Origin: an uncultured Alphaproteobacteria bacterium
GTDB lineage: Bacteria > Pseudomonadota > Alphaproteobacteria > ATCC43930 > CGMCC-115725
Assembly: GCA_963703855.1 (NCBI GenBank)
Contig: CAVPFW010000023.1
Location: 42,961 to 106,960 of the forward strand
Direction of reading: 5' to 3'
Length of the DNA stretch: 64,000 nucleotides
Shown: positions 1 through 64,000 of the stretch, piece after piece
Layout: every line of letters starts with the position of its first letter
How positions within the stretch are numbered: the first letter of the stretch is position 1
The notes under the pieces: generated by a model
What the model saw: only the letters and a program-made list of their open reading frames with translations
What the model was told of the DNA's origin: nothing
The model's database searches: none
Translations under genes and position numbers: made by a program

Positions 1-507
1 CCGATATTGGCTGACCTCGACCCGGTGGGCGAGCCCGCTCTCGACCATGTACCAGCCGAGCGCCCCTTGCGCGAAACCGAGGGCGAGGATGCCGGCGAGC
101 GCCGGCGCCAGCCGCCGCGGCAGCCTTCCGCGCAGCCAAAACCAGACCAGCGGCACGGCAAAGGCGACACCGATCGACCGGCCCAGCAGCCGGTGGGAAT
201 ATTCCCAGAAATAGATGCCTTTGAACTGGGCCAGGCTCATCCCGAAATGGATCAGGCGGTATTCCGGGATTTGCTTGTAGCGGGCGAATTCGGCGGCCCA
301 TTGGGCATGGGTCAGCGGCGGGACGACGCCGATCAGCGGCTCCCACTCGGTGATCGACAGCCCCGACAGGGTCAGCCGGGTGACGCCGCCGACCACCACC
401 ATCAGAAAAATCAGCGCGCAGCAGGCAAGGAGCCATGCCGCGACCCAACCAGGCCGGTCCTTTGCCGCGGCACCTTTTGCCGCATCGAAGCGTCCGCCAG
501 CGGTCAT
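1..507 (-). CDS. ctaA: Heme A synthase (COX15/CtaA family), first 169 codons; the gene runs off the left edge of the window
   Basis: Absent from the ORF track because there is no stop inside the window. Manual reverse translation from ATG at 507-505 gives MTAGGRFDAAKGAAAKDRPGWVAAWLLACCALIFLMVVVGGVTRLTLSGLSITEWEPLIGVVPPLTHAQWAAEFARYKQIPEYRLIHFGMSLAQFKGIYFWEYSHRLLGRSIG... This shows the GGxTRLTxSGLSxxEW, EFxxYxxxPEY and FKxIxxWExxHR blocks typical of alphaproteobacterial COX15. Confidence 0.8.
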   Translation of the reverse strand, partial: MTAGGRFDAAKGAAAKDRPGWVAAWLLACCALIFLMVVVGGVTRLTLSGLSITEWEPLIGVVPPLTHAQWAAEFARYKQIPEYRLIHFGMSLAQFKGIYFWEYSHRLLGRSIGVAFAVPLVWFWLRGRLPRRLAPALAGILALGFAQGALGWYMVESGLAHRVEVSQYR

Positions 508-697
508 CAGGGACAAGGCCGGATCCGGGTGAAAAATCGGCGCTACCGGCAAGGTGAGGCCCGGCCGATACGCTCGCAAGTGCGACGAAAGCGGCTTCAC
601 CTACCGGCATTGTCGCGGCGAGGTAAAATTTTTCCGATCTATGGACCAGTCCTATCCAGCGTGATACGCTATAAGCGTCCGTCAATGGGAGGACACC

Positions 698-1317
698 ATG
701 CGCACTTTCGGAACGGCGAATCTGGCGCGGGGTCTGACGGCATTGGCGGCGAGCCTGTGCTGTTCCTGGGCGATTTCAGCCTCGGCGACTACCTTTGTCT
801 TTGACGAGACCGGTGCAACCGTGCCCGGGTTTGTGGTCGCCGCGTCGATTTCGATCGACGGCTCGTTGGCTGATCTTCCGACGATCTCCAATATCGGCAA
901 TCCCGGCCCGTACAACTTCTTTCCGCTGCTGGCGTTCGACATCACCCTCCCCTCGCTGGCGGGTGAGGGACATTACACTTTGGCAAATTTTACGCCGCGC
1001 AGGGGATTCCCCCGTTCGATTTCCCTCAATGGTCGATCTCTCCCGGCGGGATCGATTATATCAACGCGACGGATACCTCGGATTTCTCGATCAAAGGGTT
1101 CGGCGCGCTCAGCGCGATCGAATTCGAGAGCGACGGGCCGACCAACCCCGCCGCCTGTGAGTTTACCGGCGCGTGCATCGCGAGCGGACATTGGGAGCCG
1201 GTTGCGGTCGCCGAGCCCGCCGGCGCAGGCGCGCTGCTCGCCGGGCTGCTGGGCGCCGTTTACGCGGTGCGCAGACGCGAATGGTTCTCGCGTCGCACCG
1301 GCGGTGAAGGCTTCTGA
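698..1317 (+). pseudogene. PEP-CTERM sorting-domain secreted protein with a broken reading frame (1-nt deficit, most simply in the T-run 988-991)
   Basis: The N-terminal part is in frame 2: MRTFGTANLARGLTALAASLCCSWAISASA (signal peptide) ...SLAGEGHYTLANF. The C-terminal part is in frame 1, open from 967: ...QGIPPFDFPQWSISPGGIDYINATDTSDFSIKGFGALSAIEFESDGPTNPAACEFTGACIASGHWEPVAVAEPAGAGALLAGLLGAVYAVRRREWF..., stop TGA 1315-1317. The xEP motif, hydrophobic helix and RRR amount to a PEP-CTERM anchor. The 620-nt length is not a multiple of 3. Confidence 0.55.
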
Positions 1318-1342
1318 GCTGCCAACTGTCGGACCCGCGTCG

Positions 1343-2122
1343 CTAGGACGGCGGCGCCCCACCGGAGCGGCGCGGGCGGAGCAGGTGGTGGTGGCCGGCG
1401 GCGTAGAGCCGGCTTTCCGGTGCCGGGGCGCCGGCCAGCGCCGGGCCGACCAGGACGAGGGCGGTGCGGGTGATCCGCGCCGCCTTTACCTGGTCGCGGA
1501 TGTCGCCGAGGGTGCCGCGGATCAGGCGCTGGTCGGGCCAGCTGACGCGATAGGCGACGACAGCGGGGCAATCGCCGCCGTAAGCGGGCATCAGCGCGCG
1601 CACGATGCGCGCGAGATTGGCGATCGACAGATGGATCACGAGGGTCGCGCCGGTCGCCGCGAGGCGCTCGAGGTCTTCTCCCGCGGGCATCGCCGACGAT
1701 CGCGTCGCGGTGCGCGTCAGGATCACGGTCTGGGCGATTTCGGGCAGAGTCAGCTCGCAGCCGAGCGCCGCGGCTGCGGCGGCAAAGGACGGCACCCCCG
1801 GGGTCACGTCAAAGGGGATGCCAAGCGCCTCGAGCCGGCGCATCTGCTCGGCGATCGCGCCATAGAGCGACGGGTCGCCCGAATGCAGCCGGGCTACGTC
1901 GAGCCCGCGGTCGTGCGCCTCGACCAGATGGGCCAGGATCTCGTCGAGGGTCAAGGGCGCGCTGTCGATCACCCGCGCGCCGGGCGGGACGGCCGCGAGG
2001 ATCTCGACCGGCACCAAGGAGCCAGCATAGAGGCAGACCGGGCAGCGCTCGATCAGCCGCAGCCCGCGCAGGGTGATCAGATCGGGTGCCCCGGGGCCGG
2101 CGCCGATGAAATGGACGGTCAT
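1343..2122 (-). CDS. cobM: Precorrin-4 C11-methyltransferase
   Basis: [38 protein letters not shown]...[50 protein letters not shown] is the classic CobM / tetrapyrrole methylase signature. ATG at 2122 is preferred over the upstream GTG at 2128. Confidence 0.9.
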
Positions 2123-2280
2123 CGGCACCCGATCGCGGCGGCGTCCCGATCGTCACCAACCCGGCCCCGGCAACGGCTCGAAAGAGCACGCAGGCAAAGG
2201 AAGGCGACCGAGATTATCGGTTGACGGGGCATCTGATCTGCTAGACTTGGGTCTGACAGCATAGGCATTGAGGGGGGGCC

Positions 2281-3927
2281 ATGCGACTCCTTTCGCTCAG
2301 CGTCATTGGCTCGCTCAGCGTCATCGGCGCGACCCTTGTCGTGCTCGCTGCGGGATCGGCCCAAGGAGATAACCCGCCGCAAGCAGCCCTCGCCGCTGCC
2401 ATACCGCCAGCGCCGCCGCCGCCGGCCCGTGTCGGGCGGGTCAGCCTGGCGTTGGAAAAGGTCGGGTTTCGCAGCCCGGGCGCAACCCCTTGGTCCGATG
2501 CCGAGGTCAACGATCCGGTCTCGACCGGCGTGTCCCTGCGCACCGACCCGCAGGCCCGCGCCGAGATGCGCATCGGCCCCGACACGATCGACCTCGCCGA
2601 CAACACCGAGATCACGATCGCCGAGCTGAGCGAGCGCTTCGCCGAGATCGTTCTCAAGCGCGGCCGGATCGATCTCGAGGTCGCCGCTCTCGGCGCCGGC
2701 GAAAGCATTCAGATCGACTTTTCCCGCGGCGGCGTTTGGCTGCTGCAGCCCGGGCATTACGACATCGACGCCGGGGGCGGCGATCGGTCGCCGCGGGTGG
2801 CGGTGCTTGCCGGCGGCGCCCGGTTTGCCGGCGGCAGCGCCGATGTCGTGATCAAGGCGGAAGACGCGTTGGTGCTGAACGGCGTCGCCGCGGCCGCCGC
2901 CGCGATCGAGCCCGCCGCCGCGGATGAATTTACCGAATGGTCCGGTGGCCGCGCGGTCGACCAGACGCGCCTGGCGGCGCCCTATTACGTTTCCCCGACG
3001 ACGACCGGCTTTTCCGAGCTCGATGACGCCGGCAGCTGGCAGGCCAGCGCCAAATTCGGCAAAGTCTGGGTGCCGACTGCGCCGCCGGCCGATTGGGCGC
3101 CCTATCGCGATGGCCGCTGGCGCTGGATGGAACCCTGGGGCTGGACCTGGATCGACGACCAGCCCTGGGGCTTTGCGCCGTCCCATTACGGCCGCTGGAC
3201 CTTCGCCGACGAGCATTGGGCCTGGGTCCCCGGCGCGTTCTCGGCCCATCCCGTCTATGCGCCGGCGCTGGTCGCCTTTCTCGGAACCCCCGGGGTCGGG
3301 CTGAGCTTTGCCGAGGGATCCGGCCCGGCCGTCGCGTGGTTTGCGCTCGCGCCGGGCGAAGTCTATTGGCCGAGCTATACCAACGACGTCGACTATATCC
3401 GCAGGCTGAACGGCGGCGATATCGCCGAATTGAGCATCATCCGGGTGCGCGCCGACGGCGAGCCGCCGCCCGAGATCGCGATCGGGCATTTCGCCAACCG
3501 GCAGTTCGCGAGCGTCGTTCCGCGACCGGTTTTCGTCGACGGGCGGGCGGTCGCCGCGGCGCTGCTCTTGCTGCCGCAGCAGCGTCTCGAGGATGCGCCG
3601 GCGATCATGGGTTCACCGCGGATCGGCCCGCCGGCGGCGCACGGCGCAGCGCCGCGCGTGGCGGCGGCTGCGGGCGCCCGCGAGCACGCGCCGGCAAACC
3701 ATGCCGCGGCGCATGTGTCGAGGCGCGAGGCATGGGCCGGCATCGTTCATGCCGCTATAATCCGCGCGCGGAATTACTGGAAGCCGGTCCTGGTTCGCGC
3801 GGTTCACCTGCGCGCGCCGGCCTATGCCGCGGCGCCGGGGCCGCGGCATTCGATCGTTCTGCGAATGGCGCACACCGCTCACGTCATGCCCGCGGCCGAA
3901 GCGCGAAGGAGAGAGATCAAGCGATGA
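2281..3927 (+). CDS. Secreted Pro/Trp-rich protein of unknown function (resembles DUF6600-type proteins with WGW repeats)
   Basis: 548-aa ORF with an N-terminal signal-like segment (MRLLSLSVIGSLSVIGATLVVLAAGSAQG). It has a central block WAPYRDGRWRWMEPWGWTWIDDQPWGFAPSHYGRWTF. Its stop overlaps the ltaE start (ATGA at 3924-3927). Confidence 0.7.
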   Translation: MRLLSLSVIGSLSVIGATLVVLAAGSAQGDNPPQAALAAAIPPAPPPPARVGRVSLALEKVGFRSPGATPWSDAEVNDPVSTGVSLRTDPQARAEMRIGPDTIDLADNTEITIAELSERFAEIVLKRGRIDLEVAALGAGESIQIDFSRGGVWLLQPGHYDIDAGGGDRSPRVAVLAGGARFAGGSADVVIKAEDALVLNGVAAAAAAIEPAAADEFTEWSGGRAVDQTRLAAPYYVSPTTTGFSELDDAGSWQASAKFGKVWVPTAPPADWAPYRDGRWRWMEPWGWTWIDDQPWGFAPSHYGRWTFADEHWAWVPGAFSAHPVYAPALVAFLGTPGVGLSFAEGSGPAVAWFALAPGEVYWPSYTNDVDYIRRLNGGDIAELSIIRVRADGEPPPEIAIGHFANRQFASVVPRPVFVDGRAVAAALLLLPQQRLEDAPAIMGSPRIGPPAAHGAAPRVAAAAGAREHAPANHAAAHVSRREAWAGIVHAAIIRARNYWKPVLVRAVHLRAPAYAAAPGPRHSIVLRMAHTAHVMPAAEARRREIKR

Positions 3928-4976
3928 TCGACTTCCGCAGCGACAATACCGGGCGGGCGGCGCCGGAGATCCTCGAAGCGCTGGTACGCGCCAACCGCGA
4001 CACGGCGCTCGGCTATGGCGCGGATGATTGGACGGCGGCATTGCAGCGGCGGTTTTCCGAATTGTTCGAGACTGCGGTGCGGGTCTTTCCGGTGGCCACC
4101 GGAACCGCTGCCAACGCGCTCGGCCTGGCCGCGCTCAGCCCCTCCTGGGGCATCGTCTATTGCAGCGAGGCGGCGCACATCAACACCTCCGAGGCGAATG
4201 CCGCAGGTTTCTTCGGCGGCGGCATCAAGCTCGCGGCGGTGGGCGGCGAGCACGGTCGGATCAGCGCCGATCGGCTGGCCGAAACCCTGGCGGCGATAGC
4301 GCCGGGGCAGCTGCATCGCGGCCAGCCGGCGGCGGTCAACCTGACCCAGGCGAGCGATCTCGGCACGGTCTATTCGCTCGCCGAGATCGGCGCCATCGCC
4401 GCGACGGCAAAGGCGCGCCGGCTGGGGCTGCACATGGACGGGGCACGCTTTGCCAATGCCGTGGCGCGGCTCGGCTGCAGCCCGGCCGAGGCGACCTGGC
4501 GCGCCGGCGTCGACATCATGTCGTTCGGCGCGACCAAGAACGGCGGCGCGCTGTGCGACGCGATCGTGGTGTTTGCGCCCGAACTCGCCGACGGTCTCGC
4601 GATCCAGCTGCGCCGTGCCGGCCAGGTCTGGTCGAAGATGCGCTTCGCCTCGGCCCAGCTGCTCGCCTATGTCGAAAACGGGCTGTGGCTCCGCATGGCG
4701 CGGGCCTCGAACGCGATCGCGGCGCGCATCGCCGCCGGCCTCGCCGAATTTCCCGGCACCCGTCCGCTGGCCCCGGTCGAGGCCAACGAGATCTTTCTCG
4801 AGCTGCCCGGCGCGGTCATGGACGGCCTCGAAGCCGACGGCTTCCAGTTTTATCGCCGCAGCGCGAGCCTCGCGCGGTTCGTGTGCCGGTTCGACATGGC
4901 GGAGGCCGAGGCCGACGCGCTTGTGGCGGCGCTGCGCCGGCATCTGGCGCCGGTGGCGGCGCGCGCCGCAGAATAG
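3924..4976 (+). CDS. ltaE: Low-specificity L-threonine aldolase (PLP-dependent, beta-eliminating lyase fold)
   Basis: This is the internal start of track ORF 3093..4976. It reads MIDFRSDNTGRAAPEILEALVRANRDTALGYGADDWTAALQRRFSELFETAVRVFPVATGTAANALGLAAL...MSFGATKNGG. A GGAGAGAG RBS lies just upstream. The 5' 277 codons of the track ORF overlap the previous gene and look non-coding. Confidence 0.85.
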   Translation: MIDFRSDNTGRAAPEILEALVRANRDTALGYGADDWTAALQRRFSELFETAVRVFPVATGTAANALGLAALSPSWGIVYCSEAAHINTSEANAAGFFGGGIKLAAVGGEHGRISADRLAETLAAIAPGQLHRGQPAAVNLTQASDLGTVYSLAEIGAIAATAKARRLGLHMDGARFANAVARLGCSPAEATWRAGVDIMSFGATKNGGALCDAIVVFAPELADGLAIQLRRAGQVWSKMRFASAQLLAYVENGLWLRMARASNAIAARIAAGLAEFPGTRPLAPVEANEIFLELPGAVMDGLEADGFQFYRRSASLARFVCRFDMAEAEADALVAALRRHLAPVAARAAE

Positions 4977-4990
4977 CCGTACGTACCGAG

Positions 4991-5077
4991 CCCCTCACCC
5001 CAGCCCTCTCCCCGCATGCGGGGAGAGGGACCCGCACAGCGGGAAAGCCTGCCCGGACTCGATCCGGGGGTGAGGGG
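4991..5077. repeat. REP-type nested palindrome (family 1) between convergent ltaE and the DUF2312 gene
   Basis: The inner hairpin CCCTCTCCCCGC-ATGC-GGGGAGAGGG lies at 5004-5029. The outer arms CCCCTCACCC (4991-5000) and GGGTGAGGGG (5068-5077) pair. The same CTCCCCGC..GCGGGGAG core recurs three times at 32.70-32.83 kb. Confidence 0.7.
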
Positions 5078-5105
5078 CAAACCTCGGGCCAAGCGACGGT
5101 CCCCG

Positions 5106-5384
5106 CTACTCGGCGGCCTCGGATTGCGGGCTCAGGTCGGGCAGCATGCCGAGCGCGCGCTTGTAGACGTCGAGCAGGGTTTCCTCCTCGTCGAGATCGT
5201 CCTTGTCGCGCTTCCTGATGCGGATGATCTGCCGCATGATTTTCGGGTCGAAGCCGGTGCCCTTGGCCTCGGCGTAGACCTCCTTGATGTCCTCGCCCAA
5301 CGCGCTTTTCTCCTCCTCGAGCCGCTCGATGCGCTCGATCAAGGATTTGAGCCGCTCGCCCGCAATACCCCCCACATCCGGCAT
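5106..5384 (-). CDS. DUF2312 / UPF0335 family small protein
   Basis: Internal ATG at 5384 of track ORF 5106..5561. The sequence is MPDVGGIAGERLKSLIERIERLEEEKSALGEDIKEVYAEAKGTGFDPKIMRQIIRIRKRDKDDLDEEETLLDVYKRALGM, the conserved alphaproteobacterial UPF0335 sequence. Confidence 0.8.
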   Translation of the reverse strand: MPDVGGIAGERLKSLIERIERLEEEKSALGEDIKEVYAEAKGTGFDPKIMRQIIRIRKRDKDDLDEEETLLDVYKRALGMLPDLSPQSEAAE

Positions 5385-5488
5385 AATCCCGCCTTCCCCC
5401 GAAGATGCCGCGCCCCCGCGGCGGCGCGCCGACGATAGCGGCCGGGTTGCGCCGGCGCAAGGTGGGGGCGGTAGCCGGCGATCCGCCG

Positions 5489-5782
5489 TCAGCGCTTCTC
5501 GGCGGCGGTGAAGGCGGCCTTCTGCTCGGCGTTGGCTTCCTTCTGGTGTTTCTTGCGCCACTCGTCATAAGGCATGCCGTAGACGATCTCGCGCGCCTGC
5601 GGGTCGGACAGCGGAACGCTGCGCTGCTCGGCCTCCTCGCGGTACCATCTCGACAGGCAATTGCGGCAGAAGCCCGCCAAATTCATCATGTCGATGTTCT
5701 GCACGTCGGTGCGCTCGCGCAAATGCTCGACCAGGCGGCGAAAGGCCGCGGCTTCGAGCTCGGTGCGGGTCTGGTCGTCCAT
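5489..5782 (-). CDS. DUF1244 family protein
   Basis: Internal ATG at 5782, preceded by AGGAGG. It reads MDDQTRTELEAAAFRRLVEHLRERTDVQNIDMMNLAGFCRNCLSRWYREEAE..., the characteristic DUF1244 core with CRNC. Confidence 0.8.
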   Translation of the reverse strand: MDDQTRTELEAAAFRRLVEHLRERTDVQNIDMMNLAGFCRNCLSRWYREEAEQRSVPLSDPQAREIVYGMPYDEWRKKHQKEANAEQKAAFTAAEKR

Positions 5783-5873
5783 CGGGACCTCCTGGTTGTC
5801 GCTCACCCCTATGTAGCGCCGCATGCCGCTCGACGCATCCCCGATGATAATTCGATGATCCACAAAAAATCGT

Positions 5874-5902
5874 TTGACAGAGCCTAGCCGCACGCCTAAT
5901 TT
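5874..5902 (+). promoter_or_regulatory. Putative sigma70-type promoter of the ars operon
   Basis: TTGACA (5874-5879), a 17-nt spacer, then TAATTT (5897-5902), about 30 nt upstream of the arsR ATG. A GAGAGG RBS lies at 5921-5926. Direct AATT(T)CGATxxTCC repeats at 5849-5861 and 5898-5910 could be operator half-sites. Confidence 0.4.
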
Positions 5903-5931
5903 CGATCCTCGTTGGAATATGAGAGGTTGCG

Positions 5932-6288
5932 ATGGAGGCTAAGCAGGCGATCGCCGCGCTCGGCGCGCTGGCCCATGAAACCCGGCTCGCGGTCTACCGC
6001 CTCTTGGTGCAGAAGGGGCCCGACGGCTTGTCGGCCGGAACGATCGCGCAAGCGCTGGAGCTGTCGCCGTCCTCGCTGACCTTTCACCTGCAGCAGCTGA
6101 TGCATGCCGGCCTGATCGCCCAGCGCCGGATGAGCCGGCAGCTGATCTACGCGACCGATTTTGCAGTGATGAACGCCATGATGGGCTACCTGACCGAAAA
6201 TTGCTGCGGCGGCGCCGCAGCCTGCGCGCCGATCTGCCGTCCGGAAACGACCGGAGCGGCTCTACCGACCGATAGGAGGTCAGCATGA
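5932..6288 (+). CDS. arsR: ArsR/SmtB family metalloregulator with a C-terminal cysteine cluster
   Basis: LGALAHETRLAVYRLLVQKGPDGLSAGTIAQALELSPSSLTFHLQQLMHAGLIAQRR is the winged-HTH. The C-terminal ENCCGGAAACAPIC resembles the C-terminal As(III) site type of Acidithiobacillus ArsR. It is the first gene of an ars operon. Confidence 0.85.
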   Translation: MEAKQAIAALGALAHETRLAVYRLLVQKGPDGLSAGTIAQALELSPSSLTFHLQQLMHAGLIAQRRMSRQLIYATDFAVMNAMMGYLTENCCGGAAACAPICRPETTGAALPTDRRSA

Positions 6289-6791
6289 AGCGTTTGCATG
6301 TTCACGTATCCGTCGACGACCTCGCGGAGTCGATCAGGTTCTATTCGACCTTGTTCGCGGCCGAGCCGACCGTGCTCAGGAGCGATTATGCGAAGTGGAT
6401 GGTCGAGGATCCGCGAGTCAACTTCGCGATCAGCACGGGTCATCATTCCGCCGGGTTCTCGCATCTGGGTATTCAGGCCGAGGATGCGGAAAAACTCGCC
6501 CAGGTCCACGACCGGCTGAGCCGCGCCGAGCGCCCGATCGTCGAGGCGAAAGACACCACCTGCTGCTATGCCAAATCCGACAAGCAGTGGATCGCGGACC
6601 CGCAGGGAGTGCCGTGGGAAATCTATTTCACCTATGGTGAAGCGACGGTCTACGGCGAAGGCTCGCTGGCGAAGCTCAAGAAGGCCGATGATCGCGCGAC
6701 CTGCCGTCCCGCGACCTGCGGCCCACCCGCCGAGCTCACGCAAGCCGTGCCGACGCGTGCTGCCGTGGCGGGCAGTTGCTGCGCCGTATAG
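6285..6791 (+). CDS. arsI: ArsI-type C-As lyase (VOC/glyoxalase-fold dioxygenase that demethylates organoarsenicals)
   Basis: MKRLHVHVSVDDLAESIRFYSTLFAAEP...SHLGIQAEDAEKL...DTTCCYAKSDKQWIADPQGVPWEIYFTYGE. The vicinal Cys pair and flanking residues match the TTCCYAxxDKxWIxDPxGxxWE block of ArsI. The ATGA overlap with the arsR stop supports co-translation. Confidence 0.75.
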   Translation: MKRLHVHVSVDDLAESIRFYSTLFAAEPTVLRSDYAKWMVEDPRVNFAISTGHHSAGFSHLGIQAEDAEKLAQVHDRLSRAERPIVEAKDTTCCYAKSDKQWIADPQGVPWEIYFTYGEATVYGEGSLAKLKKADDRATCRPATCGPPAELTQAVPTRAAVAGSCCAV

Positions 6792-6817
6792 CAACGACCG
6801 CAAATCGGAGAAAGATC

Positions 6818-7645
6818 ATGGAATCAACCGAAATCAAGGAGATGGTGCGCGCTCGCTATGGCAGCATCGCGGCCGCAGCCGGCAGTTCCGCCTGCTGCGG
6901 CCCGGCGCCGTCATCCTGTTGCGGGCCGTCGAACGCCACGCAGGATAAGGCCCTTCAGATGGGCTATTCCGAAGCGGATCTCGCGGTGGTTCCGGAGGGC
7001 GCCAATCTCGGTCTGGGCTGCGGCAATCCGCAGGCGATCGCCGCCTTGCAGCCGGGCGAGGTCGTCGTCGATTTCGGCAGCGGGGGCGGGTTCGACTGCT
7101 TTCTGGCGGCACGGCAGGTCGGTGCCGCGGGCCGGGTCATCGGCGTCGACATGACCCACGAGATGCTGGCCAAGGCGCGTGAGAACGCGGTCAAGATCGG
7201 CGCCGAAAACGTCGAGTTCCGCCTCGGCGAGCTCGAATACCTGCCGGTCGCCGACAACACGGCCGATGTCGTGATCTCGAATTGCGTGATCAACCTCGTC
7301 CCCGACAAGGCGCAGGTGTTTCGCGAAGCGTTTCGCGTGCTGAAGCCCGGCGGCCGGCTCGCGGTCTCCGACATCGTCAGCACCGCGCCGCTGCCGGCCG
7401 ATCTCCAGGCCGATCCGGCGCTGATCTGCGGCTGCGTCGCCGGCGCCGCACCGGCGAACCGGATCGAGGAATGGCTCCTGGCCGCCGGCTTTGTCGATAT
7501 CGGTGTCTCCGCCAAACCGGAAAGCCGCGAGCTGATAAAGAACTGGGCGTCCGGACGCGGTGTCGAGGACTACATCGTTTCGGCCGTCATCGAAGGGCGC
7601 AAACCCGCGCCCGCGCCTGCCGCCGACGCCTGCTGCGCCCGATAG
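6818..7645 (+). CDS. arsM: Arsenite S-adenosylmethionine methyltransferase
   Basis: ATG at 6818 follows a GGAGAAAG RBS. MESTEIKEMVRARYGSIA..., SAM motif VVDFGSGGGFDC, and conserved Cys positions GLGCGNP, ISNCVINL and ICGCVAG. There are extra CC pairs at both termini. Confidence 0.85.
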   Translation: MESTEIKEMVRARYGSIAAAAGSSACCGPAPSSCCGPSNATQDKALQMGYSEADLAVVPEGANLGLGCGNPQAIAALQPGEVVVDFGSGGGFDCFLAARQVGAAGRVIGVDMTHEMLAKARENAVKIGAENVEFRLGELEYLPVADNTADVVISNCVINLVPDKAQVFREAFRVLKPGGRLAVSDIVSTAPLPADLQADPALICGCVAGAAPANRIEEWLLAAGFVDIGVSAKPESRELIKNWASGRGVEDYIVSAVIEGRKPAPAPAADACCAR

Positions 7646-7654
7646 CGTCGGCAC

Positions 7655-8176
7655 ATGACCGCGAAGACCTACCACGTCCTCTTTCTGTGCACCGGCAACT
7701 CGGCCAGGAGCATCCTCGCCGAAGTCCTTCTCGATCATTGGGGCAAGGGCCGGTTCAGGGGCTACAGCGCCGGCAGCTTTCCCCGGGGCGCGGTGCATCC
7801 CCTTGCCCTCGATCTCCTCCACAGCTCCCGGCTGGGCACCAGCGGGCTGCGCAGCAAGAGCTGGCACGAGTTCGCCAAAGCAGGCGCGTCACAGATGGAT
7901 TTCGTGTTTACCGTCTGCGACCAGGCCGCGGGTGAAACCTGCCCGGTCTGGCCCGGCAATCCGGTGACTGGCCATTGGGGCGTGCCGGACCCGGCTGCCG
8001 CTCGAGGCACCGAGGCCGAACGGCGCCGAGCTTTCCGAGCCGCGTATCTCGTGCTCGAAAACCGCATCAAGCTGTTTGTCGCGCTGCCCCTCGACAAGCT
8101 CGACCGGCTCGCGATCAAGCGAAATGTGGACGAGATCGGCCGCCGCGCCGCAGCGACAATCGGGGAGTTGCCATGA
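7655..8176 (+). CDS. arsC: Arsenate reductase, LMW-PTPase / thioredoxin-coupled type
   Basis: The HVLFLCTGNSARSILAE P-loop (CX5R) is present. Downstream Cys residues in TVCDQAAGETCPVWPG are as in the Trx-coupled ArsC family. Confidence 0.85.
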   Translation: MTAKTYHVLFLCTGNSARSILAEVLLDHWGKGRFRGYSAGSFPRGAVHPLALDLLHSSRLGTSGLRSKSWHEFAKAGASQMDFVFTVCDQAAGETCPVWPGNPVTGHWGVPDPAAARGTEAERRRAFRAAYLVLENRIKLFVALPLDKLDRLAIKRNVDEIGRRAAATIGELP

Positions 8177-9261
8177 CCTCCGTTTCGGATGCCGCCCAGC
8201 CCCGTACGGCCCCCGCGCTCGGCACCTTCGAGCGCTGGCTGACCTTGTGGGTGGCGCTGTGCATCCTCGCCGGCATCGGGCTCGGCCGGCTGGCGCCGGA
8301 ACCGTTCCAGATGCTGGGGCGGATGACCGTCGCCCAAGTCAACATCCCGGTCGCGGTGCTGATCTGGCTGATGATCGTGCCGATGCTGCTCAAGGTCGAT
8401 TTCGGCGCCTTGCACCGGGTCGCCGAGCAATGGCGCGGCATCGCCGTGACCGTCGGGGTCAACTGGCTGGTCAAGCCGTTCAGCATGGCCTTGCTCGGGT
8501 GGCTGTTCATCGGCTGGCTGTTCCGGCCCTGGCTGCCGGCGGGTCAGATCGACAGCTACATTGCCGGGCTCATTCTGCTGGCCGCCGCACCCTGCACGGC
8601 GATGGTGTTCGTGTGGTCGAACCTGACCGACGGCGAGCCGAATTTCACCCTGACCCAGGTTGCGCTCAACGACACGATCATGATCTTTGCCTTTGCCCCG
8701 ATCGTCGGGCTGTTGCTCGGCCTGTCCTCGATCACGGTGCCGTGGGCGACGTTGTTCCTGTCGGTCGCGCTCTACATCGTCGTGCCGGTGATCGCCGCGC
8801 AGCTGTGGCGGCGCAGGGTCCTGGCGCGCGCGGGCGAGAAGGGGCTGGCCCGGCTGCTGCGGGTTTTGCAGCCGGTCTCGCTGATTGCATTGCTTGCGAC
8901 CCTGGTGCTGCTGTTCGGCTTCCAAGGCGAAGAGATCATCCGCCAGCCATTGGTGATCCTGCTGCTGGCGGTGCCGATCGTGATCCAGGTCTATCTGAAC
9001 GCCGGCATCGCCTATGGGCTCAACCGCGCGCTCGGCGTGCCGCACAATGTCGCCTGTCCGTCGGCGTTGATCGGCGCCTCGAACTTTTTCGAGCTGGCGG
9101 TGGCGGCGGCGATCGCCTTGTTCGGGTTCCAGTCGGGCGCGGCGCTGGCCACCGTCGTCGGCGTTCTGGTCGAAGTGCCGGTGATGCTGTCCGTCGTGCA
9201 TTTGAGCTTGCGCAGCCGCGCATGGTACGAGCGCCGCGAAGCGCCGCCGCGGCGCGGTTAG
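8173..9261 (+). CDS. acr3: ACR3 family arsenite efflux permease
   Basis: Internal ATG at 8173 (ATGA overlap with the arsC stop). MTSVSDAAQPRTAPALGTFERWLTLWVALCILAGIGLG...LIWLMIVPMLLKVDF...LAAAPCTAMVFVWS is the typical ACR3 topology with its conserved Cys. Confidence 0.9.
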   Translation: MTSVSDAAQPRTAPALGTFERWLTLWVALCILAGIGLGRLAPEPFQMLGRMTVAQVNIPVAVLIWLMIVPMLLKVDFGALHRVAEQWRGIAVTVGVNWLVKPFSMALLGWLFIGWLFRPWLPAGQIDSYIAGLILLAAAPCTAMVFVWSNLTDGEPNFTLTQVALNDTIMIFAFAPIVGLLLGLSSITVPWATLFLSVALYIVVPVIAAQLWRRRVLARAGEKGLARLLRVLQPVSLIALLATLVLLFGFQGEEIIRQPLVILLLAVPIVIQVYLNAGIAYGLNRALGVPHNVACPSALIGASNFFELAVAAAIALFGFQSGAALATVVGVLVEVPVMLSVVHLSLRSRAWYERREAPPRRG

Positions 9262-9752
9262 ACCGGGTAGACGAGCGAGGTCGGGACGATCGTCGAATCG
9301 TAGACGCAGATCCGCTCGGCAAAGTGCAGCCGGGTCCCGTCGTCGACCACCCGATCGCGGTATTGGCCGCACAGGAACAGCTCGGAGGGGCGGTCGACCA
9401 TCGTCTGAAGCAGTGCGAAACTCGCAGTCAGGCGAAGCCCGTCGGCGCCGATCGCGCGCAGCCGGATGTTGCCGGTCAGATGCCGGATAAACCGCGGCAC
9501 ATAGAGTGCGGTTTCGCGGATGGCGACCACCCGATCGACCAGCATGCCGCGGCTTTCGCAATAAATTAAGGCGATCGGCAATCCCAGCTCGAAATTCTCG
9601 CGCGGAACGATCTTGTAGACGCAATCCTCGGTGAAGAAATCGGGCCAGGATTCGAGCGCGCCCTCGTCGAGCGCATCGGCGTAGGCGCAATACAGATCAG
9701 CCAGCCGCATACGCAGCGCGACAGGCGCGTCGAGGCCCGGTGCGGCGATCAT
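9258..9752 (-). CDS. Aromatic-ring-hydroxylating dioxygenase, beta (small) subunit
   Basis: Internal ATG at 9752. MIAAPGLDAPVALRMRLADLYCAYADALDEGALESWPDFFTEDCVYKIVPRENF...ALYVPRFIRHLTGNIR has NTF2-like small-subunit features. It starts 5 nt after the alpha-subunit stop. Confidence 0.75.
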   Translation of the reverse strand: MIAAPGLDAPVALRMRLADLYCAYADALDEGALESWPDFFTEDCVYKIVPRENFELGLPIALIYCESRGMLVDRVVAIRETALYVPRFIRHLTGNIRLRAIGADGLRLTASFALLQTMVDRPSELFLCGQYRDRVVDDGTRLHFAERICVYDSTIVPTSLVYPV

Positions 9753-9757
9753 CGCCG

Positions 9758-11029
9758 TCAGAGGCTCATCACCCGGCGATAATGCTGGTACAAGCCGCGG
9801 ATCGCGGTCTCGGTGACCATGTGCGGTTCGTCTTGGACCCCGCGGCCCCCCATTTCGGCAACGCATTCCGCTCCGTCACTGCCGGCGATTCCCGCTTGCG
9901 ACAGCAGCATCGCCTCACTGTCGTCGAGCGAGACGAGGCCAGCCGGCCCCATCAGATTGGCCTGACGCAAGCGGCGTTGGCGCATGTCGGGCGCGTCGTC
10001 GGCATAGCCGAAAAAGGTCCAGGCGAGATCGAATTGTCCGGCGTCGATCGGAATGATCTGCCGCGTCGCCAGAGTATTCGACTGCTGCTGCACGATCAGG
10101 TTCGGCCACAAGGTTTGCATGACCACGGTGGCGTCGCCGGCAAATTCGCGCACCGGCTCCAACAGCCGCGGATCGCGCAACGTAAAGTTCGACTTGAACG
10201 CGCGCATTTGCCGGGTCGCCTCGTTCTCCTGCTGCTCGCCCCGGCGGCTGACCAGCACGGCATGCCGCCCGGTCGGGTCCATCTCGATGGCCGATTTCTG
10301 ATCGAGGCGAAAGAGCCCGAAGGTCACCAGGAAAACGTGCAGCAGGCTGGCGTGATACGGATCCTTGATGTTCTCGAACATCAGCTTCCAATTGCTCGGG
10401 ATGCGCTGGCGCAAATAGCCCAGCACGACGAGCTCGCGGCCGTCGAACACGCGGTCGAAATAACCGAGCATGTTGTCGCCGAGATATTGCTCGAACGGCT
10501 CCGTCGCCTCGGAAAAGCTGGCGAGGACGACCCCGTGGCGACGCGTTACCGCAAGGCGCTGCAGCCCGTGCTCCTCCAGGCGGAAGTCGGCCGGCATGCC
10601 GCCTTGCCCGCGAAACCCGCGGCGGAACGGCACGCCGAGTAATTTCCCGCCGAGGTCGTAGGTCCACTGGTGATAGGGGCAGACGAATTCTTTGGCCGAG
10701 CCGCGCGCGGCCGAGCAGAACTGCGCGCTGCGGTGGGCGCAACGGTTGACCAGGACCTGCACCGCGCCGGCGCCGTCGCGCACCGCGACGACCTCGACCG
10801 CACCGAGCCGGCTGCGCTTGAAGTCACCGGGCTTCGAAAGCTCGGCTTCGAGACAGACGTAGAGCCAGCTCGGGCCGGCAAAGATGCATTCCTGCTCGCG
10901 CGCAAAAATCCCGGGATCGGTATACACCCAGTTCGGGATGCGCGAGCTGCCGTCCGGCCAGCGCCGCCCCGACGATTTGTCGGGGACGGTGTCGATCGGG
11001 GGTCCGACGGCTGCATCGGCTGATGGCAT
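9758..11029 (-). CDS. Rieske [2Fe-2S] aromatic-ring-hydroxylating dioxygenase, alpha subunit
   Basis: The Rieske motif is CAHRSAQFC...CPYHQWTY. The catalytic-domain residues NWKLMFENIKDPYHASLLH are present. 423 aa. Confidence 0.85.
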   Translation of the reverse strand: MPSADAAVGPPIDTVPDKSSGRRWPDGSSRIPNWVYTDPGIFAREQECIFAGPSWLYVCLEAELSKPGDFKRSRLGAVEVVAVRDGAGAVQVLVNRCAHRSAQFCSAARGSAKEFVCPYHQWTYDLGGKLLGVPFRRGFRGQGGMPADFRLEEHGLQRLAVTRRHGVVLASFSEATEPFEQYLGDNMLGYFDRVFDGRELVVLGYLRQRIPSNWKLMFENIKDPYHASLLHVFLVTFGLFRLDQKSAIEMDPTGRHAVLVSRRGEQQENEATRQMRAFKSNFTLRDPRLLEPVREFAGDATVVMQTLWPNLIVQQQSNTLATRQIIPIDAGQFDLAWTFFGYADDAPDMRQRRLRQANLMGPAGLVSLDDSEAMLLSQAGIAGSDGAECVAEMGGRGVQDEPHMVTETAIRGLYQHYRRVMSL

Positions 11030-11065
11030 GGCTCGCTCCGGCGCTGGGTTCGATCGGCTGCTATC

Positions 11066-12202
11066 CTACACCCCCCGCACCGTCTCTTCGATCAGCCAGT
11101 CGACGACGGCGAAAAGGGCTTCGCGGCGGGCGGCGCCGGCGGCAAGGGCGCGCTCGAAGATCGCGAGCTGGCGGTGGGCGCTGGTGCCGCGGGCGAGGAT
11201 TTCGCGGGCGTGCGCGACCTCGTCGAGGCAGCCGAGATGGCGGGCGTCCGGTTCGATCAGGGTCAGGATCTCTTCGAGCAGATCGGCGTAGGGGACGATG
11301 GCGCCGCGGCCGAAATCAACGAGGCCCCGGTCGGTGCCGTAGCGCTGCGCGCGCCAGCGGTTCTCGTCGATCAGCATGCGCGCATAGATCCGCCAGCGCT
11401 GGTTCTGGCGCTTCAGCCGCCACAGCATGCGCAGGAGGCAGCGGAACAAGGCGGCGATCGACAGCGAATCATCGAGGGTGGTGCAGCTGTCGGCGATGCG
11501 CATTTCGAGGGTCGGAAAACGCTCGCTCGGGCGCAGGTCCCACCACAATTTGGTCGCGTCCTCGATCAGCCCGGCACCCTTGAGGATATCGACGTGGCGG
11601 CGGTATTCGCCCCAGCTGTCGAAGCGCTCGGGCGTGCCGGTGCGCGGCAATTCGTCGAACACCGCGAGCCGATAGGATTTGAGCCCGGTATCCTCGCCAT
11701 GCCAGAACGGCGAGGAGGTCGACAATGCCAGCAGATGCGGCAGGAAATAGGAGGCCTGGTTCAACAGGTCGATGCGCAGTTCGTCGTCCGGGATGCCGAT
11801 ATGGACATGCAGCCCGCAGATCGCGAGCCGCCGCCCGACCCCCTGCAGATCGTCGCGCAGATCGGCATAGCGGCGGCGCTCGGTGGTCTTCTGCGCGTCC
11901 CAGCGGGCGAAGGGATGGGTGGCCGCGGCGATCGGCGCCATGCCGTGCCGCGCGGCCACGGCCGCGACCGTCGCGCGCAGCCGGCAGAGATCGGTGCGCG
12001 CCACGGCGAGGCTGGCGCAGACCCGCGTGCCCACCTCGATCTGCGAGCGCAGAAACTCCGGCCCGACCTGCCCCGCCAGCAACGCCTCGCACTCGGCCAG
12101 CATCGCCGCCGGCGGGTCCTCGACAACGCCGCGCGTCGCCCGATCGACGAGGAAATATTCCTCCTCGATGCCAAGGGTGAATTCAGGTTCGGCCGCCGCC
12201 AT
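11066..12202 (-). CDS. ybdK: Carboxylate-amine ligase, YbdK / glutamate-cysteine ligase family 2
   Basis: Internal ATG at 12202 of track ORF 11066..12580. [20 protein letters not shown]...[38 protein letters not shown]...[19 protein letters not shown] are the GCS2 signature blocks. Confidence 0.85.
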
Positions 12203-12204
12203 CG

Positions 12205-12513
12205 TCAGCGCTTGTCGGCGCCCGTGATCCCGGTGCGCACCGGCAACGGCGGCACGGGGCGGCGGTCGCAAACCAGGTTCCAATAGGCCCAGGATCGCGC
12301 GTCGAAAATGCCGGGCGGCGCATGCTCCAGCGCCTGGCGATACTCGTCCTTGCCGACGATCCCACGCAGCGCCCGCAGGTCTTCGACCGTGCCGAACACC
12401 ATGACATGGGCGAGAAACTGCAAGGGGTCGGCCAATGCCCGCGACGGCTCCTCGAACCAGACGACGCGGCGCGCCACCCGCAGCAGTTCGGACGTGGCCG
12501 GCAGGGTCTTCAT
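12205..12513 (-). CDS. Small conserved hypothetical protein (102 aa), probably translationally coupled to ybdK
   Basis: ATG at 12513. [80 protein letters not shown]... The stop lies 2 nt before the ybdK ATG. I cannot assign a family with confidence. Confidence 0.55.
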
Positions 12514-12557
12514 GGCGCGCTGCCCCGCTCCAGATTGCGCGCGCCGCGAGTTCGTGG

Positions 12558-12580
12558 ATGGCCGGGACAAGCCCGGCCAT
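12558..12580. repeat. REP-type palindrome (family 4)
   Basis: ATGGCCGGG-ACAA-GCCCGGCCAT is a perfect hairpin. This is the sequence that yields the spurious peptide GRDKPGHD in many alphaproteobacterial genomes. Confidence 0.6.
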
Positions 12581-12596
12581 GACAGTTTGAGCGGAT

Positions 12597-12650
12597 CTTG
12601 CGTCTGAGTGAATTTGTGTCTGCGTGAATTCTGTGTCTGCGTCTGAGCAC
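12597..12650. repeat. Imperfect tandem repeat of about 16 nt, roughly 3 units
   Basis: The units are CTTGCGTCTGAGTGAATT / TGTGTCTGCGTGAATT / CTGTGTCTGCGTCTGAGCAC. The repeat lies immediately downstream of the hydrolase stop and upstream of the small ORF. Confidence 0.5.
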
Positions 12651-13537
12651 TAGCGCATGCCGAGGATCGAGCCGGTTACCGCGCGGGGGTCGCGGCGGGG
12701 CCAGCGGCCGCGCTCGACCTGGTGGAAGAACTCGGCGAGGGTACGGTTGAACAGGTCGGGCTCTTCGAGGTTGAGGGCGTGGCCGGTGTTCGGGAACACG
12801 ATCAGCGCCGCGGAGGGAATTGTCCGCTTCATCAAGAGGCCGGGCTCGAGGCACGGGTCGTCCTCGTCGCCGGTCATGACCAGGGTCGGCACATCGAGAT
12901 GGCGCATCCGATCGGTCAGATCCCACAGGGACGGGCGCTGCGCCTGGACGCCGCGCATGGTCAGGGCCGAGCCCCTGGTCGAATGCCCGGCGAGGTTGGC
13001 GGCGAACTCGCTCCAGCCACGCGGGTCCTTGTTCTGGAACTGTACCCGGCTCGGGCCCTGCGCGTAGGATTTGCTGGCGACGCCCATGCCCTCGCCTTCT
13101 ATCAGGGCGATGGTCTTGGCGGTCTCGTCGTGGAACTGCTGGCGTTTGCCGGGCTCGGCGCCGTAGCCGCAGCCGGCGACCACCAATGACAGGGCCCGAT
13201 CGGGATAGGCGAGGCCGAAATGCAGCACCGCGAACCCGCCCATCGAGATGCCGACGACATGCGCCTTGTCGATCGCGAGCGCGTCGAGCACGGCGCGGAT
13301 GTCGTCCCTGGCGCGATCCTGCGAATAGCGCGCCGGGTCTTCGGGCACGTCCGAGGGCGGATAGCCGCGCGCGTTGTAGGCGATCGAGCGATAGCGCCGC
13401 CCGAAACAGCGCATCTGCCCTTCGTAGCCCCGATAATCGTCGGCGAATTCGTGAACGAGGACGATCGGCGTCCCCGACCCGGTCTCTTCGTAATAGAGCC
13501 GGACCCCGTCATCGGTCGTCAAATGCGGCATCGCCAT
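12650..13537 (-). CDS. Alpha/beta-fold hydrolase
   Basis: DGVRLYYEETGSGTPIVLVHEF..., nucleophile elbow GISMGG, and a C-terminal H in FPNTGHALNLEEPDLF. 295 aa. Confidence 0.8.
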   Translation of the reverse strand: MAMPHLTTDDGVRLYYEETGSGTPIVLVHEFADDYRGYEGQMRCFGRRYRSIAYNARGYPPSDVPEDPARYSQDRARDDIRAVLDALAIDKAHVVGISMGGFAVLHFGLAYPDRALSLVVAGCGYGAEPGKRQQFHDETAKTIALIEGEGMGVASKSYAQGPSRVQFQNKDPRGWSEFAANLAGHSTRGSALTMRGVQAQRPSLWDLTDRMRHLDVPTLVMTGDEDDPCLEPGLLMKRTIPSAALIVFPNTGHALNLEEPDLFNRTLAEFFHQVERGRWPRRDPRAVTGSILGMR

Positions 13538-13559
13538 CCCCTTCCTGAATGCGGCGATC

Positions 13560-14351
13560 TCACCATTTGTTGCGCAATTCGCGCAGCTTCAGGAACACGG
13601 TGCGCGGGTCGGGATTGTCGGGCAGGTCGGGGAAGGCTTCGCGCAGGCGGCGGATCACCGACGGGCTGGTCAGCCGGAAAAAGGTGTTGATCTCGCGCTC
13701 CTGCGCCAAGGTGGTGACGAGCGGCCGGTTCGTGTCCTGGTTCTCGACCCGCGGCAGCACCTCCTTGGCGCGCGCGTTGTCCGGCTCGCGGTCGAGGGTA
13801 AAGGCGAGGTTGCGCGCGATGTAGTCGTGCCCCGGATAGATCAGGGTCTCCTCCGGCAATTTGGCGAGCTGGCCGACAAAGCTGTTGTAGAGCTCGTTCG
13901 GGTGGCCGCCATTGTGGCAATTGCCGGCGCCGGCGTTGAACAGGGTATCGCCGCAGAACAATCCCGGCGCGTCGCCATGCGCCAGGATGCAGATGTGCGA
14001 CATCGTGTGGCCCGGGGTGTCGAGGCATTCGAGCTCGACCGTCTTGCCGACCCGGATCACGTCGCCGGCGCGCAGGCCCTGGTCCATCTCCGCGATCTTG
14101 TCCCTGGCGTTGGCATGGGCCAGCACCTTGGCCCCGGTCGCCGCCACCATCTGCGGGTTGCCGCCGGTATGGTCGCGATGCTCGTGGGTGTTCAGGATCT
14201 GGGTGATGGTCCAGCCCCGCGCCTTGGCGGCAGCGAGGCACTTTTCGTGGTCGAGCGGGTCGACCGCCAGCGCCTCTCCGGTCTCTCCGCAGGCGATCAG
14301 ATAATTGAAGTTGCGCCCGGCATTCGCGGTCCAGATCTGTTCGACGATCAT
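13560..14351 (-). CDS. gloB: Hydroxyacylglutathione hydrolase (glyoxalase II, MBL fold)
   Basis: Internal ATG at 14351. MIVEQIWTANAGRNFNYLIACGETGEALAVDP..., metal motif THEHRDHTGGN, TPGHTMSHI, and the C-terminal NTFFRL...FLKLRELRNKW typical of GloB. Confidence 0.85.
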   Translation of the reverse strand: MIVEQIWTANAGRNFNYLIACGETGEALAVDPLDHEKCLAAAKARGWTITQILNTHEHRDHTGGNPQMVAATGAKVLAHANARDKIAEMDQGLRAGDVIRVGKTVELECLDTPGHTMSHICILAHGDAPGLFCGDTLFNAGAGNCHNGGHPNELYNSFVGQLAKLPEETLIYPGHDYIARNLAFTLDREPDNARAKEVLPRVENQDTNRPLVTTLAQEREINTFFRLTSPSVIRRLREAFPDLPDNPDPRTVFLKLRELRNKW

Positions 14352-14653
14352 TGCTCGCCCCTTCGATGTTGAGCCGATCATAATGAGGACCGGTGCACGC
14401 ACCCGCCTCGGTCCGCTTCTATTGCGCGGGGCCGGGCTTGTCCATCGCCGCGCGCCGATACTCGGCCGGCGTCGGCCGGACGGGCGAGCCGGCGCCGGTC
14501 CGCGCGGGTGGTGCAAGGCTCCGCAGCCTGTGACAATTTCGCGGCTCGGGCTGTTTCATTTGCGGGGATGCGCGCCGCCGGCCATGCCGTAATCGATCTG
14601 GGCACCAGTCGGGCGCTGACGACTTTCGGACGCGGGGGTTTTAGTCTGCGGGG

Positions 14654-15445
14654 ATGCGCCAAACTTTTCGCGCCGTAATCATCACCGGGGCTTCGAGCGG
14701 GCTCGGCGCCGCCCTGGCCGAGGCTTATGCCGGGCCGGGGACGATGCTGGGCCTGCTCGGGCGCGACCGGCAGCGGCTGGGGGCGTCCGCCGATGCCTGC
14801 GAGGCGAAGGGGGCGATGGTGCGGGTGGGGGCGATCGACGTAGCCGACGCGCCGGCGATGGCCGCGTGGCTCACCCAATTCGATCGCGACCATCCGGTCG
14901 ACCTGGTGGTCGCCAATGCCGGCACCTCGGCCGGGCCGGCCCCCGACAGCCCGTCCGAGGGTATCGAGACCGCCGCACGGCAGGTTCGGGTGAACCTGCT
15001 CGGTGCGATCAACACGGTCGAGCCGCTGCTGCCGGCGATGTGCGCGCGACGCCGCGGGACCATCGCCATGGTGGCCTCGATCGCGGCCTATCGCGGGCTC
15101 CCCTACAGCCCCGGCTACTGCGCCAGCAAAGCCGGGCTGCGCGCCTATGCCGAGGCGCTGCGGCCGCGCCTCGCGCCGCGCGGCGTCGAGGTCACGATCG
15201 TGTGCCCCGGCTTTTTCGATTCGCCGATGACCGACCGGTTCGACGGGCCGACCCCGTTTCTGCGCCAGGGCGGCGATGCAGCGCGGATCGTTAAGCGCGG
15301 CATCGATCGCGGCCGGCGCCGGGTCGCCTTTCCGTGGCCGCTCGTGCTCGGCCTGCAATTCTGCGACATCGCGCCGGCCCTGATCGGCGACGCGATCCTG
15401 CGGCGCTTTCGCTTTCATATCCGGCCCGATCCCGGCGCTGGATGA
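14654..15445 (+). CDS. Short-chain dehydrogenase/reductase (SDR)
   Basis: The cofactor motif is ITGASSGLGAALA. The catalytic motif is YCASKAGLRAY. The stop overlaps the next start (ATGA). Confidence 0.8.
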   Translation: MRQTFRAVIITGASSGLGAALAEAYAGPGTMLGLLGRDRQRLGASADACEAKGAMVRVGAIDVADAPAMAAWLTQFDRDHPVDLVVANAGTSAGPAPDSPSEGIETAARQVRVNLLGAINTVEPLLPAMCARRRGTIAMVASIAAYRGLPYSPGYCASKAGLRAYAEALRPRLAPRGVEVTIVCPGFFDSPMTDRFDGPTPFLRQGGDAARIVKRGIDRGRRRVAFPWPLVLGLQFCDIAPALIGDAILRRFRFHIRPDPGAG

Positions 15446-17002
15446 GCGGGCTGCTCCAGCTTGCGCTCGGCGCGCTGCTGGCGCTGGCGGCTTGGCTGAT
15501 CCCGCGCCATGTCGCCAAGGCGCGGATGGTTGGGGTGCCGGCGGTTCTGCTCGACCTCTTCCCGGTGCCGCTGGCAGGTGGTCTGCTGCTGATTGCAACC
15601 GGGCGGCCGATATTTGCCGGGCTCGTGCTGCTGTCGCTTGGCGCCGGGTTCGCGCTCGCCGACCGCACCAAGCGCGAGGTGCTGCGCGAGCCGGTGGTCT
15701 TTTCCGAGATGTCCGAATTGCCGCATGTCTTCACCCACCCGCAGCTCTATCTGCCGTTCGCCGGACCGGGTCTCGTGATCGGCGGGGCATTCGCGGCGAT
15801 TGCTCTCGGGCTGGCTCTGCTGCTGCTCGAACCGCCGTTGTGGCGGCCGGATGCGGCGGCGATCGCGGCCGCGATCGCAACCGTGGCAGGGGCCGGGTGG
15901 GCGATGTCGCGCGAACCGGGGCTCGGCGCCGCGGCGGCGCTGTTGCGGCGTCTCGGTCCCACCGGCGAGCCGTTTGAAGACGCGGCGACGCTGGGCCCGT
16001 TTGCGATCCTCCTCGTTTACGGCATCATCGCCCGCGCCGAGCGCGCCCAGCGTCGCGCCCGTCACCCGCCGTTGTCGGCGCCGGCGTTGGTGCGCACCGC
16101 GGCCGCGGTGCCGGTCGTCCTGGTGCAGTGCGAGTTGTTCTTCGACGCGCGGCGGGTGTCGCCGATGGTGCCGCGCGATCTGCTGCCCGGCGTTGACGCC
16201 TGCCTCGCAGAGGGGGCGACGTTCGGCCGGCTCGAGGTTGCGGGCTGGGGCGCCAACACGATGCGGGCCGAGTTCGCGGTGCTGACCGGCATCCCCGAGA
16301 GCGATCTCGGCTACGACCGGTTCAACCCCTATCACGCGTTTGCGCGCGCGCCGGTCGCCTCGCTGGTCTGGCGCTTGCGCGGCGAAGGCTACCGCACCTT
16401 GTGCCTGCACCCGTTCGACCGCGGCTTTTTCCGCCGCGATCTGACCCTGCCCAAGCTCGGCTTCGAGACCTTTCTCGGCCGCGAAACCCTAGGCGGGTCG
16501 CGCCGGCCGCCCTATCGCTCCGACCCCGATCTTGCCGCTCAGGTGCTGAGCGCCCTTGAGGAGGCGGGGCCGCGCACCTTCATCTTCGTGATCACGATGG
16601 GCAATCACGGACCCTGGCTCGAGTTCGGGACCGCCGATCGACCCCGGGCTGCGCCGGCGCTTCGACCCGGCCGGCATACCGCAGGGCGGCCAATTGCTGC
16701 GCTATCTCGACGGGTTGGCGCGGTCGGACGAGATGCTCCGGATATTAACGCAAGCCCTGGGGCCGCGCGGTCATGACGGCGTGCTCGGCTTTTACGGCGA
16801 CCACCTGCCGAGCCTGCCGCACGCGTTCGCCCATTTCGGCTTTGACGAGTGGGCGAGCGACTACGTGCTGCTCGACGGCGCCGCTCCGCGCGTGCAACGG
16901 CGCGACTTGGCGGCCGATTTGCTGCCCTGGATGATCCTCGACCGGCTGCGTCGCAGAGGTGCTGTCGAAGCACGCCGGGCGGCGGTGGTCGGCGCGGCTT
17001 GA
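15442..17002 (+). pseudogene. Membrane-anchored LTA-synthase / sulfatase-like (alkaline-phosphatase superfamily) protein; frame broken by 1 extra nt at the GGG run 16627-16629
   Basis: Frame 1 reads MSGLLQLALGALLALAAWLI... (several TM segments) ...VLVQCELFFDARR...ANTMRAEFAVLTGIPES...FIFVITMGNHGPWLEF. The sequence then continues sensibly only in frame 2: GPPIDPGLRRRFDPAGIPQGGQLLRYLDGLARSDEMLRILTQALGPRGHDGVLGFYGDHLPSLPHAF..., stop at 17002. The 1561-nt length is not a multiple of 3. This could be a sequencing error rather than true decay. Confidence 0.6.
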
Positions 17003-17070
17003 CACCGGCCGCGGACAGCGCCGAACATCCGCCGGCCGCAGGACCGGGCGCCGGCGGAGGGAAGTCAAGG

Positions 17071-17817
17071 ATGGATCTGGAAGGGCGAACCGTCATCGTC
17101 ACCGGCGGCGCCTCGGGGATCGGCCGGGCGACGGCGCTGCTCTTGGCGCGCGCCGGCGCCGAGGTCGTGATCGGCGACGTCGACGAGGCCGGTGGCCGCG
17201 CGGCGGCGGCCGAAGGTGCTGCGGACGGGCTCGCCGTCGACTATCTGCCGCTCGACCTGACCGTCGCACCCTCGGTCGACGATTTCGTCGCGGCGACGCA
17301 GCGCCGGGCCGGGCCTGTCGACGGCCTGGTCAACGCCGCCGGCTGGGACCAGATCCAGCCCTTTCTCGAAAACCCGCCGGAAATGTGGGACCGGGTCATC
17401 GCCGTCAACCTGATGGGGGCGATCCGGCTGACCCGCGGGGTCCTGCCGCCGATGGTCGAGGCGCGAGCCGGCAAGATCGTCAACATCTCGAGCGACGCCG
17501 GACGGGTCGGCAGCATGGGCGAGACCGTCTATGCCGCGGCCAAGGGCGGGCTGATCGCCTTTACCAAGTCGCTGGCCCGCGAGTTGGCGCGTTACAGCAT
17601 CAACGTCAACTGCGTCTGCCCCGGCCCGACCGACACCCCGCTGTTCCAGCGCCAGCCGGAACGGATCAAGGAGGCGCTGACCCGCGCCATCCCGTTCCGC
17701 CGGATCGCCCAGCCGAGCGAAATCGCGCAAGCGGTCCTGTTTTTTCTGAGCGATCGTTCAAACTATATTACCGGCCAGGTGTTGAGCGTCAGCGGCGGGC
17801 TGACCATGGCCGATTAA
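17071..17817 (+). CDS. SDR family oxidoreductase (3-oxoacyl-ACP reductase-like)
   Basis: Internal ATG at 17071. MDLEGRTVIVTGGASGIGRATALLLARAGAEVVIGD, catalytic YAAAKGGLIAFTKSLA, and the C-terminal ITGQVLSVSGG. Confidence 0.85.
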   Translation: MDLEGRTVIVTGGASGIGRATALLLARAGAEVVIGDVDEAGGRAAAAEGAADGLAVDYLPLDLTVAPSVDDFVAATQRRAGPVDGLVNAAGWDQIQPFLENPPEMWDRVIAVNLMGAIRLTRGVLPPMVEARAGKIVNISSDAGRVGSMGETVYAAAKGGLIAFTKSLARELARYSINVNCVCPGPTDTPLFQRQPERIKEALTRAIPFRRIAQPSEIAQAVLFFLSDRSNYITGQVLSVSGGLTMAD

Positions 17818-17839
17818 CCACGCAGCAGGAGAGGAACCC

Positions 17840-18097
17840 ATGCCGCGCTATGCACCCATGATTTCAGCCCTCGGACTGATCGTCGCCGTTGCCGTTGCCG
17901 CCTCGGCGCAGCCGGCGCCGAAGGACCCGGGGGCCGCGGCGAACGTGCGCCAGAGCCAGCAGTACGAGCAGGTGCTGAACAGCAACCGCTCGTTCCGCGC
18001 CAAGCGCATGCAGCAGGAATGCGGGCCGATCACCGATCCGCAGCTGCATTCGCAATGCGTCGCCTCGTTCAACGGCGACGGCGCGCCCGCGAAATAA
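17840..18097 (+). CDS. Small secreted protein (85 aa), unknown function
   Basis: An AGGAGAGG RBS precedes the start. The signal peptide is MPRYAPMISALGLIVAVAVAASAQP. There are two Cys residues in the mature part. Confidence 0.55.
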   Translation: MPRYAPMISALGLIVAVAVAASAQPAPKDPGAAANVRQSQQYEQVLNSNRSFRAKRMQQECGPITDPQLHSQCVASFNGDGAPAK

Positions 18098-18119
18098 CAT
18101 CTTGACTGGAGGAGTCCCG

Positions 18120-18509
18120 ATGCCGAGCTCTGCGCCAGGCTTCGTCAGCCATCCCGAGCACCGCGTCGACCTCGCGCCGGATCAGCGGCGCCTCAAGGTC
18201 GTGTTCGCGGGAACCACTGTTGCCGACAGCGCCGCGACCTTGCGGGTCGAGGAAACCGGCCACGGTCCGGTCCATTATTTCCCGGAAAGGGACGTTCGGC
18301 TCGACCTGATGCGCCCGACCGGGCACCACACGACTTGCCCGTTCAAGGGCGAGGCATCGTACTGGACGATCGAGGTGCCGGCCGGCGGCGAAATCCGCCG
18401 CTCGGAGAATGCGGTCTGGGGCTATCCGCGGCCCTATGACGAGGTGGCCGGGATCGCCGGCTATTATGCGTTCTATCCGAGCCGGGTCGACTTCATCGCC
18501 GTGGATTGA
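18120..18509 (+). CDS. DUF427 domain protein
   Basis: ATG at 18120 lies 6 nt after GGAGG. RLKVVFAGTTVADSAATLRVEETGHGPVHYFPERDVRLDLMRPTGHHTTCPFKGEASYWTI...AVWGYPRPYDEVAGIAGYYAFY matches DUF427. Confidence 0.8.
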   Translation: MPSSAPGFVSHPEHRVDLAPDQRRLKVVFAGTTVADSAATLRVEETGHGPVHYFPERDVRLDLMRPTGHHTTCPFKGEASYWTIEVPAGGEIRRSENAVWGYPRPYDEVAGIAGYYAFYPSRVDFIAVD

Positions 18510-18537
18510 GCGCCCGGAGATTGTGCCTGCGGGCAAG

Positions 18538-20088
18538 ATGCACCTGACGCAGAACTGGGAGGTCCGCAAGCCGGGCGCCTCCTCTCGGGGCGGCATCGTC
18601 GCGTCGCAAAGCCGCACTGCCGCCCAGATCGGGGTCGAGGTGCTGGCGGCGGGCGGCACCGCGGTCGATGCGGCAATCGCCACTGCGCTGGCCTTGGCCG
18701 CGGTCGAGCCGTGGAACAGCGGGCTCGGCGCGGTCGGCTTCATGGTCGTACATCGCGCCGGCGCTGACCATGCCGAGGCCGTCGATTTCGGCCCGGTCGC
18801 TCCCCGCGGCCTCGATCCGTCGGCCTACAAGCTGACCGAGGCGACCAAGACCGAGCTGTTCACCTGGCCGCAGGTCGAGGGCGACCGCAACATCCACGGC
18901 CCGCTCGCCTTTGCGGTCCCGAGCGCGGTGCGGGGCTATGCGACCGCGGTCGAACGCTTTGGCCGGGTGCCGTGGCGCGAGCTGGTGATGCCGGCGGCGG
19001 CGCTGGCCCGCGAGGGGCTGCCGGTCGACTGGTTCACCACGCTCAAAGTCGCAAATGCCGCGGTTGAGCTGCGGCTCTATGACGAGAGCCGGCGGGTGTG
19101 GCTGCCCGACGGCCTGCCGCCGGTGTGTCCGCCCGAGCGCGACGCCGCGAACCTGCCGCTCGGCCGCCTTGCCGATACCCTGGAGCACCTCGCCGCGGCC
19201 GGCCCCGATGATCTCTACGAGGGCGACATCGCGCGTTCGATCATCGCCGATGTGCGCTCCGCAGGCGGCGTGCTGTCGGCCGAGGATCTCGCGCTCTGCC
19301 GTGCGCGGGTCACGCCGGCGCTCGCCATCCCCTATCGCGGCGCCGTCTTGCAGGCGGCGCCCGGAATGACCGCCGGCCCGACCCTGGCCTTCATGCTCGA
19401 ACGGCTCGCTCGTCACCGTTTCGCGGCCGCGCCCGACGCCCGCTATTTCGCTGCAATCGTCGAGGCGCTGCGCGAAGCCTACGCGTACCGGCTCGACCAT
19501 GCCGGCGATGTCGAAGCCGGCGCGCCGACCTCGACGACGCACATCACCGCGATTGACCGCGAGGGCACGATCGCCGCGCTGACAGCGACCTTGCTGTCGA
19601 GCTTTGGCAGCCGCTATGTGCTGCCGGGCACCGGCATCCTGATGAACAACGGGATTATGTGGTTCGACCCGCGCCCGGGGCGGGCGAATTCGATGATGCC
19701 CGGCAAGCGCGCCTTGACCAACATGTGCCCCCTCGTTGCCATGCGCGCCGGGCGCCCATGGTTCGGAGCCGGCGCCTCGGGCGGCCGACGCATCCTCGCC
19801 GCGGTGCTGCAGATGGCGAGCTTTGTCGTCGATTTCGGGATGGACCCGGCGGCGGCGGCGCACCACCCGCGCATCGACGTGAGCGGCGGCGGCGGCATCG
19901 GCATCGACCGCCGCCTTCCCGCCGCGATCGTCGGGCACCTCTCGGCCGAGCCCGGCGCGGCATTGGTCGAGCACGGTGTTTTCCCGACGAGGTTCGCTTG
20001 CCCGAATCTTGTCCTGCGCGACGGCGACGGGTTGAACCACGGCATCTCCGACGTGATGTCGCCCTGGTCGGCCGCGATCGCCGAGTGA
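18538..20088 (+). CDS. ggt: Gamma-glutamyltransferase family protein (no obvious signal peptide)
   Basis: GIVASQSRTAAQIGVEVLAAGGTAVDAAIATALALAAVEPWNSGLGAVGFM..., the autoprocessing/nucleophile region PTSTTHITAIDREGTIAALTATL, and GASGGRRI. The start is uncertain; ATG at 18538 was chosen, and GTG at 18523 is possible. Confidence 0.8.
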   Translation: MHLTQNWEVRKPGASSRGGIVASQSRTAAQIGVEVLAAGGTAVDAAIATALALAAVEPWNSGLGAVGFMVVHRAGADHAEAVDFGPVAPRGLDPSAYKLTEATKTELFTWPQVEGDRNIHGPLAFAVPSAVRGYATAVERFGRVPWRELVMPAAALAREGLPVDWFTTLKVANAAVELRLYDESRRVWLPDGLPPVCPPERDAANLPLGRLADTLEHLAAAGPDDLYEGDIARSIIADVRSAGGVLSAEDLALCRARVTPALAIPYRGAVLQAAPGMTAGPTLAFMLERLARHRFAAAPDARYFAAIVEALREAYAYRLDHAGDVEAGAPTSTTHITAIDREGTIAALTATLLSSFGSRYVLPGTGILMNNGIMWFDPRPGRANSMMPGKRALTNMCPLVAMRAGRPWFGAGASGGRRILAAVLQMASFVVDFGMDPAAAAHHPRIDVSGGGGIGIDRRLPAAIVGHLSAEPGAALVEHGVFPTRFACPNLVLRDGDGLNHGISDVMSPWSAAIAE

Positions 20089-20184
20089 CCGTCGTTCCGG
20101 GGCGTCGGGCAGCGCCGCGCCCGGTACCCATGCGGCTTCGACCCTGAGCGCGGTGGCGCCAGTGCGCGCGAGGTGGTACTGCGT

Positions 20185-21402
20185 TCAGTCGCTGGCGTAG
20201 ACGACGTTGCGCAGCAGCGGATAGATGAGGCTGTTCCAGCGCTGTCCGTTGAATACGCCGTAATGGCCGACGCCGGTCTGCACGTGGTGTCGTTTCATCG
20301 ATGGCCGCAACCGACTGCACAAATCCTGGGCAGCCAAGGTCTGGCCGACGGCGCAGATGTCGTCGCGCTCGCCTTCGACCGTGAACAGCGCCGTGCGCCG
20401 GATAGCCCGCGGATCGACACGCCGGCCGCGCCATTCGAGCTTGCCCAATGGCAATGCGTGCTCCTGAAACACGGTTTGCACGGTCTGCAGGTAGAACTCG
20501 GCGGGCAGATCCATCACCGCCAGGTACTCGTCGTAAAATCTGCGGATCGCCTCCGCCTTTTCCTGGTCGCCATTGGCGAGATGGCAGAACAGGTCGAACT
20601 GGGCCTTGACGTGCCGGTCGAGGTTCATGCTCATAAACGCGGCGAGCTGGGTAAATCCGGGATAGACGCGGCGCCGGGCGCCGTTGTAGCGCAATGGCAC
20701 GATGTCGATCAGGTTGCGCTCGAACCAGCCGATAGACCGGCCCGTCGCCAACCGGTTGACCTCGGTCGGGTTGACGCGGGCGTCGATCGGTCCGGCCATC
20801 AGGGTCATGCTGCGCGGCTGCGCCGGATGGTCGTCTTCGGCCATGATCGCGACTGCGGCCAAAACCGCGACGCAGGGCTGGCAAACCCCGACGACATGCG
20901 CGCCGGGACCCAGCACTTCGAGAAACGTCATCACGTGATCGATAAAATCGTCGAAATCGAAATGGCCGTGCCGCAGCCCGACGTCGCGCGCGTTGTGCCA
21001 GTCGGTGATGTAGACGTCGTGCTCCGGGAGCATCGTGCGCACGGTGCCGCGCAGCAGGGTCGCAAAATGTCCGGACATCGGCGCCACCAGCAGCACGCGC
21101 GGCTGCGCTTCGACAATGTCCTTCTCGAAGCGCAGCAGGGTGCAGAACGGCGTCCGGTGAACTGCAGCCTCGCGCACTGCGACCGACCGGTTCGCCACCG
21201 CGATGCGGTCGATGCCGAAGGCCGGGCGGCGATGGCTCAGCCCGGCATGGGCGATCAGCTCGCAGACGGCGGCGGCGGCGCGCTGCAAAGCGCTGCGGGA
21301 GATTCCGGGCAGCGGGTGGCTCAACGCGGCGGCCGCCATGTTCGCCAGGCTGCGCAATGGCGCGACCGAGTCGGCATAGGCTTGAAAGTCCCGGTAGCTC
21401 AT
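20185..21402 (-). CDS. phaZ: Intracellular poly(3-hydroxybutyrate) depolymerase
   Basis: MSYRDFQAYADS...PFCTLLRFEKD...LLVAPMSGHFATLLRGTVRTMLPEHDVYITDWHNAR...VCQPCVAVLAAVAIMA...MTLMAGPIDARVNPTEVN...RRVYPGFTQLAAFMSMN...FYDEYLAVMDLPAEFYLQTV...TVEGERDDI...GHYGVFNG matches block-by-block my recollection of Cupriavidus PhaZ1-type enzymes. Confidence 0.85.
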   Translation of the reverse strand: MSYRDFQAYADSVAPLRSLANMAAAALSHPLPGISRSALQRAAAAVCELIAHAGLSHRRPAFGIDRIAVANRSVAVREAAVHRTPFCTLLRFEKDIVEAQPRVLLVAPMSGHFATLLRGTVRTMLPEHDVYITDWHNARDVGLRHGHFDFDDFIDHVMTFLEVLGPGAHVVGVCQPCVAVLAAVAIMAEDDHPAQPRSMTLMAGPIDARVNPTEVNRLATGRSIGWFERNLIDIVPLRYNGARRRVYPGFTQLAAFMSMNLDRHVKAQFDLFCHLANGDQEKAEAIRRFYDEYLAVMDLPAEFYLQTVQTVFQEHALPLGKLEWRGRRVDPRAIRRTALFTVEGERDDICAVGQTLAAQDLCSRLRPSMKRHHVQTGVGHYGVFNGQRWNSLIYPLLRNVVYASD

Positions 21403-21557
21403 ATGGCGCAACCCGCTGTTCAGCGACACCGCAGGATAGGAGATTCGATCGTGCCGCGCGAGATGGTTTGCCGCCGCCGAGATAGTTTGCAGTCGGGATC
21501 AAGGCTGTGGGACAGTGCGGGAAATTGCGGTGTGCTTGCCGGGAAAGGAGCGCGGCG

Positions 21558-22211
21558 ATGACCGAGGCCATTCTGACCATCAGCAGCAAGAACTACTCTT
21601 CCTGGTCGCTGCGCGGCTGGCTGTTGTGCAGGATGGCAGGACTGGAATTCGCCGAGCAGGCGGTGCCGGTCGACGACCCGGCGAACCGCGCGGAACTGCT
21701 GCTGCTGTCGCCGTCGATCCTGGTGCCGTGCCTGACCCATCAGGGGGTCCGGATCTGGGACACCCTGGCGATCGCCGAGTATCTCAACGAGCTGAACCCA
21801 AAGGCCGGGCTGCTGCCGGTCGAGCGCGCCGCCCGCGCCCGCTGCCGCTCGATCTGCGGCGAAATGCATTCCGGTTTCGGCAATCTGCGTTCGGCATTGC
21901 CGATGAACCTCAAGGCCCACCACCCCGGCTTCAAGGTCTGGGCGGGGGCGCAGGCCGACATCGACCGCATTGCGGCGATCTGGCGCGAGTGCTTTGCCGA
22001 GCATGGCGGGCCCGGTCTGTTCGGAACATTGACCGTCGCCGACGCCATGTACGCGCCGGTCGTGACCCGCTTTCACACTTACGACGTCAAGCTCGACCGC
22101 GACTGTGCAGCCTATTGCGAGCGCATCATGGCATTGCCCGACATGATCGCCTGGCGCGAGGCCGCGTTGGTCGAGCCCGACGGGCTCGAAGAGCTCGACA
22201 TGGAGTTCTGA
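21558..22211 (+). CDS. Glutathione S-transferase family protein
   Basis: ATG at 21558 follows GGAAAGGAG. MTEAILTISSKNYSSWSLRGWLLCRMAGLEF...LVPCL...IWDTLAIAEYL is a GST N-terminal thioredoxin-like domain, followed by a helical C-domain. Confidence 0.75.
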   Translation: MTEAILTISSKNYSSWSLRGWLLCRMAGLEFAEQAVPVDDPANRAELLLLSPSILVPCLTHQGVRIWDTLAIAEYLNELNPKAGLLPVERAARARCRSICGEMHSGFGNLRSALPMNLKAHHPGFKVWAGAQADIDRIAAIWRECFAEHGGPGLFGTLTVADAMYAPVVTRFHTYDVKLDRDCAAYCERIMALPDMIAWREAALVEPDGLEELDMEF

Positions 22212-22267
22212 GCGGCTCGGGCGGGGTCGACGGCGCGACGGCGCTGCCGATCCGCGGTCCCGGCAAA

Positions 22268-23833
22268 TCAGTCTTCCCCTGCGGCATGTTCGGCGGTGGC
22301 GACGGGTTGCGGGTAGCTCTGTCGGCCCAGCGCCAGGCACACACCGGCGACGATCACATAGCCGAGCGCCACCGGCGCCGAGCTGCCGATGCCGAGCGCG
22401 GTGCCGTGAATGAAGCCGAAATAGGACAACACCGCGCCGGCGCCGGCGAACAGCGCCGCCCGGTCGAATTCGCGGTCGATGATAAAGACCGCGATGGCGC
22501 CGAGGATCAATCCGGCGAGGACGGCCCCGCCGCCCAGCAGCGCCATGCCGTGATAGACGATGCCGACGGCGCCGAGCTTGGCCATGCCGAGTTTTGCGGC
22601 CGAGGTGCCGGCGGCGCCGAGCGCGCCGTCGATCAGGGTCTGCGCCCAGGCGGCGATGTTCGGCAGGATCGCCAGAACGATCGCCGGCGCGTGCCGGGAG
22701 GGTGTGGTCTGAAACGCCTGCGCGCCAATCACCAGGCCGATGTAGAGCAGGATCGGCAGGATCGCGACCAGTGGAATGACCGCCAGCAGCAACGCGGTCA
22801 GGCCGAGAAAGCAGACGATGCCGATGACGATCCCGGTCGCCAGCGAATAACCGATCCGCCCGCCGACCGCCTTCCATCCGGGATGGCCGATATAGACCGC
22901 CGGCGGAAACGGGCTGCCGAGCAGGGCGCCGACGATGGCGCCGGTGCCGTCGGCCAGCAGGATCCGGCGCAGGCTGTAATCGTCGCCGGCGGCGGCGGCG
23001 CTCTCGACGTTATTCATGCCCTCGGTGAAATTGTAGATGCCGAGCGGCACGGCGGTGACGAGCAATGGCCCGATATCGCCGACCGCCTTGGCGAAGTCGA
23101 GGGACGGGTAGGGCAGATGCAGCCCGAACTGGCCGATGGCGGCGACGACCTCGCCCGGCTGCATCAGATCGTCGAGATCGAGGAGGCGGGCGAGCCAGGC
23201 CAGCGCGGTGCCGAGCACCACCGCCGCGAGGCCGCCGGGCAGCCCGAACGGCAGGCGGACACCGGCCATCCAGCTGACCAGCACGATGCTGAGCGACAGC
23301 AGAAACAGCCAGGGTTCTTCCCAGCCGAGAAATGCCGGGCGCATCGAGATGAACGCGATCGAGATGCCGGCGAGGGTCCCGAGCATCGCCGCGCGCGGCG
23401 TGTATTTGCGCACCGTCGGCCCGACAAAGGCGCCGAGCAGCACGATCGTGCCGATGACCAGGCACCAGACGAGACCGGAGCGCCAGGCGAGCAGCGCATC
23501 GTGGGTCTTCAGATAGATCGGCAGCATGATCAGAAAGACGACGATGAACATGTGCGGCACGCTCGGCCCGTACGGCATCGCCGTCACGTCGCCGCGCCCC
23601 TCGGTCTTGGCCAGCCGCCAGGCGAGATAGGCGTAATAGAGATTGCCCAACGGCAAGGCGATGCCGAGCGCCGGCAGAATGCGGCCGTAAACGATGTCGG
23701 CCGGCAGGTTGACGACGTGCAGGCACAGCCCGGTCAGCACGATGACGTTCAGCACCACATTGGTGAACAGGCCAAAAAAGCCGTTCCAATCGCCGGGGAC
23801 CCACCAGCGCGGGGGGTCGCCTGCGGTGCTCAT
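22268..23833 (-). CDS. NCS2/AzgA-like nucleobase-type permease (about 13 TM segments)
   Basis: This 521-aa polytopic membrane protein shows ...GLFTNVVLNVIVLTG...AMPYGPSVPHMFIVVF...GIYNFTEGMNNVESAAAAGDDY...LADGTGAIVGALLGSPFPPAVYIGHPGWK... These features are typical of the xanthine/uracil/AzgA permease superfamily. Confidence 0.75.
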   Translation of the reverse strand: MSTAGDPPRWWVPGDWNGFFGLFTNVVLNVIVLTGLCLHVVNLPADIVYGRILPALGIALPLGNLYYAYLAWRLAKTEGRGDVTAMPYGPSVPHMFIVVFLIMLPIYLKTHDALLAWRSGLVWCLVIGTIVLLGAFVGPTVRKYTPRAAMLGTLAGISIAFISMRPAFLGWEEPWLFLLSLSIVLVSWMAGVRLPFGLPGGLAAVVLGTALAWLARLLDLDDLMQPGEVVAAIGQFGLHLPYPSLDFAKAVGDIGPLLVTAVPLGIYNFTEGMNNVESAAAAGDDYSLRRILLADGTGAIVGALLGSPFPPAVYIGHPGWKAVGGRIGYSLATGIVIGIVCFLGLTALLLAVIPLVAILPILLYIGLVIGAQAFQTTPSRHAPAIVLAILPNIAAWAQTLIDGALGAAGTSAAKLGMAKLGAVGIVYHGMALLGGGAVLAGLILGAIAVFIIDREFDRAALFAGAGAVLSYFGFIHGTALGIGSSAPVALGYVIVAGVCLALGRQSYPQPVATAEHAAGED

Positions 23834-24519
23834 CGCCGTTCCTGCGCCGCGTCGGCGACGGGCAGCGCCGCTATGACCGCTTCACTCGAGGCGACCCAGC
23901 CGAAGATCGCGCCCTGCGCCTTGATCATCCGCAGCCCGGCCTCGTGAAACTCGGGGAAATACGAGCCGACGCAATCCTCGACGACGATGCAGTCGTAGCC
24001 GCGGTCGTTGGCCTCGCGCACCGTGGTGTTGACGCAGACTTCGGTGGTGACCCCGCAGACGATCAGCTGGGCGACGCCGCGGTTTTTGAGCATCGCATCG
24101 AGATCGGTCGCGTAAAAGGCGCCCTTGCCGGGCTTGTCGACCACCGGCTCGCCGGCCCGCGGGTAGAGCTCGGGGATGATGTCGTGCCCGGCCTCGCCGC
24201 GCACCAGGATGCGGCCCATCGGACCAGGGTCGCCGATCCCGGCGGCGAGCCGGCCGCGCGCCTTTTTCGCCGGCGGCAAATCGGCGAGGTCCGGGCGATG
24301 GCCCTCGCGCGTGTGGATCACGGTCAGCCCGGCGGCGCGGGCCCGTTCGAGCAGACGCCGCGTGGGCGCGATGGTCCGCCGCAGCAGCGAGACATCGTTG
24401 CCGAGCGCCGCGCCGAAGCCGCCGGGTTCGAGAAAATCGCGCTGCATGTCGATGATCACCAGCCCCGCCCGCGTCGGGTCGAGATCGAAGGGGTAGGGCT
24501 CCGCCTCGATCACCGCCAT
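23830..24519 (-). CDS. Cysteine hydrolase of the isochorismatase superfamily (RutB / carbamoylsarcosine amidase / biuret hydrolase-like)
   Basis: The D-K-C triad context is GLVIIDMQRDF, VVDKPGKGAFYATDL and LIVCGVTTEVCVNTTVREA. The stop overlaps the permease start (ATGA on the minus strand). Confidence 0.8.
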   Translation of the reverse strand: MAVIEAEPYPFDLDPTRAGLVIIDMQRDFLEPGGFGAALGNDVSLLRRTIAPTRRLLERARAAGLTVIHTREGHRPDLADLPPAKKARGRLAAGIGDPGPMGRILVRGEAGHDIIPELYPRAGEPVVDKPGKGAFYATDLDAMLKNRGVAQLIVCGVTTEVCVNTTVREANDRGYDCIVVEDCVGSYFPEFHEAGLRMIKAQGAIFGWVASSEAVIAALPVADAAQERR

Positions 24520-24759
24520 GCCGCCCCCTCGTGTCGAGGCCGTGCCGCCGTGGGCCGGCCGTTCGAAACCCGAGCAAGATTTCGCGCCAAAGCGCGGCCC
24601 GCGCGGTGATCGTTCAAGATCGCGAGTTGGCCGGCGCGCCGGCCGTGCTGCTAAGCTCCGCCGTCAGTGCATCTGCATGCTAGATAAGCAAGTTGTCCGG
24701 CGGGGAGCTCGCCGGGTCGTCCCAGCCGATCGAGCACCGCCGTGCCAGAAGGAGTTTCG

Positions 24760-25914
24760 ATGTCGAGCAATCGTCCGCTGTCCGGCCTTGTCGTGATCGA
24801 GATCGGCCAGAGCGTCGCCGCCCCGTATGCCGGGATGATCCTCGGCGAGCTCGGCGCCGAGGTCATCAAGGTCGAGAACCCCCGCACCGGCGACGCCGCC
24901 CGCGGCTGGGGGCCGCCCTTTGCCGAAGGTGCTGCGACCTGCTTTCACGCGGTCAACCGGGCAAAGCGCGGGATCACGATCGATCTCACCGATCCGGCCG
25001 AAGTCGAACGGCTGAGGGCGCTGGTTCTCGACCGCGCCGATGTCTTGATCCACAACTTGAAATACGGCGCGCTCGACCGCTGGGGCCTGTCCGCCGCGGC
25101 GCTCCTCGCGCAGAAGCCGAGCCTCGTCTACTGCAATGTCGGGGCGTTCGGTGCTGTCGGGCCATTGCGCGACCGGCCGGGCTACGACCCGCTGATGCAG
25201 GCCCATGGCGGGCTGATGAGCCTGATGGGCGAGGACGGGCGCCCGCCGGTGCGCGTCGCCGTGTCGATCGTCGATCTCGCCACCGGGATGTGGTCGGTGA
25301 TCGGCATTCTCGCAGCGTTGGCAGAGCGCCGCGGCAGCGGTCGCGGCGGCGTGGTCGACACCTCGCTCTACGAGACCGCGCTCGCCTGGATGACGATCCC
25401 GATCGCCGCATATCTGGTCAATGGCGAGATCCCGACGCGGCAAGGGTCGGGGGTCGACATGATCGTGCCCTATCAGGCCTTTGCCGCCGCCGACGGCGCC
25501 ATCATGGTGGCGGCCGGCAACGACAATCTGTTCCGCCGTCTGTGCACGGCGATCGCCCGCCCCGACCTCGCCGAGGATCCCCGCTTCCGGACCAACAAGG
25601 ACCGGGTAGTCAATCGCCAGACCCTGATCCCGGTGCTCGAGGGCATCTTCGCGGCCGAACCGATCGCGAGCTGGGTCGCCCGGCTCGATCGGGCCGGAAT
25701 TCCGAACGGCCCGCTGCACTCCATCGACCAGGTGGTGGCCGATGCCCAGACGGCCGCGCTCGGCATGATCCAGCACCTCACGGTGAGCGCGGCCGGGAAC
25801 CCGTTGTCCCTGGTCGGCTTGCCGCTGTCTTTTGACGGCCATCGGCCGCCCTTTGCCAAACCGGCCCCGGCACTCGGCGAGGATGACCCCGAAATCCTCG
25901 AGCCCCGCCGATGA
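24760..25914 (+). CDS. Family III CoA-transferase (CaiB/BaiF)
   Basis: ATG at 24760 lies 5 nt after AAGGAG. MSSNRPLSGLVVIEIGQSVAAPYAGMILGELGAEVIKVE...DVLIHNLKYGALDRWGL...GYDPLMQAHGGLMSLMG...DTSLYET. Confidence 0.85.
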   Translation: MSSNRPLSGLVVIEIGQSVAAPYAGMILGELGAEVIKVENPRTGDAARGWGPPFAEGAATCFHAVNRAKRGITIDLTDPAEVERLRALVLDRADVLIHNLKYGALDRWGLSAAALLAQKPSLVYCNVGAFGAVGPLRDRPGYDPLMQAHGGLMSLMGEDGRPPVRVAVSIVDLATGMWSVIGILAALAERRGSGRGGVVDTSLYETALAWMTIPIAAYLVNGEIPTRQGSGVDMIVPYQAFAAADGAIMVAAGNDNLFRRLCTAIARPDLAEDPRFRTNKDRVVNRQTLIPVLEGIFAAEPIASWVARLDRAGIPNGPLHSIDQVVADAQTAALGMIQHLTVSAAGNPLSLVGLPLSFDGHRPPFAKPAPALGEDDPEILEPRR

Positions 25915-26540
25915 CGGCCCGCCGGCGGGTCTTTCTCGCCGCCTTCTTTGTTGCGGCGCTGACCGCCTGCGCTCCGCTCGCCCCGCCGACAGCCCCGTCA
26001 GGGTCCGCCGCCGCCAGGCCGGGCGCCGCCGGCGACGCCACCGCTGTCGTCGTCCGCGAGCACCTGTCCGGGCGGTTTGTCGCGCTGATCGGTCCGAAGG
26101 CGCAACATGCGCCGCCCTATCTCGGCACGCCGGGGACCAATTTTTACTGCCTGCGCAGTTTTATCGACCGCACGACCGGCGAGAGCGCGGACCAGCTCTA
26201 TGTTTCGGACAGCTATGACGGGGCCGAACGCGATTGGGAGGCTGCGCGCGACAGCGAGGGCCGCAGCCTGGCCTTTATCCCGATCAGCCGCAACAAGATC
26301 GGTTGCGACGACGGTTGCTCCTATGCGGAAGAATTCGCCGCCGATGTGCCCGAAAGCGAATTGCGGGCGAGCCCCAAAGGGCTGGCGGTGACCTTCACCA
26401 GCCATGCGGCGGAAGAGAAGACGATCAGCGTGTCGGCCGACCAAATCGCGGCGCAGCTGGCGGCGCTCGATGCGCACCAAAAGGCTGTCGCTTCGGCCGC
26501 ATCCGCCGCGCCGCCGGCAGCGGCGGCTCACCAGCCGTAA
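25911..26540 (+). CDS. Putative lipoprotein, unknown function
   Basis: The start overlaps the previous stop (ATGA). The signal is MTARRRVFLAAFFVAALTAC with a lipobox-like LTAC. The C-terminus is Ala-rich. Confidence 0.6.
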   Translation: MTARRRVFLAAFFVAALTACAPLAPPTAPSGSAAARPGAAGDATAVVVREHLSGRFVALIGPKAQHAPPYLGTPGTNFYCLRSFIDRTTGESADQLYVSDSYDGAERDWEAARDSEGRSLAFIPISRNKIGCDDGCSYAEEFAADVPESELRASPKGLAVTFTSHAAEEKTISVSADQIAAQLAALDAHQKAVASAASAAPPAAAAHQP

Positions 26541-26827
26541 TAGGAGGCCTCGGCCCGCTCGATCCCGCTCGACTCGGTCTGACATGTTTCCGGGGATGTC
26601 GCAACCTGGCCCAGCCCGGCGCAGCTCGGGTCGTGCCGCGGGATCATCGCCCCGGCGAGGGTAGCCTGATGCGGCGAGATGCCGTGCCGGGACGCCATGG
26701 CCTGAACTCCGGCGAACAGCACCACGAACACCATCGCAATCAACCAAGCCGAGGCGACGATGCGCCAGCCACCCAAAAGCCTGTCGGCGATCCGCAGCCC
26801 GGGGTCGCGTTCGATATCTTCCGGCAT
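26528..26827 (-). CDS. Possible small single-pass membrane protein (99 aa)
   Basis: MPEDIERDPGLRIADRLLGGWRIVASAWLIAMVFVVLFAGVQAMASRHG... has one clear TM helix. It overlaps the convergent lipoprotein gene by 13 nt. There is no recognisable family and the call is weak. Confidence 0.3.
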   Translation of the reverse strand: MPEDIERDPGLRIADRLLGGWRIVASAWLIAMVFVVLFAGVQAMASRHGISPHQATLAGAMIPRHDPSCAGLGQVATSPETCQTESSGIERAEASYYGW

Positions 26828-27002
26828 GCCCACACCCATTTTGACGATCGTGTTGCAGTGCAATAAATAGGCAAGCGCGGCTGACCGAACCACCCCTTGT
26901 TCGGCATGGCTGTCTTGCCATCACATTGATGTGATTGTCGACCACCGGAAGGTCGGTCATGAGCCCGGCGCCGCGCTGCGGCGGCCGCCGGCCGATCCGG
27001 GC

Positions 27003-27221
27003 TCAGTCGCGGCGGGCGGCGCGCACCACGTTTTCGCACAGGATCAGGGCAAAGCCGGCGAACAGCGCGATCGCGCCGAGGCGCGGCGTGCTCTGCCACC
27101 ACGGCCGGGTCGCCGCGGCGATCGCGATCCAAACGACGAGCGCCGCCGTGAACCGCGCATCCTCGACGAACAGGCCGAGGATCTCGTGCCCGATTGCTCT
27201 GAGCCGCATCATCCGAAACAT
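27003..27221 (-). CDS. Small two-TM membrane protein (72 aa), downstream partner of the preceding membrane protein
   Basis: MFRMMRLRAIGHEILGLFVEDARFTAALVVWIAIAAATRPWWQSTPRLGAIALFAGFALILCENVV. It starts 3 nt after the upstream stop. Confidence 0.45.
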   Translation of the reverse strand: MFRMMRLRAIGHEILGLFVEDARFTAALVVWIAIAAATRPWWQSTPRLGAIALFAGFALILCENVVRAARRD

Positions 27222-27224
27222 TCC

Positions 27225-27980
27225 TCAAGCCGCTGGCGCCAGCGCCGCCCGGCGGATGCGGCGGATCGCCCCGACCAAGAGCAGCGAAGCGGCCAGGAAG
27301 CCCGCGATCAGCCCGAGCACGGACAGATCGCCGCCCGGCCAGTCGACGCCGTAGCCTTCGCCGATCCAGAACGTGCCAAAGCTCGACAGCATGACCCCGA
27401 CGGCGAATTTGAGCGCATTTTCCGGGACCCGCGCCAGCGGCTGGTGCAGCGCGAGGCCGATCGCCGCCACCAGCGCCGCGGCGGCGAGCGCGCCCACCGT
27501 CGCCGGGACCAGGGCGCCGCCGACCGCACCCACCGCGATGACGATGAACACGACCTCGATCCCTTCCAGGGTCACCGCCTTGAAGCTGGTCGCGACGCCG
27601 ATCGGGTCCCATCCGCGACTTTCGCCGGGCGCACTCCGCAACGCCCCGGTCTCGTTCGCGTAATTGGCCGCTTCGTCGCGCAGCGCGATGACCCCGCCGG
27701 CGCGCAGCACCGCCTTGCGCAGCCAGCGCATGCCGAACAGCAGCAGCAGGATGCCGATCGCGGTCTGCAGCCATGCGAGCGGGATCAGCCCGAGCCCGGC
27801 CCCGAAGACCGCGACGAGCACGGCCAGCAGCACCCCCGCCAACCCGGCGCCGATCAACGCCGGCCGCCATCCGCGCACCGCACCCACCGCCAGCACGATC
27901 GTCAGCGCCTCGACGCATTCGACCGAGGAGGCCAGGAAAGAGGCCAGCAGGGCCGGGCCCGAATGCGCAACATTAATCAT
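27225..27980 (-). CDS. Polytopic membrane protein with an internal duplication (COG4280-like; GDT1/UPF0016-like architecture)
   Basis: Internal ATG at 27980. The two halves each begin with an acidic motif preceding a TM pair (SSVECVEALTIVLAVGA and VTLEGIEVVFIVIAVGA). Confidence 0.6.
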   Translation of the reverse strand: MINVAHSGPALLASFLASSVECVEALTIVLAVGAVRGWRPALIGAGLAGVLLAVLVAVFGAGLGLIPLAWLQTAIGILLLLFGMRWLRKAVLRAGGVIALRDEAANYANETGALRSAPGESRGWDPIGVATSFKAVTLEGIEVVFIVIAVGAVGGALVPATVGALAAAALVAAIGLALHQPLARVPENALKFAVGVMLSSFGTFWIGEGYGVDWPGGDLSVLGLIAGFLAASLLLVGAIRRIRRAALAPAA

Positions 27981-28142
27981 CGTCGGCGATCCTGCTGGGG
28001 GGACGACACAGAGCAAAGATAGTGTGCCGCCCCGCCTGGACAAATGAACCTGAGATGACCGGCGCGGCCGAGGGCCGGCCTTGATCGCGCATCCAAGGTC
28101 AGGACCAGGGCGCGGCGCAGCGCGGCGGCGCCGGATCGGGTC

Positions 28143-30503
28143 TCAATCTCGACCATTGCCGTGGATGGCGCGCCAGACGCGCTCGGGGGTCGCCGGCATC
28201 TCGATATGGGTCACCTCGAACTCGGCGAGCGCATCGACGACCGCGTTGACGACGGCGCCGAGCGCCGGGGTGGTGCCGCCTTCGCCGGCCGGGCGGATGC
28301 CGAGCGGATGGGTCGGGGTCGGCACCTCGCTCAATTCGGTCGCGAAAAAGGGCAGGGTGTCGGCGTGCGGCAATGCGTAATCCATCAGCGAGCCGGTCAA
28401 CAGCTGGCCGCTCTGCGGGTCATAGACGCATTGCTCGCTGAGCGCCTGGCCGATCCCCTGGACGATACCGCCATGCACCTGGCCGTGGACGATCATCGGG
28501 TTGACCGCGCGGCCGACATCGTCGACCGCCGAGTAGCGCATCAGCTCGACAACCCCGGTCTCGGGATCGATCTCGACCTCGCAGACATGGCAGCCATAAG
28601 GGAAGGCGGCGAGATTGACGGTCTCGTCGCTCTCGGCGCTGAGCGGCCCGCCCAGCTCGTCGGGCAGATCGTTGCGCCGCAAGGCCTCGGCCGCAACCTC
28701 GAATATTCCGATCGAGCGGTCGGTGCCCTTGACCGCAAAGCGCCCGTCGGCGAATTCGAGATCGGTCGCGGCGGCCTCCAGGACGTGCCCCGCGATCCTG
28801 AGGCCGCGGGCGACGATGTCGCGCGAGGCGTTCAGCATGACGATGCTCGCCAGCCGCAGGGCGCGGCCGGAATGCGAGCCGCCGCCGACCGACACCCGGT
28901 CGGTGTCGCCGGTGACAAAGCGCACCGCGTCGAGTGGCACGCCGAGCCACTCGGTCACCAGCTGCGCAAAGCTGGTCTCATGGCCCTGGCCGTTGGAGAC
29001 CGTGCCGAGGACGATTTCGACGACCCCCTCGGGCAATATCGTCATCTCGGCGCGCTCGCGCGGGGTGCCGGTCGCGGTGTCGACGTAGTTGGCGACGCCG
29101 ATGCCGCGGCATCTGCCGCGCATTCCGGCCGCGGTGCGGCGCGCGGGGAAGCCGGCCCAGTCGGCAAGCTCCAGCACCCGCTCCATTACGTTATGGTATT
29201 CGCCGCTGTCGTAGATCATGCCGAACGGGTTGGTGTACGGCATCGCCGTTTCGGGCACGAGGTTGCGGCGGCGCAACTCCAGCCGGTCGAACCCGCATTG
29301 CCGGGCGGCGCGGTCGATCAGCCGTTCCATGACAAAAATGACCTCCGGGCGCCCGGCGCTGCGATAGGGGCGGGTCGGGACCGTGTTGGTCATCGCCGCG
29401 CGCGCACGGAAATGCACCTCCGGCACGTGATAGATGCTGGACATGATCTCGACGCCCTTGACCAGCGGCCCGAAGGCGATCGGGTAGGCGCCGACATTAG
29501 AGAGGTTCGAGCCGCGCATCGCCAGGAAATTGCCGCGCGCGTCGAGCGCGAGCTCGGCGGCGACCGCCAGGTCGCGCGCCTGATAATCGCACAGAAATGC
29601 TTCGTGCCGCTCGCAAATCCATTTGACCGGCCGGCCGACCCGCCGCGCCGCCCAGGCGACCAGCGCGAATTCCGGGTTGAACGCACCGCGGGTGCCGAAA
29701 TTGCCGCCGACCTCGTGCATGACGACGCGGATCTTGTCCTCCGGGACGTCGAGGATCTTCGCCAACTCCTGCTTGGGCCGCACCGCGCCGCCGATCCCGG
29801 CATAGAGCGTGTACCGCCCGGTGTCGCGGTCGTAGATGCCGGTCGCCGCGCGCGGCTCCATCGGCACGCCCACGATGCGCTGCACCCAGGTGTCGAGCGC
29901 GACGATGTGAGCCGCCCCGGCAAAGGCGGCCTCGGTCGCGACGCGGTCGCCGATCTCGGCGTCGAGGCTGACGTTGGAAGGGGTATCCCCTCGTGCGCGC
30001 GGTGCATCGGGCATGACCGCCGCCGGCGCATGGGTCACCGCGGGCAGCGCCTCGTAATCGACGGCGACCAGCTCGGCCGCGTCCTTGGCCGCGGCGAGGG
30101 TCGTGGCGACCGCCATCGCGACGATCTCTCCCGCGTGGTATGCCTCGTCCGCCGTCATCGGAAAATGCGCCGGCACGACGGTCGGCGAGCCGTCGCTGTT
30201 GACGAGGGTGATGTCGGCTGGGTGCCTGGTGCCGACCGAATGCGGGATCGCCCGCAGCCCGTCGGCCAGCAGATCGCGCCCGGTCAACACCGCCAGCACC
30301 CCCGGCGCTGCTCGCGCCGTCGAGCTGTCGATCGCGCGGATCAACGCGTGCGCGTGCGGCGACCGCACCATCGCCGCATAAGCCTGGCCGGGGAAATTGA
30401 AATCGTCGCCGTAGCAGCCCTTCCCGGTCAGCAGCCGATGGTCTTCCCGCCGCCGCACCGGCCGCCCAATCCCGGTTCTGCCGAAGCCTGCCCGCATGTT
30501 CAT
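28143..30503 (-). CDS. Molybdopterin-binding large subunit of the xanthine dehydrogenase / CoxL family (form II-like, not a bona fide CO dehydrogenase)
   Basis: GIGRPVRRREDHRLLTGKGCYGDD..., the active-site loop region VPTRPYRSAGRPE (resembling the form II AYRGAGR motif rather than the form I AYXCSFR motif), and ...GEGGTTPALGAVVNAV. 786 aa. Confidence 0.85.
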   Translation of the reverse strand: MNMRAGFGRTGIGRPVRRREDHRLLTGKGCYGDDFNFPGQAYAAMVRSPHAHALIRAIDSSTARAAPGVLAVLTGRDLLADGLRAIPHSVGTRHPADITLVNSDGSPTVVPAHFPMTADEAYHAGEIVAMAVATTLAAAKDAAELVAVDYEALPAVTHAPAAVMPDAPRARGDTPSNVSLDAEIGDRVATEAAFAGAAHIVALDTWVQRIVGVPMEPRAATGIYDRDTGRYTLYAGIGGAVRPKQELAKILDVPEDKIRVVMHEVGGNFGTRGAFNPEFALVAWAARRVGRPVKWICERHEAFLCDYQARDLAVAAELALDARGNFLAMRGSNLSNVGAYPIAFGPLVKGVEIMSSIYHVPEVHFRARAAMTNTVPTRPYRSAGRPEVIFVMERLIDRAARQCGFDRLELRRRNLVPETAMPYTNPFGMIYDSGEYHNVMERVLELADWAGFPARRTAAGMRGRCRGIGVANYVDTATGTPRERAEMTILPEGVVEIVLGTVSNGQGHETSFAQLVTEWLGVPLDAVRFVTGDTDRVSVGGGSHSGRALRLASIVMLNASRDIVARGLRIAGHVLEAAATDLEFADGRFAVKGTDRSIGIFEVAAEALRRNDLPDELGGPLSAESDETVNLAAFPYGCHVCEVEIDPETGVVELMRYSAVDDVGRAVNPMIVHGQVHGGIVQGIGQALSEQCVYDPQSGQLLTGSLMDYALPHADTLPFFATELSEVPTPTHPLGIRPAGEGGTTPALGAVVNAVVDALAEFEVTHIEMPATPERVWRAIHGNGRD

Positions 30504-30613
30504 TCATCCGCAATGGCGATCCGTTTAACAATCATGATAGCTGGACACCGGGTTGCGCAGAAAGTGCTGGCGCGCCCATATGGCTATGATCGTGTGACCA
30601 TGGATGGAATTGA

Positions 30614-30778
30614 ATGACCAATGACATTCGGCGCATTCCCGCGGCTCATTTCAAGACCAATTGTCTGAGGCTGATGGACGAGGTGTCGCAACAGCGCAAG
30701 CCGATCGTCATCACCAAAAGAGGAAAGCCGGTTGCTAAGCTGGTTGGAGACGCGGATATGACGAAGTTATTAGTCTAG
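30614..30778 (+). CDS. Phd/YefM-type antitoxin, short (54 aa; C-terminal toxin-binding part apparently missing)
   Basis: Not in the ORF track (<60 aa). MTNDIRRIPAAHFKTNCLRLMDEVSQQRKPIVITKRGKPVAKLVGDADMTKLLV*. The xxITKxGKPVAKLV core is the Phd/YefM N-terminal fold. Full-length members have about 75-90 aa. Confidence 0.5.
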   Translation: MTNDIRRIPAAHFKTNCLRLMDEVSQQRKPIVITKRGKPVAKLVGDADMTKLLV

Positions 30779-30960
30779 AAACAGCAATCGAGAACGTTCG
30801 GGAGCTGTCGGAAGCCGATCAGGATGAGGCAGCCGAGATGCTCCTCTCGATCGCATCGAAGCGCGGTGGAGCCGTCCGACTTGACGCCGAGACCCGGGCA
30901 GCCATCCGCGAAGGCAGCGCGCAGCCAACGCGCGGCGAGTTTGCAAGCGATAAGGGGTAG
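30739..30960 (+). pseudogene. Second antitoxin-like fragment without a start codon
   Basis: Frame 1, open from 30739, reads ...ISLETAIENVRELSEADQDEAAEMLLSIASKRGGAVRLDAETRAAIREGSAQPTRGEFASDKG*. The ending (IxEGxAQxxRGEFASD) resembles C-terminal ends I recall from antitoxin/stability proteins. There is no ATG/GTG in frame, and it overlaps the end of the Phd ORF in another frame. Confidence 0.3.
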
Positions 30961-31199
30961 CCTTATCCAACGCTCTCATTGCGCTTGCGGGCACCTCGCC
31001 GCGCTCGCTGAATCTCGGGCTCGATGGCGCCAAGATCGAGCAAGCGGCCGAATCCGGTGCGCTCAGCACACAATGACGAGCCGATAGCGATCGGTCCAGG
31101 CTACGGAACGGCCGGCAAAGAATTCGTTGCGGGTTCGAGGTCAATGTGGCGCGCGTCCTCCCGTTCGGCACGCGCCAGCGACACCCCAGCCGCTTTAAG

Positions 31200-32651
31200 T
31201 CACCGCGGCAAGAGGCTCGTGCCGATCAGGAATTCGTCGATGGCGCGGGCGCATTGGCGGCCTTCGCGGATGGCCCAGACGACCAGGGACTGGCCGCGGC
31301 GCATGTCGCCGGCGGCGAAGACCTTGGCGAGCGAGGTGCGGTAGTCGATCGTGCTGGCGCGGACGTTGCCGCGCGGGTCGAGGGCGACGCCCGATTGCTC
31401 GATCATGCCCGGCCTGCGCGGGCCGAGGAAACCCATCGCCAACAGCACCAGATCGGCCTTCAAGGTGAAGGTGCTGCTCGGGACCTCCTGCATTGCGAAC
31501 CGCCCGTCCGGGTTTTTGGCCCATTCGACGCGGACGCATTCGAGCGCCGCGACCCGGCCGCCCTCGCCCAATGCCCGCCTGGTCAACACCGCCCAGTCGC
31601 GCTCGCAACCTTCTTCCTGCGAGGAGGAGGTGCGCAGCTTCAGCGGCCAATCGGGCCAGGTCAGCGGCTTGTCTTCGTGCTCGGGCGGTTTCGGCAGAAT
31701 TTCGAGCTGGGTGACCGAGGCCGCACGCTGGCGCACAGAGGTGCCGATGCAGTCCGAGCCGGTGTCGCCGCCGCCGATCACCACGACGTGTCGGCCGTTG
31801 GCGGCGATCGTTCCATTGGGCGCGGCGCGCTCCTCGCCGTCGCCGGCGTTGCGCTTGTTCTGCTGCGGCAGGAAATCCATCGCAAAATGGATGCCGCCGA
31901 GCTCGCGCCCGGCCACTTCGAGATCGCGCGGCATCTCGGCGCCGCCGGTCATCGCCACCGCGTCGAATTCCGCGATCAGCGCCGCCATGTCGACATCGAC
32001 GCCGATTTCGATTTCGGTGCGGAAGACCACGCCCTCGGCCATCATCTGCGCGGCGCGCCGGTCGATCAGCCGTTTCTCCATCTTGAAATCGGGGATGCCG
32101 TAACGCAGCAGGCCGCCGATGCGGTCGCTCTTTTCGAAGACGGTCACCGCGTGGCCGGCGCGCGCGAGCTGCTGGGCGCAGGCGAGCCCCGCCGGTCCCG
32201 AGCCGACCACGGCGACCTGCCTGCCGGTGCGCTGGGCGGGCACGACCGGCTCGATCCAGCCCTCGGCCCAGCCGCGGTCGACGATCGCGCATTCGATCGT
32301 CTTGATCGTGACCGGGTTGTCGTCGATGTTGAGGGTGCACGCCGCCTCGCACGGCGCCGGGCAGACGCGGCCGGTGAATTCCGGGAAATTATTGGTCGAG
32401 TGCAACGCCTTCAGCGCAGTCTGCCACTGATCGCGATAGACGAGGTTGTTCCAGTCCGGGATCAGATTGTTGACCGGGCATCCTTCGTGGCAGAACGGGA
32501 TGCCGCAATCCATGCAGCGCGCCGCCTGCTTGCGGGTTTCGGGATCGGGCAGCGGCTTGACGAACTCGTTCCAGCTGCGGCGGCGAATGTCCGGCTTTTC
32601 ATAAGGCCGCTCGCGGCGCTCGATCTCGAGAAAGCCGGTGGGCCTAGCCAT
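31200..32651 (-). CDS. gltD: Glutamate synthase (NADPH) small subunit
   Basis: [30 protein letters not shown]...[22 protein letters not shown]...[22 protein letters not shown]...[11 protein letters not shown]. Confidence 0.92.
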
Positions 32652-32689
32652 CGGACGAAACTCGGCGTTGCCCTCAGCCCGACCCGACC

Positions 32690-32828
32690 CCCACCCATTC
32701 CCTCCCCCGCACGCGGGGGAGGGTGGGAGGGGGCTGGGTCCCTCCCTCTCCCCGCTCGCGCGGGGCGAGGGGATCGAACGGCGCGCTCCCTCGCCCCGCT
32801 TGCGGGGAGAGGGCCGGGGTGAGGGGCC
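32690..32828. repeat. Cluster of three REP family 1 hairpins in the gltB-gltD intergenic spacer
   Basis: The hairpins are CCCTCCCCCGC-ACGC-GGGGGAGGG (32700-32723), CTCTCCCCGC-TCGC-GCGGGGCGAGGGG (about 32746-32771) and CTCCCTCGCCCCGC-TTGC-GGGGAGAGGG (about 32786-32813). Flanking CCCACCC/GGGTGGG and GGGGTGAGGGG arms are present. The core is shared with 4991-5077. Confidence 0.7.
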
Positions 32829-32846
32829 GGCTACGGAAGAAGCACG

Positions 32847-37505
<4,659 letters not shown>

Positions 37506-37709
37506 CGCGGATGCTCTTCACCTGACATTGTTTCACGAATTGCGTCGACGCGTCCGTAAGCGGCGGCGCATACGCGATAATAGGCATGTCCAGGCGTGCG
37601 AATCGAGGCTTAATGTCGGCCGCCTCGTCGATCTTTTCGGGAGAAATCCGGGCGGAAGCCGATTTTGGCAGGAATGCCGGAGAACGGGATGCGGGCGCCC
37701 GCCTCCCTC

Positions 37710-37758
37710 GGTCGCGGCACGCCCGGAACGGTCGTGCCGCGACCGGGGACACATTTTT
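37710..37758 (+). other. Strong GC-rich stem-loop followed by a T5 tract, in the 535-bp gltB upstream region
   Basis: GGTCGCGGCACG (37710-37721) pairs perfectly with CGTGCCGCGACC (37733-37744) across an 11-nt loop. GGGGACACA then TTTTT (37754-37758) follows on the plus strand. Its function (terminator of an unannotated plus-strand transcript, or a gltB leader element) is undetermined. Confidence 0.3.
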
Positions 37759-38041
37759 GACTCACCATACAACCAGCGATTTGACCCGTATACAGGTACC
37801 AAACCTTAGCGTAAAAGGACCCCCCGTTATTTATCGACCATCGGGCTCCTCGGTGTCGGGCGCGCCCAGCGAAGGGACAGCGCACCCGGAACCGGACACT
37901 CAGAGCTAGCTGCAGACAGCGACCGAAGGACCCACCAGCGTTTTGGCGCGCATTCTCAGCGGACCGGGAGCCCCGCGACCGCGAAGGCAAGCCGCGCGCC
38001 AACGACGCGGAATCTGGTCTGAATTGGAGTAGGACAATAAA

Positions 38042-40450
38042 ATGATACGCTGCGTTATCGTGTTCAGCATGCTTGCGACACTGCTTTGGGGCGCCCCGCC
38101 ATTCGCTCTATTCCCAAAGGCCCAGGCCAGTGTCGACCCAACCCTCCACGGGCATCCGCCGCCCCCTCCTCCTACCGGTTCCCCGGTCGATACGATCACA
38201 ATCTCCAACCAGAGCGGCCTCGCCATCAGCAACTACCCGCTGCAGTTCGGCCGACCGTTCGTCGACGGCGCGATCGCCGACCAGCCGCAGGTGCTGATAT
38301 CGGGGAGCCCGGTCACGACCCAGGCCGATGTCAAGAACCGTTACCCGGACGGCTCGGTCGAATTCGCCGTCGTCGCAATCGTGATCCCGACCCTGCCGGC
38401 CAGCGGATACTTGACCCTGACCTTTCGCGACCAGGCCTCCGGCAACAACACCCCGCTGACCCAGGCGCAGATGCTGGACCCAGCCTACAATTTCGACGCG
38501 GCGATCACCTTTACCCCAAAATTGGGCATACCCCTGACCGTCAGCGCCCGCACCATGCTGCAGAACGGCGATTACAAGCTGTGGACCTCGGGCCCGGTGG
38601 CGCAGACCGTCATCCTCGGCGACGACACGGCAGCGCGCCGCTACGACATCGGGTTTGGCGGCGGGTTCCACCCGCTGCGCGCGCGCTTCTATGCGACTTT
38701 CTGGCCGGCGACGCACCAGGTCGCGGTGCGGGCCGTGGCCGAAAGCGGACTGACCACTGAATATGAGGACGCTGCCTACAAGGTGACGATCACCGCCGGA
38801 CGGGCGGCGCCGGCGACGGTGTATTCGGCCGACCTCTCCGGGACCCAGACGACGGACCCGAAGCTCCACTGGGCCGGAAGCGCATGGACGCAGCGCTTTT
38901 GGCTGCCCAATGGCGGGACGCCGTCGGCGCAGGTCGACATCGACAACAACCTCGCCTACCTGGCCTCGACCCGGTTTGTGCCGCATTACGACACCTCGGT
39001 TGCGATCACGCCGAGTGCGGTGGCGGCCGAATACGCGCTATGGACCGGCAAGCCGCACGACCTTTATGACGGGGTGTGGGACGGCGGGCTGTGGACCAAC
39101 TACATGGGCACGCCCGGCGCGCGGCAGGACATCAGCCCCTATCCGACCTGGACCGCGCTGTGGCTCTACACCGGCGACTGGCGGATGCGGCAGATGGCGC
39201 TGGGGATGGCCGATTTGGCCGCGGCGTGGCCCTATCATGCCCGCGAGACCGACCCGATCCGGAACCTGCTGCGCACCGACGCTCCCGGCGCCGGAACCGG
39301 TCTGGGCCTCCCGTTCTCGATCGTCGGCCGGCCGGGGATCGATACCTGGAACAGCAACGGCACGATCAGCGACGCTTTCACCGTTGTCGGGCCGGTCGCG
39401 ACCTCGAACCCTTGGGCCTATGAAGCTTCACACGAGCCGGCGCCGTTCTATCCGCAATATCTGCTGAGCGGCGATCCGTGGTATCTCGGCGAGATGGAGT
39501 TCCTGGCCAATTGGGACGCGGGCCGCTACCCGCCGGGCAACTGCAGCTATTGCCAGCGCGGTCCGGACGGCACCTATGGCGGGATCGGCGACGAACTGCG
39601 CGGCGCCGGCTGGGTGATCCGCAGCCGCGCCGAGGCGGCCTTTGCCGCGCCCGACCGCGACCCGGAGAAGACCTATCTCCAAAGCTTGGTCGACGATGCG
39701 CTGGCGCGCTGGGAAGGTGGCTTCGGCATCGCCGGGACCATCTATGACGGCACGGTGATGAAGAATTGGGGGGCGGGCCTCGGCGACTATTATACCCTCA
39801 ACAGCGGGCCGGACTCCACCAAGGTCCCGACCCTGCATTATTGGGAGAGCAACGGCAACCCCACCAACGACAATTCGCTGGTCGACAGCGACACGGCGGC
39901 CGGGTGGTTCCGGCCCGGAGCGGTCGGCTCGGTCACCGACCCGTGGATGCAGTGGTATACCCAGTACTGCCTCGGGCGCGCCGCCGAACTGGGGTTCGCC
40001 GCAGCACCGCTGGCGCAATGGTCCGGGCAATGGCTGACCGGCCTGATCAACAGCTCCGGCTTGCCGATCGGCATCACCTTTTACGAGGTTCCGGCCGAGG
40101 CCAAGGGCGGCGGCTTCCCGGCGACCTATGCAGCGTGGCTCGCCCTGTTCAACCCGGCCTACCTGACCGGCGCCGGGTGGAACCCGTCGCTCGGGGTCGA
40201 CCTGCCGCAATACTTTGCGAACAACCTCTATGCGCAGGGCCGCCCGGCCTACGCGATGGCGGCGCTCGCCCTGCTGGTCGACCAGGGCGCCGCGGGCGCG
40301 GCCCAGGCGTGGATGTGGATGGACGCCAACGTGCGCCGGCCGATCGCCGCGGCGACCGCGGGGGCACCGTTCTCGCAGGACCCGTCCTGGGCGATCGTGC
40401 CGCGCACCGATACGAACGCGTTGCCGCCGCAGCCGACCGCGCCGCAATAG
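38042..40450 (+). CDS. Large secreted protein (802 aa), unknown function
   Basis: The signal peptide is MIRCVIVFSMLATLLWGAPPFALFPKAQA, followed by a polyproline linker HGHPPPPPPTG. The N-terminal third looks beta-rich. The C-terminal two-thirds are Trp/Tyr-rich and probably helical (WPYHARE, GDPWYLGEMEFLANWD, WMQWYTQYCLGRAAELGF). I recognise no family. Confidence 0.75.
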   Translation: MIRCVIVFSMLATLLWGAPPFALFPKAQASVDPTLHGHPPPPPPTGSPVDTITISNQSGLAISNYPLQFGRPFVDGAIADQPQVLISGSPVTTQADVKNRYPDGSVEFAVVAIVIPTLPASGYLTLTFRDQASGNNTPLTQAQMLDPAYNFDAAITFTPKLGIPLTVSARTMLQNGDYKLWTSGPVAQTVILGDDTAARRYDIGFGGGFHPLRARFYATFWPATHQVAVRAVAESGLTTEYEDAAYKVTITAGRAAPATVYSADLSGTQTTDPKLHWAGSAWTQRFWLPNGGTPSAQVDIDNNLAYLASTRFVPHYDTSVAITPSAVAAEYALWTGKPHDLYDGVWDGGLWTNYMGTPGARQDISPYPTWTALWLYTGDWRMRQMALGMADLAAAWPYHARETDPIRNLLRTDAPGAGTGLGLPFSIVGRPGIDTWNSNGTISDAFTVVGPVATSNPWAYEASHEPAPFYPQYLLSGDPWYLGEMEFLANWDAGRYPPGNCSYCQRGPDGTYGGIGDELRGAGWVIRSRAEAAFAAPDRDPEKTYLQSLVDDALARWEGGFGIAGTIYDGTVMKNWGAGLGDYYTLNSGPDSTKVPTLHYWESNGNPTNDNSLVDSDTAAGWFRPGAVGSVTDPWMQWYTQYCLGRAAELGFAAAPLAQWSGQWLTGLINSSGLPIGITFYEVPAEAKGGGFPATYAAWLALFNPAYLTGAGWNPSLGVDLPQYFANNLYAQGRPAYAMAALALLVDQGAAGAAQAWMWMDANVRRPIAAATAGAPFSQDPSWAIVPRTDTNALPPQPTAPQ

Positions 40451-40459
40451 GTCCACCCG

Positions 40460-42241
40460 GTGCCGCTGCAGCTCCTCAGCCGCCTGAGAACGACGCGAAG
40501 TCTCGCCCGGGATTTCCGCGAAGCGCTGTCGCTGCAGCAAAAGGGCCACCTGCCGGAAGCGGCGAGGCTTTATCGAGACGTGCTGCAGCGCGACCCTGGC
40601 CACGTACAGGCGCTGTTCAATCTCGGGCTCGTTCGGGTCCGCCAGGGCGGGCTCGACGACGCCATCGGCCTGCTCGGCGAGGCGCTCCGCCGGCAGCCCG
40701 ACTTTGCCGAGGCGCACAACGCCCTCGCCATCGCGCTGCGCTTGTCGGGCCATCACGAGGAGGCGCTGGCGCACTACGCGCAGGCCCTCGCCATCAAGCC
40801 CGACTATGCCGAAGTCGAGAACAATATCGGAATAGCGCTGCAGGGGCGGGGGCGTTCGCCGGAGGCGATCGCGCATTTCGAGAGGGCGGTTTCCCTCAAA
40901 CCCGATTACGCCGAGGCGGAGAACAACCTGGGCGCCGCATTGCGGGCGGTCCACCGCTACGAGGAGGCGGCTGCGCATTACCGCAGAGCTCTGGCGGCCA
41001 ACCCCGGTTCGGCCGCGGCGCACAGCAATCTCGGCTCGGCGCTTCAGCTCCTCGTCCGCCATGACCAGGCTCTGGCGCAGTTCGACCGGGCATTGGCGCT
41101 GAAGCCCGATCTGGCCGAGGCACATCACGGCCGCGGCACCGTGCTGCGCACCCTGGGCCGGCTCGACATGGCGCAGCAGGCGCTGGAACGGGCGATCGCA
41201 CTGGCGCCGCGCAAGGCCGAGTTCTACCGCTCCTTGGCCGAAAGCAAGCGCTTTGCCGAGAACGACCCGCACCGCACCATGATCGAGGCGCTGGCGCGCG
41301 ACATGGCGGCGCTGTCGGAGGAGGAGCAGGTGCACCTCCATTTCGCGCTGGGCAAGGTCTATGGCGATGTCGGTGAGGATCAGCGCGCGTTCGACCATCT
41401 TCTGCAAGGCAACGCGCTGAAGCGCCGGCGGATCGTCTATGACGAGGCCGCCGCACTGGCGCGGCTCGACCGCACCCGGGCCTTGTTCAGCGCCGAATTC
41501 ATGCGCGAGCGGGCAGGACAGGGCGACCCGTCGCCGGTGCCGGTGTTCATCATCGGCATGCCGCGCTCGGGCACGACCTTGGTCGAGCAGATGCTGGCGA
41601 GCCACCCGCAGGTTCATGGCGCCGGCGAGCTCAGCGATTTCGCGGCCGCGGTGGCGGCGCTCGACGGCCCCGACGGTGTTCCGCCCGACATCGGCGGCGA
41701 GGAGCTGCGCCGCATCGGGGCGGATTACCTGGCGCGGGTCACGCCGGCGGCGCCGATGGCCCGGCATATCACCGACAAGATGCCGGCGAATTTCCGCTTT
41801 GCCGGGCTGATCCATCTGGCCTTGCCCAACGCGCGCATCATCCATATCAGCCGCGACCCGGTCGACACCTGCCTGTCGTGCTTTTCGATCCTGTTCGGCG
41901 GCGACCAGCCCTTTACCTACGAGCTGGGCGAGCTCGGGCGCTATTACCGCGGCTATGCGGCGCTGATGGCGCACTGGCGCCGGGTGCTGCCGCCGGGGGT
42001 CATGCTCGAAGTCCGGTACGAGGCGCTGGTCGGCGATTTCGAGCCGCAGGCGCGCCGTATCCTCGCCCATTGCGGTCTCGCCTGGGACGATGCCTGCCTC
42101 GATTTCCACAACACCGAGCGGCCGGTCCACACCGCGAGCGCGGCCCAGGTGCGCCGGCCGGTCTACCAAACCTCGGTCGGCCGCTGGCGCCCGCCGGGAG
42201 ATGTGCTGCGCCCCTTGCTCGACGCGCTCGACCGGGATTAG
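40460..42241 (+). CDS. TPR-repeat sulfotransferase, paralogue 1 (593 aa)
   Basis: GTG start 9 nt after the preceding stop. About 7 TPR units are present (AEAHNALAIALRLSGHHEEALAHYAQALAIKPDYAE...). The C-terminal sulfotransferase domain carries a 5'-PSB loop FIIGMPRSGTTLVEQML and a 3'-PB-like segment IIHISRDPVDTCLSCF. Confidence 0.8.
   Translation: MPLQLLSRLRTTRSLARDFREALSLQQKGHLPEAARLYRDVLQRDPGHVQALFNLGLVRVRQGGLDDAIGLLGEALRRQPDFAEAHNALAIALRLSGHHEEALAHYAQALAIKPDYAEVENNIGIALQGRGRSPEAIAHFERAVSLKPDYAEAENNLGAALRAVHRYEEAAAHYRRALAANPGSAAAHSNLGSALQLLVRHDQALAQFDRALALKPDLAEAHHGRGTVLRTLGRLDMAQQALERAIALAPRKAEFYRSLAESKRFAENDPHRTMIEALARDMAALSEEEQVHLHFALGKVYGDVGEDQRAFDHLLQGNALKRRRIVYDEAAALARLDRTRALFSAEFMRERAGQGDPSPVPVFIIGMPRSGTTLVEQMLASHPQVHGAGELSDFAAAVAALDGPDGVPPDIGGEELRRIGADYLARVTPAAPMARHITDKMPANFRFAGLIHLALPNARIIHISRDPVDTCLSCFSILFGGDQPFTYELGELGRYYRGYAALMAHWRRVLPPGVMLEVRYEALVGDFEPQARRILAHCGLAWDDACLDFHNTERPVHTASAAQVRRPVYQTSVGRWRPPGDVLRPLLDALDRD
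41060..42241 (+). repeat. Tandem duplication, copy A (3' 1.18 kb of sulfotransferase paralogue 1)
   Basis: It aligns without gaps to 42679-43860 at a constant offset of 1619 nt. By eye there are only a few mismatches in the last ~700 nt (for example CAGGTTCATGGC vs CAGGTCCACGGC). The first ~400 nt are clearly more divergent. Confidence 0.85.
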
Positions 42242-42291
42242 AGGGTAACCGCGGCGCCCTGCTGAAGCAAATTGCGGAAAGGTTTCGGCGG

Positions 42292-43860
42292 ATGTTCGGA
42301 AACCGGCCCCCGCGATCGGGCGATCCGGCGCGGCTTTTTCAGCAGGGACTGGCGCTGCACCAGGCGGGCCGCTTTACCGAAGCCGAACGGCTTTATCGAG
42401 CCGTCCTGCGGCGGAATGGCGATCATCTCGAAGCGGTTTACAATCTCGGTCTGCTGCGGTTGCTGGGAGGCGATTGCGAGGCGGCTGCAAAGCTGCTGCG
42501 CAAGGCGCTCCATCGCCGGCCGAACCTTGCCGAGGCGCACAACGCGCTCGCCGTGGCGCTGCGCACGCTCGGGCGCCCCGACGAGGCGATCGTGCATTTC
42601 GAGAAGGCGCTCGCGGTCAAGCCCGACTTTGCCGAGGCGCACAACAATCTCGGCGCCACCCTGCTGCCGCTGCGCCGCCATGACGAGGCGTTGGCGCAGT
42701 TCGACCGGGCGTTGGCGCTGAAGCCCGATCTGGCCGAGGCATATCACGGCCGCGGCACCGTGCTGCGGATACTGGGTCGGCTCGACATGGCGCAGCAGGC
42801 GCTGGAACGGGCGGTCGCGCTGGCGCCGCGCAAGGCCGAGTTCTACCGCTCCTTGGCCGAAAGCAAGCGCTTTGCCGAGGACGATCCGCACCGCGCCCAG
42901 ATCGAGGCGCTGGCGCGCGACATGGCGGCGCTGCCGGAGGAGGAGCAGGTGCACCTCCATTTCGCGCTGGGCAAGGTCTATGGCGATGCCGGCGAGGATC
43001 AGCGCGCGTTCGACCACCTTCTGCAAGGAAATGCGCTGAAGCGCCGGCGGATCGTCTATGACGAGGCTGCCGCACTGGCGCGGCTCGACCGCACCCGGGC
43101 CTTGTTCAGCGCAGAGGTCGTGCGCGAGCGGGCGGGGCAGGGCGACCCGTCGCCGGTGCCGGTGTTCATCATCGGCATGCCGCGCTCGGGCACGACCTTG
43201 GTCGAGCAGATGCTGGCGAGCCACCCGCAGGTCCACGGCGCCGGCGAGCTCAGCGATTTCGCGGCCGCGGTGGCGGCGCTCGACGGCCCCGACGGTGTTC
43301 CGCCCGACATCGGCGGCGAGGAGCTGCGCCGCATCGGGGCGGATTATCTGGCGCGGGTCACGCCGGCGGCGCCGATGGCCCGGCATATCACCGACAAGAT
43401 GCCGGCGAATTTCCGCTTTGCCGGGCTGATCCATCTGGCCTTGCCCAACGCGCGCATCATCCATATCAGCCGCGACCCGGTCGACACCTGCCTGTCGTGC
43501 TTTTCGATCCTGTTCGGCGGCGACCAGCCCTTTACCTACGAGCTGGGCGAGCTCGGGCGCTATTACCGCGGCTATGCGGCGCTGATGGCGCACTGGCGCC
43601 GGGTGCTGCCGCCGGGGGTCATGCTCGAAGTCCGGTACGAGGCGCTGGTCGGCGATTTCGAGCCGCAGGCGCGCCGTATCCTCGCCCATTGCGGTCTCGC
43701 CTGGGACGATGCCTGCCTCGATTTCCACAACACCGAGCGGCCGGTCCACACCGCGAGCGCGGCCCAGGTGCGCCGGCCGGTCTACCAAACCTCGGTCGGC
43801 CGCTGGCGCCCGCCGGGAGATGTGCTGCGCCCCTTGCTCGACGCGCTCGACCGGGGTTAG
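42292..43860 (+). CDS. TPR-repeat sulfotransferase, paralogue 2 (522 aa)
   Basis: Internal ATG at 42292 of track ORF 41878..43860. MFGNRPPRSGDPARLFQQGLALHQAGRFTEAERLYRAVLRRNGDHLEAVYNLG... The C-terminal ~390 aa are nearly identical to paralogue 1, including PRSGTTLVEQML. It has about 2 fewer TPR units. Confidence 0.8.
   Translation: MFGNRPPRSGDPARLFQQGLALHQAGRFTEAERLYRAVLRRNGDHLEAVYNLGLLRLLGGDCEAAAKLLRKALHRRPNLAEAHNALAVALRTLGRPDEAIVHFEKALAVKPDFAEAHNNLGATLLPLRRHDEALAQFDRALALKPDLAEAYHGRGTVLRILGRLDMAQQALERAVALAPRKAEFYRSLAESKRFAEDDPHRAQIEALARDMAALPEEEQVHLHFALGKVYGDAGEDQRAFDHLLQGNALKRRRIVYDEAAALARLDRTRALFSAEVVRERAGQGDPSPVPVFIIGMPRSGTTLVEQMLASHPQVHGAGELSDFAAAVAALDGPDGVPPDIGGEELRRIGADYLARVTPAAPMARHITDKMPANFRFAGLIHLALPNARIIHISRDPVDTCLSCFSILFGGDQPFTYELGELGRYYRGYAALMAHWRRVLPPGVMLEVRYEALVGDFEPQARRILAHCGLAWDDACLDFHNTERPVHTASAAQVRRPVYQTSVGRWRPPGDVLRPLLDALDRG
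42679..43860 (+). repeat. Tandem duplication, copy B
   Basis: See copy A (41060-42241). Confidence 0.85.
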
Positions 43861-43866
43861 GGGCCG

Positions 43867-44478
43867 TCAACGTGCTGGGCAGGCCCTCTTGCGGCGCCGC
43901 CAAAGAAAACCAAACCCAAAAAGCGGACCCGCGAGAAGCGCCAGCGAGCGCGGCTCCGGCACCGCCGAGGGCAGCTCCTCGGCCAAAATGATCGTCACGC
44001 TGCTTGGCGAAAAGCTGGCCGGGACAGTGTTGTCGGGCGCAGGGAAGGCGCTCCCATAAGGGCCGGGAAAGCCGAGATACGAGAGGACCTGGTCGTTGAT
44101 GTTGAAGGTGTTTGGCCCCGCGGTCACCGGGGTCATGAACGTGCCGGTGCTGAACTGCGTCCCGAACAGCTTTACGCCGCTGGTGAAACCGAGCGAAGCC
44201 CCGTCGACAAAGGCCTGGTAAACGTCTCCGGGGAAGACTGCCACGTTGGGGTTGGGCTCAACGGTCATCACCAACGTGCCCGTGAACGGAGCAGTAAAGG
44301 AAATCGGCCCGGGAATGCCACCGACGGCACCGAGCGGGCCGAGACCGGTGCTGCCCGCCGGAGAGGGATTGGCAGCCGAAGCCGATGTAGTGAAGGTGTG
44401 GATCGGCGTGGGAGCGGCATTGGCGCCCGCGGAAACGAGGCCGATCAGCGCCGCTCCCGGCAGAATGTAATGGTTCAT
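43867..44478 (-). CDS. PEP-CTERM sorting-domain secreted protein (203 aa)
   Basis: Internal ATG at 44478. The signal peptide is MNHYILPGAALIGLVSAGANA. The body is Gly/Pro/Thr/Phe-rich. The C-terminal SAVPEPRSLALLAGPLFGFGFLWRRRKR has a PEP motif, a TM helix and a basic tail. It is convergent with sulfotransferase 2, with only 6 nt between stops. Confidence 0.75.
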   Translation of the reverse strand: MNHYILPGAALIGLVSAGANAAPTPIHTFTTSASAANPSPAGSTGLGPLGAVGGIPGPISFTAPFTGTLVMTVEPNPNVAVFPGDVYQAFVDGASLGFTSGVKLFGTQFSTGTFMTPVTAGPNTFNINDQVLSYLGFPGPYGSAFPAPDNTVPASFSPSSVTIILAEELPSAVPEPRSLALLAGPLFGFGFLWRRRKRACPAR

Positions 44479-44713
44479 CCGATGAATCCCGTTAAGGTTA
44501 AGATGCTGGGTCGCCGAGTTTGAGCCGCGACATCCAAGAGCGCCGCCGCTGATGGTCTGCTGTTCGGTTTTTCCCCGCGCAGATTTGTATCGCCTGAGCT
44601 GCGTCAAAATCGCGTCGTCAAACAGTCAGGCCGGCGTCAAATTAACCACTCGGAGCGATTCCGGCCTGATCCGAACGCGATGTGCGGGCGCCGGCAAGGC
44701 CCGGCAGCGAGGA

Positions 44714-45784
44714 TCATTCCGGGCGAAATTGCTTGCCGTGTCCGACGAGCCGCTCGCGCGGCAGACAAACCCCCTCGCTGTCGTCGTTGACGACATGCCC
44801 GATGACCTGCGCCCGCCGGCCGTGGCGTTCCAGGATCGCCAGGATCGCGGCGGCATCCTGTTCGGCGGCGAGGACGCAAAAGCCGACGCCCATGTTGTAG
44901 ACCTCGAACATCTCGGCTCTGGCGATCCCTCCGTGTTTTTCGATCAGCCGGAAAATCGGCGGCGCCGGCGGCAGATTGTCGATCGCGAACCCGACCCTGG
45001 CGGCAACCCGCGGCAGATTGAGCAGACCGTCGCCGGTGATGTTGACCAACGCCTTGACCGTCGGGACGCTTTCGATGATGTCGAGGACCTCAGGCACATA
45101 GATCAGGGTCGGGCGCAGCAGCTCTTCGCCGAGCGGGATGCCGAGCTCGGGGAAGACGTGGTCGATCCCCAGCCGGGCCTTCGCAAAAAAGATGTGGCGG
45201 GCGAGGGTGAGGCCGTTGCTGTGGATGCCGCTGCTCTCGATGCCGATGACGACGTCGCCGGGTACCAGGTCGCGGCCGGTAATGATCCGGTCGAGCGGTA
45301 CCAGCCCGACCGCCATCCCGACCAGGTCGAAACCGCGGACCGAGTCCTTGAGCGGCGAGATCTCGCCGCCGGAAATCGAGACCCGGGCCTGCTTGGCGCC
45401 CTCGGCCAACCCCACCGCGATCGCGCCCAGCATCTCGGCGTCGGCCGTCTCGACGGCGATGTAGTCGACCATCGAGATCGGGCGCGCGCCGACGCAGATC
45501 ACGTCGTTGACGTTCATCGCGACGCAGTCGATGCCGATCGTGTCGTATTTGTTCATCATCTGCGCCACGATCGACTTCGACCCGACCCCGTCGGTGCAGA
45601 TCGCCAGACCGACGCCGCCGATATCGATCACATTGGCGAAATAGCCGATGTCGAGCTGGACCGCGCCGATGCCGCCGGCGGCCGGCCAAGTCTGCTTGAT
45701 GCGGTCGATGATCTTGCGCAGGCCGCGGTCAACGGCGGCGATATCGACCCCGGCCGCCTTGTACGCGGGGTCGGTTGCGGTCAT
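44714..45784 (-). CDS. AIR-synthase (PurM) superfamily protein, divergent paralogue
   Basis: Internal ATG at 45784. YKAAGVDIAAVDRGL...LAICTDGVGSKSIVAQMMNKYDTIGIDCVAMNVNDVICVGARP...ISGGEIS...IGIESSGIHSNGLTLAR...NITGDGLLNL...FEVYNMGVGF. It lacks the canonical GGFGGLF segment of housekeeping PurM, so I do not call it purM. Confidence 0.75.
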   Translation of the reverse strand: MTATDPAYKAAGVDIAAVDRGLRKIIDRIKQTWPAAGGIGAVQLDIGYFANVIDIGGVGLAICTDGVGSKSIVAQMMNKYDTIGIDCVAMNVNDVICVGARPISMVDYIAVETADAEMLGAIAVGLAEGAKQARVSISGGEISPLKDSVRGFDLVGMAVGLVPLDRIITGRDLVPGDVVIGIESSGIHSNGLTLARHIFFAKARLGIDHVFPELGIPLGEELLRPTLIYVPEVLDIIESVPTVKALVNITGDGLLNLPRVAARVGFAIDNLPPAPPIFRLIEKHGGIARAEMFEVYNMGVGFCVLAAEQDAAAILAILERHGRRAQVIGHVVNDDSEGVCLPRERLVGHGKQFRPE

Positions 45785-45878
45785 GGCGGCGCTCCGGCGA
45801 CGGTCAGGCATGCCCGATTAGCCCTATCAAATTTCACCGTGCAGATCGACTATTTGGGTCGCAGACGGAGGATTGCCC

Positions 45879-46724
45879 ATGACCGACGCATTGCAGCTAC
45901 GCCCGCTCGGCGAACACCTCGGCACCGAGGCGCTCGGGATCGACTTGTCGGCGCTCGACGACGAAACCTTCGCCCGGATCGGCCGCGCCTTTGCCGAGCA
46001 CCCGGTTCTGGTGTTCCGCGACCAGCATCTCGGCGCTGCCGATATCGCCGCTTTCGGCCGCCGGTTCGGGGTGCCGCGCAAGCATTCGCTGGTCGGATAC
46101 CGCCACCCGGACCACCCGGAAGTCTCGTGGCTGCGCAATGTCGACGATGCCGGCAACATCGACTGGTACGGGGTCAAGCGCGCGACCGACTGGCACACCA
46201 ACTCGACCTACGAGGAGGAATTGCCGCTGCTGGCGATGCTGCACGCGCTCGAAGTTCCCGCGACCAAAGGCGGGACGATGTTCGCCGATATGTGCGCCGC
46301 CTATGACGCCTTGCCGCCAGCGACGAAGCAGCGGCTCGCCGGGCTGGTGGGCCTGCACGGCCGCACCGACGGCCCTGCCGGCGCAAGGCTCTACGACCCC
46401 GAAGAGGAGATGCGCCGGACCGACAAGAAATATGTCGAGCAGCGCCGCCCGGCGGTGGTGCCGCACCCGGTCACCGGCCGCCCGATCCTGTTCGTCAATC
46501 CGATGCACACGCACGGCTTCGAGGGCATCGACCGCGACGCGGCCTGGAAGCTGATCGAGGAGTTGGCTGCGCACGCCACCCAGGAGCGCTTCACCTATTA
46601 CCATTCCTGGCGGGTCGGCGATCTGCTGATCTGGGACGAGCGGGCGACGATGCATCGGGGCGCCGGCGATTACCACCCCGAGCAGCGTCGCGTGATGCTG
46701 CGCACGATCGTCTATCCGAACTAA
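45879..46724 (+). CDS. TauD/TfdA family Fe(II)/2-oxoglutarate dioxygenase
   Basis: ATG at 45879 lies 6 nt after GGAGGA. LRPLGEHLGTEALGIDLS..., HPVLVFRDQHL, the facial-triad context DWHTNSTYEE, and HSWRVGDLLIWDERATMHRG. Confidence 0.85.
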   Translation: MTDALQLRPLGEHLGTEALGIDLSALDDETFARIGRAFAEHPVLVFRDQHLGAADIAAFGRRFGVPRKHSLVGYRHPDHPEVSWLRNVDDAGNIDWYGVKRATDWHTNSTYEEELPLLAMLHALEVPATKGGTMFADMCAAYDALPPATKQRLAGLVGLHGRTDGPAGARLYDPEEEMRRTDKKYVEQRRPAVVPHPVTGRPILFVNPMHTHGFEGIDRDAAWKLIEELAAHATQERFTYYHSWRVGDLLIWDERATMHRGAGDYHPEQRRVMLRTIVYPN

Positions 46725-46779
46725 CCCGGCTTCGGGCCGGGTCGGGACTGGCTGTGTCCGACCCCGCTTACAGGGGCCT

Positions 46780-47754
46780 CTAGCCGGCGAGCACCGCCTT
46801 GCCGATGACCGCGCGGTCGATCAGCGCCTGCACCGCCAGGGCCGCCTGCGCCAACGGGTAGCGGCGCCAGATCCGGGGCTTGAGCTTGCCTTGCGCGGCC
46901 AATTCGACCAAGGTTTTAAGGTTGGCCGCGGCGATATCGGGATGGTTCTCGCTGAGCCCGCCGATGCGCACGCCGATCGCCTCGATCCCCTTGATCAAGA
47001 GATAGTTGGTGCGGGCCAGCGCCGGCGCGCCGCCGAGAAAGCCGAGGATCAGGATGCGCCCGCTCCAGGCGAGGCAGCGCAGGGATTCCTCGAAGGTCGG
47101 GCCGTTGACCGGGTCGTAGACGATGTCGACGCCGCGCCCCGCGGTCAGCTCCATGACCTGGTCGCGGAACCCGCCATGATAGGGGATCGCGTGGTCGGCG
47201 CCCTCGGCCAGGCACGCCGCGCGCTTCTCCTCGGTGCTGGCGGTGGCGATGATTTCGGCATCGTGGAGCTTGGCGATCTGGATCGCCGGGAGGCCGATGC
47301 CGCCGGCCGCGCCATGGATCAATACCCGGTCGCCGGGTTTGAGCCGGCCGCGCTGCAGCAGCGCGTGATAGGCGGTGTGGTAGGCGCCGCGGAACACCGC
47401 CGCCTCGTCGAGGCCGATGCCGGCCGGCACCAGGTCGCAATCCTCGGCCTTGGCGTTGCCCAATTCGGCAAGGGCGCCGAGCCGATGCCGGCTCATCACC
47501 CGATCGCCGATCTCGAACCCGTTCGCATCGGGGCCGAGCGCCACGATTTCGCCGGCCGCTTCGCTGCCGGGGATAAAGGGCGGCTCAGGCCGGAACTGGT
47601 ATTTTCCGGCCAGCATCAGCACATCGACATATTGCACCCCGCGCGCCCGGATGCGCACCTGCACTTCGCCCGGACCCGGCGCCGGCGGGTCGGGCACCTC
47701 GCGCAGCGCCAGCACTTCGGGACCGCCGAACGCTTCGCACACCACTGCCTTCAT
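46780..47754 (-). CDS. NADPH:quinone oxidoreductase / zeta-crystallin-like MDR
   Basis: MKAVVCEAFGGPEVLALREVPDPPAPGPGEVQVRIRARGVQYVD..., with the nucleotide motif LIHGAAGGIGLPAIQIA. Confidence 0.85.
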   Translation of the reverse strand: MKAVVCEAFGGPEVLALREVPDPPAPGPGEVQVRIRARGVQYVDVLMLAGKYQFRPEPPFIPGSEAAGEIVALGPDANGFEIGDRVMSRHRLGALAELGNAKAEDCDLVPAGIGLDEAAVFRGAYHTAYHALLQRGRLKPGDRVLIHGAAGGIGLPAIQIAKLHDAEIIATASTEEKRAACLAEGADHAIPYHGGFRDQVMELTAGRGVDIVYDPVNGPTFEESLRCLAWSGRILILGFLGGAPALARTNYLLIKGIEAIGVRIGGLSENHPDIAAANLKTLVELAAQGKLKPRIWRRYPLAQAALAVQALIDRAVIGKAVLAG

Positions 47755-48053
47755 CGTCTGCTCCCAGGTTCGAAATCAAGCCGAAATCTTGCCTCGACCG
47801 GGCGGTCGCGCGCCAGCATGTTGCGCCGCGGCCAAGGAGTTGAGGCATGCCGTCCCGCCTCTGATCGAAAGGGCGGCGCAGAGGCAGCGCGGAACCGTCG
47901 CGTCGCCCGGACGTTGCCGCGACTATAGCGGATGGGGCCCGAGCTGCGCGGTCGAGCGCGCCCGAGAACGGCGCCCACGGCCGTTGCGGGGCCTCGGGTT
48001 GCGAGTCCGCACCGCTGGTTCCGGACGCGCCGGCGCGCCACGGAGGAAACAAC

Positions 48054-48422
48054 ATGAAAGCCATCGTCGGGCCGCTGATCGCGGCCATGGTCCTCGGCGC
48101 CGGCATCGGCGTGGCGGCAGCGCAGTCCCATGACGGAACGACAACCCTTGCTGCCGGCCGATACGCCGCCGAGAACGTTCCGGCCCCGCCGGATACTTCC
48201 GGCGGCAATGGCGTCCTGCTGCCGCGGCAGCAGCCGCGCTCGGGTTCGAGCGCCGCGCCCGGCTCGCTGAGCCGGGAGCTCAGCCGCTCGGGCGGCGTCA
48301 TCCACCCGCCGCCGACCCACGATCGGAGCGTCGTGCAGCCGCCCAACCAGGGGGCGAGCCGCACCCCGATCATCCCGCCTCCGGGCAGCCCCGGCGGGAA
48401 CCCGCAGGTGCAGCCGAAATAG
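48054..48422 (+). CDS. Small secreted proline-rich protein (122 aa)
   Basis: A GGAGGAAACAAC RBS precedes the ATG. The signal peptide is MKAIVGPLIAAMVLGAGIGVAAAQS. The mature part is low-complexity and P/G/S-rich. Confidence 0.5.
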   Translation: MKAIVGPLIAAMVLGAGIGVAAAQSHDGTTTLAAGRYAAENVPAPPDTSGGNGVLLPRQQPRSGSSAAPGSLSRELSRSGGVIHPPPTHDRSVVQPPNQGASRTPIIPPPGSPGGNPQVQPK

Positions 48423-48697
48423 CCCGATAGCCGCGGCCCTGAGCCGGGATGGACCGCGGCGGCGAGATCAAACTTGGCGGGACATCGCCAGCATGCCCGC
48501 TCAAGCCTTGGCGCGGCGATGCCGTTCGGGGGCCATCCACCCCGTCAAGTTCGGCCGCGGGGAACCTCGATTTGTGCCCAGCCCCCTGCCGAGAACCGCT
48601 TTCCCTTATCGGACGGCCATCGGTCGAGCCCCGCCACGGGGGTAAGCGTCCGGCTCGAAATGAATGCCATCAGATCAGTAGCTTCCCCGTCGTCATC

Positions 48698-48755
48698 GTC
48701 GTTCCCGCGAAAGCGGGAATCCAGGGCGGCAAGGGCCGGAGCGCTCGACCCCTGT
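48698..48755. repeat. REP family 2 unit
   Basis: GTCGTTCCCGCGAAAGCGGGAATCCAGGGC is a hairpin TTCCCGC-GAAA-GCGGGAA. It is the same unit as at 55412-55441. This is the widespread alphaproteobacterial repeat that translates as IPAKAGI / FPRKRES. Confidence 0.7.
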
Positions 48756-48776
48756 TTGGTCAGGCTCTAACAGGAA

Positions 48777-51542
48777 CTATTCCGCTGCCGCCCTGGCTTC
48801 GACCGGCTCGACCTTGGCGGCGCAGAATTTGTATTCGGGGATCTTGCCGAAGGGGTCGAGCTGCGGGTTGGTCAAGACGTTCGCGGCGGCTTCGGCGTAG
48901 CAGAACGGGATGAACACCATGCCTAGCGCCACCGCGCTGTCGGCGCGCGCCTTCAATTCGATCGTGCCGCGCCTCGTGGTAACCCGGATCGGCTCCCCGG
49001 CGGCGACGCCGAGGCGGCGCAATTCGGCCGGCGCCAAGCTGGCCACGGCCTCGGGCTCGAGCTCGTCGAGCACATTCGCCCGCCGGGTCATGGCACCCGT
49101 GTGCCAGTGTTCGAGCTGGCGGCCGGTGGTCAGCACCATCGGGTATTCGAGGTCGGGCTCCTCGGCCGGCGGGATGATCGCCGCCGGCACCAGCCGGCCG
49201 CGCCCCGAAGCCGTCGGAAAGCCGTCGCCGAAAACTATGTCGTGGCCGGGCTGGTCCTCGGAATCGCACGGGTAGGTCACCGAGCCTTCGCGCTCCAGGC
49301 GCTCCCAGGTGATGCCGTTCAACGACGGCATCGCCAATTTCATCTCGGCGAACACGTCGCGCGGGTGCGGGTAGGACCAATCGAGCCCGATGCGCCGGGC
49401 GATCTCTTGGATGATCCACAGATCCTCGCGCGCGTTACCCGGCATCGGCAACGCCCGGCGGCCGAGCTGAACCTGACGGTTGGTGTTGGAGACGGTGCCG
49501 TCCTTCTCCGGCCAGGCCGAGGCCGGCAACACGACATCGGCATATTTCGCGGTTTCGGTCAGGAACAGGTCCTGGACGACCAGATGCTCGAGCTTGGCCA
49601 ACGCCTCGCGCGCGTGCTGGACATCGGGGTCCGACATCGCCGGATTCTCGCCCATGATGTACATGCCCCGGATCTCGTCGCGATGGACCGCGTCCATGAT
49701 CTCGACCACGGTCAGCCCGGCCTTGTCGTCGAGAGGGGTGTGCCACAAGGCCTCGAATTTCTCGCGGACCGCTGGGTCCACGACCGACTGGTAGTCGGGA
49801 TAGACCATCGGAATGAGCCCGGCGTCGGACGCGCCCTGCACGTTGTTCTGGCCGCGCAGCGGGTGGAGGCCGGTCCCTGGCCGGCCGATCTGCCCGGTGA
49901 CCAGCGCCAATGCGATCAGGCAGCGCGCATTGTCGGTGCCGTGGACATGCTGCGAGATGCCCATGCCCCAAAAGATGATCGCCGCCTCGGCGCGGGCATA
50001 GGTGCGCGCGATGTGGCGCAGGGTCGCCGCGTCGACGCCGCAGATCTCGGCCATCCTTTCCGGCGGGTAGGCGCGGACATGCTCGCGCAATTGCTCGAAA
50101 TCGTCGGTATGGGCCTGGACGTATTGCCTGTCGTAGAGATCCTCCTCGATGATCGTGTGCAGCAACGCGTTCAGCATCGCCACGTCGCGCGCCGGCTTGA
50201 AGCGCAGCATGTGGGTCGCATAGCGCGCCATGACCTGGCCGCGCGGGTCCATCACGATCAGCTTGGCGCCGCGCTTGGCCGCCTGCTTGAAAAACGTTGC
50301 CGCCACCGGATGGTTTTCGGTCGGGCGCGCACCGATGATGATGATGACGTCGGAATCCGCCGCCGCGGTGAATGGTGCCGTGACCGCGCCCGAGCCGATC
50401 CCCTCCATCAATGCCGCGACCGACGAGGCGTGGCACAGCCGGGTGCAATGGTCGACATTGTTGCTGCCGAACCCGGTGCGCACGAGCTTCTGAAAGAGAT
50501 AGGCCTCCTCGTTCGAGCCCTTGGCCGAGCCGAAGCCGGCGAGCGCGCGCTTTCCATCCCGGTCGCGGATATGCTTCAGCCTGGCGGCGGCGAGGTCGAG
50601 CGCTTCCTCCCAGCTCGCCTTGCGGAAATGGCTGTAGGGGTTGGCCGGGTCGATGTCGACATCGTGCTTCGACACCCCTTCCCTGCGGATCAGAGGCTCG
50701 GTCAGCCGGTCGGAGTGATGGACATAATCGAAGCCGAACCGGCCCTTGACGCAAAGCCGGTTGTGGTTGGCCGGGCCGTCCTTGCCCTCGACCGCGACGA
50801 TATGGTCGTCCTTGATCTTGTAGGTCAGCTGGCAGCCGACGCCGCAATAAGGGCACACGCTGTCGACCTCGCGGTCGGGCATGTTGGCATAGACCCCGTT
50901 CGCATCGACCATGGTCGCCGGCATCAGCGCGCCGGTCGGGCAGGCCTGCACGCACTCGCCGCAGGCGACGCAGGTGCTGGCCCCCATCGGATCGTCGAAA
51001 TCGAACACGATCTTTTCGCGGTAGCCGCGCGCCGCCATGCCGATCACGTCGTTGACCTGGACCTCGCGGCACGCGCGCACGCAAAGATTGCACTGGATGC
51101 AGGCGTCGAGCTGCACCGCCATCGCCGGATGGCTGCGGTCGGGCGCCGGCGCCGCATGCATCGCAAACCGGCTCGCGCTGACGCCGACCGTATCGGCCCA
51201 TTGCCAGAACCGCGATTGCGGATCATGCGCGGCGGCGCGGTCAGGCTGGTCGCCGACCAAGAGCTCGAACACCATCCTGCGCGAGAACCGGGCGCGCTCG
51301 CTCGCGGTCTGCACCTTCATGCCCGGGGTCGGCTGGCGCACGCAGGAGGCGGCGAGCACCCGCTCGCCCTCGATCTCGACCATGCAGGCGCGGCAATTGC
51401 CGTCGGCGCGATAGCCCGGCTTCGGCAGCCAGCACAAATGCGGGATCTCGATGCCCTGGCCGTTGGCCACTTGCCAGATCGTCTCGCCAGGTGCGGCCTC
51501 GACCTCGGCGCCGTCGAGAAAAAAGCGGATCGGTTCGGTCAT
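48777..51542 (-). CDS. fdsA: NAD-linked formate dehydrogenase, alpha (catalytic, molybdo/tungstopterin + Fe-S) subunit
   Basis: The 921-aa ORF is uninterrupted. It starts with a NuoG-like N-terminus MTEPIRFFLDGAEVEAAPGETIWQVANGQGIEIPHLCW...GNCRACMVEIEG and ferredoxin-like CxxCxxC motifs. The MopB domain has the active-site context VDHCTRLCHASSV (Cys, not Sec). Confidence 0.9.
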   Translation of the reverse strand: MTEPIRFFLDGAEVEAAPGETIWQVANGQGIEIPHLCWLPKPGYRADGNCRACMVEIEGERVLAASCVRQPTPGMKVQTASERARFSRRMVFELLVGDQPDRAAAHDPQSRFWQWADTVGVSASRFAMHAAPAPDRSHPAMAVQLDACIQCNLCVRACREVQVNDVIGMAARGYREKIVFDFDDPMGASTCVACGECVQACPTGALMPATMVDANGVYANMPDREVDSVCPYCGVGCQLTYKIKDDHIVAVEGKDGPANHNRLCVKGRFGFDYVHHSDRLTEPLIRREGVSKHDVDIDPANPYSHFRKASWEEALDLAAARLKHIRDRDGKRALAGFGSAKGSNEEAYLFQKLVRTGFGSNNVDHCTRLCHASSVAALMEGIGSGAVTAPFTAAADSDVIIIIGARPTENHPVAATFFKQAAKRGAKLIVMDPRGQVMARYATHMLRFKPARDVAMLNALLHTIIEEDLYDRQYVQAHTDDFEQLREHVRAYPPERMAEICGVDAATLRHIARTYARAEAAIIFWGMGISQHVHGTDNARCLIALALVTGQIGRPGTGLHPLRGQNNVQGASDAGLIPMVYPDYQSVVDPAVREKFEALWHTPLDDKAGLTVVEIMDAVHRDEIRGMYIMGENPAMSDPDVQHAREALAKLEHLVVQDLFLTETAKYADVVLPASAWPEKDGTVSNTNRQVQLGRRALPMPGNAREDLWIIQEIARRIGLDWSYPHPRDVFAEMKLAMPSLNGITWERLEREGSVTYPCDSEDQPGHDIVFGDGFPTASGRGRLVPAAIIPPAEEPDLEYPMVLTTGRQLEHWHTGAMTRRANVLDELEPEAVASLAPAELRRLGVAAGEPIRVTTRRGTIELKARADSAVALGMVFIPFCYAEAAANVLTNPQLDPFGKIPEYKFCAAKVEPVEARAAAE

Positions 51543-51997
51543 CGTCGACTCTCCCAGCGGTAGCGGACGTCGGGCGTCCGCTCCTCGTTATCTGCGCCCT
51601 CGGTGATGCGGATGACGCGGAAACCACGCGCCTCGTAGAAGCGGCGCGCGCGGGTATTGGCCTGAAAACACCACAGTTCGAGCGCCGCGACGTCGTTTGC
51701 CTTCGCCGCTTCGATAAGCTGCGTTCCCGCGCCCTGGCCGATGCGATCAGGCCGTGTGTAAAGCTGCCTCACTTCCTCACCCTGACGGGCGAGGAACGCG
51801 ACGATGCCGGTGTCGTCCTCGGCGATCGTGACCGCGCATTCCTTCAGCATCCGCTCGGCAGCGTACCAACGATAGCTCTTAAGATCGTGGAGCATCGGCA
51901 GAAAGGTCAGCAGGCGGAACGACGCGTAATAGACATCGGCGATCAATTCCGCATCGTCTTGCGTGGCGAGACGCAACTTGAATCGAGCAGCGATCAT
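51539..51997 (-). CDS. GNAT family N-acetyltransferase (152 aa)
   Basis: MIAARFKLRLATQDDAELIADVY..., an acetyl-CoA site-like RQLYTRPDRIGQGAGTQLIEAA, and ANTRARRFYEARGF. Its TGA overlaps the fdsA ATG (ATGA at 51539-51542). Confidence 0.8.
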   Translation of the reverse strand: MIAARFKLRLATQDDAELIADVYYASFRLLTFLPMLHDLKSYRWYAAERMLKECAVTIAEDDTGIVAFLARQGEEVRQLYTRPDRIGQGAGTQLIEAAKANDVAALELWCFQANTRARRFYEARGFRVIRITEGADNEERTPDVRYRWESRR

Positions 51998-52000
51998 CAC

Positions 52001-52315
52001 TCATATCCGCTGCAGCTTTTGGATGAAGTCGTTGACCTCGGGCTGGGTCCAGGTGTCGCCGTGGTGCCAGAAATCCAGCAGAGGATCCATGTTGCGCGAT
52101 ACCCATTTGATCACTTGCGGCGACATCTGGCGTACGACCCGCGGGGGCAGGCGGCTAGCGACAACGCTCGGCATGTCGGCAATTGAAACGGAGAAACTGG
52201 GCTGTGATCTCCCCGGCTGAAGAAAGTATTTGACCTGCGGACCGTGCGCACCCATCGCCGTCGAGATGAAGATCGTGCCGGTTATGCCGGTCTGGGCGGT
52301 GGTCAGATTGGCCAT
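52001..52315 (-). CDS. Small conserved hypothetical protein (104 aa)
   Basis: MANLTTAQTGITGTIFISTAMGAHGPQVKYFLQPGRSQPSFSVSIADMPSVVASRLPPRVVRQMSPQVIKWVSRNMDPLLDFWHHGDTWTQPEVNDFIQKLQRI. It resembles a small-protein family I recall from alphaproteobacteria (ANLxxxxTG..FIS..G.HG..VK...WV..N...L..W.G). An alternative GTG start at 52393 would overlap the fdsB stop. Confidence 0.5.
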   Translation of the reverse strand: MANLTTAQTGITGTIFISTAMGAHGPQVKYFLQPGRSQPSFSVSIADMPSVVASRLPPRVVRQMSPQVIKWVSRNMDPLLDFWHHGDTWTQPEVNDFIQKLQRI

Positions 52316-52389
52316 TTCGACCAGCTCCTCGCGCGCCAGTTCTTCTGCCAGCGAGGGGTGAGCCGGAACCTGAATGACCCTTTCAATCG

Positions 52390-54099
52390 TCACGTCAGAT
52401 CCCCTCGGAAGTGCTTGAGCACCTGGGTGACCGGGTTCATCGCGGCCTGGCCGAGGCCGCAGATCGAGGCGTCGCTCATGACCCGGGTCAATTCCTGCAG
52501 CAGTGCTTCGTCCCAATGCGGCGCGGTCATCAGCTTGACCGCCTTTTCGGTGCCGGCGCGGCACGGCGTGCATTGGCCGCAGCTCTCATCCTCGAAAAAG
52601 CGCAACAAGTTCAGCGCCACCGCCTTCATGTCGTCCTGGTCGGAGAGCACGACAACCGCACCCGAGCCGGTAAAGCAGCCCCGTGCGGTTCGAGCGTGCC
52701 GAAATCGAGCGGGAGGTCAGCCATCGCCGCCGGCAAGATGCCGCCCGAGGCGCCGCCCGGCAGATAGCCCTTGAAGGCGTGACCCTCGGCCATGCCGCCG
52801 CAGAATTCGTCGATCAGCTGGCGCGCGGTGATCCCGGCCGGAGCGAGCTTGACCCCCGGATCGCGCACCCGCCCCGACACCGAGAAGGTGCGCAGCCCTT
52901 TGCGCCCGTTGCGGCCTTGGCCGGTGAACCAGTCGGCGCCCTTTTCGACGATGTCGCGCACCCAATAGAGGGTCTCGACATTGTTGCACAGGGTCGGCCG
53001 GCCAAAGAGCCCGACCTGCGCCGGAAACGGCGGCCGCTGGCGCGGCAGGCCGCGCTTGCCCTCGATGATTTCGAGCATCGCCGATTCCTCGCCGCAGATA
53101 TAGGCGCCGGCGCCGCGGCGCAGATGGATGTGCGCATGCGGCGCCAGCCCGGCGGCTTCGAGCGCCGCAATCTCGCTTTCGAGGATCGCCCGGCATTGCG
53201 GGTATTCGTCGCGCAGATAGATGTAGATGTCGGCGGCCTCGACGACCCAGGCGGCGATCAGCATGCCCTTCGAGAAAACGGTGCGGGTCGGTTTCGAGAA
53301 AATAGCGGTCCTTGAAGGTGCCGGGCTCGCCCTCGTCGCCGTTGACCGCCAGCAGCCGGGGCGCCGGCTCCTGGCGCACCAGCCGCCATTTGCGCCCGGT
53401 CGGAAACCCGGCGCCGCCGAGCCCGCGCAGACCCGGAATGTTCGAGCGCTTCGATCAACTCTGTCGCGGCCGTGCGCTCGCCCGCCAGGCAGGATTGCAG
53501 CAGGCGGTAGCCGCCCGCGGCGCGATAGGCGTCGAGGCCGACAAAGGCCGGGACCGGCGGGTGCGTCTCGCCGGCGGCGACCGCGGCGGCGACGATCGTC
53601 GAGGGTGGCGTGCTCGTGCAGCGCGTGGCCGATCGCCACGACCGGCGCGCTTGTCGCAGCCGCCCATGCACGGCGCGCGCACGACCCGCACCTCGTCGCC
53701 GAGCCGGCTCTGGAGATCGGCCAGCAGCGGCACCGCCCCGGCGAGCTCGCAGCTCAGGCTGTCGCAGACCCGCACGGTCAGCGCCGGCGGCGGCTTCTCG
53801 TCGTCCATGACGATGTCGAAATGGGCGTAGAACGAGGCGACCTCGTAGACCTCGACCAGCGCCAGCCGCATCTCGTCGGCGAGCGCGGCCAGATGGCGCG
53901 CGTGCAGGCAGCCGAAATGGTCCTGCAGCAGGTGCAGGTGCTCGATCAAGAGGTCGCGCCGCCGCTCGCGGTCGCCGAGCAATGCCTGGACCTCGTCCAA
54001 CGCCGCCGGGTCGACCTGCCGGCCCTTCGGGTGATCGAGCCCGCGCCGCCGCCCCGAGCCCGGATGGATGCGGCGATCGTGCCTTGCCTGCGTGTTCAA
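52390..54099 (-). pseudogene. fdsB: Fused NuoE-like/NuoF-like (gamma+beta) subunit of NAD-linked formate dehydrogenase, interrupted by five frameshifts
   Basis: Homologous sequence must be read in six segments:
- Start-coordinate mod 3 = 0: ...HPKGRQVDPAALDEVQALL...VASFYAHFDIV...VRVCDSLSCELAG...VRAPCMGGCDK
- mod 2: APVVAIGHALHEHAT
- mod 1: STIVAAAVAAGETHPPVPAFVGLDAYRAAGGYRLL...ELIEALEHS
- mod 0: [56 protein letters not shown]
- mod 2: [21 protein letters not shown]...[51 protein letters not shown]...[11 protein letters not shown]...PLDFGTLEPHG
- mod 0: CFTGSGAVVVLSDQDDMKAVALNLLRFFEDESCGQCTPCRAGT...ASICGLGQAA
The breaks lie at about 53649, 53603-05, 53432-34, 53266-68 and 52679-82. Confidence 0.7.
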
Positions 54100-54160
54100 T
54101 GGTTAAAGCCTTGGGAGCGCCGGCTTCCAGCCCGCAGCGGGCGGGACGCCCGCGCTCCCA

Positions 54161-55390
54161 CTACACCGCCCCTTCCTGGTGCATCGCCGCGATCTCGTCC
54201 CTGCCGTAGCCGAGCCACTCGAGGATCTCGTCGGTGTGCTCGCCCAAGAGCGGCGAGCGCTTCACCTCGACCGGCGAATCGGACAGGTTGATCGGCGAGC
54301 CGACCTGCACGTAGCGGCCGCGGGTCGGGTGATCGACCTCGACCAGATAGCCGCGCTCGTAGTGCGAGCGGTCCTCGTAGATGTCCTTCATCGACAGGAT
54401 CGGGCCGCACGGCACGTCGACCTCGTTCAACGCCGCCATGACCTCGAACTTGGTCTTGGTCATCGTCCATTTCTCGATGATCGTGAAGCATTCGGGGATC
54501 TTGGGCAAACGCGCCTGCGGCGTCGCGTATCCCGGATCGGCGATCAGCTCTTCACGGCCGGCGAGCTTCATCAGCGGCTCCCATGAGGGCGGCTGGATGA
54601 TCACATAAACCCAGTCGTTCTGGCCGCCTGGCGCGCAACGCAACGCCGCCCCGGGCTGGCCGCCGCCCGAGGCGTTGCCGGCGCGCGGCACGGCGTCGCC
54701 AAACTCCTTGTTCGGGTATTCGGGCAGCGGGCCCTTCATGATGCGCTGCTGGTCGCGCATCTTGACCCGGCAAAGGTTCAGGACCGCATCGGTCATTGCC
54801 ACCTCGACGCGCTGGCCCCGGCCGGTGCGCTCGCGCTGAAAGAGCGCGGCGAGGATGCCGGCGACGACGTGCACGCCGGTGCCGCTGTCGCCGATCTGGG
54901 CGCCGGTCACGGTCGGCGGGCCGTCCTCCCAGCCGGTCGTGCTGGCCGATCCGCCCATGCATTGGGCGACGTTCTCGTAGGCCTTGCACTCGGCATAGGG
55001 GCCGGGACCAAAGCCCTTGATCGAGGCGTAGATGATCCGCGGGTTCAATTCCTGGAAACGCTCCCAGGTGAAGCCCTGGCGGTCGAGCACCCCCGGCCCG
55101 AAATTTTCGAGGATCACGTCGCAGCGATGGACCAGCTCCTCGATGATCCTTCGGCCGCCGGGTGATTTGAGGTTGAGCGTGATGCTGCGCTTGTTCGAGT
55201 TCAGCATCGTGAAATAGAGGCTGTCGGCGCCCTTCACGTCCTGCAATTGACCGCGGGTGATGTCGCCGCGCCCGGGCATCTCGATCTTGATCACGTCGGC
55301 GCCCATCCACGCCAGCAGCTGGGTCGCGGTCGGCCCCGCCTGGACATGGCCGAAATCGAGGATGCGGACACCTTCAAGCGCTTTGCTCAT
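54161..55390 (-). CDS. frc: Formyl-CoA:oxalate CoA-transferase
   Basis: ATG at 55390. [37 protein letters not shown]...[23 protein letters not shown]...[15 protein letters not shown]...[13 protein letters not shown]...[18 protein letters not shown] matches Frc, the family III CoA-transferase of Oxalobacter/E. coli YfdW type. Confidence 0.9.
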
Positions 55391-55398
55391 CGCTCGCC

Positions 55399-56247
55399 TC
55401 ACCTGAAATTCGTCATTCCCGCGAAAGCGGGAACCCAGGGCCCGCCGCTCCGTCGCTCGGCCCTGGACCCCCGCTTTCGCGGGGGCGACGGTTTTTTGGG
55501 CCGGGCCGCCACTTCGTCGCGTGCCGTGTCGAGGAAATCGCCGTGCTGCTCGACATGGGCGGCGAGCCCCAAGGTGTGCTCGCGCGCCAGCCGCGCCGCC
55601 TCGTCGGGGTCGCGACGCTCCAGCGCCTCGATAATCGCCATGTGATCGACGATCGAGCGCGCCGCGCGATCGTCGTGGTGGATCGTCACCTTGCGGATCG
55701 CGCGCATATGGATGAACAGGTTCTCGGTCATCTCGGCGAGCAGCTTACACCCGCTCATCCGTATGATCGCTTGATGGAAGGCGATGTTGGCGTCGGAATA
55801 TTCCTCCAGCCGCTCGCCGCCATCTGTTTGTCCATCGGGGCCGTCGCGAAACGCATCCATCAGCCGGCGCAGCTCGGCGATGTCGTCGTCGGGCGCGTTG
55901 AGCGCAACGAGCCGCGCCGCCATGCTTTCGAGCGCGGCCATGACCGTGATCATCTCGACGATCTCGCGCTTCGTCTTGCGCACGACAAAGATGCCGCGGC
56001 GCGGCCGGGTCCGCACAAAGCCTTCCTGTTCGAGCAAGGTCATCGCCTCGCGGATCGGCGTGCGGCTGACCCCGAGCCCCTCCGACAGCCGCCGCTCGTC
56101 GAGCCGGATCTCTTGCGTGTGGTCGTAGATGTCCATCGCCGTGATCGCCCGCTTCAGCGCGGCATAGGCGAGGTCGCGGAAGCTGGTGCCGGTGTCCAGC
56201 CGCGGCACGTCGAGAGTGGGGCTGGGGCGCGGGCTGGCTTCAGGCAT
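55399..56247 (-). CDS. GntR family transcriptional regulator (FadR/FCD subfamily) with a REP-encoded C-terminal tail
   Basis: The wHTH is [52 protein letters not shown]. The FCD domain runs to ...[20 protein letters not shown]. The last ~33 codons ([35 protein letters not shown]) are read straight through the REP pair at 55412-55490. Confidence 0.8.
55412..55490. repeat. Inverted pair of REP family 2 units
   Basis: GTCATTCCCGCGAAAGCGGGAACCCAGGGC lies at 55412-55441. Its near reverse complement GCCCTGGACCCCCGCTTTCGCGGGGGCGAC lies at 55460-55489. Confidence 0.75.
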
Positions 56248-56435
56248 CCCCTATAATATATGGTATATCAGCAGATTCCGCAACGGTTTTTGCCGCCTTA
56301 GGCGATAGCATCCTGGTACCTCGCACCGTCGGTGATTGCCAGGGTTCTCGACACAGGCGTAATTACGCCTATTTCGGCGCATATACGCTCTTTGCCACGG
56401 CCGACTCCACGATGTTCTGATCAAGGAGAAAGCCC

Positions 56436-56816
56436 ATGCCCGGGACCAACAAAGACATCGCCGTCGCCTTCTACAAAATGGCCGTGTTCGAAGGCCGGAT
56501 CGAAGATGCCTTCCGGCTTTACGCGGGTACCCCCTATCGCCAGCACAATCCGCTGATCGAAGACGGCATGGAAGGCCTGAAGAAGTTCTTTGCCTGGATC
56601 TTGTCGAATCATCCGGACGCTCGCGGCGAGATCAAGCGTGTCTTTGCCGACGGCGACCACGTTATCCTTCACAGTCATTGGCACGGCCTGTCCGATAATC
56701 CCCGCGGAGAGGCGGTGGTGGACATCTTCCGCCTGGAAGGCGGCAAGGTCTTGGAGCACTGGGACGTGATCCAGCCGATCCCGGAGACCTCGGCTAACGC
56801 CAACACGATGTTCTAA
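56436..56816 (+). CDS. SnoaL-like / NTF2-fold protein (126 aa)
   Basis: AAGGAGAAAG RBS. MPGTNKDIAVAFYKMAVFEGRIEDAFRLYAGTPYRQHNPLIEDGMEGLKKFF...DHVILHSHW...VDIFRLEGGKVLEHWDVIQ. Confidence 0.75.
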   Translation: MPGTNKDIAVAFYKMAVFEGRIEDAFRLYAGTPYRQHNPLIEDGMEGLKKFFAWILSNHPDARGEIKRVFADGDHVILHSHWHGLSDNPRGEAVVDIFRLEGGKVLEHWDVIQPIPETSANANTMF

Positions 56817-56820
56817 GAGC

Positions 56821-56892
56821 GTAGTGCGGGTGTAACGCGCCGTGCTGGCCGCCGAACCGATGGCGGGTTGCGCTGCGCTCCACCCGCCCTAC
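56821..56892. repeat. REP family 3 unit, copy 1 (72 bp)
   Basis: GTAGTGCGGGTG...CCGATGGCGGGTTGCGCTGCGCTCCACCCGCCCTAC has terminal inverted arms GTAG(T/G)GCGGGTG / CACCCGCCCTAC. It is closely similar to 57519-57590, in the same orientation. Confidence 0.7.
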
Positions 56893-56915
56893 GGGTTTGC
56901 CGCAACGGCGCCCCG

Positions 56916-57374
56916 TCAAAGCGGGTTTGGGCCGACGACTTCCCAGCGATGCCGTTCGAAGAGTTTGGTGCGTTCGCCGTCGTCGCTCGGGCGGTGCTCC
57001 GCGAGCGCCTCGACGAGGCCGCCGGCGGCGGCCGGGGTGTAGAGAAACAAGACGCTGCCGGTTTCGCGGCCGGTGTTCTTCCAGGCATGCGGGACGTCGC
57101 GCGGGAAGAACGCGCAGGTGCCGGGCCCACCGACCGTGACCTCGTCGCCGATCTTGAAGGTGAACTCGCCGGCGAGCACCCAGGCGACCTCGTCGCTGTC
57201 GCGGTGCAGATGGAAGAGGCTCGTGGTGCCGGCCGGCAGGGTTTCCTCGAACAGCATGATGCTCTCATCGGTCTCGCGGCCGAGGAGCTTCAAGGCAAAG
57301 GAGCGGCCGGGCGTCGGCGAGTCGAAATGCTTCCCGCCGCCCGCGGGTACGACAAAGCCTTTTGTTGCGGTCAT
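56916..57374 (-). CDS. Cupin domain protein (152 aa)
   Basis: ATG at 57374 follows GGAAGGAG. ...MLFEETLPAGTTSLFHLHRDSDEVAWVLAGEFTFKIGDEVTVGGPGTCAFFPRDVPHAWKNTG is a cupin motif 1/2 arrangement. Confidence 0.75.
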   Translation of the reverse strand: MTATKGFVVPAGGGKHFDSPTPGRSFALKLLGRETDESIMLFEETLPAGTTSLFHLHRDSDEVAWVLAGEFTFKIGDEVTVGGPGTCAFFPRDVPHAWKNTGRETGSVLFLYTPAAAGGLVEALAEHRPSDDGERTKLFERHRWEVVGPNPL

Positions 57375-57518
57375 GTTGCTCTCCTTCCCTGCGGCGGAAT
57401 GAGGATAAGAATCGGCGGCTCGATCTACCCGCGCGTGGAACTCGGGCGCGCTCGTCCGCACCAGCGAACACTACTACAATCACGAGTCCGAGGTGGAGCG
57501 CTTGGTTCGGGCAGGAAC

Positions 57519-57590
57519 GTAGGGCGGGTGCAGCCCGCCGTGCCGGCAACGGAACCGATGGCGGGTTGCGCGGCGCTCCACCCGCCCTAC
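57519..57590. repeat. REP family 3 unit, copy 2 (72 bp)
   Basis: GTAGGGCGGGTGCAGCCCGCCGTGCCGGCAACGGAACCGATGGCGGGTTGCGCGGCGCTCCACCCGCCCTAC. Confidence 0.7.
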
Positions 57591-57760
57591 GGGCTGCGTC
57601 GCCGCTTTGGGGATTTTGCCCGAGCGATCGGCTGGGCTGCTCCTTGCAGGTTCACGTCAAGTCGGCCTACCCTTGACCCAGATCGCTCGGGTCGCCCCGG
57701 ATACCGGTCGACAAATCCCGGTCGCCTCGGGAAGGCCCCTCGCAAAAGAAGGAATCCCCG

Positions 57761-58729
57761 ATGATCTGCGATGTGCACGCGCACTACACGCCGAAGAATT
57801 TCAGCGAGTTCATGGGTGACCGGTTTGCCTCGCCGGTTCATCTGCCGGTCAAGCGCGGAATGGCGCTTCACCCGTTCTCGGATTCGCCGGAGGACATCGA
57901 GGGCCGGTTCAGGCTGATGGACGAGGCGGGGGTGGAAAAGCAGGTCTTGTCGCCGAACCATCCGCCCTATCTCCCCGACGAGGCGGAATGCGTGACCGCG
58001 GTCAAGATGCTGAACGACGGCTATGCCGAGTTCGCGAGCCGCCACCCTCGCCGCATCAGCTCCTACGTCATGCTGCCGCTGCCGCACATCGACGCGGCGC
58101 TGAAGGAGATGGAGCGCGGCTTCGACCAGCTGGGCTGCGTCGGCGTCAACATGAACATCGTCTGCCTCGGCCGCTCGATCGCCGAAACCGAGTTCGAGCC
58201 GATCTACGCCGAGATGAACCGGCGCGGCGCCGTGCTGTTCGTGCACCCGGCGGGATCGGGGATCTGCTCGCCGTTCATCGTCGATTACAACTACCGGGCG
58301 TCGGTCGGCACCTCGCTCGAGGACGCGACCTTTGTGCTGCACGTCATCGCCAAGCAGATCCCGCACCGCTATCCCAACATAAAATTCATCGTGCCGCATC
58401 TCGGCGGGCCGATCCCGATGCTGCTCAACCGCCTCGACAAGCAAGGCCAAAGCCAGAGCGGCCACCCGAACCTCGCCGAGGCGCCGAGCGTCACCGCCAA
58501 AAAATTCTATTACGACACGGTCTGCTACGGCTCCAAGCCGGCGTTCATCTGCGCCCTCGAAGCCTTTGGCGCCGACCATCTGGTGACCGGCAGCGACTAT
58601 CCGGTGCTGCAGGATTACGAGGCCTATAAGGAGACCTTTGCTTACATCGAGCGGCTGGGACTGCCCAAATCCGACACCGACAAGATCCTCCACCACAATG
58701 CGCAAGCGCTGTTCGGGTTCGACCACTGA
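57761..58729 (+). CDS. Amidohydrolase_2 family metal-dependent hydrolase/decarboxylase (ACMSD-like)
   Basis: MICDVHAHYTPKNF (HxH metal motif), ...VLFVHPAG..., HLGGPIPMLLNRL, and TGSDYPV (terminal Asp). Confidence 0.8.
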   Translation: MICDVHAHYTPKNFSEFMGDRFASPVHLPVKRGMALHPFSDSPEDIEGRFRLMDEAGVEKQVLSPNHPPYLPDEAECVTAVKMLNDGYAEFASRHPRRISSYVMLPLPHIDAALKEMERGFDQLGCVGVNMNIVCLGRSIAETEFEPIYAEMNRRGAVLFVHPAGSGICSPFIVDYNYRASVGTSLEDATFVLHVIAKQIPHRYPNIKFIVPHLGGPIPMLLNRLDKQGQSQSGHPNLAEAPSVTAKKFYYDTVCYGSKPAFICALEAFGADHLVTGSDYPVLQDYEAYKETFAYIERLGLPKSDTDKILHHNAQALFGFDH

Positions 58730-58964
58730 AGCTGACGATGATTTCCCCGCAACAATCAGCGGAGAGGACGCAAGTTCGCCTGTGGGAAAATGGCTTGCCG
58801 AGCAACCTGCCGCATCGGCAAGCGACGCCCTTCACCCGATGCCAGACCTGGGCCGGACCTGGCTCGGTTTCGACCTGAAGGCCGGGCGCGGCTTCGAACC
58901 GGCGGTCTGGTAGAAGCAGCGCAGCTGGCCGCCTTGCGGCGCGGTCCCGCCGTGGAAACCCCGG

Positions 58965-59840
58965 TCAGCCGGCGGCGGCAAGCTTGTCCTGCGTCTTCGT
59001 GTCGAAGTCGCCGGCGTCGTGGCGCTCGTGCAGCTGGCTCGAGAGCTCGCCGGAGAGGCGGTTGACCATGCGCCCGCGCGTTACGGCCGGCCGCTCGAGG
59101 AGGGCGTCGGCCCAGCGCTGGACGTTCTTGTAGTCCTGCACCGCCAGGAACTCGGCCGCCCCGTAGAGCCAGCCCTTCGCCAGCCCGCCGTACCACGGGA
59201 AGATCGCCATGTCGGCGATCGTATAGGCGCCGCCCGCGACATATTCGTTCTCGGCGAGGCGGCGGTCGAGGACATCGAGGAGGCGCTTCGCCTCCATCGC
59301 GAACCGATCGATGGCATATTCGATCTTGGTCGGGGCATAGGCGTAGAAGTGGCCGAATCCTCCGCCCAGGTAAGGCGCGCTCCCCATCTGCCAGAACAGC
59401 CACGACAGGCATTCGGCGCGCGCCCCGGCCTCAGTCGGCAGGAACGCCCCGAACTTCTCGGCCAGGTACATCAGGATCGCGGCGGTTTCGAAGACCCGGA
59501 TCGGCTTGGGGCCGCTGCGGTCCATCAGCGCCGGGATCTTGGAGTTCGGGTTCACCGCCACAAAGCCGCTGCCGAACTGATCGCCGTCGCCGATCCGGAT
59601 CAGCCAGGCATCGTACTCCGCGCCCTTGTGGCCGAGGGCCAGGAGCTCTTCGAGCATGATCGTGACCTTCACGCCATTCGGCGTGCCCAGCGAGTACAGC
59701 TGCAGCGGGTGGCGGCCGACCGGCAGCTCCTTCACGTGCGTGGGACCCGAGATCGGGCGGTTGATGTTGGCGAACCTGCCGCCGCTCGGCTTGTTCCAAG
59801 TCCAGACCTTGGGCGGCGTGTAATCGGGGGTGTCGGTCAT
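58965..59840 (-). CDS. yghU: Nu-class glutathione S-transferase / GSH-dependent disulfide reductase
   Basis: YTPPKVWTWNKPSGGRFANINRPISGPTHVKELPVGRHPLQLYSLGTPNGVKVTIMLEELLALG...AEYDAWLIRIGDGDQFGSGFVAVNPNSKIPAL is near-colinear with my recollection of E. coli YghU. Confidence 0.85.
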   Translation of the reverse strand: MTDTPDYTPPKVWTWNKPSGGRFANINRPISGPTHVKELPVGRHPLQLYSLGTPNGVKVTIMLEELLALGHKGAEYDAWLIRIGDGDQFGSGFVAVNPNSKIPALMDRSGPKPIRVFETAAILMYLAEKFGAFLPTEAGARAECLSWLFWQMGSAPYLGGGFGHFYAYAPTKIEYAIDRFAMEAKRLLDVLDRRLAENEYVAGGAYTIADMAIFPWYGGLAKGWLYGAAEFLAVQDYKNVQRWADALLERPAVTRGRMVNRLSGELSSQLHERHDAGDFDTKTQDKLAAAG

Positions 59841-60030
59841 TCCTGAAGCTCCCAGGCATCTGACGGGCGCACGCTGACGCAGCGTGCAATCGGCTCATCT
59901 TACACGATAGTTCGGTCGTCAGGCACGCGCCCGCACGCCTGATCGGCCAAAAGCGCCCGGTGAAGCCGAAGGACCGCTCCATCAAGGCCGATTCCGAAGG
60001 CCTGCGGAAAGCCCTTGCCGCCGCATAGAG

Positions 60031-60750
60031 TCATTGGCGGCGATACGGGTAGCGCAGCCGGCAATAGCGTAGATTTGGCGGATGATCGCGATGGCGCCGC
60101 GGCCGGATCTGCAGGGAAAGCCCGTTCCACGCCGCGCAATTGTCGCGGCCGACCTCGCGGCTCTCCTGGACGCACAGGACGTCCTCGACGGGCCGGCCGG
60201 CATAGGCGATGAAGGCCGACCCCTCCGCGGCGGCCGGCACCGCGAAGCGGGCATTGTAGTCGGGCACGAACTGTTGCTTGAGGTAGCGGTTCGGCGGCCT
60301 CGAGCGCCGCGTGGCGATCGCGGCGAGCCGCAGAGAATTGGCCTCTGGGAACAGCCAGGACTCGGCCCTCTTCGGCCGAGGCCGGAGACGACATCAGCCG
60401 TCCTCGTGCCAGGAGGGCCGATTGTAATTGCGCCGCTGCTGCAGCTGCTCGTGAAAATGCTTCACCGTGAAGTCGCGGTAGCGCTCCTGATAGAGGATCT
60501 GCATGCGGGTCAGCTCCGCCACCGGCGCCCGCCGCGGCGAGACCGTGCCGAGCCGGCGATCGCGCAGCCCCGCAGCCCCGTCCTCCTCATAGCGCAGCAG
60601 CAGTCGGCGGAAATGCCGCCCCGACATGCCCAGCACCTCGCCCGCCTCCTCGGCCGTCAGCCGCCGCTTGCGATAACGTTCCAGCGCCTCTTCGAATCTC
60701 AGCACGAAGACCTCCCATAACGCGCTTGCCCGCCGCATCGCCTCCTCCAT
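60031..60750 (-). mobile_element. Remnants of an ISNCY-family transposase gene (N-terminal HTH part and C-terminal part; catalytic core missing, frames broken)
   Basis: The N-terminal piece (60394-60750) reads ...FEEALERYRKRRLTAEEAGEVLGMSGRHFRRLLLRYEEDGAAGLRDRRLGTVSPRRAPVAELTRMQILYQERYRDFTVKHFHEQL. The C-terminal piece (about 60031-60340, other frame) reads ...NRYLKQQFVPDYNARFAVPAAAEGSAFIAYAGRPVEDVLCVQESREVGRDNCAAWNGLSLQI. Only about 50 nt separate the two pieces, where about 200 codons of DDE core are expected. Confidence 0.55.
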
Positions 60751-60784
60751 GGGATGGCTCGCCGCGCAAAACAAATCGAGCTGA

Positions 60785-61099
60785 CCGGGAGAGCTTTCGC
60801 GCCGAAAGTGTACGTACAATGGCGTCGGTTGGCTGCCGAGAAGGGCCGACTCCTTCGCAAGAGAGATGGCGCGGTTCTATGGCATCGGCTCTCTCGACGT
60901 GGCGCGCGCCTACCTGGCCCACCCCCTGCTGGGACCACGGCCCAACCTCTGCACCAGGACGACACTCGACATCGAGGGCGCATCGCTCCATGCGATTTTA
61001 GGCTCGCCCGACGATATGAAGTTCTGGTCATGCGCGACGCTGTTCTCGCTCGCGTGCTGCGCGGCGATCAGGATGCGAGGCGCGCGTCGATCTGGGTGA
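60785..61099 (+). pseudogene. Degenerate DUF1810-family gene fragment
   Basis: ...LPRRADSFAREMARFYGIGSLDVARAYLAHPLLGPRPNLCTRTTLDIEGASLHAILGSPDDMKFWSCATLF matches the central blocks of DUF1810 (Y.I.SL.EA.AYL.HP.LG.RL...G.S...I.G.PD..K..SS.TLF). The N-terminus (including the HWMWF block) is missing or garbled. Confidence 0.4.
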
Positions 61100-61149
61100 G
61101 AGAAATCCGGTGGAGACTCCCAAAGTTGGGGTCGGGGGTCGCTCTCGGG

Positions 61150-61199
61150 AAGCTCCCCTCGGCGGGAGACCGAGGGTTCGAATCCCGCTCTCTCCGCCA
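61150..61199 (+). other. tRNA-Ser-like 3' fragment (variable arm, T arm, acceptor 3' strand, CCA); not an intact tRNA
   Basis: GCTCCCCTCGGCGGGAGACCGAGGGTTCGAATCCCGCTCTCTCCGCCA contains a GGTTCGAATCC T-loop. The T-stem has one mismatch (GAGGG/CCCGC). The ending TCTCTCC-G-CCA resembles Ser-tRNA 3' ends. The 55 nt upstream cannot be folded into D and anticodon arms. Confidence 0.4.
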
Positions 61200-61451
61200 C
61201 TTACTAGTTCGTCTTACCACTGAATAAGACCCGATATGCCTTTGCCGCGGGCGGGACGCGCATTGGGACCTTTAGGACCTGCGGTATGTCCACTGTAGGT
61301 CAGTATCGCCTTTCGGTAGGCGAGCGAAGGGCGAGCTTGCGCTAACAGCTGCCGCTGTTGGCGCCCGGCGGCCAAACGGGGTCGGTCAGCACCGGCGCGG
61401 GCGCAAGCGAATTCCGGACACATAAGAGAGCGCCCGAATCCACGCCGTAAA

Positions 61452-62744
61452 CTATGCAGCTGTCCGGTGAACCGGCTCGATGCCGAGTTGATTGACCGCG
61501 TTCTGCCCCATCATTCGGGCAATCAGCGTCTCGGGCACCTTGGCGTTGCGCAACTGGGCCAGGGCATCCCAGGCGCTCGTCGCATCGTGATGCGGGTAGC
61601 GCGACCCCCAGACGACTTTCGCGGCAAAATCATATGGCAATTTCTGGATCAGCCTCTCCTCGGCATCAAAGCCGAGCATGACATTGCCGTGTTCCCACAT
61701 CTCTTCGGGCTCGGTGCTGACCGGATAATGATGCAAGAGCGGGATCACCCGGGTCGAGGCCTCCATTTTTTCGAGGACTTCCTGCATCCACGAGGCCTTG
61801 CCATGGGCGACGACGACCTTCATCGCGGGATAGCGTTCCATGACCGTAAAGCCGATCAGGGTCGAGGCCACGAACATATGATTGTCGAGCCAAGGGGCCA
61901 GGATCGGCGCCAGCGGATGGCCAAGCGGCGTGGCGCCGGCAAAGGTGGTGGTCCCGGGCGCGCCGCTGCTGCCGCCGGCAAACGGCCCACCGCCCCCGCC
62001 GGGGAGCGCCGGCTGCACCAGCCGATCCTTGATCTTCTCGAAGAATGGGCCGTGCGATGTCCATTCCGGGTTCCACAGCCCCGGCGTCGAGTGCACTGCC
62101 GCGGTGATCCCAAGCCGTTCCAGTTCCGCCCACAGCGGGTCGTAGTAGGGATGGTTCAAATAGCGGCCTTCGAGGAACATCGGCCGGATGAAGACGGCGC
62201 GGAACGACGGCATCGACGCGACCCGCTGCAGTTCCTCCAGCGCGAAGTCCATGTTCTGCAATGGCAATATGGCAGCGGCGAAGAGGCGCCTTGGCGCCGC
62301 ATTGCAGAAATCGGCGATCCAGTCGTTGTAGGCGCGGGCCAGCGCGAAGGCCACATCCGGGTCGCGCACGAGGAAAAAACCTTCGGCGAACCAGGTCGGG
62401 TATAGGAGCGTCTGGTCGACGCCCATCGCGTCCATGTCGGCGAGCCGGGCCTGCGGGTCCCACGCGCCTTCGTTCATCGGATGTCGGATGTGCGGGTCCA
62501 ACTCTCCGATCGCATCCCAAGTCATGCCGGGCCGCCAAAGCGCATGGCGCGGCAGGTTGGGGTTGGTCGTGTCGCGGAAGATCTCGCCGTTGACCTTCAG
62601 ATACGAGCCGGTCCGGCCTTCCTGGCGCCACAGCCCGTGCTGGCCGAGCGCCCGGTATTCCGGCTCAAGATATTTCTCCCACAGCGCGGGCGGCTCGACC
62701 ACGTGCGAATCGCCGTCGAACACCGCAAAGTCTTTCGTCGTCAT
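61452..62744 (-). CDS. Amidohydrolase family protein (430 aa)
   Basis: ATG at 62744 follows GGCAGGAGAGAG. MTTKDFAVFDGDSHVVEPPALWEKYLEPEY..., ...AVFIRP..., AAVHSTPG, VVAHGKASW, and WGSRYPHHD (metal ligands of the amidohydrolase_2 type). An unusual Gly-rich insert PGGGGGPFAGGSSGAPG is present. Confidence 0.8.
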   Translation of the reverse strand: MTTKDFAVFDGDSHVVEPPALWEKYLEPEYRALGQHGLWRQEGRTGSYLKVNGEIFRDTTNPNLPRHALWRPGMTWDAIGELDPHIRHPMNEGAWDPQARLADMDAMGVDQTLLYPTWFAEGFFLVRDPDVAFALARAYNDWIADFCNAAPRRLFAAAILPLQNMDFALEELQRVASMPSFRAVFIRPMFLEGRYLNHPYYDPLWAELERLGITAAVHSTPGLWNPEWTSHGPFFEKIKDRLVQPALPGGGGGPFAGGSSGAPGTTTFAGATPLGHPLAPILAPWLDNHMFVASTLIGFTVMERYPAMKVVVAHGKASWMQEVLEKMEASTRVIPLLHHYPVSTEPEEMWEHGNVMLGFDAEERLIQKLPYDFAAKVVWGSRYPHHDATSAWDALAQLRNAKVPETLIARMMGQNAVNQLGIEPVHRTAA

Positions 62745-63083
62745 CCGCTCTCTCCTGCCGCGTCGTTCCGACCCGAGACGCCAATGGAAGAAATCAGACC
62801 CTTGGTACTCTGATGGTATCGCACCGCCATCAGAGGAATGCATACTTCCGACCCTAAGCTGCCGCTCGCTTTATCCCACAACAATGGCCGGTCATGCCCC
62901 CCATTGCGGTCAATGTATCGCATGGCCAGTCGCGGCGCCCCACTAAGGGGAAAGCCCTTTGGAGACGCCGCCCTCGTTGTAAACGCGAAGCGATCCGCTG
63001 GCCAACTTCGATAGCCATATATCAGCCGGAATTCATTATTCGGATGTCGGGCCTACGACACCGCGTATCACTGAGCTTCAGCT

Positions 63084-64000
63084 CTATCGAACGTTTCTCA
63101 CAATGTTGGGCGGGACGTAGGTGTTGTCCTTGACCGATCCCTCCGGACCGTAGACGCGAAGCATTATGTTGAACGCGCCGGCCGGTATCGGCAGCCAATT
63201 GGCCATCGGCACGCCCGCTGGGAGTTGCTGGGCCATGTAAACCGAGAGCGAACCGTCGTTGTTGTATTGCAAGTGTGGTGTGTACCTGGCAACCGCGTAT
63301 TTATGAGCAGGGTTAGGAACGAGTTCTATCGCCTCCGGGGTATAAGCGGTCAGAGACCAGAAGCGCGTTGCCTTGGGCTGCTTCCCTGGCGGAAACGTCA
63401 AGACATAGCCCCGCGGGTTGCTCCCGTTCAGCGGCCGGCCCTTGGCATCCTTGAATACGTGATAATATGCCGCCCCCTCGATGCCGTTGGCGTATTGGAT
63501 GAATTCGGTGATCGACGATCGTTCGACGACCTGATCGCCCCAATCACCGATATTGGTGAAATCAATATCCAGTTTCTCGGGTGAGTCTCCCAGTTCGTAT
63601 GCGTAAGATAGCTGTCCAAGATGAACTTGTGGGCCGCCTGAGCGCCGGCACTGAACTCGGTCCCTGTTCGCATTCTGGTTGGCGAACAAGCTGTCGAACC
63701 GGTTTGATAGCGCCTCTTCGTAGGGAGACAAGGTCGGAGTATCGTCGGATGCCACTGCCCTTTGCAGCTGCCTGAGAAATGCGATGGGGTCATGGGCGAT
63801 CAGGTCGTCGGCCGTCGTCTTGAAGGGCACGGAAAGAGGATCTCTGGCACGATCTTAGCCGCGCGCCACGGAGGTCATGAGCGACCTGCGGAACGCGTCG
63901 GCTTCTTTGATCTGGTTCTCGTTAGTCGGGGAGAATTTGTCTGCCCTGAAGATAAAAGCCGGAAAGTCGAGAGGCAACATGATGCAAGTGACGCGTCTGC
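63084..64000 (-). pseudogene. DUF1214 (probably DUF1254+DUF1214) family protein; in-frame TAA at 63855-63857; 5' end beyond the window
   Basis: The C-terminal 248 codons read ...GAAYYHVFKDAKGRPLNGSNPRGYVLTFPPGKQPKATRFWSLTAYTPEAIELVPNPAHKYAVARYTPHLQYNNDGSLSVYMAQQLPAGVPMANWLPIPAGAFNIMLRVYGP, which is the DUF1214 signature. The same frame stays protein-like upstream of the TAA (MLPLDFPAFIFRADKFSPTNENQIKEADAFRRSLMTSVARG*DRARDPLSVPF...). Alternatively, this is an intact 248-aa protein starting at GTG 63830. Confidence 0.5.

What the first reader, a model, noticed from the sequence alone, without database searches (positions are those of the whole stretch)
38042..44478. Secreted 802-aa orphan protein, two tandem TPR-sulfotransferases and a PEP-CTERM protein: candidate cell-surface sulfation module
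What the sequence shows:
- A large signal-peptide protein with a polyproline linker and no family I can name.
- Nine nt later, a GTG-initiated TPR protein. Its C-terminal domain carries textbook PAPS-binding loops (FIIGMPRSGTTLVEQML and RDPVDTCLS).
- A second, near-identical paralogue follows.
- A PEP-CTERM-anchored Gly/Pro/Thr-rich secreted protein converges on them, with only 6 nt between stop codons.
- The block starts after a 535-bp, locally A/T-richer spacer next to core gltB.

Established knowledge: the PRSGTT-type 5'-PSB loop is shared by carbohydrate sulfotransferases and by protein-tyrosine sulfotransferases (TPST, Xanthomonas RaxST). TPR arrays are protein/peptide-binding modules. 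PEP-CTERM proteins are exosortase substrates linked to exopolysaccharide loci.

Inference: the cluster may sulfate either an exopolysaccharide or secreted/PEP-CTERM proteins. In the first case the 802-aa protein would be the glycan-active partner. In the second, the PEP-CTERM protein has Asp-Tyr-type contexts such as GDVYQAF. No exosortase, PAPS-synthesis or glycosyltransferase genes lie in the window, so the module would depend on genes elsewhere.
Basis: partly seen in the sequence, partly recalled or inferred. Interest (0 to 1): 0.7.

Follow-up and report, generated by a model that had tools for sequence, protein, structure and literature searches.

The report
Secreted glycanase-like, TPR-sulfotransferase, PEP-CTERM gene cluster
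A soil alphaproteobacterium keeps together a secreted enzyme-like protein with a polysaccharide-lyase-type fold, two cytoplasmic sulfotransferases and a surface-anchored protein, which may sulfate a cell-surface molecule, but the target is unknown and every part belongs to a recognisable family.

Summary

- **The 802-aa protein is not an orphan.** It belongs to a large uncharacterised secreted family (3,592 clusters at 50% identity) with no Pfam model. A confident model (pLDDT 90) resembles PL26 exo-rhamnogalacturonan lyase most closely, though weakly. Paralogues sit beside an exosortase-A-associated O-glycosylation ligase, GT2 and Wzx genes.
- **The two sulfotransferases are intact.** They carry TPR arrays and have no signal peptide. 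The PAPS-loop residues checked and the catalytic residues are invariant in 104 relatives. The closest solved relatives are protein-tyrosine sulfotransferases. Only the 3' two-thirds are near-identical, through gene conversion.
- **The PEP-CTERM protein** is a jelly-roll (C1q/CBM35-like) surface protein from a 77-member family; all hits that carry an organism name are Stellaceae.

Synteny is partial. The sulfotransferase directly follows the 802-aa homologue in 7 of 77 genome loci, and the PEP-CTERM gene is present in five of those. A closely related metagenome contig pair shows the same layout. Each family mostly occurs outside this arrangement.

Best reading (about 0.4): a module that sulfates a surface glycan, tied to the PEP-CTERM system. 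Main rival (about 0.3): protein sulfation. It is a testable lead, not a discovery.

The parts
37506..38041 (.). Divergent intergenic spacer between gltB and the 802-aa gene (536 bp, GC about 0.63). Presumed promoter region. A GGAG lies 13 nt upstream of the ATG.
   Evidence: No sigma-70-like consensus site was found.
38042..40450 (+). Secreted 802-aa protein ('P'). It has a signal peptide and a poly-Pro linker (residues 1-45), beta-rich domains (about 50-300) and a helical domain of about 12 main helices (about 300-770). The fold is PcRGLX/PL26-like. It is a putative glycan-cleaving enzyme of a large family without a Pfam model.
   Evidence: AF2 pLDDT 90, pTM 0.90. Foldseek best hit 5xqo, PL26 lyase, E 7e-5, prob 1.0, TMq 0.36. 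Homologue P0043 hits PF19501 PcRGLX_1st above its cut-off. Family size. Accessory domains of long relatives.
40460..42241 (+). TPR-sulfotransferase 1 (593 aa, GTG start, no signal peptide). About 7 TPRs, a helical linker and a Sulfotransfer_3 domain (residues 361-544 and beyond).
   Evidence: Pfam PF13469, 170.5 bits. PDB best hits are TPSTs, 8w5z 2.1e-9 and 3ap1 1.1e-7, with R78/E99/K158/S285 aligned. The TPR part resembles OGT/SPINDLY. Residues R369, S370, E390, K440, R465, S473 and S560 are invariant in 104 relatives.
42292..43860 (+). TPR-sulfotransferase 2 (522 aa). The TPR array is shorter and diverged. The C-terminal part (about 393 aa) is almost identical to ST1.
   Evidence: Pfam PF13469, 171.6 bits. 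The fixed-offset comparison (1,619 nt) is. The same 593+522 tandem pair occurs in L078/L079.
41060..42241 (+). Copy 1 of the homogenised 3' block shared by the two sulfotransferase genes.
   Evidence: 97.2% identity over 1,180 nt within the window. The corresponding pair in L079 is 88.4% identical, and window-to-L079 orthologues are 88-91% identical. This points to gene conversion after an older duplication.
42679..43860 (+). Copy 2 of the homogenised 3' block.
43867..44478 (-). PEP-CTERM-type surface protein (203 aa). It has a signal peptide, a jelly-roll beta-sandwich (residues 24-168), a VPEP motif, a transmembrane helix (176-198) and an RRRKR tail.
   Evidence: Sequence. 77 homologues; the hits that carry an organism name are Stellaceae MAGs. 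Alignment A3 gives the conserved motifs GDVYQAF, NDQxLSY and PYG. AF2 pLDDT 80.8. Foldseek hits BclA/C1q-like and CBM35/xylan-binding modules, E about 2e-4.

Best explanation
This is a conserved envelope-modification cluster of a Stellaceae-like alphaproteobacterium, most likely acting on a surface glycan or exopolysaccharide that belongs to the PEP-CTERM/exosortase system.

**Shown**
- (a) Gene 1 encodes a Sec-exported protein whose confident model has beta-rich domains followed by a helical domain. Its closest solved relative is a PL26 polysaccharide lyase.
- (b) Genes 2 and 3 encode cytoplasmic sulfotransferases with the PAPS-binding loops conserved and a conserved R/E/K/S catalytic set, each behind a TPR array.
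- (c) Gene 4 encodes a jelly-roll protein with a PEP-CTERM-type anchor.
- (d) The arrangement recurs in related genomes and in two genomic contexts.
- (e) Paralogues of gene 1 from four separate clades sit next to an exosortase-A-associated O-glycosylation-ligase homologue (TIGR03097). Others lie near GT2 and Wzx genes.

**Inferred**
- The sulfotransferases use PAPS to sulfate a sugar unit on the cytoplasmic face, for example a lipid-linked repeat unit. The TPR arrays would dock them to the assembly machinery.
- After export, the secreted PL26-like enzyme trims or releases the anionic polymer, as AlgL, PslG or BcsZ do in other EPS systems.
- The PEP-CTERM jelly-roll protein is sorted by an exosortase encoded elsewhere and binds or carries that glycan in the matrix.
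For: - **Fold of P.** (pLDDT 90). (PL26 5xqo, E 7e-5, prob 1.0; weak GH88/GH105/PL toroid hits). (homologue P0043 hits PcRGLX_1st, 25.7 bits against a cut-off of 22.1).
- **Secreted carbohydrate-enzyme-like family.** Long relatives carry Laminin_G_3, BACON, Big_7, fn3, PG_binding_1, a T9SS tail and the RGI_lyase beta domain.
- **Link of P to glycan assembly.** A TIGR03097 homologue (387.7 bits, cut-off 188.1) was found in 12 of 77 loci and lies directly or nearly adjacent upstream of P in most of them, next to P members of four separate clades. GT2-GtrA and a Wzx-type flippase lie in other P loci.
- **P and ST are 9 nt apart and co-directional**. P-ST adjacency occurs in L001, L006, L015, L016, L021, L022, L048 and L078/79.
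- **The trio P-ST-PEP occurs away from gltB** in L006 and L015, in genomes whose gltB-adjacent P lacks ST and PEP (L013, L012).
- **A TPR-ST pair sits inside a GT4/Wzx polysaccharide cluster** (L087).
- **The PEP-CTERM protein's fold** resembles CBM35 and xylan-binding modules.
- **Established knowledge.** PEP-CTERM proteins are associated with EPS loci (PMC1569441).
Against: - No glycosyltransferase, flippase, polymerase, exosortase or PAPS-synthesis gene lies next to the cluster in the window.
- The sulfotransferase domain's closest solved relatives are protein-tyrosine sulfotransferases, not carbohydrate sulfotransferases. TPR-plus-transferase fusions (OGT, SPINDLY) are typically protein-modifying.
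- P-ST adjacency has a single evolutionary origin, in 7 of 77 genome loci. The other P contexts have no adjacent sulfotransferase.
- The PL26 similarity is distant (TMq 0.36, 10% identity), and no catalytic residues were mapped.
- The synteny could be neutral conservation within one clade.
Confidence: 0.4

Rival explanations
1. The TPR-sulfotransferases modify proteins. They would sulfate Tyr, or Ser/Thr, of the neighbouring PEP-CTERM protein or another secreted protein in the cytoplasm before Sec export, as RaxST does for RaxX. The TPR array would be the substrate-binding module, as in OGT. The 802-aa protein would then be unrelated, or would act on a glycan of the same surface protein.
For: - The best PDB matches of the ST domain are TPSTs over almost the whole domain (8w5z 2.1e-9; TPST2 3ap1 1.1e-7). 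R78, E99, K158 and S285 all align to identical residues, and these are invariant in 104 relatives.
- The best natural match of the TPR part is the OGT/SPINDLY TPR array.
- Neither ST has a signal peptide.
- TPR-ST genes lie next to PEP-CTERM proteins in three contexts with non-homologous PEP-CTERM bodies: the window type, L085 (TIGR02595 28.3 bits) and L023.
- Elsewhere they lie next to other small secreted or structural proteins: phage-tail-collar-domain proteins together with a TPR-GNAT acetyltransferase (L089), and flgD (L086).
- Two Tyr (Y87, Y134) are nearly invariant in the PEP-CTERM family.
- Haft 2006 already suggested that TPR proteins may guide covalent modification in the PEP-CTERM system (PMC1569441).
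Against: - The conserved Tyr lie in a beta-strand (Y87) and a short helix (Y134) of a confidently folded jelly-roll. They have no acidic cluster.
- The PEP-CTERM family occurs without any sulfotransferase in L083, L084 and L080/81. P-ST occurs without the PEP-CTERM gene in L016 and L048.
- TPSTs are almost the only Sulfotransfer_3 members with solved structures, so the 'closest structure' is biased. A Glu base is also used by heparan-sulfate sulfotransferases.
- Of six contexts sampled through the sulfotransferase alone, only one had a PEP-CTERM neighbour, which is not significant on its own.
- This reading does not explain the tight P-ST operon.
Confidence: 0.3
2. There is no functional module. 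Three independently acting genes are kept adjacent only by shared ancestry within a narrow clade: a secreted glycan-degrading enzyme for nutrient polysaccharides, sulfotransferases with an unrelated cytoplasmic or small-molecule acceptor, and one of many PEP-CTERM proteins.
For: - Each family is mostly found outside this arrangement. 63 of 77 P loci have no sulfotransferase within 10 kb.
- TPR-ST has at least 7,195 relatives in heterogeneous contexts.
- PEP-family members stand alone in L080/81 and L083, and sit beside purM without a sulfotransferase in L084.
- The flanking genes gltB and purM are housekeeping genes and are syntenic too.
- P is a highly expanded multi-copy family, with several paralogues per MAG and tandem arrays. 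Such expansion is typical of substrate-diverse degradative enzymes.
Against: - The 9-nt P-ST spacing suggests co-transcription.
- The trio persists where the flanks differ (L006 and L015 against the gltB-adjacent loci). It stays within a few kb after rearrangement in L082.
- The ST pair and its 3' halves are maintained and homogenised.
- ST-PEP-CTERM adjacency recurs with unrelated PEP-CTERM proteins.
Confidence: 0.25

Closest known systems
PL26 exo-rhamnogalacturonan lyase PcRGLX (PDB 5xq3/5xqo) and the Pfam PcRGLX-like domains
   Same: Best structural match of the 802-aa model (E 7e-5, prob 1.0). Both are multi-domain, with beta-rich domains and a helical domain. One family member hits the PcRGLX N-terminal RIFT-barrel model above its threshold. 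Both are secreted.
   Different: About 10% sequence identity and TMq 0.36. The window protein hits no PcRGLX Pfam model. Catalytic residues were not mapped. The substrate is unknown. PcRGLX is fungal.
Protein-tyrosine sulfotransferases (human TPST2, PDB 3ap1; TPST 8w5z) and Xanthomonas RaxST
   Same: Sulfotransfer_3 fold. The 5'-PSB and 3'-PB loops and the catalytic Arg/Glu/Lys/Ser align and are conserved. Like RaxST, these enzymes are cytoplasmic bacterial proteins that would act before export.
   Different: TPSTs and RaxST have no TPR array. No acidic Tyr-peptide substrate is evident. The acceptor is untested. E-values are only 1e-7 to 2e-9.
O-GlcNAc transferase / SPINDLY (TPR array plus transferase domain)
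   Same: An N-terminal TPR superhelix is fused to a C-terminal group-transfer domain. The TPR part's best natural PDB matches are OGT and SPINDLY.
   Different: The catalytic domain is a PAPS sulfotransferase, not a GT41 glycosyltransferase. That the TPR array binds the substrate is inferred, not shown.
PEP-CTERM/exosortase (XrtA/EpsH) EPS-associated protein sorting system (Haft 2006, PMC1569441)
   Same: The C-terminal VPEP motif, transmembrane helix and Arg-rich tail. Homologues are annotated as PEP-CTERM proteins. P-family paralogues neighbour the exosortase-A-associated ligase TIGR03097.
   Different: The window protein is below the HMM thresholds. No exosortase or EPS genes are in the window. 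No sulfotransferase has been described as part of this system in the papers I searched.
Cyanobacterial sulfated-EPS cluster xss (synechan; PMC8205485)
   Same: It combines sulfotransferases (PF00685/PF13469 types) with surface polysaccharide production.
   Different: The xss cluster contains eight glycosyltransferases and Wzx/Wzy/PCP genes, and its sulfotransferases are not described as TPR fusions. Here no assembly genes are adjacent. That paper states that no sulfated polysaccharide had been reported in other bacteria.

Membership tests
Sulfotransfer_3 (PF13469) PAPS-dependent sulfotransferases | Profile match above the curated cut-off | tested here: met
   170.5 bits (ST1) and 171.6 bits (ST2) against a cut-off of 27.
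Sulfotransfer_3 (PF13469) PAPS-dependent sulfotransferases | 5'-PSB loop (PRSGTT) and 3'-PB Arg/Ser present | tested here: met
   R369, S370, R465 and S473 are invariant in 104 relatives; T372 is T/S in 103. The motifs can be read directly.
Protein-tyrosine sulfotransferase (TPST/RaxST-like) | Catalytic Arg78/Glu99/Lys158/Ser285 equivalents | tested here: met
   The phmmer alignment to TPST2 3ap1 places R369, E390, K440 and S560 opposite R78, E99, K158 and S285. All four are invariant.
Protein-tyrosine sulfotransferase (TPST/RaxST-like) | A Tyr-containing peptide or protein acceptor is sulfated | not testable with these tools
   This needs an enzyme assay or sulfoproteomics. The candidate Tyr (Y87, Y134) are not in acidic, disordered contexts.
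TPR-repeat proteins | Multiple 34-residue TPR units above threshold | tested here: met
   TPR_1, TPR_2, TPR_11 and others at E 1e-38 to 1e-41. OGT-like by PDB search.
PEP-CTERM sorting-domain proteins (TIGR02595 / PF07589) | Profile match above the cut-off | tested here: not met
   PF07589 scores 15.7 bits against a cut-off of 20.7. TIGR02595 is not listed at E<0.01. Homologues P0164, P0189 and P0193 carry PF07589, and four homologues are named PEP-CTERM by NCBI.
PEP-CTERM sorting-domain proteins (TIGR02595 / PF07589) | C-terminal P-E-P motif, hydrophobic helix and basic cluster, together with an N-terminal signal peptide | tested here: met
   VPEPRSLALLAGPLFGFGFLWRRRKR at the C-terminus. E175 and P176 are invariant and P174 nearly invariant in 45 sequences. 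The model has a helix at 176-198.
PEP-CTERM sorting-domain proteins (TIGR02595 / PF07589) | An exosortase (XrtA/EpsH) is encoded in the same genome | not testable with these tools
   Only the 64-kb window is available, and its source contig could not be retrieved.
Polysaccharide lyase family 26 (PcRGLX-like) | Sequence or profile membership | tested here: not met
   No Pfam or NCBIfam hit for the window protein. A profile search against PDB sequences found nothing meaningful. Only homologue P0043 hits PcRGLX_1st.
Polysaccharide lyase family 26 (PcRGLX-like) | Same overall fold | tested here: inconclusive
   Top Foldseek hit, prob 1.0 and E 7e-5, but TMq 0.36 and rmsd 12 A.
Polysaccharide lyase family 26 (PcRGLX-like) | Catalytic residues and lyase activity | not tested
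Residues invariant in both A1 and the distant set A2 include R71, Q94, R230, E234, Y306, R401, E402, R430, H464, Y473, R520 and D538.
Exosortase-A-type EPS locus | Neighbouring TIGR03097 ligase, glycosyltransferases and a flippase | tested here: not met
   These are absent next to the window cluster. They are present next to paralogues of the 802-aa protein in other loci.

The most novel reading that the evidence does not exclude
TPR-fused, TPST-like sulfotransferases form a very large, uncharacterised bacterial family (at least 7,195 relatives). They could be protein sulfotransferases that use their TPR arrays to select secreted substrates, here PEP-CTERM surface proteins, before export. That would make protein O-sulfation a widespread bacterial surface modification rather than the single RaxST/RaxX case.
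Probability: 0.2. Interest if true: 0.8.

Novelty: new variant of a known kind. Interest (0 to 1): 0.45.

Why it matters
Outside cyanobacteria, sulfated bacterial surface polymers are held to be rare or unreported (PMC8205485). RaxST is the one bacterial tyrosine sulfotransferase that my literature searches found characterised.

Here an intact pair of PAPS sulfotransferases is linked to a secreted lyase-like enzyme and a PEP-CTERM surface protein. That gives a concrete, genetically tractable place to test what the large TPR-sulfotransferase family sulfates.

The work also defines a large secreted protein family (thousands of clusters, no Pfam model) with a PL26-like fold. This family repeatedly neighbours the exosortase-A-associated O-glycosylation ligase, which makes it a candidate new carbohydrate-active enzyme family of the PEP-CTERM/EPS system.

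Tried and rejected
- **'Orphan' status of the 802-aa protein.** Rejected.
- **Sequence-level link of the 802-aa family to solved structures.** A profile search against PDB sequences gave only noise, Hsp70 and a methyltransferase at E>0.02.
- **Source genome.** The window's own ST1 is in the protein database (P0338, contig 202,493 nt), but the contig could not be retrieved. Exosortase and cysDN/cysC could therefore not be searched.
- **Promoter and terminator scan of 37400-44800.** No sigma-70-like site was found. Terminator-like hits were at the chance level, 5 against 4.9 expected.
- **The sigma-54 activator next to the distant TPR-ST in type-C loci.** Its best hit is the PEP-CTERM-box regulator TIGR02915, but at 349 bits against a cut-off of 502.6, and other enhancer-binding-protein models score nearly as well. 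This is inconclusive.
- **Regex counts of PEP-CTERM tails for an enrichment test.** Two versions disagreed and both missed the window's own protein, so I report contexts by hand, not a statistic.
- **Literature.** I found no paper on TPR-sulfotransferases with PEP-CTERM proteins, and none on PL26 relatives in bacteria.
- **ORF 44552-46306 (+).** Rejected as an antisense artefact over purM.

Full report
**1. What is in the sequence**

The region lies in high-GC DNA (0.63-0.71) and holds the following genes.
- gltB, 32847-37505 (-). NF008730 scores 1,681 bits.
- A 536-bp spacer.
- An 802-aa ORF, 38042-40450 (+).
- A GTG-initiated 593-aa ORF, 40460-42241 (+), starting nine nt later.
- A second ORF whose best start is the ATG at 42292 (522 aa, ending at 43860).
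- A convergent 203-aa ORF, 43867-44478 (-), with 6 nt between the stop codons.
- purM, 44714-45811 (-). TIGR00878 scores 330 bits.
- A TauD-family dioxygenase.

The 584-aa ORF at 44552-46306 (+) is an antisense artefact over purM.

**2. The 802-aa protein**

It has no Pfam or NCBIfam hit, but it is not an orphan.
- A word-indexed search found at least 288 homologues at 42-77% identity. The ones that carry a name come from Stellaceae MAGs.
- An exhaustive profile search of 1.84 billion cluster representatives found 3,592 clusters at E<=1e-3 and 1,312 at E<=1e-30. Many are embedded in proteins of 1,000-2,900 aa.
- Those long relatives carry PG_binding_1, Big_7, Laminin_G_3, fn3, Ig, beta-helix, BACON, a T9SS sorting tail and the rhamnogalacturonan-lyase beta-sheet domain. 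This is the accessory repertoire of secreted carbohydrate-active or surface proteins.

An AlphaFold model built on 42 sequences is confident (pLDDT 90, pTM 0.90). Residues 13-45, covering part of the signal peptide and the poly-Pro linker, are disordered. Beta-rich domains span about 50-300. A helical domain with about 12 main helices spans about 300-770.

Foldseek against the PDB gives the PL26 exo-rhamnogalacturonan lyase PcRGLX as the best match (5xqo; E 7e-5, prob 1.0, but TMq only 0.36). GH38 follows, then weak GH88, GH105 and PL toroid hits. One family member, P0043, hits Pfam PcRGLX_1st above its cut-off. A profile search against PDB sequences found nothing.

I therefore describe the protein as PcRGLX-like in fold and do not file it in PL26. 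Many polar residues are invariant even among distant members, including R71, Q94, R230, E234, Y306, R401, E402, R430, H464, Y473, R520 and D538. That pattern fits an enzyme. Lyase and hydrolase chemistry cannot be told apart from these data.

**3. Neighbourhoods of the family**

I examined 77 genome loci. The family is multi-copy in Stellaceae-like MAGs, with tandem arrays of up to four copies. It also occurs in Acidobacteriota, Saccharibacteria, Myxococcota, Planctomycetota and Burkholderiales.

Using a simple GC3-based gene caller and clustering, the recurrent contexts are these.
- **A (the window type): P followed by TPR-ST.** Found in L001, L006, L015, L016, L021, L022 and L048. The PEP-CTERM homologue lies convergent in L001, L006, L015, L021 and L022.
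- **B (about 16 loci).** TetR, P, an HdeA-like protein, DUF2092, an HpnL-like membrane protein, a histidine phosphatase, a GH63-like protein and RND efflux genes.
- **C and F: a divergently oriented homologue of TIGR03097.** This model is named 'putative O-glycosylation ligase, exosortase A system-associated' (387.7 bits, cut-off 188.1). It occurs in 12 loci and lies directly or nearly adjacent upstream of P in most of them. The adjacent P members fall in four separate clades of the P tree.
- **E.** GT2-GtrA and a Wzx-type flippase.

At family level, then, P is tied to glycan assembly and to the exosortase system. It is tied to a sulfotransferase in one subgroup only. In seven further loci a 43-46%-identical TPR-ST lies about 8 kb downstream.

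**4. The sulfotransferases**

Both have N-terminal TPR arrays and a C-terminal Sulfotransfer_3 domain (170.5 and 171.6 bits). Neither has a signal peptide.

The TPR part's best natural PDB relatives are the OGT and SPINDLY arrays. The catalytic domain alone matches protein-tyrosine sulfotransferases best (8w5z 2.1e-9; TPST2 3ap1 1.1e-7). Heparan-sulfate 3-OSTs reach only E of about 0.03.

Counting chain positions in that alignment places ST1 R369, E390, K440 and S560 opposite TPST2 R78, E99, K158 and S285. The identity of those four as the TPST2 catalytic residues rests on my own knowledge of the TPST2 structure paper. These four, together with S370 of the 5'-PSB loop and R465 and S473 of the 3'-PB loop, are invariant in 104 family sequences; T372 is T/S in 103.

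The family is very large, with at least 7,195 hits at E<=1e-10 among a capped 8,000 candidates. Sources name its members only 'sulfotransferase' or 'TPR repeat protein'.

**5. The two copies**

At a fixed offset of 1,619 nt the last 1,180 nt are 97.2% identical, and the last 700 nt are 99.4% identical. The 5' TPR parts are 22-70% identical, and ST2 is shorter by two internal deletions in the TPR region.

The same 593+522 pair exists in L078/L079, which represent one related organism whose PEP-CTERM protein is 88% identical to the window's. It probably also exists on a 7,856-nt JGI contig (P0341, P0343, P0125).

In L079 the two 3' halves are only 88.4% identical to each other. Window-to-L079 orthologues are 88-91% identical. 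The duplication therefore predates the split of these organisms. The near-identity in the window reflects recent gene conversion, not a new duplication.

**6. The PEP-CTERM protein**

The HMMs are below threshold for this sequence. Even so, the tail VPEP, a hydrophobic helix and RRRKR are textbook features, and E175 and P176 are invariant and P174 nearly invariant in the family. Homologues are annotated as PEP-CTERM proteins.

The family has 77 members; every hit that carries an organism name is from a Stellaceae MAG. The model (pLDDT 80.8) is a jelly-roll covering residues 24-168, followed by a transmembrane helix. Its best PDB matches are BclA/C1q-type trimeric heads and CBM35 or xylan-binding modules, at E of about 2e-4.

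The nearly invariant Y87 (GDVYQAF) begins a beta-strand, and Y134 ends a short helix. Neither sits in an acidic disordered segment.

Contexts of the family vary.
- L078/79 have the same layout as the window.
- L082 is rearranged (ST, PEP, purM, TauD, P, Wzy_C-like ligase) but stays within a few kb.
- L084 has purM and PEP without a sulfotransferase.
- L083 and the distant L080/81 have the PEP gene with neither P nor a sulfotransferase nearby.

**7. Contexts of other TPR-sulfotransferases**

These were sampled through the sulfotransferase alone.
- **L085:** two TPR-STs (one of them split) interleaved with two PEP-CTERM proteins. Their bodies are unrelated to the window's protein (TIGR02595 28.3 bits).
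- **L087:** two tandem TPR-STs inside a GT4/Wzx polysaccharide cluster.
- **L089:** beside a TPR-GNAT acetyltransferase and three phage-tail-collar-domain proteins.
- **L086:** downstream of flgD.
- **L088:** among transporter genes.
- **L090:** directly next to gltB, with IS elements.
- **L023** (found through P): a 367-aa PEP-CTERM protein lies directly upstream of a TPR-ST.

ST-PEP-CTERM adjacency thus recurs with non-homologous PEP-CTERM proteins in three contexts. My samples are small and partly biased, and I could not produce a reliable statistic.

**8. Interpretation**

Three readings remain.
- **(i) A glycan-centred module (0.40).** It explains all three gene types: the tight P-ST operon, the family-level link of P to glycan assembly and exosortase genes, the TPR-ST pair in a GT/Wzx cluster, and the CBM-like PEP-CTERM protein. 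It does not explain the TPR array or the TPST-like catalytic domain well.
- **(ii) Protein sulfation before export (0.30).** It explains the TPST-like domain, the OGT-like architecture and the recurrent adjacency to small secreted proteins. It leaves P unexplained, and no convincing acceptor site is visible.
- **(iii) No functional unit (0.25).** It is supported by the fact that each family mostly occurs outside this arrangement. It is opposed by the persistence of the trio in different flanks and after rearrangement.

**9. Comparison and novelty**

Each part belongs to a recognisable kind: a Sulfotransfer_3 domain with TPRs, a PEP-CTERM protein, and a PL26-like fold.

What is not described in the papers I could search is the combination, and the existence of a very large secreted PcRGLX-like family tied to TIGR03097 and exosortase loci. 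Maeda et al. (PMC8205485) state that no sulfated polysaccharide had been reported in bacteria other than cyanobacteria. Haft et al. (PMC1569441) already speculated that TPR proteins may guide covalent modification in the PEP-CTERM system.

I rate this a new variant of known kinds. It gives a useful, testable hypothesis but no demonstrated new mechanism. Interest 0.45.

Noticed in passing
window 41060-42241 and 42679-43860: The 3' two-thirds of the two sulfotransferase genes are 97-100% identical in the window. The orthologous tandem pair in L079 is only 88% alike, so the window copies were homogenised by gene conversion after an older duplication.
   Followed up: yes
L001-L077 (for example L001/L002, L012/L015, L006/L013; tandem arrays in L040, L029, L035, L060): In a neighbour-joining tree, paralogues of the 802-aa family from the same MAG cluster together regardless of their locus type. 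Arrays of up to four tandem copies occur. This suggests concerted evolution or very recent lineage-specific expansion.
   Followed up: partly
L085:2387-8877: This is a second, independent cluster. Two TPR-sulfotransferases (one split into TPR and ST ORFs) are interleaved with two PEP-CTERM proteins whose bodies are unrelated to the window's protein.
   Followed up: partly
L089:3901-11872: A TPR-sulfotransferase lies in tandem with a TPR-GNAT acetyltransferase and another TPR protein, downstream of three small phage-tail-collar-domain proteins. This looks like a set of TPR-guided modifying enzymes.
   Followed up: no
L086:4780-7836 and L087:3190-13623: One TPR-sulfotransferase lies directly downstream of flgD. 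Elsewhere two tandem copies sit inside a GT4/Wzx polysaccharide cluster. The family's contexts are therefore heterogeneous.
   Followed up: no
L017:8066-9418 and 11 other loci; L082:492-1844: A homologue of TIGR03097 (exosortase-A-associated putative O-glycosylation ligase, DUF5935 plus Wzy_C) lies divergently next to members of the 802-aa family from four separate clades.
   Followed up: yes
L021:7724-8452, L022:8854-9573: In two orthologous loci an extra PEP-CTERM protein (cluster c39, about 240 aa) sits between gltB and the 802-aa homologue. In the window the corresponding place is the 536-bp spacer with no gene. I did not check the spacer for a relic of that gene.
   Followed up: no
window 44552-46306 (+): A 584-aa ORF with an Arg/Asp-rich low-complexity translation is an antisense artefact over purM. 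Such ORFs are typical of high-GC DNA.
   Followed up: yes
P0055, P0072, P0082, P0208 and other long homologues: Many longer family members carry an inserted or N-terminal segment that matches PF11863 (DUF3383, a phage-related family). It is absent from the window protein.
   Followed up: no
L090:1924-11150: In another MAG, gltB is followed directly by a TPR-sulfotransferase with no 802-aa gene, then by TPR and sulfotransferase fragments and several transposases. The gltB-adjacent site appears to be a hotspot for rearrangement.
   Followed up: no

Follow-up and report, generated by a model that had tools for sequence, protein, structure and literature searches.

Frame breaks in the FDH1-type formate dehydrogenase beta subunit gene of a soil Stellaceae contig are most likely inserted bases of the assembled consensus

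The gene for the beta subunit of an FDH1-type formate dehydrogenase, a fusion of NuoE-like and NuoF-like parts, lies at 52390..54099 on the minus strand of the window (the whole 64,000 nucleotide stretch of DNA analysed here, from an uncultured alphaproteobacterium), and as written it falls into six reading-frame segments. The five breaks between these segments are most probably spurious bases inserted into the assembled consensus and not mutations of the organism. The gene itself is probably intact and the finding an ordinary one, since the breaks are most likely errors of long-read metagenome assembly. A sequence-only reading of this DNA had offered local poor sequencing and genuine decay of the diaphorase module as two possible explanations; the former is favoured here, because the changes are insertions only, selective constraint on the gene is normal, the extra bases have no support in public reads, and the pattern is linked to a sequencing technology.

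The frame breaks are really in the sequence, since translation, composition segmentation and alignment all recover the same five, and the earlier statement that the beta sequence can be followed only by switching frame five times is thus borne out. Three-frame translation of the minus strand from 54110 to 52380 follows the protein along the path f2 > f0 > f1 > f2 > f0 > f2, so that the first and last segments do share a frame as had been noted. Segmentation of the full window by a GC3 hidden Markov model, which uses composition only, puts the switches in this gene at 53643/4, 53595/6, 53450/1, 53280/1 and 52678/9, and DNA alignment to 25 intact Stellaceae relatives finds the same five breaks, each of them an insertion in the window. 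None of the five is common to any of the 25 aligned relatives. Four of the events are insertions of 1 nt and one is an insertion of 2 nt, for 6 nt in total.

On the minus strand (inserted bases in brackets), site 1 is a +1 event, AAG[C]GCGCCG, at 53647..53651 (about 53649), in a GC-dinucleotide context, and its extra base is absent in 25/25 relatives. Site 2, GACGAT[C]GTC, is placed at 53594..53598 by the alignment to the 25 relatives and is also +1; it is not a homopolymer, and its earlier assignment to a C-run at 53603-53605 was mistaken. Site 3 is TCC[G]GGT (+1, 53432..53436, about 53434), where relatives have TCC GGT or TCG GGT, and site 4 is GAAGG[G]CATG (+1, 53265..53268), where relatives have GGC ATG or GGG ATG. 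Site 5, CAC[GG]GGCTGC at 52679..52682, has GGGG in the window and GG in 25/25 relatives, and it is more parsimoniously read as +2 than as a 1-nt deficit, which makes all five events insertions; the four single-base surpluses counted previously stand, and the single-base deficit counted as the fifth is better replaced by this 2-nt insertion. One further difference, at 53462..53464, is a 3-nt, in-frame one that gives the window one codon more than all the relatives and causes no frameshift.

Programmed recoding at the five sites (ribosomal frameshifting or slippage in transcription) would suit a net shift of zero and the fact that three of the sites touch short G/C runs, but the shifts (+1, +1, +1, +1 and +2) have no slippery motif in common, the runs are just 2-4 nt long, a single frame encodes the protein in 25/25 relatives, and a stop codon interrupts the zero frame at 53455-53457. 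We therefore reject programmed frameshifting, which we take to be exceedingly improbable.

One uninterrupted ORF of about 566 codons is absent from the gene as written and is obtained only after six bases are removed; the result is a clean 567-codon ORF with a single stop codon at its end. Its read-through protein carries the Pfam domains 2Fe-2S_thioredx, Complex1_51K, SLBB and NADH_4Fe-4S in the expected order (PF01257, E 7e-21; PF01512, E 2e-43; PF10589, E 3e-22). All four cysteines of the N-terminal, thioredoxin-like 2Fe-2S domain are present (Cys112/117/144/148), the GLGGAGFP and GEPGT motifs are kept, and the NuoF-like FMN/NAD(H) domain shares the one polypeptide with a C-terminal 4Fe-4S motif, CxxCxxC...C (Cys507/510/513/547). 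This read-through is 88–92% identical to hundreds of unbroken 566-aa proteins found in metagenome-assembled genomes (MAGs) of soil Stellaceae.

The best PDB match of the read-through is 7e5z chain B, the beta subunit of the tungsten FDH1 of Methylobacterium extorquens AM1 (also 7vw6, 7xqw and 8j83), which it matches over its full length (residues 11-565 align to 12-560, E 1e-239), and the resemblance to that protein that had been proposed in the sequence-only reading is well founded. The AM1 subunit is likewise a single polypeptide of about 570 aa in which a NuoE-like 2Fe-2S domain is fused to a NuoF-like FMN/NAD and 4Fe-4S module, and it is likewise paired with one large alpha subunit gene, with no adjoining fdsD or fdhD. 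The two systems differ in that the window's beta gene is interrupted as written, that a 130-aa ORF (orf130) and a GNAT acetyltransferase gene lie between beta and alpha, and that the window operon is headed by a formyl-CoA transferase and a GntR regulator; the likeness is one of sequence and does not imply tungsten or molybdenum as the metal. The FdsABG(D) enzymes of Rhodobacter capsulatus and Cupriavidus necator (6tg9, 6tga and 6vw7) share the NuoF-like beta chemistry (matches over the NuoF part at E 1e-70 to 1e-80) and the NuoG-like/molybdopterin type of alpha subunit, but they have a separate NuoE-like gamma and NuoF-like beta followed by fdsC/fdsD, whereas in the window the two are fused and the accessory genes absent. 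In agreement with the earlier reading, no fdsD or fdhD gene was found in the window 3' of fdsA.

The catalytic alpha subunit gene, fdsA, is intact (48777..51542, minus strand, 921 aa) and lies 848 nt downstream of the beta gene; its product scores 751.7 bits against the NCBIfam equivalog TIGR01591, whose cut-off is 666. Directly upstream of the beta gene is an intact formyl-CoA transferase gene, frc (54161..55402, minus strand; TIGR03253, 633 bits vs a cut-off of 504), and next to it a gene for a GntR/FCD-family regulator, identified by a domain match (55399..56247, minus strand). Orf130 (52001..52393, minus strand) has a GTG start that overlaps the beta stop codon. It has no Pfam or NCBIfam family match even at E 10, and its GC3 is low, so that the composition model scores part of it as non-coding; at least 13 Stellaceae loci keep it at this place with 68–83% identity and others lack it, and it could be a so far uncharacterised accessory gene of the FDH1-type operon. 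The GNAT acetyltransferase gene between orf130 and fdsA (51539..52000, minus strand) was found in the window only: its end overlaps the fdsA start (ATGA), and no fetched relative carries a GNAT gene there. In the soil metagenome run X4 no contig of at least 99% identity crosses 51476-52009, the GNAT region, though its flanks are covered. Among Stellaceae relatives (loci L001-L082) the distance from fdsB to fdsA ranges between 0 and about 2.3 kb (2.3 kb in L006, 1.8 kb in L037 and 1.6 kb in L015), as though this spacer were an insertion hot spot for small genes.

A short palindromic repeat, TCGTCATTCCCGCGAAAGCGGGAAyCCAGGGC, flanks the frc-FDH block with copies at 48696-48727, 55406-55442 and 55459-55495, one of which overlaps the 3' end of the GntR gene. 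Its depth is very high in all soil runs (92-149). A contig of another soil run, X10, joins 48724 to 55413 at copies of the repeat, and this junction is most likely an effect of the repeat and not a deletion variant.

Selective constraint was assessed on the repaired beta gene, and there is no sign that it is relaxed. Of the 368 alignment columns with 97% conservation or more, 2 carry a change private to the repaired protein, which equals the median of intact homologues (range 0-9, n=120). Its dN/dS against relatives is 0.12-0.22, and values among intact relatives are 0.06-0.22 with a median of 0.134. The repaired frame contains no nonsense codons and no larger indels. These measurements bear on the possibility of a real and very recent pseudogene, in which five small insertions put an end to NAD-linked electron transfer and the alpha subunit is kept. 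The breaks are present in the sequence and concentrated in one gene between intact neighbours: of the six frameshift events in the window, five lie inside a 1-kb stretch, out of about 55 kb that is coding (simulated P ~5e-6), and five events in one gene against one in the other 62 kb form a gene-specific pattern, as loss of that gene would give. The gene has nonetheless no excess of change at conserved columns, a normal dN/dS, no nonsense codons and no larger indels, and the comparison with orthologous loci that had been proposed earlier found that 0/25 relatives share any of the breaks.

In bacterial mutation spectra there is roughly one indel for every ten substitutions, and deletions predominate among the indels. 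A real pseudogene with five indels should, by these spectra, bring tens of substitutions with it and not insertions alone. Pseudogenes that arise by frameshift under relaxed selection are likewise ORFs broken by small indels among intact neighbours, but genuine ones also gather substitutions, stops and deletions and usually recur in independent data, none of which was found for the window's beta gene. We consider a recent pseudogene unlikely on these grounds, to which the read and assembly comparisons below add.

The public reads examined were soil metagenome runs in the form of Logan contigs, and not the window's own source reads. Contigs of X4 and X10 are at least 99% identical to the window over most of 44-60 kb. 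The word share of the flank at 54100-57500 is 0.57 in X4 and 0.56 in X10, and 0.57 is also the best word share across four run searches; within the beta gene it falls to 0.16 and 0.14, respectively. This drop is much larger than the insertions explain, since five indel sites could cost only about 9% of words. The exact-match contigs of X4 end at 52409 and 53837, on either side of the insertion cluster, and its contigs within the gene are 93–97% identical to the window, vs at least 99% outside it. A run search limited to Nanopore libraries returned no run, and a query for proteins identical to the window's FdsA gave no match.

None of the inserted bases was found in any contig of X4, X10, X25 or X26. 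X10 has a contig over site 1 that is one base short at 53650. At site 2 an X4 contig reads ...GGCGGCGAC followed directly by ATCGTCGAG, the G at 53594 being absent, and in an X10 contig 53598 is missing; contigs across sites 1 and 2 (91% identical) and across site 2 (95% identical) are both without the extra base. At site 4 an 86-nt X10 contig (98.8% identical, depth 29) lacks one base at 53269, and at site 5 no contig in the four runs spans the sequence in the window's form. With 91–98.8% identity to the window, the contigs over sites 1, 2 and 4 may belong to another strain. In JGI metagenomes a pattern over site 4 that allowed either form matched a single contig, L083, which at about 76% identity is too distant to be informative. 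The failure to see the inserted bases in runs whose contigs match the flanks at 99% identity or better argues against a pseudogene, and it is suggestive and not proof, because the strain is at low depth and Logan contigs drop rare variants.

The same data raise the possibility that the stretch is chimeric or recombinant, its interior (about 52410-53836) coming from another haplotype, by natural recombination or by strain-switching of the assembler, and the frameshifts having arisen with it. Such an origin would account for the X4 and X10 word shares, about 0.57 for the flanking sequence and about 0.15 within the gene, and for the lower identity of the X4 contigs inside it. However, when 200-nt tiles were compared with all fetched loci, no single relative proved a markedly closer donor for the gene interior than for the flanks, in a gene this conserved the path of the rarer strain may have been lost from the Logan contigs, and a chimera by itself leaves the insertions unexplained. 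It also overlaps with the explanation preferred here, consensus error, of which strain-collapse by the assembler is one form. As a separate account we regard it as highly unlikely. The loss of exact words across the gene interior, together with a conserved protein, would be consistent with a mixed-strain consensus.

The association with sequencing technology came from 80 loci fetched with the beta read-through, 24 of them from Nanopore-only Microflora Danica (MFD) MAGs and 56 from other assemblies, mostly short-read. The MFD MAGs, made with mmlong2, are Nanopore-only Flye assemblies with one round of Medaka polishing (PMC12313526). Among these Stellaceae loci, fdsA or fdsB is frameshifted in 8/24 MFD loci vs 1/56 others (Fisher P 1.8e-4). 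The MFD loci with +1 frameshifts in either gene are L059, L001, L002, L009, L027, L028, L068 and L075, and the frameshift clusters of L014 and L002 are heuristic calls only. All 14 of the 14 alignable mid-gene fdsA events in MFD loci are +1 insertions, mainly outside homopolymers. In L059 the region 10100-15000 has at least 13 frameshifts, all within fdsB-orf130-fdsA, and the adjoining frc is intact. A composition scan gave about 0.8 frameshift candidates per 10 kb in MFD loci and about 0.03 in the others, with about 0.9 in the window. The residual indels of the Nanopore-only MFD MAGs (PMC12313526) are likewise single-base insertions that split conserved genes, often clustered in otherwise clean contigs; the window has a similar frameshift density, and its link to this class is by signature, as its own pipeline may differ. 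That an identical insertion-only signature occurs in different genes of different Nanopore-only genomes is a further argument against a pseudogene.

The inserted base is in most cases the alternative allele of a neighbouring polymorphic column, usually a wobble position (4/5 events in the window and 10/14 MFD events). The null expectation for random or slippage insertions is 0.25-0.35, giving a combined P of ~3e-4, and for the window alone P is 0.054, which is marginal. Such matches would be consistent with a consensus of mixed strains that writes a SNP as two bases.

A sixth frameshift (16620..16626, plus strand), a +1 event with three adjacent substitutions, is supported by segmentation, contig and Pfam evidence and lies in a gene for a sulfatase-like membrane protein (about 15442-17002). 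The GC3 segmentation flags 16637, and the translation shifts by +1 there (GNHGPWLEFG to ...YGDHLPSL); when the frames are joined the Pfam Sulfatase match grows from profile positions 46-180 to 46-252. A short-read contig of X10 (3,208 nt, 98% identical, depth 25) lacks one base at 16624 and is in a single frame throughout. Since this +1 is missing from the in-frame X10 contig, at least one insertion-type error lies outside the beta gene. The earlier statement that other long genes have no breaks holds for fdsA, gltB and the other genes that were named, and fails for this sulfatase-like gene near 16624. Candidate junctions at 8171, 5358, 18141 and elsewhere were rejected as frameshifts because they are ordinary gene boundaries, and ORFs that follow one another in a single frame at 27-30 kb, 38-42 kb and 9.7-12.2 kb are distinct genes whose domains are complete, not pieces of broken ones.

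Several other features of the window were noted in passing. An arsenic resistance cluster at 5932-9261 (plus strand) includes an ArsR-type regulator and a glyoxalase-family protein, both recognised by family matches, and ORFs of 289, 173 and 428 aa, and from their translations the 173-aa ORF looks like a low-molecular-weight arsenate reductase and the 428-aa ORF like an Acr3-type efflux pump. An 802-aa ORF at 38042-40447 (plus strand) has coding-like composition and no Pfam domain, and it is followed in the same frame by a TPR and sulfotransferase protein at 40451-42238. At 60031-60876 (minus strand) two same-frame ORFs are split by a stop codon, and the upstream one has HTH_23/HTH_29 domains. 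These domains are typical of IS630-family transposases, and the region is probably a degraded insertion sequence.

Taken together, the disruptions in the beta gene are indels of 1-2 nt only, their removal restores a conserved ORF, a similar error lies at 16624, and frameshifts of this sort track the sequencing technology; relaxed constraint was not found, nor were the disruptions in relatives or in the independent data, where the strain is at low depth. The suggestion that the diaphorase module is genuinely decaying thus finds no backing in constraint, in relatives, in the read sets that hold the flanks or in the Nanopore-only signature. If the insertions were nevertheless real, a soil Stellaceae population would have very recently knocked out its FDH1 diaphorase subunit by several independent insertions and kept alpha, with NAD-coupled formate oxidation lost or its electron-transfer partner changed, and an unusual insertion-biased mutation process would have been at work; we judge this quite unlikely.

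Consensus error, the reading that we prefer, may have come about as follows. The window behaves like a long-read soil metagenome contig of a Stellaceae bacterium, probably of Nanopore type to judge by its error signature. Over about 1.4 kb in the beta gene the consensus would have been drawn from a mixed or thinly supported read pile-up, the likely cause being that reads of co-occurring related strains were collapsed onto one stretch, and the polisher may then have added bases beside wobble positions that differ between the strains. The main value of the finding is as a warning for the annotation of long-read MAGs: in Nanopore-only MAGs of this family +1 clusters repeatedly strike the FDH operon beside polymorphic wobble positions, so that read-level checks are needed wherever genes are called or pseudogenes counted in such assemblies.

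The organism's real gene would be an intact FDH1-type beta gene of 566/567 codons with 2Fe-2S, FMN/NAD and 4Fe-4S sites, whose product would work with the intact alpha subunit, both encoded in a frc-fdh1B-orf130-(GNAT)-fdh1A operon predicted to oxidise formate that is probably derived from oxalate. Accepted as they stand, the breaks would give rise to the false claim that NAD-linked formate oxidation has been lost or that the formate dehydrogenase has been rewired; read as consensus errors, they leave the frc-FDH1 (oxalate/formate) pathway intact in metabolic reconstructions.
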